Position numbers and translations under genes: made by a program. A stretch of 64,000 bases of DNA from a virus, in IMG/VR virus record IMGVR_UViG_3300047168_000120, positions 1 through 64,000 of that record. One strand, written 5' to 3'. The notes under the pieces are model-generated. The model did not search any database. It was not told the origin of the DNA and worked only from the letters and a program-made list of their open reading frames with translations. Below are positions 1 to 64,000 of the stretch, piece after piece (positions within the stretch are counted from its first letter, which is position 1; each line of letters begins with the position of its first letter).

Positions 1-1817
1 TGCGGCGCACGCAGGCGATGATTAACCAGTCGATCCAGGAGATCGACAGCGCGGAAATCCTGCCCAGCCAGCAGATCCGGGACGCCCGCCAGGGCTCCCG
101 CCTGGTCCAGGGTCAGATCATGGGCCAACTCTCATGCCTGACTTATACCTCTATTTTCGCGAACCTGTTTCGCAACAGCTTTGTGAGTGGCGTGACCACG
201 GCCGGGCTGTCCGACAGCGTCGTCACCGTTTCATCGACTGCCGTTACAATCGGTTCGGCGTCTTCGAACTTTCTGACGCTCGGCTTCAAAGTCGGCGATG
301 GCATTTCGCTGGCTGGCTGCTCCGGCGCCCCGGCCGCGAATAATGGCGTCAATTTGCTGGTGACAGCGGTGACGGCGACCCTTCTTACCTGCGCGCCCCC
401 GCCGAACGGAAGCATTGTCGCTTATTCGTCTGGCCAGACCGGCGTTATCATATCGGTATCGGGCGCGAAGCTGACGGTCGCGAAAAGCTTTGCAAGCGCG
501 ACGACAACATCGCTCAGCTTCGAGAGCTGGTTTTCCGACATCAGCGTATCAGAGCTTGCGACCGGCTGCCGGATCAGCTCGATTGGCATTCAGGTTCCGC
601 CGTCTGGCTTCGTGACGACGACGATCAGTTTTACCGGGCAAAAGCTCGCTCAGAACAATACGCAGCAGCTTACGTCGCCGGCGGCCACGACCTCGACCAC
701 GAGCCTCACCGCAACCCAGGGCTTCTTGATGTTGTTTGGCGCGCCGGTGGCTTACATCACTGGATTCAACATTCAGATCGCGGCTTCGTCCGATACGCCG
801 GCAGTGCTCGGAACGCCTTACACGCCTGATATTTTTCGAGGAAATTTGAGTGGTTCTGGATCCTTCACAGCTTTGTTTGCTGGTGACGCGATCACATCCG
901 CGTTCCTGAACGAGACCGAGTTTCAGATTCAAATTTTCATGACTGACAGCAGCCTTCCAACCGCTGAATTTGTCAGCATATTCCTGCCGCGGGTAAAAAT
1001 CTTTACCGACAACAAGAATGACAATGATCGCCAAATCACGCGGTCCGTCAATTTCCGGTGCCTTGAGCAAGATATTCTGGGAGGTACCGGCACCGCCTAT
1101 GACGACACCACGATCACGATTCAAGATTCGCTTTACCAAACCAACAGCTTGTCGTTTGTTTCTGTGCCAGGAAGTGCCACCACTGGCAGCGCATCCCTAA
1201 CGATCACCGGTACCGTTTCGCCAGCATCGACCGCCGTGGTTATCGGTCTTTCCAGCAGCAATACGGCGCAGCCTGGGACGTTCCCGTACGGCGCAACGGT
1301 GACCGGGAATAATTGGACTGTAACTATCACGCCGCCCACTGTGGGCACATTCTATGCCTGGGGAGTCTCAGCGACGTCCGCTGTCGCAGTAAGTTCGGCG
1401 ATTACAATTTCAGCGGGCAGTTCAGCCCTGACCTGGACGATGATCAGTAGCAGCCCGACCGGCGCGGTCACGGCGATGATCAATTACAGCGGGCAGACCG
1501 GCATGAGCACCGTCATGACGCACGGATCATCCTATACCCCCGATGTACAAATGACGGTTGCTGGTGGTTCGTCGATCACCGCGACGGGATCGCAGTGCTG
1601 GTTCGACACGAGTGCGAGCAACACCAATCCAGCCGCGGGGACTGTGGTGTCTGGCACGCTGCAGAGCTGCGTCGGCACGCCAGGAGGGTCCATTGCGCTT
1701 TACAACGCCGGCACCGCGCCGGCCGCCGGCACCTATTATTTCAAGCAGTTGATCGTCGCGACAGGCACAAACGCCGGCAACTACATCTTCTCCTCCCAGG
1801 CGATCACGGTGAGCTGA
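1..1817 (+). CDS. Tail tube (major tail) protein paralogue 1 with a ~230-aa Ser/Thr-rich, probably Ig-like C-terminal extension; 5' end lies before the window
   Basis: Aligns along its length with 1900..3150 (ends ...YDDTTITIQDSL, then continues); lies upstream of the chaperone and tape measure genes. Confidence 0.75.
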   Translation, partial: RRTQAMINQSIQEIDSAEILPSQQIRDARQGSRLVQGQIMGQLSCLTYTSIFANLFRNSFVSGVTTAGLSDSVVTVSSTAVTIGSASSNFLTLGFKVGDGISLAGCSGAPAANNGVNLLVTAVTATLLTCAPPPNGSIVAYSSGQTGVIISVSGAKLTVAKSFASATTTSLSFESWFSDISVSELATGCRISSIGIQVPPSGFVTTTISFTGQKLAQNNTQQLTSPAATTSTTSLTATQGFLMLFGAPVAYITGFNIQIAASSDTPAVLGTPYTPDIFRGNLSGSGSFTALFAGDAITSAFLNETEFQIQIFMTDSSLPTAEFVSIFLPRVKIFTDNKNDNDRQITRSVNFRCLEQDILGGTGTAYDDTTITIQDSLYQTNSLSFVSVPGSATTGSASLTITGTVSPASTAVVIGLSSSNTAQPGTFPYGATVTGNNWTVTITPPTVGTFYAWGVSATSAVAVSSAITISAGSSALTWTMISSSPTGAVTAMINYSGQTGMSTVMTHGSSYTPDVQMTVAGGSSITATGSQCWFDTSASNTNPAAGTVVSGTLQSCVGTPGGSIALYNAGTAPAAGTYYFKQLIVATGTNAGNYIFSSQAITVS

Positions 1818-1899
1818 TGCCAGGGCAGTCCCTTAAGCAGCGCGGGCGACCAATGGCATCCACGGTTAGGCTTGAACAGGCATATCGAAAGGTCCTGCA

Positions 1900-3150
1900 A
1901 TGACGATCCCGACTATTGCACGTGGCGTAGCCAAAACCCTGGCATTTTTGCCTGAGACGACGTTTGGCACGGTGGGGACCGGCACGGCGCAGACGCTGCG
2001 GCGCACGCAGGCGATGATTAACCAGTCGATCCAGGAGATCGACAGCGCGGAAATCCTGCCCAGCCAGCAGATCCGGGACGCCCGCCAGGGCTCCCGCCTG
2101 GTCCAGGGTCAGATCATGGGCCAGCTGTCGTGCCTGACTTATGAAAAAATCTTCGCCAATCTGTTCCGTAACAGCTTCGCCTCGGGCGTGACGCGCACGA
2201 TGACCGATAGCGCCGTGACGGTGACCGGTACCGGAGCCGGCGCAGTCGTCACGATCAGCTCCGCCGCCTCAAACTTCCTTACCGTTGGGTTCAAGGTGGG
2301 CGACACGGTCACCCTCACGGGAAGCACCGGCGCCGCGACCGGAAACAATGCCGTGAATCTGCTGCTAACAGCAGTCACCGCGACCCTGTTAACGGCGGTT
2401 GTCCCTTCTGCCGGCGCGTCGATGACAGCATATGCATCGGGCCAAGCTTCCGTCACGGTGAGCGTGGTCGGCAAAAAGCTCATCATGCCCAGCAGCTATG
2501 CCACGGCCACCATCGGGTCCTTCAGTTTTGAAAGCTGGTATTCCGACATCAGCGTGTCAGAGTTGGCGACGGGTTGCCGCATCACGTCGATTGGGCTTCA
2601 GGTTCCGGCATCGGGCTTTGTCACCACGACGATTGGCTTTACCGGGCAGCAATTGAGCCAGTTCACGGTTCAGCAGCTGACCTCGCCGGCGGCAACGACT
2701 TCGACCACGAGCCTCACCGCGACCCAGGGGCTGCTTCTGCTTTTTGGCGCGCCGGTTGCCTATATCACCGGGTTCAACTTACAGATTTCAGCGGCCGCGG
2801 ATGCGCCGGCCGTTGTCGGCAGCCCTTACACGCCGAACATTTTCCTCGGCACCCTATCGGGCGCCGGCTCGATGACGGCGCTGTTCGCATCGGACGGCAT
2901 AACGTCGGCATTTCTGAACGAAACGGAATTCCAAATCGAGCTGTATCTGACTGACAGCAACGCGGCGAATGCCAATTTTATCAACGTCTTCCTGCCGCGC
3001 GTGAAGATCTTCTCGGACAATAAGAACGATACCGACAAGGAAATCACGCGGTCAATGAACTTCAAATGCCTGGAGCAGGATCTGCTCGGTGGCACCGGCC
3101 TTGCGTACGACGACACGACCGTCACGATCCAGGATAGCCTGGCGGTCTGA
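1900..3150 (+). CDS. Tail tube (major tail) protein paralogue 2
   Basis: 416 aa, N-term ..ETTFGT..QTLRRT typical of tail tube proteins; directly precedes the tail assembly chaperone. Confidence 0.75.
   Translation: MTIPTIARGVAKTLAFLPETTFGTVGTGTAQTLRRTQAMINQSIQEIDSAEILPSQQIRDARQGSRLVQGQIMGQLSCLTYEKIFANLFRNSFASGVTRTMTDSAVTVTGTGAGAVVTISSAASNFLTVGFKVGDTVTLTGSTGAATGNNAVNLLLTAVTATLLTAVVPSAGASMTAYASGQASVTVSVVGKKLIMPSSYATATIGSFSFESWYSDISVSELATGCRITSIGLQVPASGFVTTTIGFTGQQLSQFTVQQLTSPAATTSTTSLTATQGLLLLFGAPVAYITGFNLQISAAADAPAVVGSPYTPNIFLGTLSGAGSMTALFASDGITSAFLNETEFQIELYLTDSNAANANFINVFLPRVKIFSDNKNDTDKEITRSMNFKCLEQDLLGGTGLAYDDTTVTIQDSLAV
1997..2123 (+). repeat. 127-bp exact copy of positions 1..127, shared by the two tail-tube paralogues
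   Basis: tgcggcgcacgcaggcgatg...gatcatgggcca is identical in both; divergence starts at 128/2124. Confidence 0.9.
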
Positions 3151-3304
3151 TCTCACCGCTGGCGGTTGACTCGTCGGCGGTTGAGCGCCCGCTGGCCGGC
3201 GGGATGAGACGGCCCCGCCTGGGCAGCGGGGCCGTCGTCGTTTGAGGGGGCGACCAAGAGGTCCGGAAATCGCGCTGCCCAACTTTTCCTTGAAAGGACT
3301 GCCC

Positions 3305-3721
3305 ATGACTTTCGATCTTACCCAACTGGATACGCGCACGAAATCGGCGGCCGGCGTCCCGATGACGATCATCAACCCCAAGACCGGCGGCCCCGTGCTC
3401 GATAGTGATGGCAACCCGGTCACGATCACTTTGCGCGGCCGGAACAGCCAGGAGCACAAAAACGTTTTCCGCGTCATCCAGGATCGGCGCCTGGATCGCG
3501 CGGCGCGCGGCGTGCGTCTCACCGAAGATGAGCAGCGCCAGGAAGAAGCGGAATTTCTCACGGCGTTAACCGTTGATTGGACCTTCACCGAGCTGGACGG
3601 ACAGCCATTTCCTCCGACAGCCGAAAACTTTCGGAAATTCTGGATCGATGAGCGGTTCACCTGGATTCTCGAACAGGCGACGCGCTTTGCCGCGAATGAC
3701 GGCAATTTTTTGGCGACCTGA
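3305..3721 (+). CDS. Tail assembly chaperone (lambda gpG-like)
   Basis: ATG at 3305 after GAAAGGA; lies between tail tube and tape measure; ends ..DGNFLAT* over a slippery site. Confidence 0.8.
   Translation: MTFDLTQLDTRTKSAAGVPMTIINPKTGGPVLDSDGNPVTITLRGRNSQEHKNVFRVIQDRRLDRAARGVRLTEDEQRQEEAEFLTALTVDWTFTELDGQPFPPTAENFRKFWIDERFTWILEQATRFAANDGNFLAT
3706..3712 (+). other. Programmed -1 frameshift heptamer T TTT TTG (gpG/gpGT)
   Basis: X XXY YYZ in the gpG frame; the -1 frame reads GDLIPRLLWFAEREFRLGK-MQEDG.. without a stop into ORF 3769..4068. Confidence 0.85.
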
Positions 3722-4068
3722 TCCCGCGCCTTCTGTGGTTTGCCGAGCGCGAATTTCGCCTCGGCAAGATGCAGGAGGACGGCCACACTTTACGCGCTCA
3801 TTTCGCGGCGGTGCAGCGCATGACGGGTCGGCGTCATCCGGAAGACCGGCCCGCGTGCGACCTTCCGGCGTGCATCTCCTATCTCTGGACGTATTTTTGC
3901 GATGTGTCGGCCGGCCGGCCGTTCAGCCAGGTCGGCGCGCTTCCCATACCCGCGATCGAATTCAGGGCCTGGGAAGAAATCAACGAGATCAAGCTGCAAC
4001 GCTGGGAGCTTGGCGCGCTGCGTCAGCTCGACGCGGTTTATTTGAAGGTTTTGGCGTCCAAGGAATAA
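3713..4068 (+). CDS. gpT-like C-terminal part of the frameshifted tail chaperone
   Basis: Open -1 frame with YLWTYF..IPAIEFRAW..LQRWE..LRQLDAVYL motif; ends 4 nt before the tape measure ATG. Confidence 0.75.
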
Positions 4069-4072
4069 ATCA

Positions 4073-7000
4073 ATGACAGATGTGGCATCGCTTTCCTTTC
4101 AGATCGACACGTCGCAGGTGCCACCGGCCGTCGATCAGCTAAACAAGCTGACCGAGGCGTCTGATAAGGTCCGTGGATCGACGCGATTCCTGGTTTCCAG
4201 CTTTGGGGACAGCTCCGAGGCACTCATGCAGCTGGCGTCGACGGGACGCGCCAGCTTGGCATCTTTCGTCCAGATTTCCGAGAATTTGGACACGATCACC
4301 AGCCGTTTGTCGGCGCTGCGGATCGCCGCGGCCGACACGATTGGTACACTAGCTGGTCAGGGGCTTACGTCGGCCCTAACCACATTCCAGCAGCAGTTCG
4401 ACGCCATGAGCACGTTGTTTGGCACGTCGGCCGCCCAGCTCGAGGCGTTCAACAAGCAGGCGACCTACCTGGGCATGAACTCCTATCAGGTGACCTCCGC
4501 CCTGCAGCGCATCACGGAAGCAATGCAGAACATGACGCCGGCCGGCCAGGCGATCCGTGGCCTGTTGAACATGGAAGGCATCAGCACGTCGCAGAATGCC
4601 GGCCAAATCCTGCAGCAGGTGGTGCAATATGCCTCGTCGCACCAGCAGTCGCAGCAGGCGTATAATACCCTGCAAGCGATAACCGGCCCAATCGATCCTG
4701 CCACCTATGCCGCGCTGATGAATCAGCCGTATCGCACAATTGCGCAACGTAGACAGGAATTTATTGGGCAGACGCTTGACGTGCAAGGATCGCAGGCGGC
4801 CCAAATTGGGACGGAACTTGAATTTCGAAACCAGTACAATCGAGATGCGTACAGCGATGAAGCCGGATATCTTCGCTACGCGGTCAGGAACGACAGAACT
4901 GCGGGTTCGCGCGATTCATTGATCCAAATCATTCAGCGTCAAATAGATGCTGACAAAAAATCAGGTTCATTGAACGTACCTCAAGAACAGGAAATTCTAG
5001 CAACGCTTCAAGGGGCGCAGCCAGGCTCTCCGAACGCGATCTCAGCTGAAGCTCAGTTCGCGATTATGAATCCGAACAATCCGTTTTCGCGCAGCGCTTT
5101 AACACCATATGCCAACCAAGAATTGGCAGGCAATCCGATGACGGGTTTGCCAGCGTGGTGGCAGCGCTTTACGGACAAAGGATACCAGGCCGACAATCAA
5201 AACTATATCGCAGCCGCCTATGATCGGGCGCGCGGAAATGTGGACCCTGGATTTTTGGGGATTCCGGGGGCATTCAAAGATTTCGCGCTGAACACCGATG
5301 AGCTCACAGATATTTACGCGAACCGCCTTGGCCTATTTCACTTTCCTGACTCATCAAGCGACGATCCGGTCAGGCATCGCGGCCGGAACGGCGTGACTTA
5401 CTACACAGATCCATCGCTTTCTTCTGCTTTTGGCGCACCGAAATTACCAATAACCGGCGATACCGATAAGCCTTTTGGCAGCGCGGATCGCCTGCAGCAG
5501 GACCAATCCGACGCGGCAATTGCTCAGCAATTCGGCTATGGCGGCTTTTCCCAAGAGTTAGCGGCGCAGTCCAACGTCATCAATCTACAGTCTTCAGGCC
5601 CAAACAGTTACGGCGTGCAGCTCGGACGCCTGTTCGGCCAGCCGGAAGGCACCGCGATCCTCAACCAGCAAATTGGCGCGCAGCAGTTCATTGCCGGCAA
5701 TGCCGCAAGGCCGGGCTTTGACCAGCTTCAACAACTCGACGCTGCGGGCTTTGTCGCCGATCAAGGGATCGGCACGGAAAAGGCCCAGGCACTTGTGCAA
5801 TACGCACAGAGCCTGGGCCTTGATCCTGGTCGCTGGCTTACAGGCGGCGCCGGTGGCGCGCCGTTGACGAGCCAACAGGTGATGGCCGGTAGTGGGCCGC
5901 CCGGCGCGGCGCTGACGCCGGGGCAACAGGCAGCTTTCCAGAATATCTGGTCTCAGACCTTGTCCAACACCGCCGCTGGGCAAGCCTCCCTGTTTCAGAA
6001 CCAGCAGCAACAGGCTCAAGCCACGCTCGGCGCGGCTGGATCTGCGGCCGGTGCCGGCGATTATCAGGCGCAAGCAGCAGGGATACAGGCCTTCTACGAA
6101 TCCATGCAAAAGACCGGCGATGCCTCGATCGCTGCCAAAGCGAGAATCGACGCCTATACGATGGCGCTGGAGGCGCAGCAGGCCACTGCGGAACGCGCCA
6201 CCAAGCAGCTCCAGGAACAGAACGACCAGCAGGACAAATCGCTTGCTGCCACCGGCTCGGCGCTCTCGGGCGGCGCGCCTGGCGCCTACGGCGCGGCTTC
6301 GGCCGAAAACGACATCCTTGCGCAGATGGCACAGTTTCGGAGTGATTATCCGAAAGGCGATGCCAACGCCCATGAGACGCAGATTCGTCGCCAGCAGCAG
6401 GACAACCTGATCGCCAGCGCGCAGGATGCCCAGGCGCAGGCGCAGACCCAGATGTTTTCGTCGCAAGCGACACTCGCTACCTTTGGCCAGGGAAGCGACG
6501 CGCGCAATCGCGCCCAGACCGAGCTGGACTTTGCCGCGCAGCTGCAAACCGCGACAGGCGACACCAAAACCGCCCTCGAAAATGCGATCGACAGCATTGT
6601 CCAGTTCAAGGATCGCCTCGATGACACGAACCGATCCCTGGATGATCTCCAGGGCGCGCTTAGCGGTTATACTCAGGGCGGCGCATATGATGCTGCCATG
6701 AGTGCGCCCCCTGGTCAGCAGGATGCCGTTATGGCGGCATATCGAGCAAAGGCTGGCGTGCTTAGCTCAACAGATCCTTTTGCCATGCTGCCGCCGGCCG
6801 GAAAGGCGGCAATGGCGCCTTTCATGCCGCAGATCGATTCTTCCGTTCAGCATGCTGGCCTGCCTCCGTCGGCAGCCTCTTTCATTGGTGCAGATGCGTA
6901 TTTGGAAAGCTCTGGCGACCCTACAAACCGCAACGGTCAAGCCGTCGGACTTGGTCAATTTGAGCCGACAACCGCTCAAGCATACCGCCTCATGGGGAAG

Positions 7001-8764
7001 GGATACGATTATCGCACAGATCCCGGCAAGTCCATCGACGCGATGGTGTCCTATTACAAGGATCTGATGACCAATTCTGGCGGAAGCTGGTCAAATCCGT
7101 CTGACAGGCTGAAGGTTTCCGCAGATTATGGGACAATCCCACATAGCTTAGGCTCAGGAGATGTAGCCGCAGGCGGCGCGGTCTATGGGGTGACCGAAGG
7201 CCAAAAATACCAAGCCCAGCAAATGTCCTTTGCCTCCCAATCCCAGGAGGCGCAGCTCAATGCAGAGTTGCCATTCTTAAGGTTGGGTCAGACAGGATAT
7301 GCCAGCTTGGCCGGGGCGTCCGTCGTGAACCCCAACACGCCTGATCCCGAAAAGCAGGCGACACTTTTGGCTCAGCAGGTAGCGGCCATTGATCAGCTTG
7401 CGCGTGCCGCGGCGAGCCTGGCTGCGGATACCTCGATCAAAACCAGTGATGCACAGACATTGGCGACGGCCTATGTTCAGGGGCCGGACGCTGCCGTGGC
7501 GGCGAATGCGCAAGTCCAAGCCGACGCCGCAAAGCGTCAACTCGGATCAGCATACAATCCCAACACGTACCAAAATGATCTGGACGCTGCCGCTGCACAG
7601 GCGAATCAGTCGGCCGCCCAGACCATTGAGGAAAGCAACATCTCGAATTCAGTGGCCATGCAACGCCTGCAGAATAACCGCATCGTCAATCCCTATCAGC
7701 GCATTGCGGCGAACGAGCAATACACGCCCGAGCAAATCGACCAGATGGTTCCGATCTCCAAAGATATGTCGGAATCTGCCAAAGCGACTGCGCAGGCAAT
7801 GCGGGATCAACTCGAGGCCACCAGACAGACGGCCGCGCAGCTCGATGTCGTCACCGCCAAGCAGCAAGAAGTCTCGCAAGGGATGGGCCAGATCGGTTCC
7901 GAGGTCGAAGGCACCCTCGGAAATCTGGTATTCTCCTATCAGCATGGCCCCGGCGCCGGCCGGTACGCGCAGCAGCAGGTTTCCAACCTGTTGGGGCAGG
8001 CTGGGCGCTCCCTTTTCAATACCGTGATCGGCAATCCGATCAGCGACTTTGTGCAGGGCAACCTGAGCAACGCTGTGAACTATCTGACCGGGAACGAGCC
8101 TACGACTGCTCCTGGATCGGGGCAGTCTGGAACCGACACAGGAACAGGCGGTGGCACGTCTGGATCGTCCCGAACTCTGGGTGGCATCGGCAGCATGCTC
8201 GGCAGCACGGGCGAAAACATGCTTCTCACTGACGGCCTGAAATCACTCGGGGCCTATCTTTTTAGCTCGCCTGCCGTATTCAGCACATCGGCATTGATTG
8301 CGCACCAGGGTGCAACCCTTGGCGCCGACGCGGCATTGTCATCGTCGCCAGGGCTTCTTTCTGAACTCGGGACTTTTTTCTCGAGCATCTTCGCCACCGG
8401 CGGCGCCGTCTCCAAGGGCGTCCGCATACCGTTCGCCGCCGGCGACGTTTTCACGGATCCCACATCCATGCCAATGGCGCTTCTTGGCGAAGCTGGGCCG
8501 GAGGCGATTATGCCGCTGCGCCGAGGCGCGGACGGAAAGCTTGGGGTTGCCGCGCCGGGCGGCGCAGTTGGCGGGGGCGGCACAACCTTCACGATCAATG
8601 CGCCGATCACTGTAGGCTCGAACGCGCTCGGGTCAGGCGGTCAGATGAGCCCGGCTCAGCAGCGAAGCCTGCAGCGCCAATTCCACCAAACCCTGAAAAG
8701 CGCAACCCAGTCCGTGATCGCCGAGCAAAGCCGGCCTGGCGGCATGGTCCAGCCGCAGAGCTGA
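4073..8764 (+). CDS. Tape measure protein with an embedded lytic transglycosylase-like domain
   Basis: 1563 aa, Ala/Gln-rich; LESSG..AVGLGQFEPTTA (SLT-like motifs); C-term FATGG..LGEAGPEAIMPLRRGADGKLGV. Confidence 0.9.
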   Translation: MTDVASLSFQIDTSQVPPAVDQLNKLTEASDKVRGSTRFLVSSFGDSSEALMQLASTGRASLASFVQISENLDTITSRLSALRIAAADTIGTLAGQGLTSALTTFQQQFDAMSTLFGTSAAQLEAFNKQATYLGMNSYQVTSALQRITEAMQNMTPAGQAIRGLLNMEGISTSQNAGQILQQVVQYASSHQQSQQAYNTLQAITGPIDPATYAALMNQPYRTIAQRRQEFIGQTLDVQGSQAAQIGTELEFRNQYNRDAYSDEAGYLRYAVRNDRTAGSRDSLIQIIQRQIDADKKSGSLNVPQEQEILATLQGAQPGSPNAISAEAQFAIMNPNNPFSRSALTPYANQELAGNPMTGLPAWWQRFTDKGYQADNQNYIAAAYDRARGNVDPGFLGIPGAFKDFALNTDELTDIYANRLGLFHFPDSSSDDPVRHRGRNGVTYYTDPSLSSAFGAPKLPITGDTDKPFGSADRLQQDQSDAAIAQQFGYGGFSQELAAQSNVINLQSSGPNSYGVQLGRLFGQPEGTAILNQQIGAQQFIAGNAARPGFDQLQQLDAAGFVADQGIGTEKAQALVQYAQSLGLDPGRWLTGGAGGAPLTSQQVMAGSGPPGAALTPGQQAAFQNIWSQTLSNTAAGQASLFQNQQQQAQATLGAAGSAAGAGDYQAQAAGIQAFYESMQKTGDASIAAKARIDAYTMALEAQQATAERATKQLQEQNDQQDKSLAATGSALSGGAPGAYGAASAENDILAQMAQFRSDYPKGDANAHETQIRRQQQDNLIASAQDAQAQAQTQMFSSQATLATFGQGSDARNRAQTELDFAAQLQTATGDTKTALENAIDSIVQFKDRLDDTNRSLDDLQGALSGYTQGGAYDAAMSAPPGQQDAVMAAYRAKAGVLSSTDPFAMLPPAGKAAMAPFMPQIDSSVQHAGLPPSAASFIGADAYLESSGDPTNRNGQAVGLGQFEPTTAQAYRLMGKGYDYRTDPGKSIDAMVSYYKDLMTNSGGSWSNPSDRLKVSADYGTIPHSLGSGDVAAGGAVYGVTEGQKYQAQQMSFASQSQEAQLNAELPFLRLGQTGYASLAGASVVNPNTPDPEKQATLLAQQVAAIDQLARAAASLAADTSIKTSDAQTLATAYVQGPDAAVAANAQVQADAAKRQLGSAYNPNTYQNDLDAAAAQANQSAAQTIEESNISNSVAMQRLQNNRIVNPYQRIAANEQYTPEQIDQMVPISKDMSESAKATAQAMRDQLEATRQTAAQLDVVTAKQQEVSQGMGQIGSEVEGTLGNLVFSYQHGPGAGRYAQQQVSNLLGQAGRSLFNTVIGNPISDFVQGNLSNAVNYLTGNEPTTAPGSGQSGTDTGTGGGTSGSSRTLGGIGSMLGSTGENMLLTDGLKSLGAYLFSSPAVFSTSALIAHQGATLGADAALSSSPGLLSELGTFFSSIFATGGAVSKGVRIPFAAGDVFTDPTSMPMALLGEAGPEAIMPLRRGADGKLGVAAPGGAVGGGGTTFTINAPITVGSNALGSGGQMSPAQQRSLQRQFHQTLKSATQSVIAEQSRPGGMVQPQS

Positions 8765-8767
8765 TCG

Positions 8768-9106
8768 ATGACTTATCCGACATTCGCGCCGCCGTTCCCT
8801 CCGCTGGAGCCTATCGAGGAAACACGGACGCTCAGATTGATCAATGCCACGTTTGGGGACGGCTATGCGCAAAGGACTGTCGACGGCTCGGAGCCGGAAT
8901 CATCAGCGGTTCAGCTAACGTTTGAACCGTTATCGATCTCGCAATTACAGTCGATCGTGAGTTTTTTGAGGTCTAACGCGGGATCGCCGATAACATACGC
9001 CCTTCCAACTGATGGCGTCTCACGCGATTGGGTCGCGACCATGTGGACGCCCACCAGGAACGAAACCAGCTATAGCTTACAGATCACGTTGGCACCGGCT
9101 CCATGA
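8768..9106 (+). CDS. Distal tail protein (lambda gpM-like), copy 1
   Basis: 112 aa, FGDGYAQR motif, follows the tape measure. Confidence 0.8.
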   Translation: MTYPTFAPPFPPLEPIEETRTLRLINATFGDGYAQRTVDGSEPESSAVQLTFEPLSISQLQSIVSFLRSNAGSPITYALPTDGVSRDWVATMWTPTRNETSYSLQITLAPAP

Positions 9107-9447
9107 CATATCCGTCTTTTTACCCTCCCAAAAATCCGCAATATCCGCTGGACATTACGAACCAGCCAAGGTTGATTCAGTCGCAATTGGGGCCAGGAGA
9201 TTCGGCGTATAGCCCTGACGGCATCAACGTTACCCTACTTTCCACGACGCTGAAATTTGAGCCGCTGGCGCAGGCCGAGTACAATGCGATCGACACGTTT
9301 TTCACCACGTATATTGGTCAGCCGTTTTTTTACACGCTGCCGGATGAAGCGACGCCGCGGTTGTGGTTGGCGTCGAGCCGCGTTAGGCGGGCAAAGGCCA
9401 CGACCTGGGGATATGAAGTATCGATTTCTGAGCAGCCAATCATTTAA
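9103..9447 (+). CDS. gpM-like paralogue, copy 2
   Basis: Collinear similarity to copy 1 (MTYP.F.PP, RLI, DG, L.FEPL, Y.LP, W); ATGA overlap. Confidence 0.7.
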   Translation: MTYPSFYPPKNPQYPLDITNQPRLIQSQLGPGDSAYSPDGINVTLLSTTLKFEPLAQAEYNAIDTFFTTYIGQPFFYTLPDEATPRLWLASSRVRRAKATTWGYEVSISEQPII

Positions 9448-9457
9448 GGCTGGCGAC

Positions 9458-9808
9458 TTATTGTTGAACGCAGATAGCCGATTGCAGTTCGAGAAACATT
9501 TGGCTCACCCCTATATAATCAATCCGGGCAGCTTCGGATTGGCCGGGAAGGTGATACATATCGTAATCAAATGTGTCGCGTGATTTGAGAAGCATATCAG
9601 AAGCTTTGGCCATCAAGGTTTGCCATCCGTCCTGGCAATCTTGCTCGGTTGAAAAAGACCTCCAGATAAAACCGGGCGCCCCGTTGTCGACCAAAATCCA
9701 CTCGCCTTTTTGTATCACTTGCTGAGCATTTGCGACAGCCGGAGCAAAAAACAAAAGGGCTAAAATCAGCCTGAATTTGAGCAATTCGATCTCCGCATTC
9801 GAGTGCAA
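9458..9808 (-). CDS. Hypothetical secreted protein (moron); start uncertain
   Basis: Signal-peptide-like LILALLFFAPAVANA; opposite strand within the tail operon. Confidence 0.55.
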   Translation of the reverse strand: MHSNAEIELLKFRLILALLFFAPAVANAQQVIQKGEWILVDNGAPGFIWRSFSTEQDCQDGWQTLMAKASDMLLKSRDTFDYDMYHLPGQSEAARIDYIGVSQMFLELQSAICVQQ

Positions 9809-9822
9809 ACCACATTCTAATG

Positions 9823-10011
9823 TTATTTTTTGGAGGTTTGCAACCTTTTGGTGAGTGCTGTTGGTGATGCCTGCAACCCGATTTCGATGAGCCGGCGGAT
9901 GGCTTCGGCACGTGATGGTAGGTCGTCCTGCATTCGGCGCCAGTCATCCACTCGCTTCAGGAACCCTTCCGTGGTCCGCATCTGGAAGAGCTTATCGTTC
10001 TTTAAAACCAT
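9823..10011 (-). CDS. Ribbon-helix-helix (Arc/CopG-like) DNA-binding protein
   Basis: FQMR..FLKRVDDWRR..PSRAEAIRRLIE pattern. Confidence 0.75.
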   Translation of the reverse strand: MVLKNDKLFQMRTTEGFLKRVDDWRRMQDDLPSRAEAIRRLIEIGLQASPTALTKRLQTSKK

Positions 10012-10018
10012 GCAAGGT

Positions 10019-10036
10019 TGTAATAAATGTATTACA
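10019..10036. promoter_or_regulatory. Inverted repeat TGTAATA-N4-TATTACA, candidate RHH autoregulatory operator
   Basis: Perfect 7-bp arms just upstream of the RHH ATG in an AT-rich intergenic region. Confidence 0.45.
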
Positions 10037-10383
10037 TAAAATAAATCATTCGTGTAATGACATGCATGTGCCAGTCTTTAGGGGCGAAGATTCACCGGGG
10101 TCACAGCTATGCAGGGTGATAAAAAGAATAAACATAAAGAAAATAGCGATATCATAGAAAATTTTTCTATTATTGACATTAAAGAATTGTCATTCTTTTG
10201 GGAAACAGCGAGCGATAAAGCGGCGTTTGCGCTGGTATTTCCATCGCTCATAGAGAAGCCAATACGTCCTTCCAGAGTTTAAGTCGGGCAATTCTGGTCA
10301 CCATTTGAGCCCGGAACCAAGACAAAAAGGGAGATCTAAAGCGGCGACCAACGGTTGCGAGGCTCCTTTAAGGAGCCCGCCCC

Positions 10384-11133
10384 ATGAGTGAATCCACCAA
10401 CCTGAATCTTCAGGGAAACGTCCAGTCCCTGAATCCGTCCCCCAGCATCGAGCTCTATTCGCTCGATACCTCACCGATCACAGCCGTCAACGGCGTTCCT
10501 GGCACGGGCGCCGTGTATAACTGGACGCCAGGCAATATAGGAGCCGCCCCGCTGTTTTTCGGCGGCGTCTCCTATAGTCCACTGCCGATCGAGTTCACTG
10601 ACATGAAAACCAGCGGCCAGGGCACAGTGGCCGCGCCGGTGATCTCAATTTCGTCGCTCGGTGGCCTGGTTGGCGCGCTGGTGGCATCTTTCGCCGACCT
10701 GGTCGGCGCCAAGGTCACCCGGATACGCACCTTCGCAAATTGCCTGGACGGCGCGGTCGACGCGGACCCTACAGCCTTCATCGGGCCTGACATTTTCTAC
10801 GTCGACAGGAAAAGTCATCACGACAAAAACTATGTCGAATTCACCCTGGCAATTTCTTACGATCAGCAAGGAAAAGTCTTTCCCGGCAGGCAGGTTCTCT
10901 CTGATGCCTGCACGCGCACTTACCGGTTCTGGAATGTGGCCACGAGCGCTTTCATCCAGGGAACGTGCCCCTACACCGGCGCAAATTATTTCGATACCTC
11001 TGGAAATTCCACGACCGATCCGACTCAGGATTTCTGCTCCAAGCAGCTGAATTCGGGTTGCTTGCTGCGTTTTCAGAATGATTCTCTGCCGACATATGCC
11101 TTTCCCGGTGCGTCGTTGACGGGAATTGGCTGA
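10384..11133 (+). CDS. Minor tail protein L (lambda gpL-like)
   Basis: DLVGAKVTRIRTFANCLD..DP; C-terminal Cys cluster (C..CPYTG..D.CSK..GC..RF..FPG). Confidence 0.9.
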   Translation: MSESTNLNLQGNVQSLNPSPSIELYSLDTSPITAVNGVPGTGAVYNWTPGNIGAAPLFFGGVSYSPLPIEFTDMKTSGQGTVAAPVISISSLGGLVGALVASFADLVGAKVTRIRTFANCLDGAVDADPTAFIGPDIFYVDRKSHHDKNYVEFTLAISYDQQGKVFPGRQVLSDACTRTYRFWNVATSAFIQGTCPYTGANYFDTSGNSTTDPTQDFCSKQLNSGCLLRFQNDSLPTYAFPGASLTGIG

Positions 11134-11888
11134 TGGTAAATCTTCCCCCATTCGTGACGCCGGCCGACATCGGCAAAATCCAGCAACACGCGTTGGACCA
11201 ATACCCGAAGGAATGTTGCGGCGCGATCACACCAGACGGCTACGTCCCGCTCGTCAACAAGCATCCGGTGCCCGACAGGGCCTTCGACTGCCGGGACGCT
11301 TGCAATGAACTCCTCGCGGCCGGGAAGCTGCTGGCGGTCGTGCATAGCCACCCCGGCGGCCCAATGGGGCCGAGCTCGTGGGATATGCGGCAACAGGTGG
11401 CCATGGACATCCCATGGGGTCTGGTCATCACGGACGGCAACCGTGTCAGCATCCCGTTTTTCTGGGGCGACACTCTTGAAATCCCGCCACTTGAAAGGCG
11501 GCCGTTTCGACACGGTCCAAGCGGGTCGGACGGCGCGGGCGACTGCTACGCGCTGATCCGCGATTGGTATCGCTTGGAGCGGCAAATCACCCTGCCGGTC
11601 GGTTTCAGGGATGATTCCTGGTGGTCGGGCGGGGAAGAGGGCGCCAATCTCTACATGACCGAATTTGGGAAGGCCGGCTTCGTTGATCTCGGCCGCTCTG
11701 AAGGCCTTCGGGATCCGCACGTTGGCGATGTGTTCCTTGTCCGTATCCGATCAAAGGTACCAAATCACGGCGGCGTTTACGTCGGTAACGGCAATATTCT
11801 TCACCACCCGGCCCAATGCCTATCGATCCACAAGCCGCTCGGCGAATGGGTCAAGCTCATCACCAATTGGCTTCGTTACACTGGATGA
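11133..11888 (+). CDS. Tail tip assembly protein K (JAB/MPN + NlpC/P60)
   Basis: YPKECCG, VHSHP..PS..D, DCYALIRDWY, PNHGGVYVGNG.ILHH. Confidence 0.9.
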   Translation: MVNLPPFVTPADIGKIQQHALDQYPKECCGAITPDGYVPLVNKHPVPDRAFDCRDACNELLAAGKLLAVVHSHPGGPMGPSSWDMRQQVAMDIPWGLVITDGNRVSIPFFWGDTLEIPPLERRPFRHGPSGSDGAGDCYALIRDWYRLERQITLPVGFRDDSWWSGGEEGANLYMTEFGKAGFVDLGRSEGLRDPHVGDVFLVRIRSKVPNHGGVYVGNGNILHHPAQCLSIHKPLGEWVKLITNWLRYTG

Positions 11889-14800
11889 ACGCGATCATTC
11901 CCCGCGATACGGTGATGAAAACGTGCGAGATTCATCTGCACGGAAAGCTCCGCACCCATTTTGGTGAAAGCGTGGTCGTTCCAGGTTCGACCGTATCATC
12001 AGCGATCAGGAACATGCTGATTGTACGGCCGGAAATCCGCTTTGTGCTGGAGGAAGGTGAATACCGGGTTGTTCGCGGAAGCCTGGATGGAGGCATCGAC
12101 CTTGATGCGTCGATGCTTCACATGCAGATCGGCCCGGCGCGTCAAATTCACCTCTTTCCGGTCGCGGCCGGCGGAGGCGGGGGCGGCGGTAACGGTGGAA
12201 CCTTAAAGACCGTTCTAGGCGCGATCATTATCGTTGCGGCTGTGGCTCTGGCAATCGCGGAGCCGTATTTGATACCAGCCGAAGTATCTGCTTTTTCCTA
12301 TTTCTCAGCGGTGGGAACTGTTGCTTTAATCGGTGCCTCTCTTCTGCTTTCGGGCATTTCGCGCCTAATCTCGCCGCAGCCAGGCCTCGGCCAATCCTAC
12401 CTTCTGAACGGCAACCTCAACACAAGCGGTCAGGGCACGCCTGTGCCCCTCGTTTATGGCCGCACGCGGGTCGGATCATTGGTTGTCGCGAGCTCTTACT
12501 CGGCGGAGGATTATAACACCAGCACGTCCGATTTCCATGGTGCGGCACCATTTTGGAATTCAACAGGAGGCTATTCCGGCGCGCTTGATGCCTTTGACTC
12601 CGGAAATCCGCTCCCGTCCGGCGCGCAAGGAAAGGGCGGCGGCGGTAAAAGTGGCGGCGGCGGTATTGAAGCTCCGAACACACTGGAAAGCAAATCGGTC
12701 GTCAGAATTATCGACATCCTCACGGAAGGACCAATGGGAGGGCTGGTCAACGGCCCTCAATCGATATTTTTCAACAATACGCCCCTGATGAATTCCGATG
12801 GAACCTGGAACTTCCGAGGAGTTACTTGGTACGTTTTATACGGAACGCCTGATCAGGTGGCGATTCCTGGTTATCCATCAGCCACAGAGACTGTGAGCGT
12901 AAACGAGCAGGTGCTGTACGGCACGCCGGTAATTCTTGATCTCGAAAGCACCACCGCGACATCCACGCGGATCACCATTGAGCTGCCAGGATTGTACGCC
13001 ACGAACACCCAAAATGGCGATATCAATCCGTCTTATCTTGGTCTCGAAATATATTGCGCTCCCGTCATAGGAACTACGACGGGAACTTATTCTTTAGCAG
13101 TAACTGATATTATCAGCGGGAAATGTACGAGCCCGTATCAACGTAGTTATGTTTTTGCGCTTCCAGGCGCCGGTTCCGGTACGACATCTTGGAGCGTCAA
13201 GATCGTCAAGACAACGCCGGAGAGCGCTGTTTCAACCACGATAAACCAGCTCTATTGGTTCGCTTACGATTTGATCACGGATCATCAGATCGCTTATTCA
13301 GATTCCGCAGGTATCGCGCTCGAAATCGACTCAGAAGCTTTTGGCTCGACGCTTCCGGCGCGAAGCTATTTGATCGATGGCATTATCGTTGAAGTGCCAG
13401 CAAACTATAATGCGACGACCCGGACATATGCATCGACCGGCCCTGGCACGAGCGGCGGATCCTGGGATTATGTGACGTTTCAGGCCGAGACGACCTCTAA
13501 TCCAGCCTGGTGCTTCTACGACTTCATAAAGAGCGCGCGGTACGGCCTCGGCCTGCCGGCTGCTCAATTGGAGACGGCGGCTCTGCAGCTCTATCAGATA
13601 TCTCAATATTGCGACGGTCTGGTGACGACGGGGGGAAGCGGCACAGAACCGCGCTATGAGCTCAATGGCGTGTTCAACCAGCGCGCCAGCGCCTTCCAGC
13701 TGATGCAGGCGATTGCCGCGACGTTCCGGGGTCAAGCCTATTGGGCGGGCGGCCAGGTCTGCGTGACGGCAGACATGCCGCAAAACCCGGTCAAAATTTA
13801 CACCGCGGCGAATGTCATAAATGGCAATTTCGTCTATGAGGGAACCTCCCTCAAAACGCGGCACACGACTGCGAACGTTCATTTTACGGACCCTAATAAC
13901 CAGTACCTTCCCGGTGTCGAGCCGGTTGAATTGCCGCAGCAAGTCGCGCAGCGCGGCATTTTCGCGTCTGATATCGTTGGTTTCGGGGTCACCTCGCGCG
14001 GCCTGGCACACCGGCTCGGCAACTGGCTCCTTTATACCGAGAATTTCCAGACTGAAACTGTCACCTTCTCGGTAAGCTGGGATAGCGCCGGCGTGGCGCC
14101 TGGCAATCTGATCCTGATCGCGGATAGCAATATTGCGGGCATCAGGATGGGCGGCAGGCTAAGGTCTAATTCGACGACAACCCAGCTGGCGCTCGACATG
14201 CCTTTCACGCCAGTATCCGGTCAAAGTTATACCGCGACTGTCGTTCTCGAGGACGGAACACTTGCGGAAAGTGTAACGGTTTCGAGCTTCACGAACACAA
14301 ACGTGTCGTCGGTTCCTTATATCCTCAGCGAGGATTTTCTGGCAGAGACGGCGATTTCTTCGCCTCTAATCAGCCTCTCACGTTCAACGTCGGCAACATA
14401 TATAAATTCTTCTGGTGGCGTTTCTACCGCGGCGGCTAATGTTGCCCGGTTTGATTATGCCAATGGATCTCCGGGACTTCTCCTGGAACAGGCCGCCACC
14501 AATCTTTGTCCTAATTCGAACTTGATCTCGAATGCTTTTACATATCCTGGAATTGTCGCCAATTCAGGCGTCGCCCCCGATGGAACGACTACGGCAACTA
14601 AGATAACGTCAAATGGAGGCGGCGTCAGGACTCAATATGCTGTGGGAGCGACATTACCGAATACCTATACGCAGTCGATTTGGGTTAAGGGTGCGACCGC
14701 GAGCACGCAGTCGTTTTATTTTTCATACAACAATTCCGGTGGAAGTCAGGTCGCGGCGCCAACCAACGTCAGCATAACGACGAGCTGGCAGCGAATTGTT

Positions 14801-17026
14801 CTACCACCTGTTTCAGTGCCATCCGGTGCCACTGATCTCATGATCCAGATAAACACTGCGGGGACATCAGTGTTTTATCTTTGGGGAGCACAATGCGAGC
14901 TCGGCAGCGTCGCGACATCAACAATTTTGACATCTGGCTCCTCTGTAACGCGCGCTGCCGATACTCTTTACGCCAACCTGACCCAGTCTGTCGCGAGCGG
15001 AACTCTTATTGCCGAAGCGATCGCCCCTGGCGGAACGTCAGGAGCGGCATACGGCGCGCTGAGCCTGCATAACGGGTTGGCACCGGTCGACAATGTTTCC
15101 ATGTCTTTTGCCGCTAATGGCGTGACTTCCGGAAGCATTGAGGCGAGCGGGGTTACTTCCTCTCTTAGTTCCAGCACGATTACGCCAGGAGCGAGTGTGC
15201 GCGAAGCTATCAGCTGGGGATTTACTGGCCTCATCCAGCAAGCCATCAACGGCACGTTTCTCGATGGCATTACGACGTCGTCTGTGTCTGTAAATCTTAA
15301 CCAAATCACGGTTACTGCACAGAATCCTTTTTACCTGAATCGCATAGTTTTATATCCCTATGCCAGGGTGGGCGCAGATCTTGCAGCTATCAGCCTTCCC
15401 TCATTCGATCCGAATAGCGAAGCGCAGGTTGGCGCGTCGTACACAATTGCCAATCTCGCTACACCTCTCCCGTCTCCCCCGCTCGATCAGGCCGTGTTTA
15501 TTCTGCAAGACGCGAATTCGCCGCCGACGGAATGGCAGGTCTCTGGCATAACCGAAAAAGAGCGCGGCATCTTTGAGATCGTCGCCGTCAGCTATAATCC
15601 GAATAAATTCTCACTGGTCGAGACGCTTCAGACGCTGAACATCCCGGTTTTCAGCACGGTACCGTCTCAGCTTATTTCCGCGCTGCCGGCGCCGACCAAT
15701 GTGACGGCGATTACGACTCTGGCGGGTCAGGGCGTGACGACGATCGTGCGCACGACGGTGTCGTGGACCGTGCCGCAGGACAGCAGGATCGTGCAGTATC
15801 AGGTGTCGGTGGTGAACGCCGAGGGAACCACCGTCGCGGTTCTCACGCCGACCGGAGCTTCGGTGGTGATCGATAACCTGACGCCGGATACATATTACTT
15901 TGCGGTGCGATCTCTCGGAACCAATGGCTCCACGAGCTCCTGGGCGTACTCGTCCTCTTTCGTCATTTCCGGAACTTCCAACAATACGCCGCCGGCGCCG
16001 ACCGGCCTGACTGCCGTGGGAGGCAACAGATCGGTCTATCTGCAATGGGTGGCTTCAACGCAGAGGGATGTTCAGTATAATAATGTCTGGAGGTCGTCGA
16101 CCTCCGTAGCGCCGCACCAATCCGGATCAATCGCCGCGCTGATCGGCACCACATCAGGAACAGCCTATCTCGATGGCGACAGTCAGACCCTGACGCCGGG
16201 AACATTCTGGTATTATTGGGTTGAGGCGGTGACATCAACCGCTGTCGTGGGCGCTCTTAGCGCGGATGTCGAAGTCGAAATCGGCTACATTTTGGGTTCT
16301 GACATTGGCAACGGCGCGATTGCCACGATCAATGCCTTTGCTGCTCAATTTCAGCCGATTGGCGTTTGGACCGGCACTTCCCTTCCCGCCAATCCGGCAG
16401 CGGCCGGCGGCGCGACGACAATCGTTTGGCAGAGCAATTTCACGGTTTATACCTGGAACACTACCAGCAGCGCCTGGCAGACAGGCGTGACACCGAATTT
16501 GCTGACGGCCGGAACTTTGAACGCCGGTGTTGTTCTCGGGTCTTTGGCGAATTTTGGTACGGTGCAAATCACCAATGCTCAGATCGAAAATGCGACGATC
16601 ACAGGGACGTTGATCGCGGCTCATGCAATCACGCAGACGAGTGAACTGACTTTATCTACTCAAACTTTCACTTTAGATGATGTTTCTGCTTCAGGAAGCC
16701 TTTCGATTACGGTTCCATCTGACGCATATGTGCTTCTTTTTGTTACAGCTTACGGTTTGGCCTTGAGCTCTGGAGGTGATGGATACGTTGCCGATGGTCT
16801 TGTAGCGTCAGTCGCCCGTGGCGGCACGACTATTTGTAATGTGGTATTAAGCGGATCTCCTTCATTTATTGACCCTGTATTTTTGGGTGAAACAGTGACG
16901 TCCTATGATGGTCCGGGCTCCGGCACCTATTCTTATGAGCTGAGTGTAAACTTTTATTCAGGTGCAAGTCCTGCGGAGGGGCAGCAGTTTTATGCGTCTT
17001 TGGTGGCGATGGTGGTCACAAAATGA
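11885..17026 (+). CDS. Fused tail assembly protein I + central tail fibre/tip protein J, with an inserted fibre domain and FN3-like repeats
   Basis: ATGA overlap with the gpK stop; gpI motifs (IHLHGKL..FG; NTSGQGTPVPLVYGRTRVGS) continue in frame into the gpJ N-term (GKGGG..EAPNTLES..IIDILTEGP), SNPAW, EPRY. Confidence 0.85.
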   Translation: MNAIIPRDTVMKTCEIHLHGKLRTHFGESVVVPGSTVSSAIRNMLIVRPEIRFVLEEGEYRVVRGSLDGGIDLDASMLHMQIGPARQIHLFPVAAGGGGGGGNGGTLKTVLGAIIIVAAVALAIAEPYLIPAEVSAFSYFSAVGTVALIGASLLLSGISRLISPQPGLGQSYLLNGNLNTSGQGTPVPLVYGRTRVGSLVVASSYSAEDYNTSTSDFHGAAPFWNSTGGYSGALDAFDSGNPLPSGAQGKGGGGKSGGGGIEAPNTLESKSVVRIIDILTEGPMGGLVNGPQSIFFNNTPLMNSDGTWNFRGVTWYVLYGTPDQVAIPGYPSATETVSVNEQVLYGTPVILDLESTTATSTRITIELPGLYATNTQNGDINPSYLGLEIYCAPVIGTTTGTYSLAVTDIISGKCTSPYQRSYVFALPGAGSGTTSWSVKIVKTTPESAVSTTINQLYWFAYDLITDHQIAYSDSAGIALEIDSEAFGSTLPARSYLIDGIIVEVPANYNATTRTYASTGPGTSGGSWDYVTFQAETTSNPAWCFYDFIKSARYGLGLPAAQLETAALQLYQISQYCDGLVTTGGSGTEPRYELNGVFNQRASAFQLMQAIAATFRGQAYWAGGQVCVTADMPQNPVKIYTAANVINGNFVYEGTSLKTRHTTANVHFTDPNNQYLPGVEPVELPQQVAQRGIFASDIVGFGVTSRGLAHRLGNWLLYTENFQTETVTFSVSWDSAGVAPGNLILIADSNIAGIRMGGRLRSNSTTTQLALDMPFTPVSGQSYTATVVLEDGTLAESVTVSSFTNTNVSSVPYILSEDFLAETAISSPLISLSRSTSATYINSSGGVSTAAANVARFDYANGSPGLLLEQAATNLCPNSNLISNAFTYPGIVANSGVAPDGTTTATKITSNGGGVRTQYAVGATLPNTYTQSIWVKGATASTQSFYFSYNNSGGSQVAAPTNVSITTSWQRIVLPPVSVPSGATDLMIQINTAGTSVFYLWGAQCELGSVATSTILTSGSSVTRAADTLYANLTQSVASGTLIAEAIAPGGTSGAAYGALSLHNGLAPVDNVSMSFAANGVTSGSIEASGVTSSLSSSTITPGASVREAISWGFTGLIQQAINGTFLDGITTSSVSVNLNQITVTAQNPFYLNRIVLYPYARVGADLAAISLPSFDPNSEAQVGASYTIANLATPLPSPPLDQAVFILQDANSPPTEWQVSGITEKERGIFEIVAVSYNPNKFSLVETLQTLNIPVFSTVPSQLISALPAPTNVTAITTLAGQGVTTIVRTTVSWTVPQDSRIVQYQVSVVNAEGTTVAVLTPTGASVVIDNLTPDTYYFAVRSLGTNGSTSSWAYSSSFVISGTSNNTPPAPTGLTAVGGNRSVYLQWVASTQRDVQYNNVWRSSTSVAPHQSGSIAALIGTTSGTAYLDGDSQTLTPGTFWYYWVEAVTSTAVVGALSADVEVEIGYILGSDIGNGAIATINAFAAQFQPIGVWTGTSLPANPAAAGGATTIVWQSNFTVYTWNTTSSAWQTGVTPNLLTAGTLNAGVVLGSLANFGTVQITNAQIENATITGTLIAAHAITQTSELTLSTQTFTLDDVSASGSLSITVPSDAYVLLFVTAYGLALSSGGDGYVADGLVASVARGGTTICNVVLSGSPSFIDPVFLGETVTSYDGPGSGTYSYELSVNFYSGASPAEGQQFYASLVAMVVTK

Positions 17027-17448
17027 TAGTTTTTGCGGCTTACGATAGCACTGGCGCCATTAAATATTTCGTGACCGTAAACGATCAGGATAGTGCGCAA
17101 CAAACAGGGCCGGCTGGAGGAGGGATTGTTGCGCTGGAGGAGCCTCCGGCTGATCTCCGTGCTTTTGCATCTGAGAATTATGTTGCGAGCGGAGCCGTCG
17201 CGTCGCGTTCAGCGATGAGCTTGGTTTTGAGCAAAACAAGTTTCACGGCCAACGGAACGGACGAAGTGACTATTACCGGCATACCAGCCGGCGCCAGCGC
17301 GCGGATATACGGCGCCGTATCGGCCGGCCCGGAGACCATAACCGATGGGGAGCTCGTCATCACCAGCACACACGCCGGCGCGATCACTGTCAGCATTTCG
17401 CTGCGGCCCTCGCACCAGGATTGGAGCACAACGATCAATGCGACTTGA
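17023..17448 (+). CDS. Tail-associated hypothetical protein
   Basis: ATGA overlap with gpJ; beta-rich, 141 aa. Confidence 0.6.
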   Translation: MIVFAAYDSTGAIKYFVTVNDQDSAQQTGPAGGGIVALEEPPADLRAFASENYVASGAVASRSAMSLVLSKTSFTANGTDEVTITGIPAGASARIYGAVSAGPETITDGELVITSTHAGAITVSISLRPSHQDWSTTINAT

Positions 17449-17737
17449 CCTTGGAATGTCGCTGGAGGAACACCGCCGGGCGACGATTGGACGCGTTTCA
17501 GCCGCGGCTCGGGCTGCTCATGCAGCGCATGAAGATGCCGGCGGCTACCCTATGGCTGTCGCGAGCCACCTTAGTCTGCTGTCGGGTCACCCTGAACGGG
17601 CTGGCGCCCAAGCATCGATGGAGACTCACCTCGCTATCAATGCCGCCCGGATGGCTGCGATTGAGGCCATCCGGGCGGCTCCAGATGCCGCCGCTGTCCG
17701 CAACATCCTCGAAAATTTCGGCCCAAGTACCGAGTAG
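17438..17737 (+). CDS. Hypothetical protein (possible tail fibre assembly)
   Basis: ATG overlaps the previous gene; C-term RMAAIEAIRAAPDAAAV. Confidence 0.45.
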   Translation: MRLDLGMSLEEHRRATIGRVSAAARAAHAAHEDAGGYPMAVASHLSLLSGHPERAGAQASMETHLAINAARMAAIEAIRAAPDAAAVRNILENFGPSTE

Positions 17738-17830
17738 CTATTCGTTTTCTGCATAGCTTCTTGTCCGCACCTTTGCCTAGGCGACCAGCAACCTTGAATT
17801 GTCTGGTCCACCGAAGCGTGGGGGTGAGAT

Positions 17831-18247
17831 ATGGACGCAATTCTGGAGTCTAGCCTTCTGACCGCCCTGGGCCCGATCGGTTTAGCCGCGATGGCTTTGG
17901 CGGCCTGCTATTTCATTTGGCAGCGTCAGAATGATCAGTTCAACGAATTCGGAAAGCGGGTCGATCAGGTTCTCAATATGCTGTCCGAACAGATCAAGGA
18001 AACCGACAAAAAAGCTGTTGAAGCGGCGGATGAAGTGGATAATTGCCGCACTGAAAACAGCGCCGCCATCGCCGCGCTTGCCGCGACAAATGCGCAGTTT
18101 CAGATCCATATTTCTGAGAGCAGGCCGACCCGCGATGAAATCAACCAGTCGATTGCCCGCGTCGTAGACGCAATGAAGGACGTCGTTGCGCCTCTTCGGG
18201 AAGATATTAAGTTTCTCAAGGATAACCTCGTGAGCAAAAGGTCATAA
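17831..18247 (+). CDS. Membrane-anchored coiled-coil protein (holin-like candidate)
   Basis: N-terminal TM helix; directly upstream of the putative lysin. Confidence 0.5.
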   Translation: MDAILESSLLTALGPIGLAAMALAACYFIWQRQNDQFNEFGKRVDQVLNMLSEQIKETDKKAVEAADEVDNCRTENSAAIAALAATNAQFQIHISESRPTRDEINQSIARVVDAMKDVVAPLREDIKFLKDNLVSKRS

Positions 18248-18250
18248 CGA

Positions 18251-18817
18251 ATGGTTGACCGCGGCATCCGCAATAATAATCCGGGCAACCTGGACCTAGG
18301 CATCGAATGGGATGGCTTGGCGCCCGTGCAGACCGATCCCCGCTTCTGCGTCTTTATCACGCCGGAATACGGCATCCGGGCACTCATCATTGTACTGCTG
18401 AACTATCAAACGAAGTACGGGCTTCGCACCATTCGGAGCATGATTACGCGGTGGGCTCCTCCTAATGAGAACGACACGGAGGCGTATATCAAATTCGTGG
18501 CCGGCCGGGTCGGGGTGTCGCCAGATACGGTGATCGACCTGCACGATGTTCATTTGTGCAAGCCGATGGTCATGGCGATCATCGCGCAAGAAAACAGTAA
18601 TTTTGCGTACCAGGATTCGGTTTTGACGGGTGCCTTGGCTCTGGCGGGGTTGGCGCAGGCCGCTCCGGTATCCCCAACCCCTTCCATCCCTGCGGCCGCT
18701 CCCGTCGTCCCTGCGCCGACGGTTCCGCCAGTCTCCGCCGCCGAAGAAACCATACCTGGCCCAATTCCTATCCCCATAGAAGGAGCCTCCGATGCCCCCG
18801 GAAGCCAAGAATCCTGA
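18251..18817 (+). CDS. Putative endolysin (lysozyme-like RNNNPGN family) with a Pro-rich tail
   Basis: RGIRNNNPGNL..RFCVF..YGIRAL..ITRWAPPNENDTEAY..IIAQEN. Confidence 0.7.
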   Translation: MVDRGIRNNNPGNLDLGIEWDGLAPVQTDPRFCVFITPEYGIRALIIVLLNYQTKYGLRTIRSMITRWAPPNENDTEAYIKFVAGRVGVSPDTVIDLHDVHLCKPMVMAIIAQENSNFAYQDSVLTGALALAGLAQAAPVSPTPSIPAAAPVVPAPTVPPVSAAEETIPGPIPIPIEGASDAPGSQES

Positions 18818-19463
18818 CGAACCCGAGCAGCCGGGCGACGCGCCGCAGCTCGATCCCCACACCAAGAGCATCGTTGAGGCTTGGAATTACCTCGTGCCTC
18901 GGCTGGACAAGGTGCAGGCGCTCGTGGCCGCCGGCTGGCTGCACGCGGAGCCACAGGAATGCCTGATCGATACCCTGATCCGTGAGATCACGCTGCTGCG
19001 GGCCGAGCGCCTGGCGCCGGCCGTGATCCCGGACCTCAGCGCCATCATCCTGGGTGCGTTCATGTCGATGTGCATGACGCTGCGGGCGAATTTGAACGAT
19101 CCAGCCAAGTCGATCCAGCAGCACCGCTACGCCGCCTTCGAACAAGCGATCGCGGGCGTGCTTCCGACCTTTGTTGGCCGCGGGCGCGTAGAGGCTTTCT
19201 CCGCAATGAAGGCGATCATCGAGTTGGACATCAAGGATGCGGAGCGCGTGATCGGCATTCTGAAAAGCCAGGAAGTGGTGCAATCCCCCTTCGTCGCGAA
19301 GCGCATCCAGTTCCTGGAGACCAACATCGGATTCTTGCGCAGCGCCGAGGAGATGGTCGTGGGCTTGATGACGGGCGGACTGACGCCGGAACAGGCGCTG
19401 GCTAAATCAAAGTCCGCGCGGGCTCACCTGGCCGAAGCACCGGCGGCGAACGCGATAAACTAA
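18792..19463 (+). CDS. Hypothetical protein
   Basis: 223-aa ORF with an AAGGAG RBS and coding-like GC3. Confidence 0.6.
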   Translation: MPPEAKNPDEPEQPGDAPQLDPHTKSIVEAWNYLVPRLDKVQALVAAGWLHAEPQECLIDTLIREITLLRAERLAPAVIPDLSAIILGAFMSMCMTLRANLNDPAKSIQQHRYAAFEQAIAGVLPTFVGRGRVEAFSAMKAIIELDIKDAERVIGILKSQEVVQSPFVAKRIQFLETNIGFLRSAEEMVVGLMTGGLTPEQALAKSKSARAHLAEAPAANAIN

Positions 19464-19466
19464 AAT

Positions 19467-19556
19467 TGGCGGAAGGGGTGGGATTTGAACCCACGGTACC
19501 CAAAGGTACGGCAGTTTTCAGGACTGCTGCCATAAACCGGACTCGGCCACCCTTCC
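19467..19556 (-). tRNA. tRNA-Ser (anticodon UGA), CCA encoded
   Basis: GGAAGGGTGGCCGAGTCCGGTTTATGGCAGCAGTCC-TGA-AAACTGC, long variable arm, GGTTCAAATCC..GCCA. Confidence 0.9.
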
Positions 19557-19698
19557 TAGCAAGTAAGGGCGTTACGATCGGTCAGATCTGGAACATGCGC
19601 CCTGAATGATGTTCGCCTGCATCTCTTCCAGAGAAACAGGTTTTCTGCCGGGAACATGCAAAGCGCCTCGCAGCCTGCTTACTGCTGTTCCGGAGACT

Positions 19699-19774
19699 TG
19701 GTGCCGGCGGGGTAGAATCGAACTCCCGACCTTCAACTTACAAGGGTGCTGCACTGCCACTGTGCTACGCCGGC
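19699..19774 (-). tRNA. tRNA-Thr (anticodon UGU), imperfect stems, possibly degenerate
   Basis: GCCGGCG/CGCCGGC acceptor stem, CT-TGT-AA loop, TTCGATT, ACCA; two anticodon-stem mismatches and a T-stem bulge. Confidence 0.7.
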
Positions 19775-20193
19775 GCATGGTCAAGCGCCTGTCGTCGTTC
19801 GGGTGGTGAAAGTGCGGGGCAGCATGGGAGCGCTGATAGCCCGGCGCCGAGCGGCGCGCAAGGAAAAAGCCGCCGGGTTGCCCCCGGGAGCTCGTTGTGG
19901 ATGGTTTCGGTGATGATTTGGACGGGACCGCCGTAAGCTACTGCCCGGATATGTGTGGCACGTCCGCCGGATCTGGCTTTGGTTTGCGCGCGCCGGGCCC
20001 CGACAATTTAATGTCAAAATCTGACATTATTATGCGTTTTTCCGACCTTCATTCGCCCGCGGCATAGTATCTCTACGGATGCCAAAACCTTGGCAGAGCC
20101 TCCTTCGTGTCCATCCGTTGCTGCGCGCGTTCGCCTTAGCCTTCACCTTTGTCCGCTGGCGCATCGTAGGCCGGCCGCGCCGCCAAGCCGGTT

Positions 20194-20376
20194 TTAGGCA
20201 TCTTGAAGCTCACCATCGACGGTATCGTTTCCGTCATCGTCGATAAATTGCTCCGCGATAAGCGACATCGACTTCGCCCATGAAGGAACTTTTTGGTGTT
20301 CGCTGGGATGCGCACTCCTGAGGCCGCAGTCCAAATAGAGCTTGTACCAAATCTCTCGCTCATCAGGATCCAACAA
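20194..20376 (-). CDS. Small hypothetical protein
   Basis: 60-aa ORF preceded by GGAGG; an overlapping alternative frame exists. Confidence 0.35.
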   Translation of the reverse strand: MLDPDEREIWYKLYLDCGLRSAHPSEHQKVPSWAKSMSLIAEQFIDDDGNDTVDGELQDA

Positions 20377-20689
20377 GCAGAACCTCCAGTGTGGGCCGAT
20401 TATCTCCTACGGCCCTTCCCAGCCTTGAAACTTTGCGGGGTACTGGGCTTCTGCTCCCCCTTCGCGCCCTTGACCGACCCCAGCTCCTAACGACGCCCTT
20501 GGCAGCTTCATGCGTCGCAATACCTCAGGTTAGGTGCAATACCAGCATGTGCGCACATGCCCCTGGCTGCTTGTATCCAGCTCGAAATTCCGTCCGTCCG
20601 GCGGCTTCCCAACTATCAACCGGCTGAGGGTTAATAAACACATCTTATTGTGTTTAGTCAACACATTTTGAGCACATTCCACATCAGCA

Positions 20690-20713
20690 CTGTGGTCGAA
20701 TCTGTGGACTGTC
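20690..20713 (+). repeat. Putative integrase arm-type site, left
   Basis: CTGTGGTCGAATCTGTGGACTGTC, 23/24 identical to 20919..20942; the two copies flank the att core. Confidence 0.7.
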
Positions 20714-20801
20714 GCGCGTTTTTAACCGCGCTTATCGCGCAAAAAACACATCAAAATGGTGATTAAGCTGTTGATTTTATTGATTTGGAAACACATGCGT
20801 C

Positions 20802-20845
20802 GCGGTTTTCAAGACCGCTGCCTTAAACCACTCGGCCACCTCTCC
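20802..20845 (-). other. attP core = 5' half of a tRNA-Ser(UGA) gene
   Basis: Reverse strand GGAGAGGTGGCCGAGTGGTTTAAGGCAGCGGTCTTGAAAACCGC, then tRNA similarity stops; 34 bp from the integrase stop. Confidence 0.85.
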
Positions 20846-20879
20846 ACTCAAGAAATCCGCTGTATTTACCAGCGTCTTT

Positions 20880-21995
20880 CTATTTTCTAACCCGGCGCTC
20901 CGAACTCGTTATTTTCTTCTGTGGTCGAATTTGTGGACTGTCCGAAAACACATCAGAATTGCCGAATCTGGCCGCTTCCTGCTCCTTCTCCGTCAGGTAA
21001 TCAAGGTAGATCTCGGTCGTCTTCACAGAGGTGTGGCCCAGGTGCTTCGACAGCCGATAGATATTGCCGCCGTGTTTCAGCCACCGGATCGCGAACATGT
21101 GCCGCAGGTCATGCAACCGGAAGCGACGGAATTCTACCTTTTCCCGCTGCGCTACGGCGACGCAGCGCCGCATGACATTGCCGAAATCGGAGGAAAAATT
21201 GTCGTATGTCTTGCCGCTCCGGTTGGCGATGAAATAGCCGTTCCTGGTATGGGCCGCTGCCCGGATGATCCCGCCGGCGTCGCCGCCTGGCGTGCGCCAG
21301 GGGAGTGTTCTGGGCCGGTCAGTCTTGGTCCTGGCCAGCAGCAGCTGCTCGCGCTCATGATCGATCTCGGCCAGCTCCAGCGTGACGGCCTCATCCAGCC
21401 TCATGCCGGTCTGCTCCAGCAGCCTGCACATCTCGGCCATGGGAGGCGGCAGCGCTTCGAGAACGCGCTGGTAATCGGCCTCCCGGACCAGCTTAATCGG
21501 GTCGCGCCGTTCCCGGATGATTTTCCGGTCGAACCTGGCCGCGGCGTTCTCCGTGATCCAGCCCCAGGATGCGCAGGCCGACAGCAGCCCCGACAGCGCG
21601 GTGATGTCGCGCCGCAGCGTCGCATTCGTCACCGCGCCGGCCCGGCTGGAGACGTAATCCGCAATCATCTTCCCGTCGATCTGGTCGACGGTCGCGTTGC
21701 CCATCAGCTTCTCCAGCATAGAGATGCTGGTCAAATAGCGGCGTACAACTTGTGGCTTATAGGCCTTGTTTAATACTTCGGCTTCCCAGCGGATGACGGC
21801 TGCTTTGAAACTCGGTGCGGCCGGTTTTGCACTATAGGCGGCTTTTTGCAGCCTGCTTTCCCATTCGTCATAGCGCGTTTTCGCTTCCCGAGCATCACCC
21901 GTGCGTAGGCTTCGTCGATAGCGGCGGCCGGCAATAACGACACGTCCGTACCAAATGCCATCCCTCTTATCGAGATTTTGCTGCTTTCTGGGCAT
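20880..21995 (-). CDS. int: Tyrosine recombinase / phage integrase
   Basis: TGMRLDE, TKT, HDLRH, LGH..TEIY catalytic set; adjacent to the att core. Confidence 0.95.
   Translation of the reverse strand: MPRKQQNLDKRDGIWYGRVVIAGRRYRRSLRTGDAREAKTRYDEWESRLQKAAYSAKPAAPSFKAAVIRWEAEVLNKAYKPQVVRRYLTSISMLEKLMGNATVDQIDGKMIADYVSSRAGAVTNATLRRDITALSGLLSACASWGWITENAAARFDRKIIRERRDPIKLVREADYQRVLEALPPPMAEMCRLLEQTGMRLDEAVTLELAEIDHEREQLLLARTKTDRPRTLPWRTPGGDAGGIIRAAAHTRNGYFIANRSGKTYDNFSSDFGNVMRRCVAVAQREKVEFRRFRLHDLRHMFAIRWLKHGGNIYRLSKHLGHTSVKTTEIYLDYLTEKEQEAARFGNSDVFSDSPQIRPQKKITSSERRVRK
20919..20942 (+). repeat. Putative integrase arm-type site, right (inside the int 3' end)
   Basis: CTGTGGTCGAATTTGTGGACTGTC. 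Confidence 0.7.
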
Positions 21996-22174
21996 CGGCG
22001 CTCCTTCGATTTCAGCCAATTTGTTAACATGGCCTTATCGAATGTCCACAGCCGGCCGATCTGGATGGCGCCCGGGATCTGGCCGGCGCGGGCCATTTCC
22101 TGGACCCGGCGGGCCGAATGGGTGATCATCGCCGCCACCTCGGCGGTCGATAGGCGTGCCGCGTGCTCGCTCAC
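21770..22174 (-). CDS. xis: Excisionase-like HTH protein (overlaps the int 5' end)
   Basis: LSTAEVAAMI..RRVQEMARAGQIPGAIQIGRLWTF..L..W. Confidence 0.75.
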   Translation of the reverse strand: MSEHAARLSTAEVAAMITHSARRVQEMARAGQIPGAIQIGRLWTFDKAMLTNWLKSKERRCPESSKISIRGMAFGTDVSLLPAAAIDEAYARVMLGKRKRAMTNGKAGCKKPPIVQNRPHRVSKQPSSAGKPKY

Positions 22175-22321
22175 GCTGGCCAGCAGTAGAATGCCTGGCG
22201 CTGGCGGCGCTCTGCCTCCAGCTCGGGCGCTCGATCATATTTGGCCTGGCAGCCAACCGCCCAGCAAAGCTCTTTTATGCCGCCCAGCACGACGAGCCCC
22301 GTATCGCAGCAGAGGGCGCAG

Positions 22322-22999
22322 TCAGGCTGCTTTTTTCCAGGCATCGACATGCTCTCTTTCGGTGTCGAAGGTGATTCTTGCGACATATGGGTTCTCGGCC
22401 CAGCTCTCAGCCCCGTTGATTTTGATCCACAAGCGCTCATAGGCGCGCCGCGGATCGACACGCCATTCCTCCCACGGCCAACCGAAATCATCGGTTCCAG
22501 GATTTCCGTCACGGTCAGGAATGCCCCATTTGACCAGGTTGCCGTCCTTCGTGATGGCTTTAAGCCCCTCGGCGATCGCATCCTGCTTGGTAATGCAATG
22601 CAGCCGCTCGTAACGCACGCTGTTGACATGCTGCGTAAACCGGGACAGGTTTCGCGGCAAAAACATGGCTGGCAGGATCGACCGCTTCCATGGCCATGTA
22701 TCGCATGCGGGTTCCCCGTCCACCAAATAAACGCCACGGTCGCCTACCTTCTGAAGAGCTTCCTTAACCCAAAGTCGCATGCCGACCTCCCAGCGAAGCG
22801 GAATTATTGCTTCGCACCCGGTCTGAAGGCAGATCGTGGTCACGTCACCATTTACCGGGTCGATCTCGATATCGTTCAGATCAGGTGATGCCCATTTCGG
22901 CAGTTTTATCCGCCGGCGGGTTTGCGTCTTCCGGCCCTCGATGAGCGCTTGCATCATCGGCGGTCCATAGGAAATCGGCAGGTTGAATTCCAAGCTCAT
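22322..22999 (-). CDS. Conserved phage protein (ASCH/PUA-like)
   Basis: PI..PMMQALIEGRKTQTRR..LWVKE..MFLPR..ERLHCIT..DAIAEG..SWAENPYV. Confidence 0.7.
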   Translation of the reverse strand: MSLEFNLPISYGPPMMQALIEGRKTQTRRRIKLPKWASPDLNDIEIDPVNGDVTTICLQTGCEAIIPLRWEVGMRLWVKEALQKVGDRGVYLVDGEPACDTWPWKRSILPAMFLPRNLSRFTQHVNSVRYERLHCITKQDAIAEGLKAITKDGNLVKWGIPDRDGNPGTDDFGWPWEEWRVDPRRAYERLWIKINGAESWAENPYVARITFDTEREHVDAWKKAA

Positions 23000-23703
23000 G
23001 CCTTTTCTTCCCCAGGCCCAGCACGAAACTTTGTTTCCCGCGGCGAGGCGCCAAACAGGGATGCCAAATCTTCGAATGTCATTTTGCCCATGATGCGGCC
23101 GGCCACTGGATCGACTTTATCGGCTTCGAATGAATATCCCTCGAATAGCTGCAGCGCGGCGGCCGTCTTATCAACCTCCGCCACGCATTGGAGAATATTT
23201 GCGTTCATCGTGCGAATATCATCGGCAAAAATCATCGCGATAATATCGTCGGAACCGTCTTTTTTGAACCTGGCGCCAAGATCAATCATGAAATCGCGAC
23301 GAGCCTCGATACTGGCGATCTGTGCTTTTACCTGGTCACTGTGGTCAACCAAGTTATTTTTTGCCAAAGCCAGTATATCGTAGGTCAACGGGCCTCGCGG
23401 CGGGTTAGATTCCTGCGCCTTATTCCGCGCGATCTGGGTAGCATTCAGGATCGCGGTCTTGATCCTCATCACGCACTCACTGCGGTTGTTGTCCGGTTCG
23501 GTTTCCGTTGCTTCGCCGGTGGCGTCATATCGCGCCCGGCGATCCTCATCCATCAGGATGTCGTGAGCCAGTTTAATCTCAGAAAACTTCGCCCGGTCGC
23601 CGCCTTTATCTGGATGATGAGTTTTCGCCATAGCGCGATAAGCAGAGCGCACAGCCTCTTTTGAGCAATCCGACCCCAGACCCAAAACCTCGTAGGGATT
23701 CAT
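22996..23703 (-). CDS. J-domain (DnaJ-like) protein
   Basis: MNPYEVLGL..VRSAYRAMAKTHHPDKGGD..F..I..AHDIL.D..RARYD. Confidence 0.9.
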   Translation of the reverse strand: MNPYEVLGLGSDCSKEAVRSAYRAMAKTHHPDKGGDRAKFSEIKLAHDILMDEDRRARYDATGEATETEPDNNRSECVMRIKTAILNATQIARNKAQESNPPRGPLTYDILALAKNNLVDHSDQVKAQIASIEARRDFMIDLGARFKKDGSDDIIAMIFADDIRTMNANILQCVAEVDKTAAALQLFEGYSFEADKVDPVAGRIMGKMTFEDLASLFGASPRETKFRAGPGEEKA

Positions 23704-23993
23704 CTTGCCTCGCATGCATCTAGCGCCTGGCGAGCGCGTTCCATCACGTAAGGATCGTCCAGCGCCGAACTCGCGTCGCCGCGATAGTCTAGGATCTCCT
23801 CCAAGGCCGCTTTGAGCCTGGGAGCTGCAATGGCCAACCGGCAATCCGCTTCCCGATCCGACGGCATGGCAAAATCGTAGAAACCGTTGGCCTTCCCGCC
23901 CATGCAGAGAAGCCACCTCCCGACCATCGACCAGGTCATCGTCCATGGCTCTTTGGAGAGCGGGATTTGCTCAGGCAAAAGGGAGGTTCTCAT
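23700..23993 (-). CDS. Hypothetical protein
   Basis: Coupled overlaps at both ends; RLAIAAPRLKAALE motif common in phage early genes. Confidence 0.6.
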   Translation of the reverse strand: MRTSLLPEQIPLSKEPWTMTWSMVGRWLLCMGGKANGFYDFAMPSDREADCRLAIAAPRLKAALEEILDYRGDASSALDDPYVMERARQALDACEAR

Positions 23994-24529
23994 GCTGCGG
24001 TCCTCTCTACAGGTGGTGATACGCCGCGGCACCGCAGGATCATCTTGATTTTCTGCGGTGCGCTTAGGCAGCCGGCCTGTTTATTGTGCTCTTCGCAGGC
24101 GATCATCATATTGGCCAGGTTGTCTGGTCCCTGCTGCGTCAAAGCGACAAAATGCTCAACCGTCATTTCATCAATCTGAAGGTCACGGTCGCAGTAGATA
24201 CACCTTGGACCGTCACGCCTGATCAGTGCGTGAATAACCTGATACCTCCGGGTATTCCGATCAGTCGCCGGCACTGCGCGCCATGGCCGCTTTTCCGCGA
24301 ACGCCCCAAGAGCCTCATAGGCGGCCGGGTTTATCGAAGAAATCATCTGCTTCTGATTCTTATGGATCAGGCCAATCTGCGTCGGTGTCGTGAATCTCAG
24401 GACCTCATAAGCGTTGCTTGGAGCCATAATTTCCGACCCGTTTTCGCGCAGCCATGTCTTGAATTTCTTTTCGTTCGCCCGGTAAAATTCGCGCGGATTG
24501 CGCCGAAAACTTTCAATGCTCATGCGCAA
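23990..24529 (-). CDS. HNH endonuclease-domain protein
   Basis: RRDGPRCIYC..TVEHFV..GPDNLANMMIACEEHN. Confidence 0.8.
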   Translation of the reverse strand: MRMSIESFRRNPREFYRANEKKFKTWLRENGSEIMAPSNAYEVLRFTTPTQIGLIHKNQKQMISSINPAAYEALGAFAEKRPWRAVPATDRNTRRYQVIHALIRRDGPRCIYCDRDLQIDEMTVEHFVALTQQGPDNLANMMIACEEHNKQAGCLSAPQKIKMILRCRGVSPPVERTAA

Positions 24530-24786
24530 AGCCTTTCATCGCGTCGGAGATCCGCCAGCGTGGCAGCTTTATCGACTTCGATTTCGTTCTGCTCATCGAC
24601 GAGCATGTCGATCAGGCGTGGCTCGGGCGCGAGATATTCGTCGATCATTGAAGCCGCATCAGACGGCCCGAATCCCTTCAGATAGATTTCAGGCTCATCA
24701 AGCGCAGACAGCTTCTCGAAAGCCTCTTTCAAAATTGTTTGGACTTTGGCGTAGATTTCCAGATCGCTATCGAACGAATTGGCCAT
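24520..24786 (-). CDS. Acidic hypothetical protein
   Basis: 88 aa, AGGAG RBS. Confidence 0.55.
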   Translation of the reverse strand: MANSFDSDLEIYAKVQTILKEAFEKLSALDEPEIYLKGFGPSDAASMIDEYLAPEPRLIDMLVDEQNEIEVDKAATLADLRRDERLCA

Positions 24787-24952
24787 TAGAACACTCCTAT
24801 TTAGATAAAAATTTCGAGAAAAGAGAAGAACCCCAAAAGAGGAATTAGAGACTCAGATGCCTTTCCTTCCGCCCAATTCAGAAACGATGGCAGCAAGAAA
24901 AATGCGAACAGATTGATCGCGACAACAAGCTGCAGAGCCGACGGATCGGAAT

Positions 24953-25330
24953 TCACGCCGCGCGCCGATGCGTCATGGGCAGATTCTCGTATTGCTTCAG
25001 GACATCCGGAATGTCCGCCAGCAGCGGCGCCGGGTCAGAAAGAGCATGCTCCATCTCATTGAGATGCCGGTCCTCAATCCCCAGGCGCTCAGCGCAGGCA
25101 GCCAGCCCTTCATGCTGTGCGATGCGCCAGGTGCGATGGGTAGCGCCGATCTTCGCCCAAAGTTCATGCGCCAAGTCGATCTCGCCGGCGCCCTTGCAGC
25201 GCGGGCACGTGATCGTGGCCACGCCACTCCCGATCTGCCGGCCGTCGCGTACGAGTGGGGTGTCGGCTTGTGTGCGGACCATGGCCGTCGTGAAGCCATT
25301 GCCGCCGCAGCTTTCGCATATGGTACTCAT
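24953..25330 (-). CDS. Zn-finger (CxxCxGxG twice) + HTH-like protein
   Basis: CESCGGNG..CPRCKGAG; HTH-like GLAACAERLGI..LNEMEH. Confidence 0.6.
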   Translation of the reverse strand: MSTICESCGGNGFTTAMVRTQADTPLVRDGRQIGSGVATITCPRCKGAGEIDLAHELWAKIGATHRTWRIAQHEGLAACAERLGIEDRHLNEMEHALSDPAPLLADIPDVLKQYENLPMTHRRAA

Positions 25331-25893
25331 GTTGGTTCCGGCAATTTGGAGCGAACGTTCTGAAAAGCATCAGTAACCGCGTCCATGGCTATCGATTTAC
25401 GGATGCCCCCTTCAAGCCCAGTAAAGAATGAGTCCCAGCGTGCAATTGTCTTGCGAGCTTCTGCCACAACCATGGCCGCGACCACTTCTTGATTCGCCCG
25501 GACGCGTTTCTCCAAGGACGTGACACGATCCGGATGGACAAAGCCTACCGATAGCTCGATTTTAAATTTGGCCGTTATGGGATCAGTGGCAGACTGCTTA
25601 AAACGAAAAAAACCGGCTTCGATCATCTGATCAACTAGCTCATGTGCCATGCTTCTCCGGACGGCAGACATGAAACCAGGATCATCACCGTAGGAATCGT
25701 ATGCTCGCATTTCGCTAAAAACTTCCAACCGCTCCTCAGGAACCATGACGCATTGCGGGCAAGGAAGTTTCCGTGTCGAAATCGATTTTGAAACCGCGCC
25801 TAATGAATTTTTGGCGTGGCTAAATGTAACCGGTGGGTAAACCGGCATCAGCACGACGCGCTCACCACGGCAGATATCGCAATAAGGCTTCAT
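25327..25893 (-). CDS. Hypothetical protein with CxxC pairs
   Basis: MKPYCDICRG..PCPQC; coupled to its neighbours. Confidence 0.55.
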   Translation of the reverse strand: MKPYCDICRGERVVLMPVYPPVTFSHAKNSLGAVSKSISTRKLPCPQCVMVPEERLEVFSEMRAYDSYGDDPGFMSAVRRSMAHELVDQMIEAGFFRFKQSATDPITAKFKIELSVGFVHPDRVTSLEKRVRANQEVVAAMVVAEARKTIARWDSFFTGLEGGIRKSIAMDAVTDAFQNVRSKLPEPT

Positions 25894-26071
25894 GCCGCGC
25901 CATCCAGGCACCGGCCGCATTGTTCCTGCTGGCCCCGCGGTATGAAAGTTTCCCCGCAACGGCATGCCTTAACCTCCCGGCCTGCCAAAGACGCCACGAT
26001 TTGTTCATCGGTCGTCAGTTCCGCCTTCGGCAGGCCTCTCAGTAACTCTGCAACAGTTTCGTGGTGCCTGT

Positions 26072-26365
26072 TCACGCCGCCGGCCCCTCGCTGTCGCATG
26101 GGATATCCAGGGCGATCTGCTGGCCGCGCGGGCGCGGGATAAAGGCGGCTATATTCTCGCCTTCGAATACCTCCCGCGAATCAATCGCGGCGCGCTTACC
26201 CGTCGCCAGGATCGTCACCTCTTTCTGGAAGACCCGGCCAAACATCTCACGCTCACCGGTGATGCTGACCGGGCCGATGGCACGCACCCAGCCTGGCACC
26301 GGCTCGGGATAGATGCGCGAGATCACAATGGCCGCAGGCGCGTCCGCTTCAGGCGCCGCGATCAC
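26072..26365 (-). CDS. Hypothetical protein
   Basis: GTGA overlap with the DUF2303 gene. Confidence 0.5.
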   Translation of the reverse strand: MIAAPEADAPAAIVISRIYPEPVPGWVRAIGPVSITGEREMFGRVFQKEVTILATGKRAAIDSREVFEGENIAAFIPRPRGQQIALDIPCDSEGPAA

Positions 26366-27387
26366 GGCGCCACGCCGGGCGGCTCGCTGCTGTAGAACAG
26401 CGGAACGCCAGTGCCTTCCTGGATCGTGTCACAACCCTCGGCGAACGCATGCTCCAGCGATGCCTCGATACCCTGGAGGCTGATGATCCAGTTCACGCCG
26501 GCGCCGACCTTCCGGTAGCGCAGGCGGCACAGAAGCAGGTATGGCGCATCGTTTTGGAAGACTGGGATCGCCAGAAGAAACGCGGTCGGAACGCGCAACT
26601 CAGTTAGCGTCGGATTCCCGCCGCCCAAGTGTTCCTGCTCATAGGTGATGACTTGCTCGCCGGTGTCGGTATTGATGGCTTGGCGCACATTCTCAGTGGA
26701 CCGAATCTCCATACCGCGGGCCGTCTCCAGCAGTCTCGCAGGCGTCCCGACATGCAGGTTCAACCGTTCGATCAGCATCTTCACTTTCTCAGGAATGACT
26801 GTCGTACCAGGATCCGCGATGTCCCGGATATTGTCTTCCAGGAAATGGGCCAGATCGGCCTGGGTCTGCGGCTTGTCGTTCGACGCCGTCCATGTCCTCC
26901 ATTGCCGCGAAAGCGGAAACGCATAGGAACACCGGAAATCGCCCCATTGCGCCGAGGTTGTCTTAGCCTTAGCCGGGCCGCCAACACTGCCCTTCGCCGG
27001 TGACGAATCCGCGTCTCCGCCTTCAAGGGCCGCCTCGGCGTCCAGCGCGTCCTCGGTCGGCTCGTGGTAATTCAGGATCGCCGTGACTTTGCGGTTCGCC
27101 GTGTCGGCAAAGATCGCGGTCTGGCCATCCACGACGTAGCGATTGACGTAATCGACCAGGCTGCGCGGCGACAGCATCGTGAGGTGGCCCTTGCGGCGCC
27201 GCGGGGTCGCAAGCCGCGCCAAGACCTTCTCGGTAATATCCGTGGTGGTAATACCGTCCGGCACGCTGAGAAAAAAATGCAACGGTGCTTTGGAAGGATG
27301 AAAATCTTCCACGTTGCCAATATCTACGCCAGCCATTTTATGGCCAACATCAATTAGGCCTTTGATCGCCTCGGAAAAATCGGTCAT
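26362..27387 (-). CDS. DUF2303 / YfdQ family protein
   Basis: PRRRKG..SLVDYVN..AILNYH..QADLAHFLEDN..IPVF..RLRYR. Confidence 0.8.
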   Translation of the reverse strand: MTDFSEAIKGLIDVGHKMAGVDIGNVEDFHPSKAPLHFFLSVPDGITTTDITEKVLARLATPRRRKGHLTMLSPRSLVDYVNRYVVDGQTAIFADTANRKVTAILNYHEPTEDALDAEAALEGGDADSSPAKGSVGGPAKAKTTSAQWGDFRCSYAFPLSRQWRTWTASNDKPQTQADLAHFLEDNIRDIADPGTTVIPEKVKMLIERLNLHVGTPARLLETARGMEIRSTENVRQAINTDTGEQVITYEQEHLGGGNPTLTELRVPTAFLLAIPVFQNDAPYLLLCRLRYRKVGAGVNWIISLQGIEASLEHAFAEGCDTIQEGTGVPLFYSSEPPGVAP

Positions 27388-27396
27388 CTGAATTGG

Positions 27397-27762
27397 TTAC
27401 TCCACATTGCGAAGGGGTTGAGACTGCTCGCCGGCGACGCGCAGCGGCAGATCGGGTTGTTTGTCGTCCTGCCGCGATAGGAAGCGGCCCGCATGGACGA
27501 ACATGAGCGTGCGGCGCCGCGTCTTGGCTGGCTGCTTGATCTTGTAGGATCCGCTCACTTCGACGACGCCGCGATCCGCCGTCAGCGAAATGGTGACCGT
27601 GACATCGACTTTGCGCTTGGCGCCGCGATCGATGGCTTCCTGCAGGTCTCGCACCACATTTTCGAGGTCATTCGAAAGGTCGGAATTGAGCTCTCCGTCC
27701 TCCAACCTGCCCAATAAGGTGTTGAAATTCTTGATGGCGAAGGCTTCTGGACTGATGCTCAT
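27397..27762 (-). CDS. Conserved partner of DUF2303 (YfdP-like)
   Basis: LEDGEL..VTVTISL..MFV..LSRQD.KQPDLPL; usual upstream position. Confidence 0.6.
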   Translation of the reverse strand: MSISPEAFAIKNFNTLLGRLEDGELNSDLSNDLENVVRDLQEAIDRGAKRKVDVTVTISLTADRGVVEVSGSYKIKQPAKTRRRTLMFVHAGRFLSRQDDKQPDLPLRVAGEQSQPLRNVE

Positions 27763-27787
27763 TTGTTATCCTTTCCGGGCCTTAGAA

Positions 27788-27807
27788 AAACACATTAAGA
27801 TGTGTTT
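27788..27807. promoter_or_regulatory. Operator AAACACAT-N4-ATGTGTTT within a leftward promoter
   Basis: Perfect palindromic arms; 29 bp here are the exact reverse complement of 47959..47987. Confidence 0.75.
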
Positions 27808-27829
27808 TGCAAGCACGAAAACCGGAACT

Positions 27830-28222
27830 TTAGCGGCGATGCAGCGTATTTATTTCGACGCGCCGTGTGGCTTCCAGCGACCGGATGGCTTCGAACCGGG
27901 CTTGCGCTGCCTCATATTTGACGCGTGCCAGGTTCGCGTCCCGCCGCGCGTCCGCCGCGGCATAGAGGTGGTTCAGATAGTCCTCGCTGCCCTTTGCGAT
28001 ATCCTCTGATTCCTTGCGGGTCAGGTCAGGCTGCTCCCGGCGGATCGCATTGGTGAGCTGCGCCAGGACGGCGCCGGTCGTGCGCTCCAGAAGGTCAGCA
28101 GCGTGCTTTTTGTGCGCCCACGCGGTTCCGTGAACGTCGATATCATGCGCGATCGCCGCCGGGTCGAGCTCCCCGGCGGCGTTATGCGTTTTTGCATTTG
28201 GATCCCAGAAATCGCTCCCCAT
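27830..28222 (-). CDS. Hypothetical helical protein
   Basis: 130 aa, overlaps the recT stop. Confidence 0.6.
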   Translation of the reverse strand: MGSDFWDPNAKTHNAAGELDPAAIAHDIDVHGTAWAHKKHAADLLERTTGAVLAQLTNAIRREQPDLTRKESEDIAKGSEDYLNHLYAAADARRDANLARVKYEAAQARFEAIRSLEATRRVEINTLHRR

Positions 28223-29769
28223 CAGCCGGGGGCCGGAATCCCGAGGGCCTGCGACCTGGCGCTGATTTCCTTATAGGCCAGGATTTTCGGTTTGGTCAGC
28301 ATACCATTCAAGACTTCCTGATTGACCCGGCGCCATTCAGCCATCTGCTCAGGCGTTTTGATTTCGGCGAGGGCCTGCCGGAATGTGGTGATAATCTCGG
28401 CCTCATTGGTGCGGCCGGTCGGCAGCTCTACCACCTTCGCTTCCCATTTATCACTGCGCGACGCTTCAGCGCCCTGATTGTCATCGGAGGCATGCTGCGC
28501 CTGCCCTTGGCCGCCATAGCCAAGGGCGGCCATGATTTTGGTCGTGTCCGGATCTTCCATCGCGGTCAGGATGTGGTCGGAATTGTGCTCGTTATAGGCA
28601 TTGATCATATCGGGAGGCACGTCCCGGAAATGGTCCGCGAATTCCTTGGCCCAATCGACGATGTTGATCGCGTCGAGCAAAACTTCACCATCGGCCGATA
28701 TCAGTTGAAAGGTCTGCCGATCTTCCTCGTCGGGAAAGCGATCCTTCGGCGGTTCGTGCTGAGAGGAAGGGTCCCGCGCCGGCGCGGTCGTCCGGGCCGA
28801 CTCATGCTTCGCCGGCGCTTTGGCGCCCTGCTGCGCATTGCCAGACGCCTGAGAGGCCGGATTTTTGGATGCGACCTTCTCGGCCTGCACGTCGACCACC
28901 GGCGGCTTGAACCCAAAATCGTGCAGCGTGGCGCCTGGCGAATAGGTCAATTCCCGGTTGCCAAGACGCAAATCGCCGGCCGCGCCGCCATAGCTAAGCC
29001 GCCCGGCTTCCGCCAGATTATCGATGTAGGCCGCATGATAAAGCTGCTCGCTGGACTTCGGCAAATCCTTGAGAAGTTGCTTCATGATCGTTTTGCGGGC
29101 CATGGCATATTCAAATTTGACCCAGACGCATTTGTCCCAAATGTAGGACATTTTATCGCGCATCGAGTAGGCGAATTTATACGCTTCGGAGTCGTTCCGG
29201 ATTTCGAGAATATCCGCATAATCCCAATAGACAAATGCCTGACCCCCGCCTTTCAGTTTGGCATGGCAATACGCCTTCTCCGGCGTCCGGCCGCGCCGCG
29301 AGCCTCGGGAGATGTGCTTCAGATGGGCATCAGAGCCATATTCCGCCTCGAAAAGGTCGCCCTCATAAACCACGTCGGCGTGAATGCTTTCCAGCGTGTC
29401 GGCGCGGTAGGCCAGCGTGAGCATGCCCTGATAGCCAATCTGCGGGTCAAGGGTGACCTTTTCATTGGCCTTCCCCTTGTTTTTAATCCGGGGAATAATC
29501 CAGGCATGCCCAAACGGCGTGTTCGGCCGTAGCCCAAGCTCAGCCAGGTCGAGCGCGCACCGGATCAGCTCCCACAGGTCCGCCAGCTTGAACAGCTCGT
29601 CTTCGCGCGTCAGGTTGCGGATCGTGGCCAAATACTGGACGGCATCAAGGCGGTCCCCAAGCGCATTCTGGAACCGTTTGATGACTTCGGGATGATCAAC
29701 CGCCTCGTCGAGCGATTTGATTTCCTTGAGCGGCTTGTATTGATGCAGGCGTGGGATGGCTTCGGACAT
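28222..29769 (-). CDS. recT: RecT-family single-strand annealing protein with a long C-terminal extension
   Basis: ELGLRPN..GHAWIIP..QIGYQGML.LAYR..VYEGD.F..MARKTIMKQLLK.LPKS. Confidence 0.85.
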   Translation of the reverse strand: MSEAIPRLHQYKPLKEIKSLDEAVDHPEVIKRFQNALGDRLDAVQYLATIRNLTREDELFKLADLWELIRCALDLAELGLRPNTPFGHAWIIPRIKNKGKANEKVTLDPQIGYQGMLTLAYRADTLESIHADVVYEGDLFEAEYGSDAHLKHISRGSRRGRTPEKAYCHAKLKGGGQAFVYWDYADILEIRNDSEAYKFAYSMRDKMSYIWDKCVWVKFEYAMARKTIMKQLLKDLPKSSEQLYHAAYIDNLAEAGRLSYGGAAGDLRLGNRELTYSPGATLHDFGFKPPVVDVQAEKVASKNPASQASGNAQQGAKAPAKHESARTTAPARDPSSQHEPPKDRFPDEEDRQTFQLISADGEVLLDAINIVDWAKEFADHFRDVPPDMINAYNEHNSDHILTAMEDPDTTKIMAALGYGGQGQAQHASDDNQGAEASRSDKWEAKVVELPTGRTNEAEIITTFRQALAEIKTPEQMAEWRRVNQEVLNGMLTKPKILAYKEISARSQALGIPAPG

Positions 29770-29772
29770 GGA

Positions 29773-30573
29773 TCAGCTCCGGATCGTGGTTTTGTAGTCT
29801 TCAGAGATCTTGAGGCCGGGAATCGCGTCGATCCGGTTCTTGCCGTTGATTGCGGCCTTCACCTTGGACTCGTTGATCATCAGCCACTCCCGCGGCACCA
29901 GGTCGATGTTTTCGACCTCGAAGACGTACCGGATTGACCCGGACGACATGGAATAATTGCCACGAACCTGAGAAAATGCGGCGATGGGCGCGCCGGCGAC
30001 GCGGGCCGCCTGTTTGGCCTCTTCCGCCACGATCTCAGCCTGGTCCAGCATGTCGGCGCTCTCGGTCTGGATCGCGACCGCAGCCAGGCGGTCAGCGGCC
30101 ACCTTGGCGGCGGCGGCCTGCTCCTGCGCCAGCTTGCGCGCCGCTTCCGCCTTGTCCCGGGTAAACTTGGAAATTTTGGCCTCGATCGTTTTGACGGCTT
30201 TATCGAGGGGATCGTGGATGCCGAGGAAAAAGGCCTGCACCGCCTTGTCGGCCTGGAAAAACGGCGCTTTCACGATGACCCGGGTGTTTTCGACCAGCTT
30301 TGCCTGCGCCTTGATCTGGGCGCCCACGTCCGTTACGGCCGCCGCGTCGGCATCGGTTAGAATGCCGTCGGGATGATCGAGCCAAAAGTTGTCGCTCATC
30401 TCGATAAGGCGGTCCTTGCGCGTCAGCAGGGATTCATGCTCGACGCCAAGCAAATAGCGAAGACCTTCTGGGTCGAGCAGCTCAGCCCAGTTGGTTTGCG
30501 TCGCGCCCACATTATGGCCGATGGGGGCGGCGTTTTCCGAGTTGTTTTCAATACTTTGCAGGCGCAGTGACAT
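29773..30573 (-). CDS. Coiled-coil phage protein upstream of RecT
   Basis: C-term VENIDLVPREWL.INE..IPGLKI. Confidence 0.6.
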   Translation of the reverse strand: MSLRLQSIENNSENAAPIGHNVGATQTNWAELLDPEGLRYLLGVEHESLLTRKDRLIEMSDNFWLDHPDGILTDADAAAVTDVGAQIKAQAKLVENTRVIVKAPFFQADKAVQAFFLGIHDPLDKAVKTIEAKISKFTRDKAEAARKLAQEQAAAAKVAADRLAAVAIQTESADMLDQAEIVAEEAKQAARVAGAPIAAFSQVRGNYSMSSGSIRYVFEVENIDLVPREWLMINESKVKAAINGKNRIDAIPGLKISEDYKTTIRS

Positions 30574-30576
30574 GAT

Positions 30577-30918
30577 TTAACTCCAAACTGGTTGCATTTT
30601 TGTGAGGTCGACCGGCTGACGGGGATTAGCCGCGGGATGAGTCGGATCGTTCTTTTCGGCCCATGCTTTCAGCGCCAGGGCATGGTCGAACACTTCCTGG
30701 CTGACCATCTGGCCGCTTTCCCAAATCCGGACGATGGAACGGGATGCGAGGGGATCTTCTACCCTGGGTCCCTCCTCCACCCCGTTGATCTCGGCGCGCC
30801 ACCAACCGTTCTCCAGGATGATCCGGGCGGGCACGCGCTGCCCCTTTCGGACCAGGCGCAGCATGAAAATCCCGGGTTGCGGGGGCGATAGAATGTCGTG
30901 GGTATGTTCTTTCGGCAT
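30577..30918 (-). CDS. Hypothetical protein
   Basis: 113 aa; PGIFMLRLVRKG..PAANPRQPVDL. Confidence 0.6.
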   Translation of the reverse strand: MPKEHTHDILSPPQPGIFMLRLVRKGQRVPARIILENGWWRAEINGVEEGPRVEDPLASRSIVRIWESGQMVSQEVFDHALALKAWAEKNDPTHPAANPRQPVDLTKMQPVWS

Positions 30919-31011
30919 GCTAAACTATGGTCCTAAAAACACATTCGAGCCATTGCTCAGTGCGTTAAATGACACATTAAAATGTGGTTTACAAGTAAAA
31001 AGATGGCAATG

Positions 31012-31042
31012 AAAAACCCCCGAGGCCGAAGCCCCGGGGGTT
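31012..31042 (-). terminator. Intrinsic terminator closing the accessory-gene array
   Basis: CCCCCGGGGC-TTCG-GCCTCGGGGG-TTTTT on the minus strand. Confidence 0.8.
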
Positions 31043-31090
31043 GATAGCTGCCGCAAATGCGGCGACGGCAGGAATTGCTCGGTGTATGCC

Positions 31091-31333
31091 TTACAATTTG
31101 GTGTGCGGGACCAGCGACTGATTCAGCAGGGCGGCCAAGCGCTCCTGGCGCTCAGCATGGCGCACACCTTCCGCCTCAGCGGCCGGTATGCCCTTGTTGA
31201 TCAGATCGGCAATCGCGGTCGCCATAAACGAGTTGTCGCACATGGCGATCGCCTCGCCGTTGCGGTTCTGCACGATAGCTCCATTTGCCGTAACGGGCGT
31301 TTGAACCGTCGCGATGACGTCTAAATAGCTCAT
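31091..31333 (-). CDS. Small early protein
   Basis: GAGGAGAAAAAC-ATG. Confidence 0.7.
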   Translation of the reverse strand: MSYLDVIATVQTPVTANGAIVQNRNGEAIAMCDNSFMATAIADLINKGIPAAEAEGVRHAERQERLAALLNQSLVPHTKL

Positions 31334-31372
31334 GTTTTTCTCCTCAATGCCGGCTCATATGCCGGTGACCGC

Positions 31373-31660
31373 CTAGGCGGTTTCGCGCCGTTCGTAGGCT
31401 GGAAGGCCTTGGAGGCGCCGGTGCGTTTGATCCCGGAACGCAAATACAGCGTTCAGAGCGGCGTAGGAATCATCTTCTGCCTCAGGTACACCGGGAACCA
31501 GTAAGACGCCAGGCTCATAACCGTGCCTGGCACCTGCCTCGACGACCTCCCGCAGTTTGCTTTCGTTCGGCCACGCGGCGATCAGAAGCATGCCCTTTGG
31601 AATGCTCCGAGCGTTCGTGAACGTAATCAGGCCATTTCTATCGACATACGCTCTTGCCAT
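31373..31660 (-). CDS. Small early protein resembling a Mu-like-phage family often labelled host nuclease inhibitor
   Basis: ARHGY..LLVPGVPEA motif; strong RBS. Confidence 0.5.
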   Translation of the reverse strand: MARAYVDRNGLITFTNARSIPKGMLLIAAWPNESKLREVVEAGARHGYEPGVLLVPGVPEAEDDSYAALNAVFAFRDQTHRRLQGLPAYERRETA

Positions 31661-31705
31661 GTTTTTCTCCTCATAGCGCCACAATGGCGCCAACCCCGAA
31701 GGGTT

Positions 31706-32353
31706 TCAAATAACCGAATCGAGTATCCGGGCCGAAAGCACGGATATCTCGTAGGCTTCCTTCCAAGACCACACCTTCACGAAGGTGATCGGATAGGTGA
31801 CCATCTTACCATCGACAACGTGGACGACATCGATATGGGCATAATAGCCCTCGTTACCGCCACGTACCGGATAGCAGGCCGGCCAGCATCGGCCCTTTTC
31901 GCCGAGCGACTGCCAGCAGGGCCAAATATCATCCTTTGTGAGTTGAGAGTGACCCCACCTGCGATCTCTCCGATAAAAATTATCGGAGTCGCCAATGTGT
32001 GGAATGCCAGCATTACGCAATGCGATTTCAAGTTCCCTTAGAACGTCATCGATCTTGCGATTCTCCCAATCTATACATTCCCTCTTGGCAGATAGATCGA
32101 CATTGACATGTGGCTCAAATCCAGGCTTGGTCAGGAGCAGCTCCATCCAGTCATCCGACATGTTGGTAAATTGCTCCTGCCAGCCCTTGGCCATAGCCAT
32201 GGCTTCGATCGATGGGCGCAGATCCTGCAGAACGATGTCCTTGATGGGCTCGTCCGACGAGGACATGCGCTGCCATATGCGGCCCGCGGCAAAGCCGTGC
32301 GCATAGGAAGGCGATTGATCGGGAAAGGCAAAACTAAGTTGATATTCGGGCAT
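31706..32353 (-). CDS. Hypothetical protein
   Basis: GAGGAGAAAAAAC-ATG at 32353. Confidence 0.65.
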   Translation of the reverse strand: MPEYQLSFAFPDQSPSYAHGFAAGRIWQRMSSSDEPIKDIVLQDLRPSIEAMAMAKGWQEQFTNMSDDWMELLLTKPGFEPHVNVDLSAKRECIDWENRKIDDVLRELEIALRNAGIPHIGDSDNFYRRDRRWGHSQLTKDDIWPCWQSLGEKGRCWPACYPVRGGNEGYYAHIDVVHVVDGKMVTYPITFVKVWSWKEAYEISVLSARILDSVI

Positions 32354-32390
32354 GTTTTTTCTCCTCATGCTGCGGAATACAGCGACCGCG

Positions 32391-32783
32391 CTAAGCGGTT
32401 TCGGGGGTTGATCCGTGATCGGTTTCCCCTGCATCAAACAGCGCCTCCACACACTGATCGGAGAGTGCTTTGAGCTCCGCCCAATCTTCGTCATTTCCTC
32501 CATGCTGGCGCTGCTCGATTTCGTGGTCGATAATTGCCATACAGCGTTTCAGAAGTTCTGGGATCGCATTTTTGTGGGGTATTTCTTCGGTCTTTGTTTC
32601 ACCCCCGCAGTCGTCGCAATAAGCATGGTCATGGACTGATTCCAGTTCCCATTGTTGGGTTTCCAGGTTCCATGAAGCCCACGCATCTCGCTTGACATTT
32701 GGGCTTCGGCAAGACGAACAGACCACGTCGACAGGGTGAGGTATCCTCGTTTTGTCAACGTAAGGCGTGTTTGCGTAAGTCAT
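32391..32783 (-). CDS. Zn-ribbon hypothetical protein
   Basis: CSSCRSPNV.RDAWASW..Q.WEL..YCDDC. Confidence 0.65.
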   Translation of the reverse strand: MTYANTPYVDKTRIPHPVDVVCSSCRSPNVKRDAWASWNLETQQWELESVHDHAYCDDCGGETKTEEIPHKNAIPELLKRCMAIIDHEIEQRQHGGNDEDWAELKALSDQCVEALFDAGETDHGSTPETA

Positions 32784-32841
32784 ATGTTTCTCCTCACGCC
32801 GGCGGGATGCCGGCGACCCCGCAAGGGGTTTCGGTGGCCGG

Positions 32842-33417
32842 TTAGGCCGCGCCTTCCTTTTCGAGCCTCTTATCGAGGTCGCTGGTATCAGGAAGATCGA
32901 TGAAGTCCTTAATCGAATAGACGTGTACGAGCTCACTGCCATAGCGGCTCGCATTACCCTCGGGTTTTTCGACAATGTCGTAAAATTCGAGAGTTTCATC
33001 GTCCAGGTTCAAAATATAGCCGTATTCGCACCAGCTTTTCGGCTCAATGCCGAAGTTGCCGTCCAGGAAGACGCCGGCGTCTAGGCGTTGGAGGATCGAC
33101 CCTTGATGTTTCCGGCACAGGCAATACCAATCCTTGGTCGACTGTTTGGAAACGCTCAGATCGACGGCGCCCAGTTGTTGCATTTTGCGGATATCGCCAT
33201 CCGAAGGCGTGGAGTCTTGTGCAATCAGGCGCGCTGTACGCGCCTTTTGCTTCAGTTCGCCAATTACGTCTTCGTAAACGCGATTCTTGAAACGCTCCTG
33301 AAGCTCGGCCAATATCTCGGCGCCAACGCCGCTGGGGTAGCCGTCGAACTGATTGTACGAAAGCTTGTCGGCCTGGTCGATGCGAATACCGCATACTGAT
33401 CTTGTACCAATTTTCAT
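32842..33417 (-). CDS. Conserved phage protein (GTR..Y..DGYP..G..EYGY family)
   Basis: GTRS..YNQFDGYPSGVG..CEYGYILNLD. Confidence 0.65.
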   Translation of the reverse strand: MKIGTRSVCGIRIDQADKLSYNQFDGYPSGVGAEILAELQERFKNRVYEDVIGELKQKARTARLIAQDSTPSDGDIRKMQQLGAVDLSVSKQSTKDWYCLCRKHQGSILQRLDAGVFLDGNFGIEPKSWCEYGYILNLDDETLEFYDIVEKPEGNASRYGSELVHVYSIKDFIDLPDTSDLDKRLEKEGAA

Positions 33418-33471
33418 TCTCCTAATTAAAGTTTTCAAAAGCAGCTGTCTGCTGCAACCCCGGAAGGGGTT

Positions 33472-33717
33472 TCAGGTGTCGGGCAGGTCGGATTGCTCAC
33501 ACCGGACGACAAGTTCTTCGGTTCCGACGGCGTCCATGTATTCGAAATACCGGTCGATCGCCTCGGAATCATCCTTGGGAATCGGGCCTTCGACACCTTC
33601 TGGCCCCCAATTCGCGCGCGCATAGGCTGCGAGCTGGGATGTCAGGCCGGCCTCTGTTTTGTCCGAATAGGCGTTATACCCGTGGACGTGCCGCACTACG
33701 GCAACCCAAATTTTCAT
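33472..33717 (-). CDS. Small hypothetical protein
   Basis: GAGGAGAAAAC-ATG. Confidence 0.65.
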   Translation of the reverse strand: MKIWVAVVRHVHGYNAYSDKTEAGLTSQLAAYARANWGPEGVEGPIPKDDSEAIDRYFEYMDAVGTEELVVRCEQSDLPDT

Positions 33718-33811
33718 GTTTTCTCCTCTTCATTGGCGGCGCTGATGCCGCCGACCCGCGCGAGCGGGTTGCAGACAGTGTACTCAATGGCCGGTGAACC
33801 GGCCGACCGCA

Positions 33812-34108
33812 TTAAGCGGTTTCGCTGGGCGTCCCAAAGATCATTTCTGCGTCACGCTCATATTCCTGAACGGCCTTTTTCGCCGATGCTTCAAGAAATT
33901 CCCGCTGGCCTGGCTGTTCGATTGGATCCGATATTTGCTCGACTTGAATCATAAGCCCTTTTCCCAGGAATTCCTCGGGCGTTTGGGAATCGTATTCGTT
34001 CTCAAGGAACCCTACGAACCGGTTGAGGGCAGAATAAACCATCATGGCGAGAATCACGTATTTTCGCTCATTGGCGGTTTGGACCTTTGGATCGTCTGAA
34101 TTTTCCAT
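33812..34108 (-). CDS. Small hypothetical protein
   Basis: GAGGAGAAAAAC-ATG at 34108. Confidence 0.65.
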   Translation of the reverse strand: MENSDDPKVQTANERKYVILAMMVYSALNRFVGFLENEYDSQTPEEFLGKGLMIQVEQISDPIEQPGQREFLEASAKKAVQEYERDAEMIFGTPSETA

Positions 34109-34182
34109 GTTTTTCTCCTCATGGCGCCACAATGACGCCAACCGCCTTTCAGGCGGTTTCCTCAGAACGCATCACGCGCGCA

Positions 34183-34392
34183 TCAGATTTCCGACGGGAT
34201 GATCTTGATGAGCAAATAGGACGGTTCTTCATCCGCGTTGCCCTGCTGCTCATCAAGATCAGCGCCAAGGGTGTCTTCCAGTTCCTCGGGGATATTGTCG
34301 AACAATTTGCGGGCCTGTTTGCGGGTGATTACCGTACCGCTCCAGTTATCGGGCTGAGCGGCCGGCCAGGTATCTAAAATATCGTCTGGCAT
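34183..34392 (-). CDS. Small acidic hypothetical protein
   Basis: GAGGAGAAAGAT-ATG. Confidence 0.6.
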   Translation of the reverse strand: MPDDILDTWPAAQPDNWSGTVITRKQARKLFDNIPEELEDTLGADLDEQQGNADEEPSYLLIKIIPSEI

Positions 34393-34454
34393 ATCTTTCT
34401 CCTCATGCTGCGGAATTGCAGCGACACACCGCCCCTTTGGGGGCGGCGGTTTCC

Positions 34455-35654
34455 TTAGAACGCGTTACGCGCCGCTTTATCCATGACCTTGGCGCCGATC
34501 CGTTCGAGATCGAGGCGGCGGTCCTGGTGCTCAATGGTGCGAGCGACGGCGGTAATGCCCTGGCAGAAATCCCAGGCGCTGGTGGCAGGATGACCTTCCT
34601 CGCGTTCCACGGTATCCAGGATCTTCCGGCTTTGAACCTTTGAAAAATCCAGGGTCTTGAGAAACGCCATGCGGTCATCGTCGTCACGCGCGACTTTGGC
34701 TTCCTTGGCAGCGGTAATGCCGGCGATGAGCTTGTTGGGCTCACTGAGGGCATAACGCTTCAGGGCGGGTTCCGCGTCGCGTGCAAAGCGATCCGGCGCG
34801 AAACGCGTGTGGTTGATCTTCATGGTGTCAAACCCTTCGACACCCCAGAGATTGCGGTTCATGCAAACGCCGCGCAGCATGAAAGTAGCGATGCCGAGCG
34901 ACCTGCTGCCCACCTCAGAGTTCCAGGCATAGAAGCCGCGGAACACGTAATCGGGATCGCCGTTATCCAGCTTACCGATTTCGATGGGATGCGTGTCGTC
35001 AACCAGGAAAAGAAACACGTCGCGATCCGATGCATACAGCGTCGTACTCTCGGTCGTGGGCGAAACGTACGGATTGTACGTCTGTTTCGCCCAGTCAATC
35101 TGCCCCGGGATTTTCCAGCAGGTATCACCCGTCCCGTCGCCGGCGATGCGTTGCACCGCTTCGCCGAGCGTATGGTCCATGATCCGGCCGTAGCCGTCGC
35201 TGGTGAAGGCCCGTGCGTGGCGCGATTTGTCGTTCCAATAAAGCATGGAATTGAGATCGCGCTTCACGGTCAGGTCATCCATCAGATTGACCGCCGTGAG
35301 AAAGGCCGGCTTTTCACGCAGATACGAAGCAGGTGCGCCCGCGAGCGAGCACATCTGGCCGAATACATGGTGGGTAAGACCCAGCGGCTCACCACCATCG
35401 GGCGGCGCCAGGAACAGATTTCGTGTGTCTTCCTTGCTTGCGACAAGGCGCAGATCGCGGGCATCGATGACATCTTCCTTCATCCCGACGGAGCGGGCTT
35501 CGAGAGAGGCCATGAGCGCGGAAATGCTCGTGAACCGCTGGTCGGCCGGCCGCGAAAACCATTCCTGGCTGACGCGGCTGTTGTTAGAGCCACGCGTCGC
35601 ATCGATGCGGCGCTCCCCGACCACCGGGGTATTGTCAATGATGTGTGTATCCAT
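34455..35654 (-). CDS. DUF932-family protein
   Basis: SQEWFSRPADQRF..LYASDRDVFLFLVD..RGFYAWNSEVG..CMNRNLWG. Confidence 0.8.
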   Translation of the reverse strand: MDTHIIDNTPVVGERRIDATRGSNNSRVSQEWFSRPADQRFTSISALMASLEARSVGMKEDVIDARDLRLVASKEDTRNLFLAPPDGGEPLGLTHHVFGQMCSLAGAPASYLREKPAFLTAVNLMDDLTVKRDLNSMLYWNDKSRHARAFTSDGYGRIMDHTLGEAVQRIAGDGTGDTCWKIPGQIDWAKQTYNPYVSPTTESTTLYASDRDVFLFLVDDTHPIEIGKLDNGDPDYVFRGFYAWNSEVGSRSLGIATFMLRGVCMNRNLWGVEGFDTMKINHTRFAPDRFARDAEPALKRYALSEPNKLIAGITAAKEAKVARDDDDRMAFLKTLDFSKVQSRKILDTVEREEGHPATSAWDFCQGITAVARTIEHQDRRLDLERIGAKVMDKAARNAF

Positions 35655-35845
35655 TCTTCGATTCTCCTTTTCAGTTGCAGCGTCGCGCCTCGCGGAATTG
35701 CGAAAGCGTTATCTGCGGACCCCGGAGGGTTTCGGGAGGTATTACACACTAATATGTGTTTTTTGGAAGAAAAGTAAAGAATAAAAATGTGTTTCTGAAA
35801 TGATTTTCCAGCCAGCGAAATGCTGGCAACCGGCCGGAGCCGGTT

Positions 35846-36445
35846 TCATCTTTCTACGTGCTTGAGCACCTTGCGCTGAATTTCATTGGCGAGGCCAAAA
35901 TAGGTCAGCCGCATCATGGGGTCGCTCAGCATGCTTTCCGCTTCCGCTTCCGCGGGGAATTTGGACCCCACGGAATCCAAAACCGCTTTGTTTTCCGGGT
36001 TAGCCCGGAACATTGCGGTTTTGGTGGCCCAGATGTAGAGCTCTGCCATGTGCTCGCTAAGAGGTGCTTCCAGGGAAGCCTCATACATCACCATGGCGAA
36101 TTCAGTCGGACCGACTGGAAGTTCGGTCAGGGCGAGCGCCCATTTCAGGCGATCAGCGACGATGAAGTGTTTGAACTGCTCGTTTTGCGTCAGTGGATGA
36201 TGCTGGAGCTCGCGCGTGCGGCTATGGCAGATGATAGGTCCGCCAACGAATTTAATCCGATAGCCAGCGATCTTCAGACGATGAATTCCGGCGCCAAGCG
36301 ATAGCATCGCGGCGATAAGCTGCCCGCTCATGCCAATCAGCGCCAGAGGCTCCAGCCTTTGATAGAGGCTTTCAGCCACGGATTTTTCGTCTGGAAAATT
36401 AGTCCGAGCCGCATCATCCATGATGTTCAAAATGTTCTGGTCCAT
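35846..36445 (-). CDS. Hypothetical protein
   Basis: 199 aa, strong RBS. Confidence 0.65.
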   Translation of the reverse strand: MDQNILNIMDDAARTNFPDEKSVAESLYQRLEPLALIGMSGQLIAAMLSLGAGIHRLKIAGYRIKFVGGPIICHSRTRELQHHPLTQNEQFKHFIVADRLKWALALTELPVGPTEFAMVMYEASLEAPLSEHMAELYIWATKTAMFRANPENKAVLDSVGSKFPAEAEAESMLSDPMMRLTYFGLANEIQRKVLKHVER

Positions 36446-36493
36446 GTTTTTCTCCTCAATACCGGCAGGGATGCCGGCAACCCCAAAGGGGTT

Positions 36494-36844
36494 TCAGGAA
36501 GCGCGGATCAGCCGGCTCACGGCCAGGATGCCATTCTCATCACGTTCAGCGCCTTGATAGGGGCTGGTTGCCGGGTAAACGATATCGGTCCTGTCCGGGC
36601 AAAGTTTTGCCGCGGCAAGAGCCGCTATCTGGCTCACGATGAGATAGGTTTTTGGCCGGGAATCCGGCAGGTTCTGGATGCCGATTGTGCGGCTTGGCGC
36701 GTGGATCGTAACGCCATCCTCTGAAGTGACGGCTGGCCCCATGCGCGTTTTTATTCGCACCGGGGGACCATCAGGTTCAATGATCCTCACGCATCCGTCG
36801 CATTTCAGCGATATGACGTGGGGTGTTAAATTCAAGATTTTCAT
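36494..36844 (-). CDS. Conserved phage NLTPH-motif protein
   Basis: MKILNLTPH..LP..YLIVS..R.DIVYP..RDENG. Confidence 0.65.
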   Translation of the reverse strand: MKILNLTPHVISLKCDGCVRIIEPDGPPVRIKTRMGPAVTSEDGVTIHAPSRTIGIQNLPDSRPKTYLIVSQIAALAAAKLCPDRTDIVYPATSPYQGAERDENGILAVSRLIRAS

Positions 36845-36890
36845 GGGGGTTCTCAAACCGGCGGGATGCCGGCAACCGGCCGGGCCGGTT

Positions 36891-37211
36891 TCAGAAGGTA
36901 GGACGGGCTTTTTTGCGGGCCACCAGATGTTTTAAAGACCTTATTTTCCCGATGGGATATGTGCGGGTCATTGATTTCAACGTCGATCCGAAGCGGCGCT
37001 CCAACTTCACCTCAATGAAGCTATTTTTAGCCAGCTTGCAGAAAGCGAAATCGCCACCTTTTTCCTTTAAAAGCTCCGAAACAAATGTTTCGATGTTCGC
37101 AGCGCGTTTGCGCTTGCACCGAGACATGTCTGCAGTCAATGACATCTGGCAAAGAGTGCCGTCATAAATTGGACCGATCATATGACCGTGCAAAGTGGTT
37201 GAAATTCTCAT
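36891..37211 (-). CDS. Small basic hypothetical protein
   Basis: GAGGAGAAAAAC-ATG at 37211. Confidence 0.6.
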   Translation of the reverse strand: MRISTTLHGHMIGPIYDGTLCQMSLTADMSRCKRKRAANIETFVSELLKEKGGDFAFCKLAKNSFIEVKLERRFGSTLKSMTRTYPIGKIRSLKHLVARKKARPTF

Positions 37212-37259
37212 GTTTTTCTCCTCATGGCGCCACAATGGCGCCAACCGGCTGTGCCGGTT

Positions 37260-37754
37260 TCAATCAAGCAGGTGCTTCACCTGCCCATCGATCAGACTGT
37301 GAACCAACTCCTCAGATAGATCGTCCAGGATCGCCTGAGACAGATCTTGAACCTCAAGAAAACGCAACTCGCCAACGCGATCCGCGATATCTCTATTGGC
37401 CCATCGTTCACATATATTTTCGATCAAGCTTCCATCTGAATGGAGATTGGCACTTCGAAAGAGTTCCTCTTTCGAGGTTGCTACGATCTCTGACCAGGCC
37501 GCTCTGATTTGTGGGTTTTTCCAGTGTTTTTTTTCGATGAGCAGGACGATTTCACTATCGGTAGGAACAACAGGCGTCGGGATTTTTTTATGAACGCGGT
37601 GGCCGAGGTAGTGAAGCATCGCGAACGTTACTTCGATATCCTCGCCAACCGCCAAACCGGCGTAGTTTTCCAGGTTTTCATCTTCATTGCTGAAATAATC
37701 CCAGCATGCTGTTCCGGCATCCTTTTCAGGAGTTTCGAAAATTGTGAAGTTCAT
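37260..37754 (-). CDS. Hypothetical protein
   Basis: GAGGAAAAC-ATG. Confidence 0.6.
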   Translation of the reverse strand: MNFTIFETPEKDAGTACWDYFSNEDENLENYAGLAVGEDIEVTFAMLHYLGHRVHKKIPTPVVPTDSEIVLLIEKKHWKNPQIRAAWSEIVATSKEELFRSANLHSDGSLIENICERWANRDIADRVGELRFLEVQDLSQAILDDLSEELVHSLIDGQVKHLLD

Positions 37755-37797
37755 GTTTTCCTCATGCTCACCGGGGATATCCGGCGGCGACCGCCTT

Positions 37798-38055
37798 TCA
37801 GACGGTTTCTGGAAATGTCCAGTTGTAGGGCGGCTCGTCTATGAAGACGGCAGCCCTGGCTTCTTCTGAGCCGTTTCGATTCGAGGCTGCGATCTTCAGT
37901 ATAGAATAGTCGCTGTAACCCGCCAGCATCCGAACCACATTCCACCAGGATTCTGGATCGTAGCAAAGCCGGGCGATTTCCCGCGGGGTCATCTGCAGGG
38001 ATGAATTATCCTCGAATTTCACGGCAAGATAATCTTCTTGTCTTGCGCGTGGCAT
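37798..38055 (-). CDS. Small hypothetical protein
   Basis: GGAGAAAAAAC-ATG at 38055. Confidence 0.6.
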   Translation of the reverse strand: MPRARQEDYLAVKFEDNSSLQMTPREIARLCYDPESWWNVVRMLAGYSDYSILKIAASNRNGSEEARAAVFIDEPPYNWTFPETV

Positions 38056-38091
38056 GTTTTTTCTCCGCCGGCGGGATGCCGGCAACCGCCT

Positions 38092-38331
38092 TCAGGCGGT
38101 TTCTTTTTGGCGAGTAGGTATATGGAATGCATCAGCCGGTTCAACACATCTCTCAATGTTGCCTTCCGGCGCCAGCTCGTAGATATAAATCTGGAACAGT
38201 CCAATACCCAGCTCGCCATTGTGAGCCTGCGTGATAAAGACATCACGCGCAGCCTTGGCTTTTTCCAGGCTCGGATACTGACCGAATATATGAAGGTCAT
38301 CTCCTCGCCAAACCTGGACTTGGTGTTTCAT
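38092..38331 (-). CDS. Small hypothetical protein
   Basis: Follows a GAGGAG RBS; ends ETA* inside a repeat element. Confidence 0.55.
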   Translation of the reverse strand: MKHQVQVWRGDDLHIFGQYPSLEKAKAARDVFITQAHNGELGIGLFQIYIYELAPEGNIERCVEPADAFHIPTRQKETA

Positions 38332-38393
38332 GACATGTTTCTCCTCAATGCGGCGAATGCCGCGAATACCAGACGTTCCCGCCTGGTATTTTC

Positions 38394-38528
38394 CTAAAGG
38401 CCGAGCAGTTTCACGATCAGGAAGATCGTGATGCCGACGGCCAAAGCGTCGCCGACGCGCCCAATAAACGAAAGAATGATGGCGACTGCGATCAGCGTTC
38501 CGAAGAACTCACCGATGAGTGTCAGCAT
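38394..38528 (-). CDS. 44-aa membrane peptide (not in the ORF track)
   Basis: MLTLIGEFFGTLIAVAIILSFIGRVGDALAVGITIFLIVKLLGL*; the stop abuts the last repeat element. Confidence 0.5.
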   Translation of the reverse strand: MLTLIGEFFGTLIAVAIILSFIGRVGDALAVGITIFLIVKLLGL

Positions 38529-38706
38529 CTTCCACCGTTTTGATTTGGACGGCGCCGCGCGCCGCTTGTTGAATGGCCAGCGGTTCGCTCATGTTGAAGC
38601 GCTTGCCGCCGGAGAAGTACCAGCACTTGGTTCGACCCGTGCTGGAGTATTTTCGGAACACCGTGATTACGGATTTTCCGGGTTCGGTGTTTTCCACATT
38701 GCTCAC
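38509..38706 (-). CDS. Small hypothetical protein
   Basis: GTGA overlap with the upstream gene. Confidence 0.45.
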   Translation of the reverse strand: MSNVENTEPGKSVITVFRKYSSTGRTKCWYFSGGKRFNMSEPLAIQQAARGAVQIKTVEDADTHR

Positions 38707-39131
38707 GCTGCGACCAGGCTCAGATTTGTGTCTGATTTCTGGACCCAGAGCGGATATCGCTGGAATTTCAGGCCGCGCAGGCTGATCGGAGCGTCCAGCA
38801 ACGTGATGCTGTCGGAATCGATCTCCCCGGCGCGCGCCGGCGGTTCGCCGGCGGCCGTGGACAGGGCGATAAAATATCGCGTCCCGTCCGGCCGGAAGGT
38901 CTGACCATTGCAGCGCACAAGAAGCGCTTCATGGTCTTCGGCCCGGTGATGACCATAAATCACCAATTCCAGCTTCCCGGTCGGAAATTCGTAGCTTGGC
39001 CCCACCCGATAGGCATGGGTCAACGTTTTGCAATACAGATCGACGAAAGCCGGCTTGAACCGGCGCAGCAGATATTTCCGCGTTTTGGGCGGGATATCGA
39101 CTGCAATTCGCACAAAGGATGTGTTTGTCAT
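38703..39131 (-). CDS. Hypothetical protein, first gene of the leftward array
   Basis: AAGGAG RBS; AT-rich promoter/operator upstream. Confidence 0.6.
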   Translation of the reverse strand: MTNTSFVRIAVDIPPKTRKYLLRRFKPAFVDLYCKTLTHAYRVGPSYEFPTGKLELVIYGHHRAEDHEALLVRCNGQTFRPDGTRYFIALSTAAGEPPARAGEIDSDSITLLDAPISLRGLKFQRYPLWVQKSDTNLSLVAA

Positions 39132-39204
39132 TCGACTAACTCCTTATTTTTATGGCATTATTGCCTATCGATATATAATGATTCCGGTTCCAAAATCAAG
39201 ATAA

Positions 39205-39224
39205 AAACACATTTTAATGTGGTT
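39205..39224. promoter_or_regulatory. Operator copy between the divergent array and helicase genes
   Basis: AAACACAT-TTTA-ATGTGGTT. Confidence 0.7.
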
Positions 39225-39262
39225 AGCAATGTGCCATAAACCCGCCACCACAACGAAAAAGG

Positions 39263-40717
39263 ATGCCGATAATGCCTGTTGACCAGCCCCTGCTCGGTCT
39301 TTCGATGAGAATTCCACCCGCCAATGTCCAGGCCGAGCAATCTCTCCTCGGCGCTATATTGGCCAACAACAAAGCGTTCGACCGGGTTGGCCATTTTCTG
39401 AGGCCGGAGCATTTTGCTGACCCATTCCATGGCAGGCTCTTTGGCGAGATCAGCCGGTTGATCCTTGAGGGCAAGGTCGCTGATCCAATAACCCTGCGCC
39501 CCTGGTTCCAGGCACAGCCTGACTGGGACGAGATGCCAGGCGGAGCGGCCTATATGGCGCAGCTGCTATCCGCGATGGTCGGCATCATCAATGCCGCCGA
39601 TTATGGGCGATCGATCCAGGATTCCTGGGCGAAGCGGCAAATCATCGACCGCGCAGAGCTGATGGTGGAAATGGCGTTTTCCGAAAATATGCGGGCCGAG
39701 GACATCGTGAACACCACCGTCACGGCGCTGGAAAGCACCATGCTGCTGCACGGCGATGTGGTAGAGGTCAGCCTCCAGGCAGCCTCAGAGCTGGTTTTCA
39801 ACACAATGAGCGACGCGATGGGGGGAAAGACGTCCCCAATTTTCTCGACTGGCATCGCAGACCTGGACGCCATCCTGGGCGGCGGCCTTAAGCTACGGCA
39901 CCTGAACATCCTCGGTGGCCGGCCGGGCCACGGCAAGAGCGCGCTGGCGCGGCAGGTCCTACTCTTCATAGCGCAGGAATACAAAATGCCCGTCCATGTC
40001 ATTTCGTTGGAAATGACGGCCGAGGATCAGGCCGCGTGCGCGCTCGGGACGTATGCCGGGATCTCCGCTGACCGAATCGAACAGGGGCGCCTAAGCACGG
40101 CGGAAGCCATGCGCGTCTTTGATGCCAAGAAAGGGTTCGCTGATCTCAGGGTATTTTTCGATGACCGCCCGCGGTTGAATCTCGACCAGATCAGAATGGG
40201 AATCCGTCAATTCAGACGAAAATACGTCAAGAAAAATGAGCCTTTCCTTGTGGTTATCGATCACATGCACCTGATTTCCTTGAACAGCCGCACCGTGAAG
40301 GGCGGCCTCGGCCTGGTCTTCGCAATCGGCGAGAATGCGAACGGTCTGAAGGAGCTGGCGAAGGACGAAAATTGCAGCGTTCTGGCGCTGGCGCAGTTGA
40401 GCCGCAACAAAGAGGGATCGGAGGACAAGGTGCCAACCCTCGGAGATTTAAAGAATTCTGGCGATATAGAGGCTGCGGCTGACAAGGTGTTCTTCACGCA
40501 TCGCCCAGAACTTCACCTGCATAAATCGAAGCCCAGCCGGAAGCCGAATGAGAGCGATTCAGAGTATGCGGCGCGCGAGATCGCTTACCAGGCGCTCGTG
40601 GAGCAGGAAGCCGGCGTCGTGCATCTTGTCAGCGCAAAGGTGCGCCAGGGCCGCACCGGTGCCATTCAGATGCGCTTTGACGGCGAGACGACGGCCTTTT
40701 TGAGCCTGCATCAATGA
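39263..40717 (+). CDS. dnaB: Replicative DNA helicase, DnaB family
   Basis: PPANVQAEQSLLGAIL; GGRPGHGKS; VVIDHMHL; LAQLSR; DLKNSGDIEAAAD; KVRQGRTG. Confidence 0.92.
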   Translation: MPIMPVDQPLLGLSMRIPPANVQAEQSLLGAILANNKAFDRVGHFLRPEHFADPFHGRLFGEISRLILEGKVADPITLRPWFQAQPDWDEMPGGAAYMAQLLSAMVGIINAADYGRSIQDSWAKRQIIDRAELMVEMAFSENMRAEDIVNTTVTALESTMLLHGDVVEVSLQAASELVFNTMSDAMGGKTSPIFSTGIADLDAILGGGLKLRHLNILGGRPGHGKSALARQVLLFIAQEYKMPVHVISLEMTAEDQAACALGTYAGISADRIEQGRLSTAEAMRVFDAKKGFADLRVFFDDRPRLNLDQIRMGIRQFRRKYVKKNEPFLVVIDHMHLISLNSRTVKGGLGLVFAIGENANGLKELAKDENCSVLALAQLSRNKEGSEDKVPTLGDLKNSGDIEAAADKVFFTHRPELHLHKSKPSRKPNESDSEYAAREIAYQALVEQEAGVVHLVSAKVRQGRTGAIQMRFDGETTAFLSLHQ

Positions 40718-41862
40718 GCGACCGCGAGACACCATGGTTCAAATTTTACCCCTCTGATTGGCAGGCAGATACCAACCTTGGAACCTGCAGTCTCGGGGCC
40801 CGCGGGCTGTGGATGGAGCTCTTATCCATCATGCACAAGTCGGAAAGATACGGTTTTTTGCTCATTTCTGACTCAAAACCGAGCATAAAACAGCTCGCTT
40901 TTGTGTGCAGAACTGAGCCAAAAAATGTCGAAAAATATCTCCAAGAATTGCGCAAATTTGGGGTTTTGTCTGAAACAGCCGATGGAATAATATTCTCCCG
41001 CCGAATGGTAAAGGATCGGGAGGGAAGCTCCATTTTGTCTGATGCCGGGTCGACCGGTGGCAACCCTAACATTCGGCGCGGAACCGTACGAAAAGACCTT
41101 CGAAAACGCTCCTACAGACGCTCAGACGCACCGGCAAAAACGAAAAGAATATTTGAAAAAACAGAAGGTTGTTGCATATGGTGCGGCGTCCATCTCGATG
41201 AAAATGGCGAAGGTCAAAACGCCTTCCAGATCGACTATATAAAGCCGGTTTGCGACGGCGGTAATCACGATGAAAGCAACCTGGTTCCCTCATGCGGGGA
41301 CTGCAAAAATTCGCGGTCAATTGGAAAAAATTTCTATAAAAAGCCATTTAGGCCGGAGTGGCGGATATACGTTCCGACCGATTCCGACGTTAACGTCGGA
41401 CGCGATTCCGACACTAAGCCCGACCATAAGCCCCATATACCAGAGACCAGAGACCAGAAAGAAAGAGTTCCGATTCCTTCGGAATCGGCGCCGGCGCTGC
41501 CGGCGCTCCCTGGGGTGATCATCGATGTGCGCACCCAGCTTTTCCGGGACGGCCTGGAAATCCTGCGGCGCCTCACCGGCAAATCGGAGGGCGCCTGCCG
41601 GACTTTCCTGGGCAAGCTGCTCAGGGAGGCCGGCGACGACTGCGAGCTGGCGCTGCGCAAGCTGCGCGAGGCGGCCGAAACGCCTCCAGCCGACCCGGGA
41701 GCTTGGCTCATGGCCGCGGTCAAAAAAGGTTCGGTTCCGAAAAAAAGCGCAAAAACCGAGGCGATGGAAAAAATTTCCGCGAGGCTTGACGCGGGTGGCA
41801 AAAACACACAAAGATGTGTTTTGACCATCGACGGCGAAGCGGAGCGGGAACTGGATGTTTAA
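40714..41862 (+). CDS. Replication initiator-like protein with a degenerate HNH-like Zn domain
   Basis: PWFKFYPSDW..CSLGARGLWMELL..IFSRRMV; CIWCG..IDYIKP..GG..SNLVPSCGDC. Confidence 0.7.
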   Translation: MSDRETPWFKFYPSDWQADTNLGTCSLGARGLWMELLSIMHKSERYGFLLISDSKPSIKQLAFVCRTEPKNVEKYLQELRKFGVLSETADGIIFSRRMVKDREGSSILSDAGSTGGNPNIRRGTVRKDLRKRSYRRSDAPAKTKRIFEKTEGCCIWCGVHLDENGEGQNAFQIDYIKPVCDGGNHDESNLVPSCGDCKNSRSIGKNFYKKPFRPEWRIYVPTDSDVNVGRDSDTKPDHKPHIPETRDQKERVPIPSESAPALPALPGVIIDVRTQLFRDGLEILRRLTGKSEGACRTFLGKLLREAGDDCELALRKLREAAETPPADPGAWLMAAVKKGSVPKKSAKTEAMEKISARLDAGGKNTQRCVLTIDGEAERELDV

Positions 41863-42406
41863 GGTTTTGGAACGGATTGGAATCAATATCAGCCACCCGG
41901 CTGCGCAATCCCTGAATTACCTCAAATCCACCGACATCGCCATGTTTCCCCCCTCACCGCGGCGCCTGGCCGATTGCGGGTTTTTGATGAACCTGCTGAT
42001 GGTTTATTTTTCCGGGATCACGCTGGCCGAGGCCACGGATTGGTTCGGCAGCGTCGTTGCCGGCACCAAAACCGGGTCGCTGGATGCGACCGAGATCGAG
42101 GCGCGGTGGAACGCGTTCGCGTTCAGCGTCGAGGGCAAGCCGAAATGCCTGTTCGACGACGCCTTGAAGCGCGAGGTCCTGTTGAAGTTTTCCTGGCTTC
42201 CGACGGCCGCCGAGGTCTGGGCTTTGGTGGAACCGGAATATGCTGAATTTCAGTCTGTATTGCTGCATTTGAACAAGATTTTGGGGCGCCCTTTCCGTGC
42301 AGCCCTTCCCTCCTTCGCCGAGATCGAAGAGCACGGATGGGCCATCGACCCGGCCGCAAAGCCTGCGATCGTATCAGTCCCGATTCGGGCGCTCAGCCAG
42401 GCTTAA
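41855..42406 (+). CDS. Hypothetical replication-associated protein
   Basis: Overlaps the initiator; F.WLPTAAEV motif. Confidence 0.5.
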   Translation: MFKVLERIGINISHPAAQSLNYLKSTDIAMFPPSPRRLADCGFLMNLLMVYFSGITLAEATDWFGSVVAGTKTGSLDATEIEARWNAFAFSVEGKPKCLFDDALKREVLLKFSWLPTAAEVWALVEPEYAEFQSVLLHLNKILGRPFRAALPSFAEIEEHGWAIDPAAKPAIVSVPIRALSQA

Positions 42407-42929
42407 AGCCGGCCGGCAGCCCATACAGCCGCGGGAACGGGAGCGCCTTTACCGGCACCTGGCGGCTCCGTAATACGGCATCGAAATCCTCAATCGAATA
42501 AACGACCACGTGAAGATGGGCCAGGCGAACAGCAGCGTCCCGGAATATGCGTTGCGGGCGTGATAATCGCCCTGCCTTTCGGTCCGGCGTCAGTCCCGGT
42601 ATTCCGGCCAGCTCCGGGACCTTCACTTCGATCAGCGTCGTAGCAGCGCCATCGGTGAGTAGGATCAGGTCGACAGCCCCCGGCAGAACGCCCTGCCCGG
42701 CCGGCACCAGGAAAGCCTCGTCTGGCTTGAATCTCTCTACCTCAGCATCCTTTTTCCTCTTACGGCCAGTCAACATGCTGGCCGTGGAAGGGTCCCTCTT
42801 CTCGCCATTCGGCACCGCGAAAAGAATGGCGTCGCCTGGCCGCACCACGGCGGCGAAATAGGCGACGATCGAGGCCTGGAGGTCTCGCTCGGGATGCGCC
42901 CTTGGAGAGGTCAGCTTGAAGGGTTTCAT
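42393..42929 (-). CDS. VRR-NUC / PD-(D/E)xK nuclease
   Basis: ERDLQ..AVPNG..GVLPGAVDL..IEVK..GRLSRPQ. Confidence 0.8.
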   Translation of the reverse strand: MKPFKLTSPRAHPERDLQASIVAYFAAVVRPGDAILFAVPNGEKRDPSTASMLTGRKRKKDAEVERFKPDEAFLVPAGQGVLPGAVDLILLTDGAATTLIEVKVPELAGIPGLTPDRKAGRLSRPQRIFRDAAVRLAHLHVVVYSIEDFDAVLRSRQVPVKALPFPRLYGLPAGFKPG

Positions 42930-43068
42930 ACGGGGCGACCACCTGGGGTCGTGCCGATTTTCCTCAATAAACTTCTGGTTTTATTGAGGGTTTTTCGCTG
43001 TAACGAATGTGTGAAATTCCGTTCATATTTTAGACAATAACATTGCAAAGAAGGTATTTTAACGCCTA

Positions 43069-43383
43069 TTAAGAATTCGCAACACATTTTGGTGTTACTT
43101 TTGGTATGTCTTTTGAGGTGGAACTTATGTGCGGCTCTGCGTTCTGGTTCAGGTCTTTTTTCGGAGCGGCGCGGAGTTTAACCCCAGGGTTTTTTTCAAG
43201 GTAATCCAATGTTTTCTGAACGGCGCGCAACGTGGTTATCGATGGCTCCCAGCCTGGCTTTAACATGCCTTGCAGCGTGTTCGGGTGCAGCCCAGATTTT
43301 ATGGCGATTCCTCGAATCGGTTGGCCGCTTCCCTTTACCTGCTTCACGACATGGACGATCAGCTTATCGATATCTTGCGTCAT
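43069..43383 (-). CDS. Cro-like HTH protein
   Basis: IRGIAIKSGLHPNTL..WEPSITTLRAV; divergent from the repressor. Confidence 0.65.
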   Translation of the reverse strand: MTQDIDKLIVHVVKQVKGSGQPIRGIAIKSGLHPNTLQGMLKPGWEPSITTLRAVQKTLDYLEKNPGVKLRAAPKKDLNQNAEPHISSTSKDIPKVTPKCVANS

Positions 43384-43394
43384 CGCGCGAATCA

Positions 43395-43414
43395 AAACAC
43401 ATTAGGTTGTGTTT
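43395..43414. promoter_or_regulatory. Operator copy between the cro-like and cI-like genes
   Basis: AAACACAT-TAGG-TTGTGTTT. Confidence 0.75.
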
Positions 43415-43446
43415 TTCAATAGTTTTGCCTTCAAATTCACAACATA

Positions 43447-44157
43447 ATGGTGTGTCGCGTGTCTGATGTCGAGTCGTCCGCTGAAAAGCGCCGTGTGGCC
43501 CTCAAAAAGGTCCTCAATGAGCGCGGCATCAATCCAACTGACCTTGCCAGCATGTGCGGGTGGGGCACGCCCAACGTGATCTATAATTTCTTTGCGGGCC
43601 GCACCACCCAGCTCTCAACTCAAAAATATGAGGAAATCTGTAAGGCTCTGCCAGGCATTACGGTTTCTGATCTTACGGGCGGCACTGTAAAAAAAACCGC
43701 GCCTCAGGTTCTGGTGAAAACAGAGTGCCGGGCCGGTTATTTGAGGGACACGTTCTCGCTGCCGGCCTCTAAAATTCGCGAGCTTCCATTGCCTGTGGAT
43801 GACGCTGCTCGCGTCGCCGGCGCTTATGCCGCTGTCGTGCGCCATCCGGGCGCCGAATCGATCTATCCGGAAGGGTCCTTACTGCTTTGCATCCCGGTCG
43901 ACAGGTTTGAAGGCGAAATTACAAGGGGTCGCCGTCTCCTCGTGGAGCGTCTTGTGGACACCAAATTGGAAGTCACGGTACGCGAGGTTCAGGAAGACGC
44001 AGAAGGCCGATTCTGGCTCTCCCAAAGGTCCACTGACCCGAGGTTTTCCGACGCTGTAAAATTGCCGCAGCAGATTTCAGGAAAACCGTGGCGCGAGAAG
44101 GGGGAGAAGTATGCGATTGCCGGCATCGTGATCGGCGCATTCGTCCCCGAACAATAG
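43447..44157 (+). CDS. CI-like repressor (HTH + S24-like domain lacking the catalytic dyad)
   Basis: N-term HTH; C-term YPEGS.LLC..LLVER..EVTVREV..I.GIVIG. Confidence 0.7.
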   Translation: MVCRVSDVESSAEKRRVALKKVLNERGINPTDLASMCGWGTPNVIYNFFAGRTTQLSTQKYEEICKALPGITVSDLTGGTVKKTAPQVLVKTECRAGYLRDTFSLPASKIRELPLPVDDAARVAGAYAAVVRHPGAESIYPEGSLLLCIPVDRFEGEITRGRRLLVERLVDTKLEVTVREVQEDAEGRFWLSQRSTDPRFSDAVKLPQQISGKPWREKGEKYAIAGIVIGAFVPEQ

Positions 44158-44161
44158 GCAC

Positions 44162-44198
44162 AAAAAACCCCCGAAGCCGTAACTTCGGGGGTTTTTTT
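44162..44198. terminator. Bidirectional intrinsic terminator
   Basis: AAAAAACCCCCGAAG-CCGTAA-CTTCGGGGGTTTTTT between convergent genes. Confidence 0.85.
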
Positions 44199-44501
44199 AA
44201 GACGCAAGCGCCATTTCTACGCCGGGCAGGAAGGCGACGCCTTGCGCGTTCACCAGGATTGGTTTCGGCGGGGCGGCGAACCAACCCGAGACCGTATCAC
44301 CAACCCAGCTGCACGCGTCGCTGGCGACGTCGTACACAGCCTGGCAAGCTGGCTTGCCGTACTCGTAGACAACGATCACGGCGGCGGCATTCACCGCGGC
44401 TGCGGTAACGACCGCGCCGGCGATCAGCACGTTCTTCGCGGCAGCGCTGGCAACCGCCTCGGCAGCGATTTGCGATGCGGTGTCCAAAAGACGATCGATC
44501 A
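44197..44501 (-). CDS. Hydrophobic hypothetical protein
   Basis: AAGGAGAAAATCA-ATG. Confidence 0.55.
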
Positions 44502-44814
44502 TTGATTTTCTCCTTGTTTTGATAGCCAGAGGATTCTGGCGGACGACCGGGGAATAAAGTCCCGGCCGGCTTCGGCACGAAATAGGCGTCTCTCCAGGAG
44601 AGCTCGACACTCAGAATTTTCGATTTTGGTAGAAGATAATTGAGCTCGATCCTGGATCGACCTGTTTATCAAACTGGAATTGCTTCCAGTGACCCCGTAG
44701 GGGTTGCAAACAAAGGATTAACATAACTTATATGGTAGTAGACCATTGAAATTCAAGGTTTTTATTGTTTTCAGGAATATTTTTGGGAATATTTTGCGTC
44801 GATTTTGTCAGTTT

Positions 44815-45072
44815 TTACGCATCTTTTTCGGCGAGGTCCAAGGCAAGAATATCATCAGCGAGAGCCATTTTGGCGGTCACGATGCGGCCGCCGAATCCGA
44901 CAACGTCGGCGATCTCAGCCAGGCGCCTGGTAATCTTCCTGTGTTCCCTGCCGGCTGATGCTGCGTTGGGATCTCCGGCTCGCACGATCCTTGCAAGATC
45001 GGTCTGTTTGGCACGGTAGGAATCGATGAGAATTATCGCTTCCTCTCGCGTAATTTCCAAATATTTTGGCAT
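44815..45072 (-). CDS. Small hypothetical protein
   Basis: Lies between two double-hairpin elements. Confidence 0.5.
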   Translation of the reverse strand: MPKYLEITREEAIILIDSYRAKQTDLARIVRAGDPNAASAGREHRKITRRLAEIADVVGFGGRIVTAKMALADDILALDLAEKDA

Positions 45073-45124
45073 TATCGATTTAATCACGCTGGATATTGTC
45101 CAGCAACCCCCGCAGGGGTTTCGT

Positions 45125-45886
45125 TTAGGCCGCCTTGCTCTTGCCCGGCATTTCTGCCGGTGGCGGCGCCGCGAGATCGGGGCGCTTCAGGTGATACGCC
45201 AGCCAGTTCGGATGGCTAAAGGAGCGAGGCCTGCTCATGGGCATGAGAAGCCCTACGGCATCCACGTTCCCGAAGCTGGTCCGGAAATGGGCTGGCCCAC
45301 TATTGTCGCAGATTTCGATGTTGATACCGGCTCCTTTTGTCTCGCCCAGGATCTCCGCGAATTGACCGATGCGCTGCAGCAGCGAGGAGCTAAACACCGC
45401 CCCGCTCCGCTCTTCACCGATCTTCTTGAAGAGCCTCGAGAAGTCAGGAAACGTCCCGTCGATCGCGGCATTGCGGCCGATCTGCTCACAATTTGGGCTA
45501 TCCCATTCCAACTCAGCCACTTCCTGAGCCGTAAGCTTCGTGCCGGCATGGAACGCCAACCTGAATTCAGGTGCCGTTTCCTTACCGTGTTGCTCGTAGC
45601 GCAGCCATTTGGACGTGAAGTTTTTGGACTTCGACTCCTTTGCCTTGATCTCGGCCGCGAATTCCTTGATGCGCCAGATCTGCGACGCCCCGGCGCAATG
45701 CGCGTCCGGGTCGTAGACGGACACCAGGAGGTGACCATCGGTGGCCGTCATAACCGCGCCACCTTCCTCATGCGGCTGGATGTAAATGCCGCCCAAGTAA
45801 TAGCGCGTTTCCTCGGTCGACACGATTTTCATCAGCGCCTGCATGTGGCGCGGTCGAACGACAGCGATTGAATTTTGATTGGTCAT
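45125..45886 (-). CDS. Truncated DNA polymerase III beta-clamp-like protein
   Basis: STEETRYYLGGIY..ATDGHLL..IDGTFPDF.R..LLMPM match DnaN middle/C-terminal motifs. Confidence 0.7.
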   Translation of the reverse strand: MTNQNSIAVVRPRHMQALMKIVSTEETRYYLGGIYIQPHEEGGAVMTATDGHLLVSVYDPDAHCAGASQIWRIKEFAAEIKAKESKSKNFTSKWLRYEQHGKETAPEFRLAFHAGTKLTAQEVAELEWDSPNCEQIGRNAAIDGTFPDFSRLFKKIGEERSGAVFSSSLLQRIGQFAEILGETKGAGINIEICDNSGPAHFRTSFGNVDAVGLLMPMSRPRSFSHPNWLAYHLKRPDLAAPPPAEMPGKSKAA

Positions 45887-46027
45887 AAAATTCCCTTTCG
45901 GCCCCCAGAGTGGGGGGCTGATCACCCTGCCGGTTGATCCGGCAGGAAGGGAGGGTGGCGCCGGCGCGCGGCCGGCGCCGATCTAGCGCTTATGGTTTTA
46001 GGGTCTCAGGGAGCGCTGGGCGCTAGA

Positions 46028-46303
46028 TTAGGCGGCGAGCTCGAAGCGGCGCTCCGCCGCGGCGCGGGCGGCATAGGTTTGCACGATCCCGTTTTGGTCT
46101 AGTGACGAGCCATCAAGATAGACGCGGACCCAAGCCCGGCCGTCTTCCGTCTCGAAAGTATCCCGGGTCGCCGGTTCATCGACAAGCATCTCCGGCGCTG
46201 CTTCACCAGCGACGTCGGGTGCCCAAATACCTGCGTTGTTGTCGCGAACGCACTGTGCGATGCACACGGCTGAATCTCCGAATAATATTCTTCTGCGTAA
46301 CAC
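46028..46303 (-). CDS. Small hypothetical protein; start uncertain
   Basis: 91-aa ORF; an operator copy overlaps its start. Confidence 0.4.
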   Translation of the reverse strand: MLRRRILFGDSAVCIAQCVRDNNAGIWAPDVAGEAAPEMLVDEPATRDTFETEDGRAWVRVYLDGSSLDQNGIVQTYAARAAAERRFELAA

Positions 46304-46611
46304 ATTTATGTGTGTTTTTGCAAGAAAAAACCCCGCTTCTTCGCAGAAACGGGGATTTTTTTATCGGATCATCCGCGCAACCATGCCGAAACCAAGACTG
46401 GAAGCCGCAAGATAAACGACCGTTCCGCCGGTTTGAAACATGAAGGATGCGTGGATCAGACCATAGGCCCATATGGCGGCACCGGTGCAAAGTCCGATTC
46501 CGAATAGACCGCTCAATGCGATTTGCTTCAGCATGTTTATCCCTTTCTGCCCATGTGTGTGGACTGATTTTCACCCCGAGCTGTGCCCGGGAAGGGTTGG
46601 CCGGGACGCTG

Positions 46612-46911
46612 TTAAACGTCCCGGCCTGGATTGGCGTACATTTCCTGTAGTGCCAGCTGTTGAGAAGCGGCACTCAGAATTCCGTATGCGCCGCCGGCGC
46701 TCAGAATGATCGCGCCAGGCGGTACTTCGGCGCGTGGCAGATCGTTGATTCGATCAAGGAACCGCCAGCACTGCTCCTGAGCAGCGCACAGCTGGAACGC
46801 TGCGCGGCGCTGCACGATCAGCCCTTCGTAAAGCACTGGCTCGCTGAGCCAGGCCAACATGGCGGTATCCTCTTCTGAGTCGTCCGGAGCCGCGAGGATT
46901 TGATCCTTCAT
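46612..46911 (-). CDS. Small hypothetical protein
   Basis: GGAGAACGCT-ATG downstream of an operator copy. Confidence 0.5.
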   Translation of the reverse strand: MKDQILAAPDDSEEDTAMLAWLSEPVLYEGLIVQRRAAFQLCAAQEQCWRFLDRINDLPRAEVPPGAIILSAGGAYGILSAASQQLALQEMYANPGRDV

Positions 46912-47035
46912 AGCGTTCTCCGTTAAGTTGTTGAAACACATAAGAATGTGTGTCATTCTCGTACTCAGAATATGGGTCTTATTTGATTTATTTCAATACT
47001 TTGCGGGAACAAAATAACCCATGGCGTCAAGTTGA

Positions 47036-47950
47036 ATGGCCACAAAAAAGAAATCGCGGAATGCTCTCAATGTGGAAGCTGCGATGCAGCGCTTGTGGGC
47101 GGAAATCCGAGAGGAATTTGAGACCACCGATATAGGGCTGCGCGCCCTGGCGAAGAAATACGGGATCAAGAGCCATGCTACGATCAAGCGCCGCGTCGAC
47201 AGCGAAAACTGGCGCCGCGACGTTCCCTCGGTAGCGGCTCATATCGCGACCCAAAACGTCCTGCAGAGCCTGGAAAATGAACCGGCGCTGGGTGGTTCGC
47301 AAGGCGGTTCATCCCCGCCGGTTGAGCAACCACCAGAATCTCAGAATCATGCAGAAAAAATCGGAGAAACTGTAAAATCGGAAGTGGTTGAAAAGGGTGG
47401 TTCGCAAGGCGGTTCCTCGCCACCCTTCAAACCGACTTCCCTGGCCATTTCGGAGCAGGTTGGCGCCATCAGGGCGGCCCGGCGAATGGCCACGGCGCAG
47501 GAGCAGCAGTTGCTGCGCGAAATCGAGCTCGCCAACGCGACGATTGGCATTTCCGCCAGCATGATCCAGATGCTGAACACGGCGATCACCACTGAGGACC
47601 CCGCCGAGGCCACGAAAATTATATCCAGGTTCAAGGCGCTCGGCGGCAAGATGGAAAGCTTCAGTAGCTTGCTCAAAGCCGCATTGGCGGGTGTCGAAAA
47701 GGGCGTGGCGATGCGGCGTAAGGCCCTCGGCATGGAACCCCGCGGCGGCATTCCTGCGCCAGGCGCCGGCGCCGCTGGGCAGGCAGAGCTGCCGGAGCAG
47801 GTTCAGCAGATGCTCCCTGCCCTTTCCACTGAGCAGCTCATGGAGCTGCGCCGCACGGCGGCGATGCTCAACGAGAAAATGCGCTTGGCGCAGCCTCAGG
47901 CCCATATTACGATTGACGCAGAAATTGCAGAAGCGGCAATAAACTCGTAA
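47036..47950 (+). CDS. Terminase small subunit-like protein
   Basis: N-term HTH WAEIREEFET..LRALAKKYGI..TIKRR..W typical of TerS; same strand as and upstream of TerL. Confidence 0.55.
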   Translation: MATKKKSRNALNVEAAMQRLWAEIREEFETTDIGLRALAKKYGIKSHATIKRRVDSENWRRDVPSVAAHIATQNVLQSLENEPALGGSQGGSSPPVEQPPESQNHAEKIGETVKSEVVEKGGSQGGSSPPFKPTSLAISEQVGAIRAARRMATAQEQQLLREIELANATIGISASMIQMLNTAITTEDPAEATKIISRFKALGGKMESFSSLLKAALAGVEKGVAMRRKALGMEPRGGIPAPGAGAAGQAELPEQVQQMLPALSTEQLMELRRTAAMLNEKMRLAQPQAHITIDAEIAEAAINS

Positions 47951-47958
47951 ATTTCCGG

Positions 47959-47987
47959 TTGCAAAACACATCTTAATGTGTTTTTCT
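47959..47987 (+). promoter_or_regulatory. Promoter/operator for the TIGR-Tas...terL operon
   Basis: TTGCA overlapping perfect AAACACAT-CTTA-ATGTGTTT; ends 7 bp before ATG 47995. Confidence 0.7.
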
Positions 47988-47994
47988 TTTCCAC

Positions 47995-48552
47995 ATGGCG
48001 ACAGAAACACATACCGCTGGAAGAATTCAATATCTCCCGCCGCGCGCGCCGAGTGAGCGCCAGAGCCTGCGGGAATTCGTCGACAAAATCGCTTCACGCT
48101 GCGAGACGCCGGAGGGCGCCGAAACGCTGGCGATGGAAGAATTGCTGCTCAAGCCAGACTTGGCGGATGAAGCCATGCGTCTTGGTCTGCGCCAGATGAT
48201 CGGCGAAATGCGTACCAGGTTGCGGACTTCTATGGTGAAGGCCAGGCGGGGGGAATGGCGCGCGGAAAAAAATGCGCCGCGCGGCTTCGCCGGCGCCGCG
48301 GCGGCCCGGGCATCCTTCTATAACTGGCCCCTACCGAATTCGGCGGTCGTTCTAGGCGATGCGACTGTCGCGGACCTAGAGGCCGCGGCGGCTTTCCATG
48401 ATGTTCACCGGGACGCGCACGCCAGCCGCGGGGGCGCCTACCGGCAGATCGCCGCGCTTCTGACGCGAGCCACCTCGAACCAAGATGTTCCGGTACGGAA
48501 AATCGTTGCCGAAGGCGAGTTGGCGCGCATTTTGGCTGGAACCCCCGCTTGA
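47995..48552 (+). CDS. Hypothetical protein, candidate TIGR-Tas accessory
   Basis: 185 aa; ends 19 bp before the first stem-loop unit. Confidence 0.65.
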   Translation: MATETHTAGRIQYLPPRAPSERQSLREFVDKIASRCETPEGAETLAMEELLLKPDLADEAMRLGLRQMIGEMRTRLRTSMVKARRGEWRAEKNAPRGFAGAAAARASFYNWPLPNSAVVLGDATVADLEAAAAFHDVHRDAHASRGGAYRQIAALLTRATSNQDVPVRKIVAEGELARILAGTPA

Positions 48553-48571
48553 ATCCGGTCCAAAAGGCCGG

Positions 48572-55924: not shown

Positions 55925-57835
55925 ATGCCGCAGGACAAAGGCGCGCCGAACGGCCCGAAACTTACCCCGGGCGCGGTTCTGAGCGAAATCCCCAAATTCG
56001 TGATCAACCAGGCCATGAGCATGCTTGGTGTGCGCCGGGCGCCGCTGGCGCCGCCGTTGCCGCCCCGGCAAGCCTCGCCCGGGACCGTCCCGCAGCTCTC
56101 GGACCCGAACCAACCCGTGCCTGAGCAATTCCAGGGCGAGCTGAACACCCTGCAGCGCTTCAATAACCGGGTGCGGCGCGAACCGTGGTTCGGGCCATCC
56201 GTCCCGCAGAAGGGCATCGCACCGCGCGGGGACGTGGCGGGCCGCACCAATAACTATCCCGTTGCCTACAACCTTTCCCTTACGCCGCGGCAGTATGAGC
56301 CGGTCAGCTTCAACATGCTGCGCGGCCTATATGAGGGCCTCGACCTGGCCAAGATATGCGTAGCCACGCGCAAAAACCAAATGGCGAAGCTGTCTTTCGA
56401 GATCATGCCCCGGATGGAGCCGGGCCAGAACGTCAGGCGCAAGGATGACCCGCGCTGCAAGATGTTGGAGGATTTCTTGCGCTCCCCCGACCGTATCCAC
56501 TCCTGGGATACTTGGATGCGCATGCTGCTCGAGGAGATGATGGTCATCGACGCGCCGGCCATCTACGTGCGCCGTACGCTGGGCGGCGACGTCTACGCCC
56601 TGGAAATCATCGACGGGGCTACTATCATCCCCCGCATTGACGCGCTCGGCCGCACGCCCGCCCCTCCGGAAGTGGCTTACACCCAAATCCTGCACGGCAT
56701 TCCGGCAGTCAATTACACGACGGACGAGCTGATCTATTTCCCGCGGAACCTCCGCGCCGGCCGGGTCTACGGCAAGAGCGAGATCGAGCAGATCTTGATG
56801 ACGATCCAGATCGCCATCCGCCGCGACATCAACAAGCTGCAGTTCTGGACGGAGGGCAACATCCCTGACGCGCTGATCGGCGTGCCGGCGGACTGGACGC
56901 CGGAACAGATCGACCGCATGCAGCAGATGTTCGATGCCTGGACGACGGATCAGGCAAATCGGCGCAAGGCCTATTTCATCCCGGGCGGCACGTCCTACAA
57001 TCCGACCCGGCCCGCCCAAACGCTCGACCCGCAGCAGGATGAGTGGCTGGCCCGCGTCATTACCTATGCCTTCAACCTGCCCAATCTGCCGCTGGTCGCG
57101 CAGCAAAACCGCGCAACAGCTGAAACAGCGAATGATGCCGGCCTGCGCGAGGGCCTGGCGCCGGTCATAGTCTGGCTCAAAGGCCTCATGGACCTGATCA
57201 TCGAGAAGTATTTCGGCTTCTCCGATATCGAATGGATTATGGACGATTACCGGGAGGAAGACCCGGATCAGCTCTCTGAGCGCCAACTGGCCGAAGTCCG
57301 CACCGGCGCGCTCTCCCTGGACGAATACCGGGCGGAACGTGGCCTGGAAGCCATCGGCATGGGCCCGGCGATTTTTGGCATCGGCCCGCTCGGCATCATG
57401 TTCGTAGAGGATCTGCTCAAGGCGCAGAAGATGGGCCTGATGATGCCGCAGGTCCAAGCGCCGCCCGACGCCGGCATGGGTGGAGCGATGTCGCCGTACG
57501 ATGCCCCAGCTGGGCCCGGCGGTGGGGCCGCAGGTGGCGCCGCGGGAGCGCCAATGCTCGGCGGACCGGGTAATCCCGGCGCCGGAGGCGCTGGCAAGCT
57601 TATCGCCTTCCCGTCGCCAGCCGCAGGGGGCGGCCGCACAATTGCCCGCCCAGCCATGCCAAGTATCGCCAATGCCAGCATGGCGCAGATTTCACCCGCC
57701 CTGCTCTCGGCCGTTGGTCTCACGCCTGACTATAAGAAGGTCGCGCGCCCGGTTGGCAAAACATCGAAGGCAGGCCCTCCTGTGGTGCTCGATACCCTTG
57801 CGCATCACGAAAATCGCTTCAAGAAAAAAGCATGA
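55925..57835 (+). CDS. Portal protein
   Basis: VIDAPAIY..LEIIDGATI..ELIY.PRN..YGKSEIE..GNIPD..SLDEYRAERGLE; downstream of terL. Confidence 0.85.
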   Translation: MPQDKGAPNGPKLTPGAVLSEIPKFVINQAMSMLGVRRAPLAPPLPPRQASPGTVPQLSDPNQPVPEQFQGELNTLQRFNNRVRREPWFGPSVPQKGIAPRGDVAGRTNNYPVAYNLSLTPRQYEPVSFNMLRGLYEGLDLAKICVATRKNQMAKLSFEIMPRMEPGQNVRRKDDPRCKMLEDFLRSPDRIHSWDTWMRMLLEEMMVIDAPAIYVRRTLGGDVYALEIIDGATIIPRIDALGRTPAPPEVAYTQILHGIPAVNYTTDELIYFPRNLRAGRVYGKSEIEQILMTIQIAIRRDINKLQFWTEGNIPDALIGVPADWTPEQIDRMQQMFDAWTTDQANRRKAYFIPGGTSYNPTRPAQTLDPQQDEWLARVITYAFNLPNLPLVAQQNRATAETANDAGLREGLAPVIVWLKGLMDLIIEKYFGFSDIEWIMDDYREEDPDQLSERQLAEVRTGALSLDEYRAERGLEAIGMGPAIFGIGPLGIMFVEDLLKAQKMGLMMPQVQAPPDAGMGGAMSPYDAPAGPGGGAAGGAAGAPMLGGPGNPGAGGAGKLIAFPSPAAGGGRTIARPAMPSIANASMAQISPALLSAVGLTPDYKKVARPVGKTSKAGPPVVLDTLAHHENRFKKKA

Positions 57836-57941
57836 AATCCTGCAATATCAACATTAAGAACGCATCGCTTGATTCAGATTGTGAAGCATTCCCGGCGCGC
57901 GCAAAAACCCCAGACTGGTTGAATGAGGACCACCAATCCAG

Positions 57942-59912
57942 ATGAGCTCAACCACCTTCGATGCCTCACACCATCCCCGTGGCGACCATGGCCGGTTCGC
58001 TTCGGCGCGCGGAAGGGCTGCGATCATCAATGCGGTGCCGGCGGTGCGGTATCACACCGGGCCGAGCCTGGGCGCGCCGCGGCTGGCCGAGCGATCACCT
58101 GGCCCGGGGATTGAGCGGCGCAGCCTGACGCGGGGCGAGGCGTGGCAGCGCATCGGCAATAAAATCAATGCTTTGCCGGTGCATTATACGGGCGAGAAGA
58201 CGATGGAACGTCCCGTCGGCACCTATCTGCACCTGACGCTCGATAGCCAGATCCCGAAGACGATGTCCGTGCAGGATCATCAGGCGCGGGTGAAGCGCTT
58301 CATCCAGTTGGCCAAGGACAAGCGCAAGGAGATCATGGATGGCGCCGAGAAAGCGCGCGTCGGCAAGAAGCACGTCTATCTCAAGGCGTCAGAGCCGGCG
58401 AGCGGCGGCGTGGATCGCTGGCGCATGAAGCCGGACAAATATCCGGAAGGCACTTCGAAGGCGACGCTGCACCGGGCGTACAACCATGCCGCGCTGCTGG
58501 CGATGCATGATCGCGGCTTGGCGGATTACGACTTCAAGATGGATGACGCGCTGAAGGACGAGCTGAAGCCGACCGAGCCATTCATTCGATATGCGCGGCA
58601 ACGCCTTAATAATGAAGCAGATATCGCCATGCAGGGTGAGCGCCGGCCATACGTCCAGGCGTTCGGCAAGCCGTTCGCGGATCTGCGCACGGACAAAACC
58701 ACCGGCGAGGTAAGGCGCCGCCTGCGGCCAAACCAGCAGCTGATCAAGGCAGCACCGCGGCTGAAGGCGGCCGGCTTGATGCTGATGCACGGTCCCAGCG
58801 ATTCCCCCAAGATTCTCTTGCTGAAGCGCGCCAGTGGTGGTGATCACCAGGGCGAATGGTGCTTCCCAGGCGGCAAGATCGAGCCCGGCGAGACGCCGCG
58901 CCAGGCCGCAATCCGGGAAACGCGGGAAGAAATCGGCCCGGTTGCGCATGGTCGTCCCCAGATGTGGGCGCGGCGCATCGCCGGCGGGGTGGATTTTACA
59001 ACCTTCGCGGCCCGCGTCCCGACAGCCTATGAGCCGGTGCTGAACGACGAGCATTCCGACTGGAAATGGGCGAGCCCCGATGATCTGCCCAGCCCAATGC
59101 ATCCCGGCTGCGCGGTCGCGATCGACAAGCTCGCGCATCGGTCGAAAGGTATGGTGCTGGGGAAAGCCTCACCTTTCGGCGGGTTTCGTCAGGCGGTACG
59201 CAACGGCATGGCGCGCGCGGCGACGAGCCTGGATTCCGCCTTCGCGCCAGAGGCCGCTTCCCGCAGTGTTTTCGAAAGGGTGAATGGATTATCTGAAAAG
59301 GTGCGGCAATTCACCGGCTCCAAAGCGCCGCACACCACCGGCTTTTCGGCATACACAGCGGGACGCTGGACGGCGAGCAACGCAAGGGCGTTATTCCGCC
59401 AACCGGTTCAAACTGGCAAAAAGTTTGTGAGGCATAGCGCGCAAATCGGTGCTGGTTTCGGGCATGGCATATCTGATGAATTTGGCGGTTCCCCGCGGAC
59501 GCGCCGCGTCGCCGGCCGGATTGGCGCGGCTGTGGGGGCTATCAAATTGCCGGTGGTGGCCGGCGCCATCGCCGCGAAGCCGATCTCGATGGCCTATCAC
59601 GAATTTGGCGGCGGGGCTGACAATCAGCCCAAAAACCAGTCAGCCAAACTCGCAAAGTCTTTTGACGAAACCAAGCATCGGCGCAGCCATACGGGCGAAT
59701 TCATCGCTGGCGCGGCCGCCGTTGCGGGAACGGGGGGCGCTATCGCGGCTGCCCCTGTAGTGGACAGGCACGTCAAAGCGCTGGGCCGGAAACGATATCG
59801 CCGAGACGTTAAAGCGCTGAAAGCGGCCGGCGGCCAGGTAATGTATCGCGGAGCGCCTGCACCCGACCCCAAACCAATCCAAGCCAAATCTAGCCAATAT
59901 CTGCTAAAATGA
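57942..59912 (+). CDS. Multi-domain putative head protein containing a NUDIX hydrolase
   Basis: FPGGKIEPGETPRQAAIRETREEIG NUDIX box; FD..HPR..GRF motif near the N-term and a similar motif near the C-term. Confidence 0.75.
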   Translation: MSSTTFDASHHPRGDHGRFASARGRAAIINAVPAVRYHTGPSLGAPRLAERSPGPGIERRSLTRGEAWQRIGNKINALPVHYTGEKTMERPVGTYLHLTLDSQIPKTMSVQDHQARVKRFIQLAKDKRKEIMDGAEKARVGKKHVYLKASEPASGGVDRWRMKPDKYPEGTSKATLHRAYNHAALLAMHDRGLADYDFKMDDALKDELKPTEPFIRYARQRLNNEADIAMQGERRPYVQAFGKPFADLRTDKTTGEVRRRLRPNQQLIKAAPRLKAAGLMLMHGPSDSPKILLLKRASGGDHQGEWCFPGGKIEPGETPRQAAIRETREEIGPVAHGRPQMWARRIAGGVDFTTFAARVPTAYEPVLNDEHSDWKWASPDDLPSPMHPGCAVAIDKLAHRSKGMVLGKASPFGGFRQAVRNGMARAATSLDSAFAPEAASRSVFERVNGLSEKVRQFTGSKAPHTTGFSAYTAGRWTASNARALFRQPVQTGKKFVRHSAQIGAGFGHGISDEFGGSPRTRRVAGRIGAAVGAIKLPVVAGAIAAKPISMAYHEFGGGADNQPKNQSAKLAKSFDETKHRRSHTGEFIAGAAAVAGTGGAIAAAPVVDRHVKALGRKRYRRDVKALKAAGGQVMYRGAPAPDPKPIQAKSSQYLLK

Positions 59913-62344
59913 CGACTGAACTGTCAGCCGCCCAGCTGCAGGAACGGCGCGACGCGGCGCGCGCCAGATGGGCGAAAGCGCGCGAGGCAGCCGCGGCCGC
60001 CGGCGGAGCGATAGCAGGCGGGGCTGCCGGTGCGGCGGGCGCGGAACAAATTGGGAACATCGCTCGGAATCGCCTTGTTCGGCCCGCCCGAGCAGTGCTC
60101 GACCCTCTTCGTTCAGCCATAGAAGATAACAAGCGAAAACAATCGTTTATCGATCAACGCGCACAGAGAGCCAAATCCGGCGTGCGTTCCGATAGCAATT
60201 TTCTTTCTACCGCTCGGCGAGCGTACGAAATAAAGTTTCGCGTTGCGGCCAGGGCGGCCCGCCGTTTGGCGGAACACCAGGCAGTCAATTCCGAGACATA
60301 TTTCGATTCCACCAGCGGGGAAACGGCGCAGGCAACGCTTGACCTGCCGGGTGAGACTCGGCTGCGCGAGGTAGCGGCGGCGGTAGGGGCTGATCAGGCG
60401 CAGCGTTTCCGTGCCGCCGCCGATGATCTCCGCGAAAACGGCCGCAATTCAAGGAAAGTGCCGCGCGCCGGATCGATCCAGTTGCCAAAAAAGGACAGCT
60501 TCAGCAGGACGATCATCGGCAAAGCCGAGCTCAAGCTATCGAGCAAGACCAAGGACTATCTGCGCGAGGTATTCGCGGCTGATGCTGCGCAGCGCGCCGC
60601 CGGCGGCACAGAGTTGTCTCATTTCGACGAGCTGGGCATCAAATCGATCGATCAGCTGCAGCAACGCTTCCGTGAGTTGTCACCGGATGACCGTAAGGGC
60701 TTCGCGCAATATCTGAAGCTGGAAGCCAGCCTGCCGAACATCACCTTGCGCCGCCAGAAAAAGACGGTCGACGTGCAGAATTCCAGCCGCGTCGTTCCGC
60801 CTCATACGACCACGGTACCGGGCTATCCATCCGACAAAACCCGCAAAGCAATGCGGGCCGAACTGCTGGGCGACATCACCGCGCGGCACCGCGAGCTTTC
60901 GGCAGTCCAGCAAGCCCGCGCGGACGCCGAAATCGGCCCGGCACGCGCGCGTGCCCAGACGGCGGCCCGCGCGCTGCGGTGGTTGCGCCCCGGATCAGTG
61001 GCGCGGCGCGGCCTGGTCGGCGCCGGGCTGAGCGCCGGCGTGCTGGCGGGAGCATTCGCCGCGGCGCGGGCTGAGCGCGAGATCGAGCACAGGTTCGTGG
61101 AATCCCCCGATAAGTTGACAAAGTCAGGCCCCGAGTTGACCAACTACCCGTCCTACTTGGCCAACTCGCGCCTCCAGTTGACGAAGGCGGATCAGTCCAC
61201 CGGTGACGAAGACGCTCAAAACCAGGGTGATCCGGCTCAAAAACCGCGCCAGCGCCTCACCACCGCGCATCGCCTGTTGAACGCGGCGCAGGACATTGAG
61301 AACGGCCTTGCCGAAGGCGTGGGGCGCGCATTCGCGTCCTGGAAGGACGCGGCGACACCGGAAGCGATTGCGGATCCCGAGGCGCAGGGTTCGCTGTTCG
61401 ACCAGCTCGATGAGCCGCTCAACGACGGGATGGCGCGGCTGGACGACGCCACAGTCGCCGGCCTGACCGCGCCGACGCGGATTCAGCCGCCGCAGACCGA
61501 GCGCGACACCTCGGAACCAAAGCCGCGGCTGGTAAGTTTCGGCTTCAATCTGCGTTCCCCGGCCACCGAAAAATACGCCAGGCAATACCGCTATTCCCGG
61601 GTGCGGGAGATCACGGACCGGCAGCGCCAGAACATCCGGCAGATCATCATAGCATCGACCCGAAGCGGCGATCCCCCTGCCCTCACCGCGCGCCGCATCC
61701 GCGATGTCATCGGCCTGACAGCCAACCAGGCCGCGATCGTGGCCAATTACCGCGCAGCACTGGAGGCTAATGACCCGCGCGCCGCCACCTATGCGCTGCG
61801 GGATCGCCGCTTCGACAGGACCATCAACGCCGCGATCGAGGCCAAGAAGCCACTGCACGAGCAGGTGATCGACAAACTGGTCGACGCCTATCAGCGCCGC
61901 TTCCTGGCGTACCGCGCCATGACGATCGCGCGCACGGAGAGTCTTCGCGCCGCCAACAACGGCCATGTGCAGGCTGTGACCAAATGGCTGGCGGATCACC
62001 CCGACTATACGGTGGCCAAGACCTGGATATCGACCGAGGACGAGCGCACCCGGCCGGATCACGTGGGGCTGCACCGCCAGACCGTGATCGGGCTGCAGAC
62101 CCCGTTCGTCTGCGATAGCGGCGAGACGATCCGCTGGCCGCATGACCCCTTGGGCGCGGCCAAAGAGGTGATCAATTGCCGCTGTACCTTCATGACGGTG
62201 CTGATCCCGCGCAGTGCGGCGGCGCGGCATGGTCAAGCCGCCTACGGCACGCCGTTCCCGAATTTCTGGTCAGGTCCGCGAGAGCCGTACGACATCGAGA
62301 GTCCGGACGATCTTTTCGGGAATCCCGCGCTGGAACCTGCGTAG
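59909..62344 (+). CDS. Minor head protein (MuF / SPP1 gp7-like) with a long N-terminal extension
   Basis: RAMTIARTE..KTW..DERTRPDH..PHDP..EVINCRC. Confidence 0.85.
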   Translation: MTTELSAAQLQERRDAARARWAKAREAAAAAGGAIAGGAAGAAGAEQIGNIARNRLVRPARAVLDPLRSAIEDNKRKQSFIDQRAQRAKSGVRSDSNFLSTARRAYEIKFRVAARAARRLAEHQAVNSETYFDSTSGETAQATLDLPGETRLREVAAAVGADQAQRFRAAADDLRENGRNSRKVPRAGSIQLPKKDSFSRTIIGKAELKLSSKTKDYLREVFAADAAQRAAGGTELSHFDELGIKSIDQLQQRFRELSPDDRKGFAQYLKLEASLPNITLRRQKKTVDVQNSSRVVPPHTTTVPGYPSDKTRKAMRAELLGDITARHRELSAVQQARADAEIGPARARAQTAARALRWLRPGSVARRGLVGAGLSAGVLAGAFAAARAEREIEHRFVESPDKLTKSGPELTNYPSYLANSRLQLTKADQSTGDEDAQNQGDPAQKPRQRLTTAHRLLNAAQDIENGLAEGVGRAFASWKDAATPEAIADPEAQGSLFDQLDEPLNDGMARLDDATVAGLTAPTRIQPPQTERDTSEPKPRLVSFGFNLRSPATEKYARQYRYSRVREITDRQRQNIRQIIIASTRSGDPPALTARRIRDVIGLTANQAAIVANYRAALEANDPRAATYALRDRRFDRTINAAIEAKKPLHEQVIDKLVDAYQRRFLAYRAMTIARTESLRAANNGHVQAVTKWLADHPDYTVAKTWISTEDERTRPDHVGLHRQTVIGLQTPFVCDSGETIRWPHDPLGAAKEVINCRCTFMTVLIPRSAAARHGQAAYGTPFPNFWSGPREPYDIESPDDLFGNPALEPA

Positions 62345-62386
62345 TTTTGGCGACCAAGAGCGGTCACAATAAATTCGCTTGCAGCG

Positions 62387-62438
62387 AAACACATTTTAAT
62401 GTGTTATTGCCCAACCTTAAACACATAGGAGTGTGAAT
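62387..62438. promoter_or_regulatory. Two tandem operator copies upstream of 62441
   Basis: AAACACAT-TTTA-ATGTGTTA and AAACACAT-AGGA-GTGTGAAT (the second overlaps the RBS). Confidence 0.65.
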
Positions 62439-62440
62439 CT

Positions 62441-62890
62441 ATGCCCCAAGACATTTCGTGGCTCTGGCACCAGGTCGATCCGGCCGTTACCCTTTTCTTG
62501 GCCGGCCTGTTCGGTTTCATCACCAAAGCTGGCAACGCCTTCCTGGTGCAGCACAAGCTAAGCGCGGCCCAGGATGACTTCGACCAGGCGATGGTCCACG
62601 GCGATGCGCTGATTCTGGCCTGGTGGAAATCGCTCGAGGCGCACAATTCGATCGTGACGATCCCGGAGGGTATTCTATCCGACGTCGCCAGCAAGGTTCT
62701 GGCCCTCGCGCCAGCAGCCGAAGCGGTTCTTAAGCTCACGCCCGATACGATTGGTTCGATCCTCCAGGCGAACCTTACGAAATACCTGCACTGGTCGCTG
62801 ACGATGATGACGCCGATGACAGGCATTGCGCCCGCAGCCGCGCCCGCAGCCGCGCCTGCGCCGGCCACTGACGCCCCCGCCGCCACCTAA
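62441..62890 (+). CDS. Membrane protein (holin-like candidate)
   Basis: AGGAG RBS; N-terminal hydrophobic helix. Confidence 0.5.
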   Translation: MPQDISWLWHQVDPAVTLFLAGLFGFITKAGNAFLVQHKLSAAQDDFDQAMVHGDALILAWWKSLEAHNSIVTIPEGILSDVASKVLALAPAAEAVLKLTPDTIGSILQANLTKYLHWSLTMMTPMTGIAPAAAPAAAPAPATDAPAAT

Positions 62891-62952
62891 TCCGCAGCCG
62901 CCCGGTTCCCGATGTGAAAGTCGGGGCCGGGCCTTTTTTTGGAGATTCCCCA

Positions 62953-63425
62953 TGAAAACGTCACGTCGCCGCTATCTCATGGCCGCCGCCGCCTTTATGC
63001 CGACCGCCCTGGTTGCGGTGGGCTGCAGCAATACGTCCGCCACAATCCCGGCCAGCCTGGCGAATGCGCAGGCCGAGGCTAACGCCCTCCTGCAAGCCTT
63101 CACCGAGCTGGCGTCGTTCGTGCCCGGCACGCCGGCGATTTCATCGGCCCTGGCGATCGCCAAGGATGCCGTTTCCGTCTTCACCGCCATTCCCGCCGGT
63201 GGCTCATACCTGGCGGCCGCGAAGGACGTCATCGCCGCGCTAAGCCCGCTGATCGCCCTCATTCCTATGGGCGCGCCGACGCTGCTTGCTGTCAATGCCG
63301 GCATTGGGCTGATCACCGCGCTGCTCAACGGTGTGTCCGCCGTTCCCGCGCCGGGCGCCAGCCCATCACTCGGCGCGACCACGAATGTGATCGCAGCGCC
63401 AATCGCCATTCCGGTGATTTCGTAA
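62953..63425 (+). CDS. Putative lipoprotein
   Basis: MKTSRRRYL (Tat-like)..LVAVGC lipobox. Confidence 0.6.
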
Positions 63426-63697
63426 TGCGCGGCGGCAGCCCGCGCAGCGCGGCGCTGAGCGCCAGCGCCGTGTTGATCTCGCTCATGGACAGCCTGCCGA
63501 TGGGAGCTCTGCTTCCAATTCGCGCGAGCAGGGGCCATTTCAGCGGCGGCGGCAAGAAATCGATGCTGTCGCCGCGGCGCACATTGCGGCCGATGACGGA
63601 GAAAGAACGCGAATGGATGCGCGGCGGTCTCAAGCCCGGCAGCAGGGAACGCTGCCGACGCGCGCCGAATCATCCCAGCAACCAAAAGGCGGCCTAG
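63425..63697 (+). CDS. Hypothetical protein
   Basis: TAATG overlap; fills the gap to the next gene. Confidence 0.35.
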   Translation: MRGGSPRSAALSASAVLISLMDSLPMGALLPIRASRGHFSGGGKKSMLSPRRTLRPMTEKEREWMRGGLKPGSRERCRRAPNHPSNQKAA

Positions 63698-63699
63698 CC

Positions 63700-64000
63700 G
63701 TGGATTTCGGCCAGGCTCTCCATTTTCTCCGGAACGGCAAACGCGTCGCGCGCGCAGGCTGGAACGGCCAGAACATGTTCCTTTTGTTGGTGCCGGGCAG
63801 CACGTTCAAGGTGAATCGCCCACCGCTGCTCGGTATTTATCAGGAACCCTTCCGTGGTCCGCATCTGGAAGAGCTTATCGATATGAAGACGGCGCAGGGG
63901 TATGTGGTTCCCTGGCTGGCTTCGCAGTCTGACCTGCTGACGGATGACTGGGTCGAAGTTACCGATGAAACGGCCAAGCCAGAGCCTGCCGCGTCATCGG
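63700..64000 (+). CDS. DUF2829 / Tad2-like (Thoeris anti-defence 2 family) protein; runs off the window and is not in the ORF track
   Basis: MDFGQALHFLRNGKRVARAGWNGQNMFLLLVPGS..IDMKTAQGYVVPWLASQSDLLTDDW. Confidence 0.8.
   Translation, partial: MDFGQALHFLRNGKRVARAGWNGQNMFLLLVPGSTFKVNRPPLLGIYQEPFRGPHLEELIDMKTAQGYVVPWLASQSDLLTDDWVEVTDETAKPEPAASS

Follow-up and report, generated by a model that had tools for sequence, protein, structure and literature searches.

What kind of signal separates the small early genes of an uncultured 95-kb phage (IMG/VR record IMGVR_UViG_3300047168_000120), where two-hairpin RNA modules lie between almost every pair of them, and are these modules still ribozymes? 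The original prediction, made from the letters of the first 64,000 nt of this record (from here: the window), placed a double-hairpin element with hammerhead-like core nucleotides at 19 sites. We confirm this module: each of the 19 copies was found on the minus strand and has the predicted architecture, and all lie within operator-bounded early operons (Table 1).

Architecture and genomic setting of the elements

A strict element pattern gave 6 matches in comparison to a chance expectation of 0.07. A covariance model was built from 17 window copies and re-found these at E-values of 3e-19 to 7e-9. It recovered element 1 as well, and element 8 weakly because of a long insertion in the second hairpin. 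In a search of the whole 95.5-kb record no additional copies were found and none on the plus strand; placement is confined to sense-strand gene junctions.

Each joint starts with the upstream stop codon, located within or immediately before GAAAC. There follow the stem III hairpin, a lone unpaired C or U at the hammerhead cleavage-site position, the stem I hairpin of about 6 bp and a UGA-N-GA strand, with GGAG doubling as the Shine-Dalgarno (SD) sequence of the next gene. As predicted, the upstream stop lies inside the element, in TGAAAC for 7 copies and in the hairpin 1 loop (GAA ACC GCN TGA/TAA/TAG) for 6, the ribosome binding site (RBS) forms the 3′ end, and TGA is kept in the RBS-less copies at 36892, 33473, 33823, 45122 and 44707.

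The claim that stems vary while keeping their pairing held as well. Both hairpins show strong compensatory covariation, with compensatory changes at 8 of 11 pairs among the window copies. Across four phages (94 copies), 97.3% of the cells were paired compared to 74.3% when shuffled, double-change cells numbered 180 versus 52 in shuffles, and pairing was 17–47% when partner columns were slid out of register. The G-poor stem I loop is 5–6 nt long and starts with A; of about 500 loop letters, 21 are G. In copies with U at position H17, the minimum-energy fold pairs U17 with A14 or with position 3.

Table 1. Junction elements and operon signals, in window coordinates; scores are those of the element covariance model.
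Feature	Position	Strand	Score	Characteristics
Operator, 20-bp palindrome (AAACACA-N6-TGTGTTT type)	39205-39224			divergent gap; heads upstream array part
Element 1	38341-38393	-	16.2 bits, E 7e-4	GAA; stem III 8 bp; H17=C; stem I GCGGC/GCCGC; AU+UGAGGAG, U3.G8 wobble; upstream TAG abuts G12
Element 2	38063-38103	-	47.1 bits	GAA; H17=U; stem I GCCGGC; no UGA, GGAG directly after stem I; upstream stop UGA in loop III
Element 3	37759-37809	-	30.7 bits	GAA; H17=C; hairpin 2 irregular; AGCA+UGAGGA; stop in loop III (ETV*)
Element 4	37218-37261	-	50.9 bits	MFE -24.2 kcal/mol, z -3.8; UGAAAC, stop overlapping G12-A13; H17=U; A3-UGAGGAG fused to SD; predicted hammerhead-equivalent cut between 37243 and 37242
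Element 5	36850-36892	-	46.7 bits	H17=U; U3-UGAGAA, compensated U3-A8; no GGAG
Element 6	36452-36495	-	44.9 bits	H17=U; AU+UGAGGAG (U3.G8)
Element 7	35808-35847	-	43.8 bits	hairpins intact, then UGGAAAA (A6 = G); last of upstream transcription unit; operator region next, no RBS or gene
Second operator	35742-35761			AT-rich gap before DUF932; heads downstream array part
Element 8	35664-35733	-	10.3 bits, E 0.19 (marginal)	DUF932 gene leader; H17=C; hairpin 2 long, interrupted; C3-UGAAAA (C3 opposite A8), then GGAG
Element 9	34399-34453	-	30.7 bits	stem III extended, bulged; H17=C; A3-UGAGGAG
Element 10	34115-34160	-	51.7 bits	H17=U; A3-UGAGGAG
Element 11	33784-33823	-	38.8 bits	H17=C; AU+UGAGUA (position 8 = U); no RBS
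Element 12	33723-33772	-	37.7 bits	~11 nt after element 11, empty tandem junction (33823/33772); GCA for GAA (A13 = C); H17=C; AA+UGAAGA+GGAG
Element 13	33435-33473	-	28.4 bits	H17=U; UUU+UGAAAA (U3-A8); SD ~15 nt downstream
Element 14	32790-32832	-	53.6 bits	H17=C; G3-UGAGGAG; G3 able to pair with C17, lengthening hairpin 2
Element 15	32361-32402	-	44.4 bits	H17=C; A3-UGAGGAG; stop in loop III (ETA*); 3′ end is one side of deletion joint
Element 16	31667-31707	-	43.1 bits	UGAAAC; H17=U; A3-UGAGGAG; 3′ end is other side of deletion joint (31661)
Element 17	31340-31384	-	45.4 bits	H17=C; CAU+UGAGGAG; stop in loop III (ETA*)
Terminator-like hairpin (intrinsic)	31015-31042	-		12 bp + T run; directly after last array gene, closes unit
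Element 18	45084-45122	-	36.9 bits	outlying, after 266-aa gene; H17=U; G3-UGAUUA; no adjacent SD
Element 19	44669-44707	-	31.9 bits	outlying, AT-rich leader; H17=C; GCA (A13 = C); U3-UGAUAA (U3-A8); no adjacent SD

Operator sites number 18, with 1.2 expected. Genes for an exonuclease and RecT are located directly downstream of the array. At its head, in all four phages (4/4), stands the gene of a 142-aa protein of unknown function; it belongs to a single PHROG, likewise of unknown function, and yielded no Pfam family and no fold match with its mediocre model (pLDDT 63).

Relation to type II hammerhead ribozymes

Gene-flanking hammerheads have been known from phages since 2011 (Perreault et al. 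2011, PLoS Comput Biol, PMC3088659). The type II order and core letters noticed in the original prediction are real, and sequence comparison shows that the resemblance is homology and not coincidence. The same arrays occur in three sister phages of 93–101 kb, with 20–31 copies each, and in two Acetobacteraceae genomes with 5–6 model matches, one of them a cultured Falsiroseomonas isolate. Protein identity among the phages is only 30–55%. The conserved unpaired letters are those of the hammerhead core, namely GAA, A15.1-U16.1, an H17 that is never G, and UGA-N-GA. Among 92 copies of the four phages, GAA was found in 90, UGA in 83, and H17 was C in 74, U in 16, A in 2 and G in 0. N7 is free (G48, A19, U9, C7), while G8 is kept in 63/83 and A9 in 80/83. 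In two sister phages (G001 and G007) the G10.1-C11.1 pair is kept in 41 of 43 copies.

Moreover, three sister-array copies pass the Rfam family RF02276 (Hammerhead_II) with 42.7, 41.4 and 37.9 bits at a gathering score of 37; besides these there are about 17 subthreshold matches, and no other Rfam family recurs in the sister arrays. Stem II reaches 5–7 bp in three sister copies, and one of these, with U3-A8, is canonical throughout. An enrichment of U3 with A8 was seen (7/16 versus 9/67, p=0.011), and U3-A8 covariation has been reported in natural hammerheads (Perreault et al. 2011, PMC3088659). GAAAC-stem III-GUC-stem I-(N)UGANGA aligns with RF02276 column for column, but nothing here corresponds to the conserved loop I-pairing 3′ tail of the family.

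The window-built model also matches canonical type II arrays (GGAC|GAAAC...CUGANGA|GUCC) in unrelated uncultured phages (G002-G005), for which no protein homology to our phage was found in the regions compared. These have 6–8 copies on one strand, with one element per junction directly upstream of SD and AUG as here, but with C3, a 4-bp stem II (GGAC/GUCC) and a separate downstream SD.

Perreault et al. (2011, PMC3088659) described loci of alphaproteobacterial prophages (Agrobacterium, Azorhizobium) that share with ours the type II core order, the position between a stop and the next gene in polycistronic units, the variable accessory (anti-restriction-type) neighbourhood and the proposed cutting of long transcripts into gene-length mRNAs. 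Those loci have 2–3 ribozymes each with consensus cores and demonstrated cleavage. In contrast, cleavage by the present elements is putative; they occupy essentially every junction (19 copies here, 20–31 in the sisters), fuse the catalytic 3′ strand to the SD and lack the C3-G8 pair, stem II and pseudoknot. Compared to the prophage hammerheads, the copies of this phage are without parts normally needed for cutting.

Catalytic features of the window copies

No window copy is canonical; all of them depart from the hammerhead in one or more features on which its speed is known to depend. The original prediction was right that position 3 is usually A, U or G and that stem II is absent in the window. 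A C3-G8 pair occurs in 0 of the 19 copies, A3-G8 in 6, GCA replaces GAA in 2, and the exception at 35733 has its C3 paired with A8. The mean stem II run is 0.93 bp, compared to 0.95 in controls, and the 10.1-11.1 pair is not kept. Complementarity of loop I to tail or flank was not above control in the window copies, and an Rfam search of the window gave no match at E<=10. All three SD-less U3 copies of the window carry a compensated U3-A8 pair. Position 3 has a different dominant letter in different genomes (A, C or U), with C3 kept in 12 of 18 copies of G001.

Pseudoknot-dependent activity is documented for a natural hammerhead whose stem II has just 1 bp; it has a 6-bp loop I/3′-tail pseudoknot, and shortening this costs 20-fold to >100-fold in rate (Perreault et al. 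2011, PMC3088659). The sisters G001 and G007 resemble it in having G10.1-C11.1 as stem II, but its pseudoknot pairing is not detectable in the present elements. Conserved apart from position 3 are G12, G8, G5, A6 and A9, the residues of hammerhead chemistry, and an H17 other than G. The SD can explain G8-A9-G10.1 but cannot explain UGA and GAAAC, and conservation of the core besides position 3, at 30–55% identity, is more readily understood with a fold that still cuts.

Possible functions of the junction elements

Comparison with relatives, together with a deletion of one cassette whose joint falls inside two elements, supports the idea that the elements mark cassette boundaries. Gene content differs cassette by cassette between sister phages; among 88 cassette ORFs of the four phages, only 11 pairs are common between phages at E<1e-4, in different order. 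Contigs of two other moss metagenomes (one low-depth contig per run, two runs, ~90% identity) connect 31661 with 32356, so that precisely one gene and one element are gone, with 13 nt common at the joint.

We give about even weight to the view that the elements are hammerhead-derived junction modules, combining the roles of portable RBS, insulator and recombination linker, in which cutting is weak, assisted or lost. Diverged descendants of type II hammerheads would have been reused as standard joints between small accessory genes in the early leftward operons. The window copies probably lost what fast autonomous cutting needs, the C3-G8 pair, stem II and the tertiary pseudoknot, and their main role would therefore be that of portable modules for expression and insulation. 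The upstream message would be capped by a stable hairpin, the next would start with a hairpin just 5′ of the exposed RBS, and the joints may serve as short homology patches at which the exonuclease/RecT pair swaps, deletes and adds gene cassettes. The insulator and linker roles are putative, and some slow or assisted cutting 3′ of GUY may persist.

That the elements are instead working self-cleaving ribozymes appears possible but doubtful. They would form a minimal hammerhead subclass without a real stem II and with mostly A (or U) at position 3, cutting 3′ of GUC/GUU and chopping the early polycistronic RNA into single-gene messages. At each cut the stem III hairpin would form the 3′ end of the upstream piece, and the downstream piece would start with a 5′-OH stem I hairpin ahead of the RBS. 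For clustered hammerheads of prophages, cutting of polycistronic RNA has been demonstrated both in vitro and in vivo, and a hammerhead stem II may have as few as 1–2 bp (PMC3088659). The core maintained across four diverged phages, the Rfam-grade and full-stem-II copies within the same sister arrays and the compensated U3-A8 pairs are consistent with cutting, but A3 opposite G8 is the commonest state in the window, stem II is at chance level and a pseudoknot is missing, the loss of which cost the documented 1-bp-stem-II hammerhead >100-fold in rate (PMC3088659). GCA stands in two copies, UGA or G8 is missing from several, U17 can pair with A14, and position 3 varies between genomes as if weakly constrained.

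Recognition by a protein that reads the two-hairpin fold, GAAAC and UGA, be it an endoribonuclease of host or phage or a regulator of translation, would render the hammerhead likeness ancestral or irrelevant; we consider this improbable. The uniform, strongly G-poor stem I loop would fit such a site. The stems, however, vary freely by compensation, so the helix sequence is not being read. The hairpins of any one genome have been homogenised in sequence (in G008, for example, ~17 copies share the same hairpin 1), which is equally expected from gene conversion. The 142-aa protein encoded at the head of all four arrays lacks a Pfam family or fold match, and no candidate binder was identified. Already disfavoured, and in our estimation very improbable, are folded single-strand DNA sites for a site-specific recombinase, as in an integron-attC-like cassette system. 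There is one element per gene with AAC...GTT at the hairpin 1 base, the elements coincide with turnover of gene content, and the genome encodes a tyrosine integrase. But this integrase is of ordinary phage type, ~10 kb away and adjoining tRNA genes, and the elements are two short separate hairpins of 40–50 nt, not a single long imperfect palindrome of 55–140 nt with extrahelical bases. In addition, the two elements of the deletion are joined within 13 identical nt of their RBS portion, fitting homologous recombination and not a G/TT cut, and what is conserved corresponds, on the sense strand, to an RNA catalytic core plus RBS.

Portable repeated expression signals at shuffled accessory genes are also represented by the start-associated sequences of cluster K mycobacteriophages and the promoter-stem-loop cassettes (PeSL) of T4-type phages, which are DNA/RBS motifs or promoter-plus-hairpin units without a known ribozyme core. 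Unlike these, the present elements carry a hammerhead-type core, and promoter-like sites are not enriched in the array (12 versus 10 expected); like them, they are repeated portable signals flanking accessory genes at sites of gene shuffling.

Architecture of the junction element

A two-hairpin fold with hammerhead core letters is conserved on the sense strand at every gene junction of the array, where it is fused to a stop codon and an RBS. On the minus strand one architecture recurs at 17 sites between 31340 and 38393 and at two more, 44669-44707 and 45084-45122. Its order is GAAAC, hairpin 1 (closed by A-U), a single unpaired C or U, hairpin 2, one or two letters and TGA, which usually continues as GGAG-N7-ATG. 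All 19 minus-strand sites of the original prediction have this order. A strict pattern matched six times against 0.07 expected, and a covariance model made from 17 window copies retrieved these input copies with E values of 3e-19 to 7e-9, the copy at 38341-38393 with an E value of 7e-4 and that at 35664-35733 marginally. When the whole 95.5-kb record was scanned, no copy was found beyond the places 31340-38393 and 44669-45122, and none in the opposite orientation. A weak covariance-model match at 44432-44484 lies within a coding region and was excluded from the count.

The covariation proposed as a check on the prediction was found. Compensatory changes occur in 8 of 11 base pairs among the window copies. 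Over 94 copies from four phages, 97.3% of the cells are paired compared to 74.3% in shuffles, with 180 double-change cells versus 52, and the signal was lost when partner columns were slid. Folded singly, copies form two hairpins side by side (z-scores of -2 to -4). The upstream stop is the TGA of TGAAAC in seven copies and lies in the hairpin 1 loop, after GAA ACC GCN, in six, so that ORF, element and RBS are packed without spare letters. Read antisense (plus strand), hairpin 1 and the GAAA complement behind it resemble a weak terminator (hairpin + TTTC...) at 35828-35845 and 38084-38101, which is probably incidental.

Hammerhead core in the window and in relatives

Type II hammerheads clustered around single prophage genes, including cases in Agrobacterium and Azorhizobium, were described by Perreault et al. 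2011 (PMC3088659). The same study demonstrated that the polycistronic RNAs are cleaved, and it reported natural hammerheads with a stem II of 1-2 bp as well as covariation of U3 with A8. Where stem II is short, type II hammerheads rely on a pseudoknot in which loop I pairs with the 3′ tail (PMC3088659). Work of the Weinberg laboratory showed that type II hammerheads located near phage-like genes are active in vivo (PMC8782182).

In hammerhead numbering, the type II strand order GAAA, closed stem III, UH, closed stem I, CUGANGA, with the stem II end open, is present in 19/19 window copies. Sixteen copies were parsed for core positions and the other three were read by hand; single copies are named here by their upper coordinate. 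G12-A13-A14 reads GAA in 17 of the 19 and GCA in 33772 and 44707. Stem III is closed by A-U (A15.1-U16.1) in every copy and follows A14 with a spacing of 0 nt in all 19, while H17, which is C or U and never G, directly adjoins stem I in 14 of 16 parsed copies. UGA occurs in 14 of these 16 (missing in 38103 and 35847) and in all three hand-read copies; A9 is present wherever UGA is, and position 8 is G in 9 of the 16 parsed copies (A in three, U in two). The linker ahead of U4 is 1 nt in only 8 of 16. In the nine copies with H17=U the lowest-energy fold joins H17 to A14; a pair between H17 and position 3 forms in some copies.

The predicted type II core thus stands in its order, in GAA and in the exclusion of G at H17; it fails at the C3-G8 pair, stem II, the pseudoknot and the Rfam score. 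The prediction had itself noted that C3 is usually A, U or G and that stem II is absent, and both remarks proved right. The C3-G8 pair was found in none of the 19 window copies. Position 3 of the parsed copies is A in six, U in six and G in two, to which the hand-read copies add A, C and U; the states of positions 3 and 8 are U3-A8 (3), U3.G8 (3), A3/G8 (6), G3 (2) and C3/A8 (1), the only C3 (35733) being opposite A8. In the immediate flanks, consecutive pairs from 10.1/11.1 average 0.93 bp and never exceed three; mismatched controls average 0.95 bp. The pseudoknot of short-stem-II hammerheads has no counterpart in the window elements: in all four phages, loop I is no more complementary to the 3′ tail, the 5′ flank or the core strand than in permuted controls. 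Masking of the SD through copy-specific pairing between the C/U-rich loop I and the UGAGGAG strand was likewise rejected (no excess over permuted controls), and completion of stem II in a dimer or in trans was rejected on topology.

Through pattern scans of IMG/VR, such arrays were also found in three sister phages (93-101 kb), whose structural and replication proteins are only 30-55% identical to those of this phage. The comparison with Rfam that the prediction called for gave a divided answer. A search of 29000-47000 against all families returned no hammerhead at E<=10 and only chance-level matches (Thr_leader, Pseudomon-groES and others), whereas copies in the sister arrays scored 42.7, 41.4 and 37.9 bits with Hammerhead_II (RF02276), above its gathering score of 37. 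About 17 further, weaker Hammerhead_II matches lie in the sister arrays, and no other Rfam family recurs there.

Among 92 parsed copies of the four phages, G12-A13-A14 is kept in 90, H17 is C in 74, U in 16, A in two and never G, and U4-G5-A6 is kept in 83. N7 can be any base (G48 A19 U9 C7), G8 is found in 63 of 83 and A9 in 80 of 83, and G10.1-C11.1 in 41 of 43 copies of G001 and G007. The 3′ strand in G007 reads UGA(G/A/C/U)GAG; therefore the constraint is UGANGA, more than an SD. Three sister copies have a stem II of 5-7 bp, and one of them, with U3-A8, is canonical throughout. At its distal end the G007 array has two copies with a 6-7 bp stem II, one of them with the compensated U3-A8 core, and therefore canonical and stripped-down copies stand in one operon. 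U3 is enriched with A8 (7/16 versus 9/67, p=0.011, which is only indicative because copies are not independent), the same covariation as in natural hammerheads (PMC3088659). The dominant letter at position 3 is A in this phage, G007 and G008, C in G001 and U in Falsiroseomonas; the position looks weakly constrained and homogenised within genomes.

In unrelated phage contigs (G002-G005) each array comprises 6-8 textbook hammerheads of type II, of the form GGAC-GAAAC-III-GUC-I-CUGANGA-GUCC and directly upstream of SD and ATG. Their stem II has 4 bp (GGAC/GUCC or GAUC/GAUC), each copy stands directly before AGGAGG-ATG, and most copies score below the Rfam gathering cut-off (30-33 bits) despite perfect cores. 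The covariance model built from the window matches them. Our conclusion from the sequences is that these elements are members, or descendants, of the type II hammerhead family.

Model-filtered scanning of bacterial genomes gave, among the matches listed, mostly single and probably chance hits; two loci from Acetobacteraceae were retained, each with an array, one in Falsiroseomonas sp. CW058 and the other in an uncultured Acetobacteraceae MAG. The terminase encoded in each of these genomes shares 41-47% identity with that of this phage, and therefore an acetobacter-type alphaproteobacterium is the probable host. The nearest terminases of isolate phages are about 35% identical, DNA similarity to isolate phages and plasmids is confined to the DUF932 gene, and a search with RecT peptide patterns found no relatives.

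Operon context and cassette turnover

The record is an uncultured temperate phage with tail genes, tRNA-Ser, tRNA-Thr, integrase, RecT, DnaB, terminase and portal. The array consists of leftward units starting at 20-bp palindromic operators (39205 and 35742) and closed by a strong terminator-like hairpin at 31042-31015, beyond which lie the exonuclease and RecT. The palindrome occurs 18 times (<=3 mismatches) against 1.2 expected, mostly in AT-rich gaps heading transcription units, including both array heads, and probably serves the phage repressor, or some other regulator, as its operator. Among the array ORFs Pfam recognised no family except DUF932, which together with the 142-aa protein of the first gene is the sole constant across the four arrays. 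The accessory cassettes probably serve anti-defence.

Coordinates and identifiers of the array-associated features and of related arrays
Feature	Location or record	Strand	Remark
Palindrome AAACACA-N6-TGTGTTT, 20 bp	window 20636, 27788, 30970, 35742, 39205, 41802, 43395, 46298, 46934, 47964, 62387 + others		
RecT-family annealing protein	28222-29769	-	RecET-like pair with exonuclease
PHROG 'exonuclease'	29773-30573	-	directly downstream of array terminator
142-aa protein	38703-39131	-	first gene of array operon in all four phages; invariant RPDG and LS motifs
G001 array			sister phage; about 22 copies
G007 array			sister phage; 25 copies
G008 array			sister phage; at least 31 copies
G007 full-stem-II copies	L183 (G007 stretch) 3452-3495 and 4764-4810; record about 23494 and 24809		
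Unrelated contigs L171-L174	IMG/VR 3300031824_000004, 3300006755_000004, 3300037478_000157, 3300018084_000020		canonical type II arrays
L195, Falsiroseomonas sp. CW058	NZ_JBNXUO010000021.1		cultured isolate; 6 model matches; 3′ strand UUGAGGAG
L210, Acetobacteraceae MAG	CAXSHI010000013.1		5 model matches; 3′ strand CAGAGGA/CAGACGAGG, A for U4

Gene turnover takes place at the joints, as was predicted for cassette boundaries and as the comparison with relatives bears out. Among 88 element-following ORFs of the four phages only 11 between-phage pairs reach E<1e-4, at different array ranks, while the hairpin sequences are homogenised within each genome (in G008 one hairpin 1 sequence occurs about 17 times). 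DNA of this phage is present in moss metagenomes, while no RNA run was listed as containing the 7.3-kb array stretch. In two further moss metagenomes contigs join 31661 to 32356, losing exactly one gene and one element; the joint comprises 13 identical letters of the GAGGAGAAAAACATG segment. Elements 33823 and 33772 (33723-33823, minus strand) follow one another in tandem at a distance of about 11 nt, without an intervening ORF, apparently the scar left by a cassette that was lost. The exonuclease/RecT pair may promote recombination among these short repeated joints. Turnover, joint and tandem, together with this pair, fit a gain and loss of cassettes via recombination between elements. At another contig joint, 29298 to 37318 (X7/X8), the two sides are separated by 26 foreign letters.

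Possible functions of the modules

Gene-flanking hammerheads of phages have been known since 2011, their purpose being still unproven, and this clade is an extreme of the design. Three things are new. The modules are numerous, one for each gene and 19 to about 31 in a genome; the SD is fused into the catalytic strand and the stop codon into the 5′ strand; and C3, stem II and the tertiary contact have been lost systematically while the remaining core is kept. We give an even chance to the reading, based on sequence comparison, that the modules are hammerhead-derived joints providing insulated translation starts and homology for cassette exchange. Their main present job would be a standard, insulated translation start for each cassette, with a stable hairpin immediately 5′ of an unpaired SD and the second hairpin capping the upstream cistron; autonomous cutting would be weak, assisted or lost in this phage. 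The main rival, that the elements still cut, appears somewhat unlikely. The clade violates supposed essentials of catalysis and keeps most catalytic residues at 30-55% protein identity. That phages so diverged retain G12, G8, G5, A6 and an H17 other than G speaks for cutting.

Recognition of the site by a protein is very unlikely. The 142-aa protein was considered as an RNA-binding partner and set aside (no Pfam family, one uncharacterised PHROG, model pLDDT 63), and a Foldseek search of the PDB with it gave nothing below E 0.26. An attC-like DNA site is extremely improbable: integron attC sites are single imperfect palindromes of 55-140 nt (R''-L''/L'-R') recombined at G/TT by an IntI-type integrase, whereas the element consists of two separate 5-7 bp hairpins in 40-50 nt, the sole integrase is a generic Phage_integrase beside the tRNA genes, and the observed joint falls in the shared RBS segment. 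RNase III processes intercistronic double-stranded RNA, which may be interrupted, of about 20 bp; sites of the type in T7 early mRNA were rejected, the hairpin stems here having 5-7 bp versus about 20 bp.

Quite unlikely, in our view, is a new hammerhead subclass that would cut although stem II is missing and position 3 is A (or U), linking cleavage and translation through the ribosome. The open ends and the catalytic-strand GGAG might then be held or released by the ribosome, via 30S binding at the fused SD or via termination at the stop overlapping G12-A13, and cleavage and translation of each cassette would be mechanically coupled. If copies cut, the minimal requirements of hammerheads need revision and the link to translation is directly testable; if they do not, nature offers here a clear example of a ribozyme fold taken over as gene joint, insulator and recombination linker for accessory cassettes. 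A related prophage array exists in the cultured Falsiroseomonas sp. CW058, so the question is experimentally reachable.
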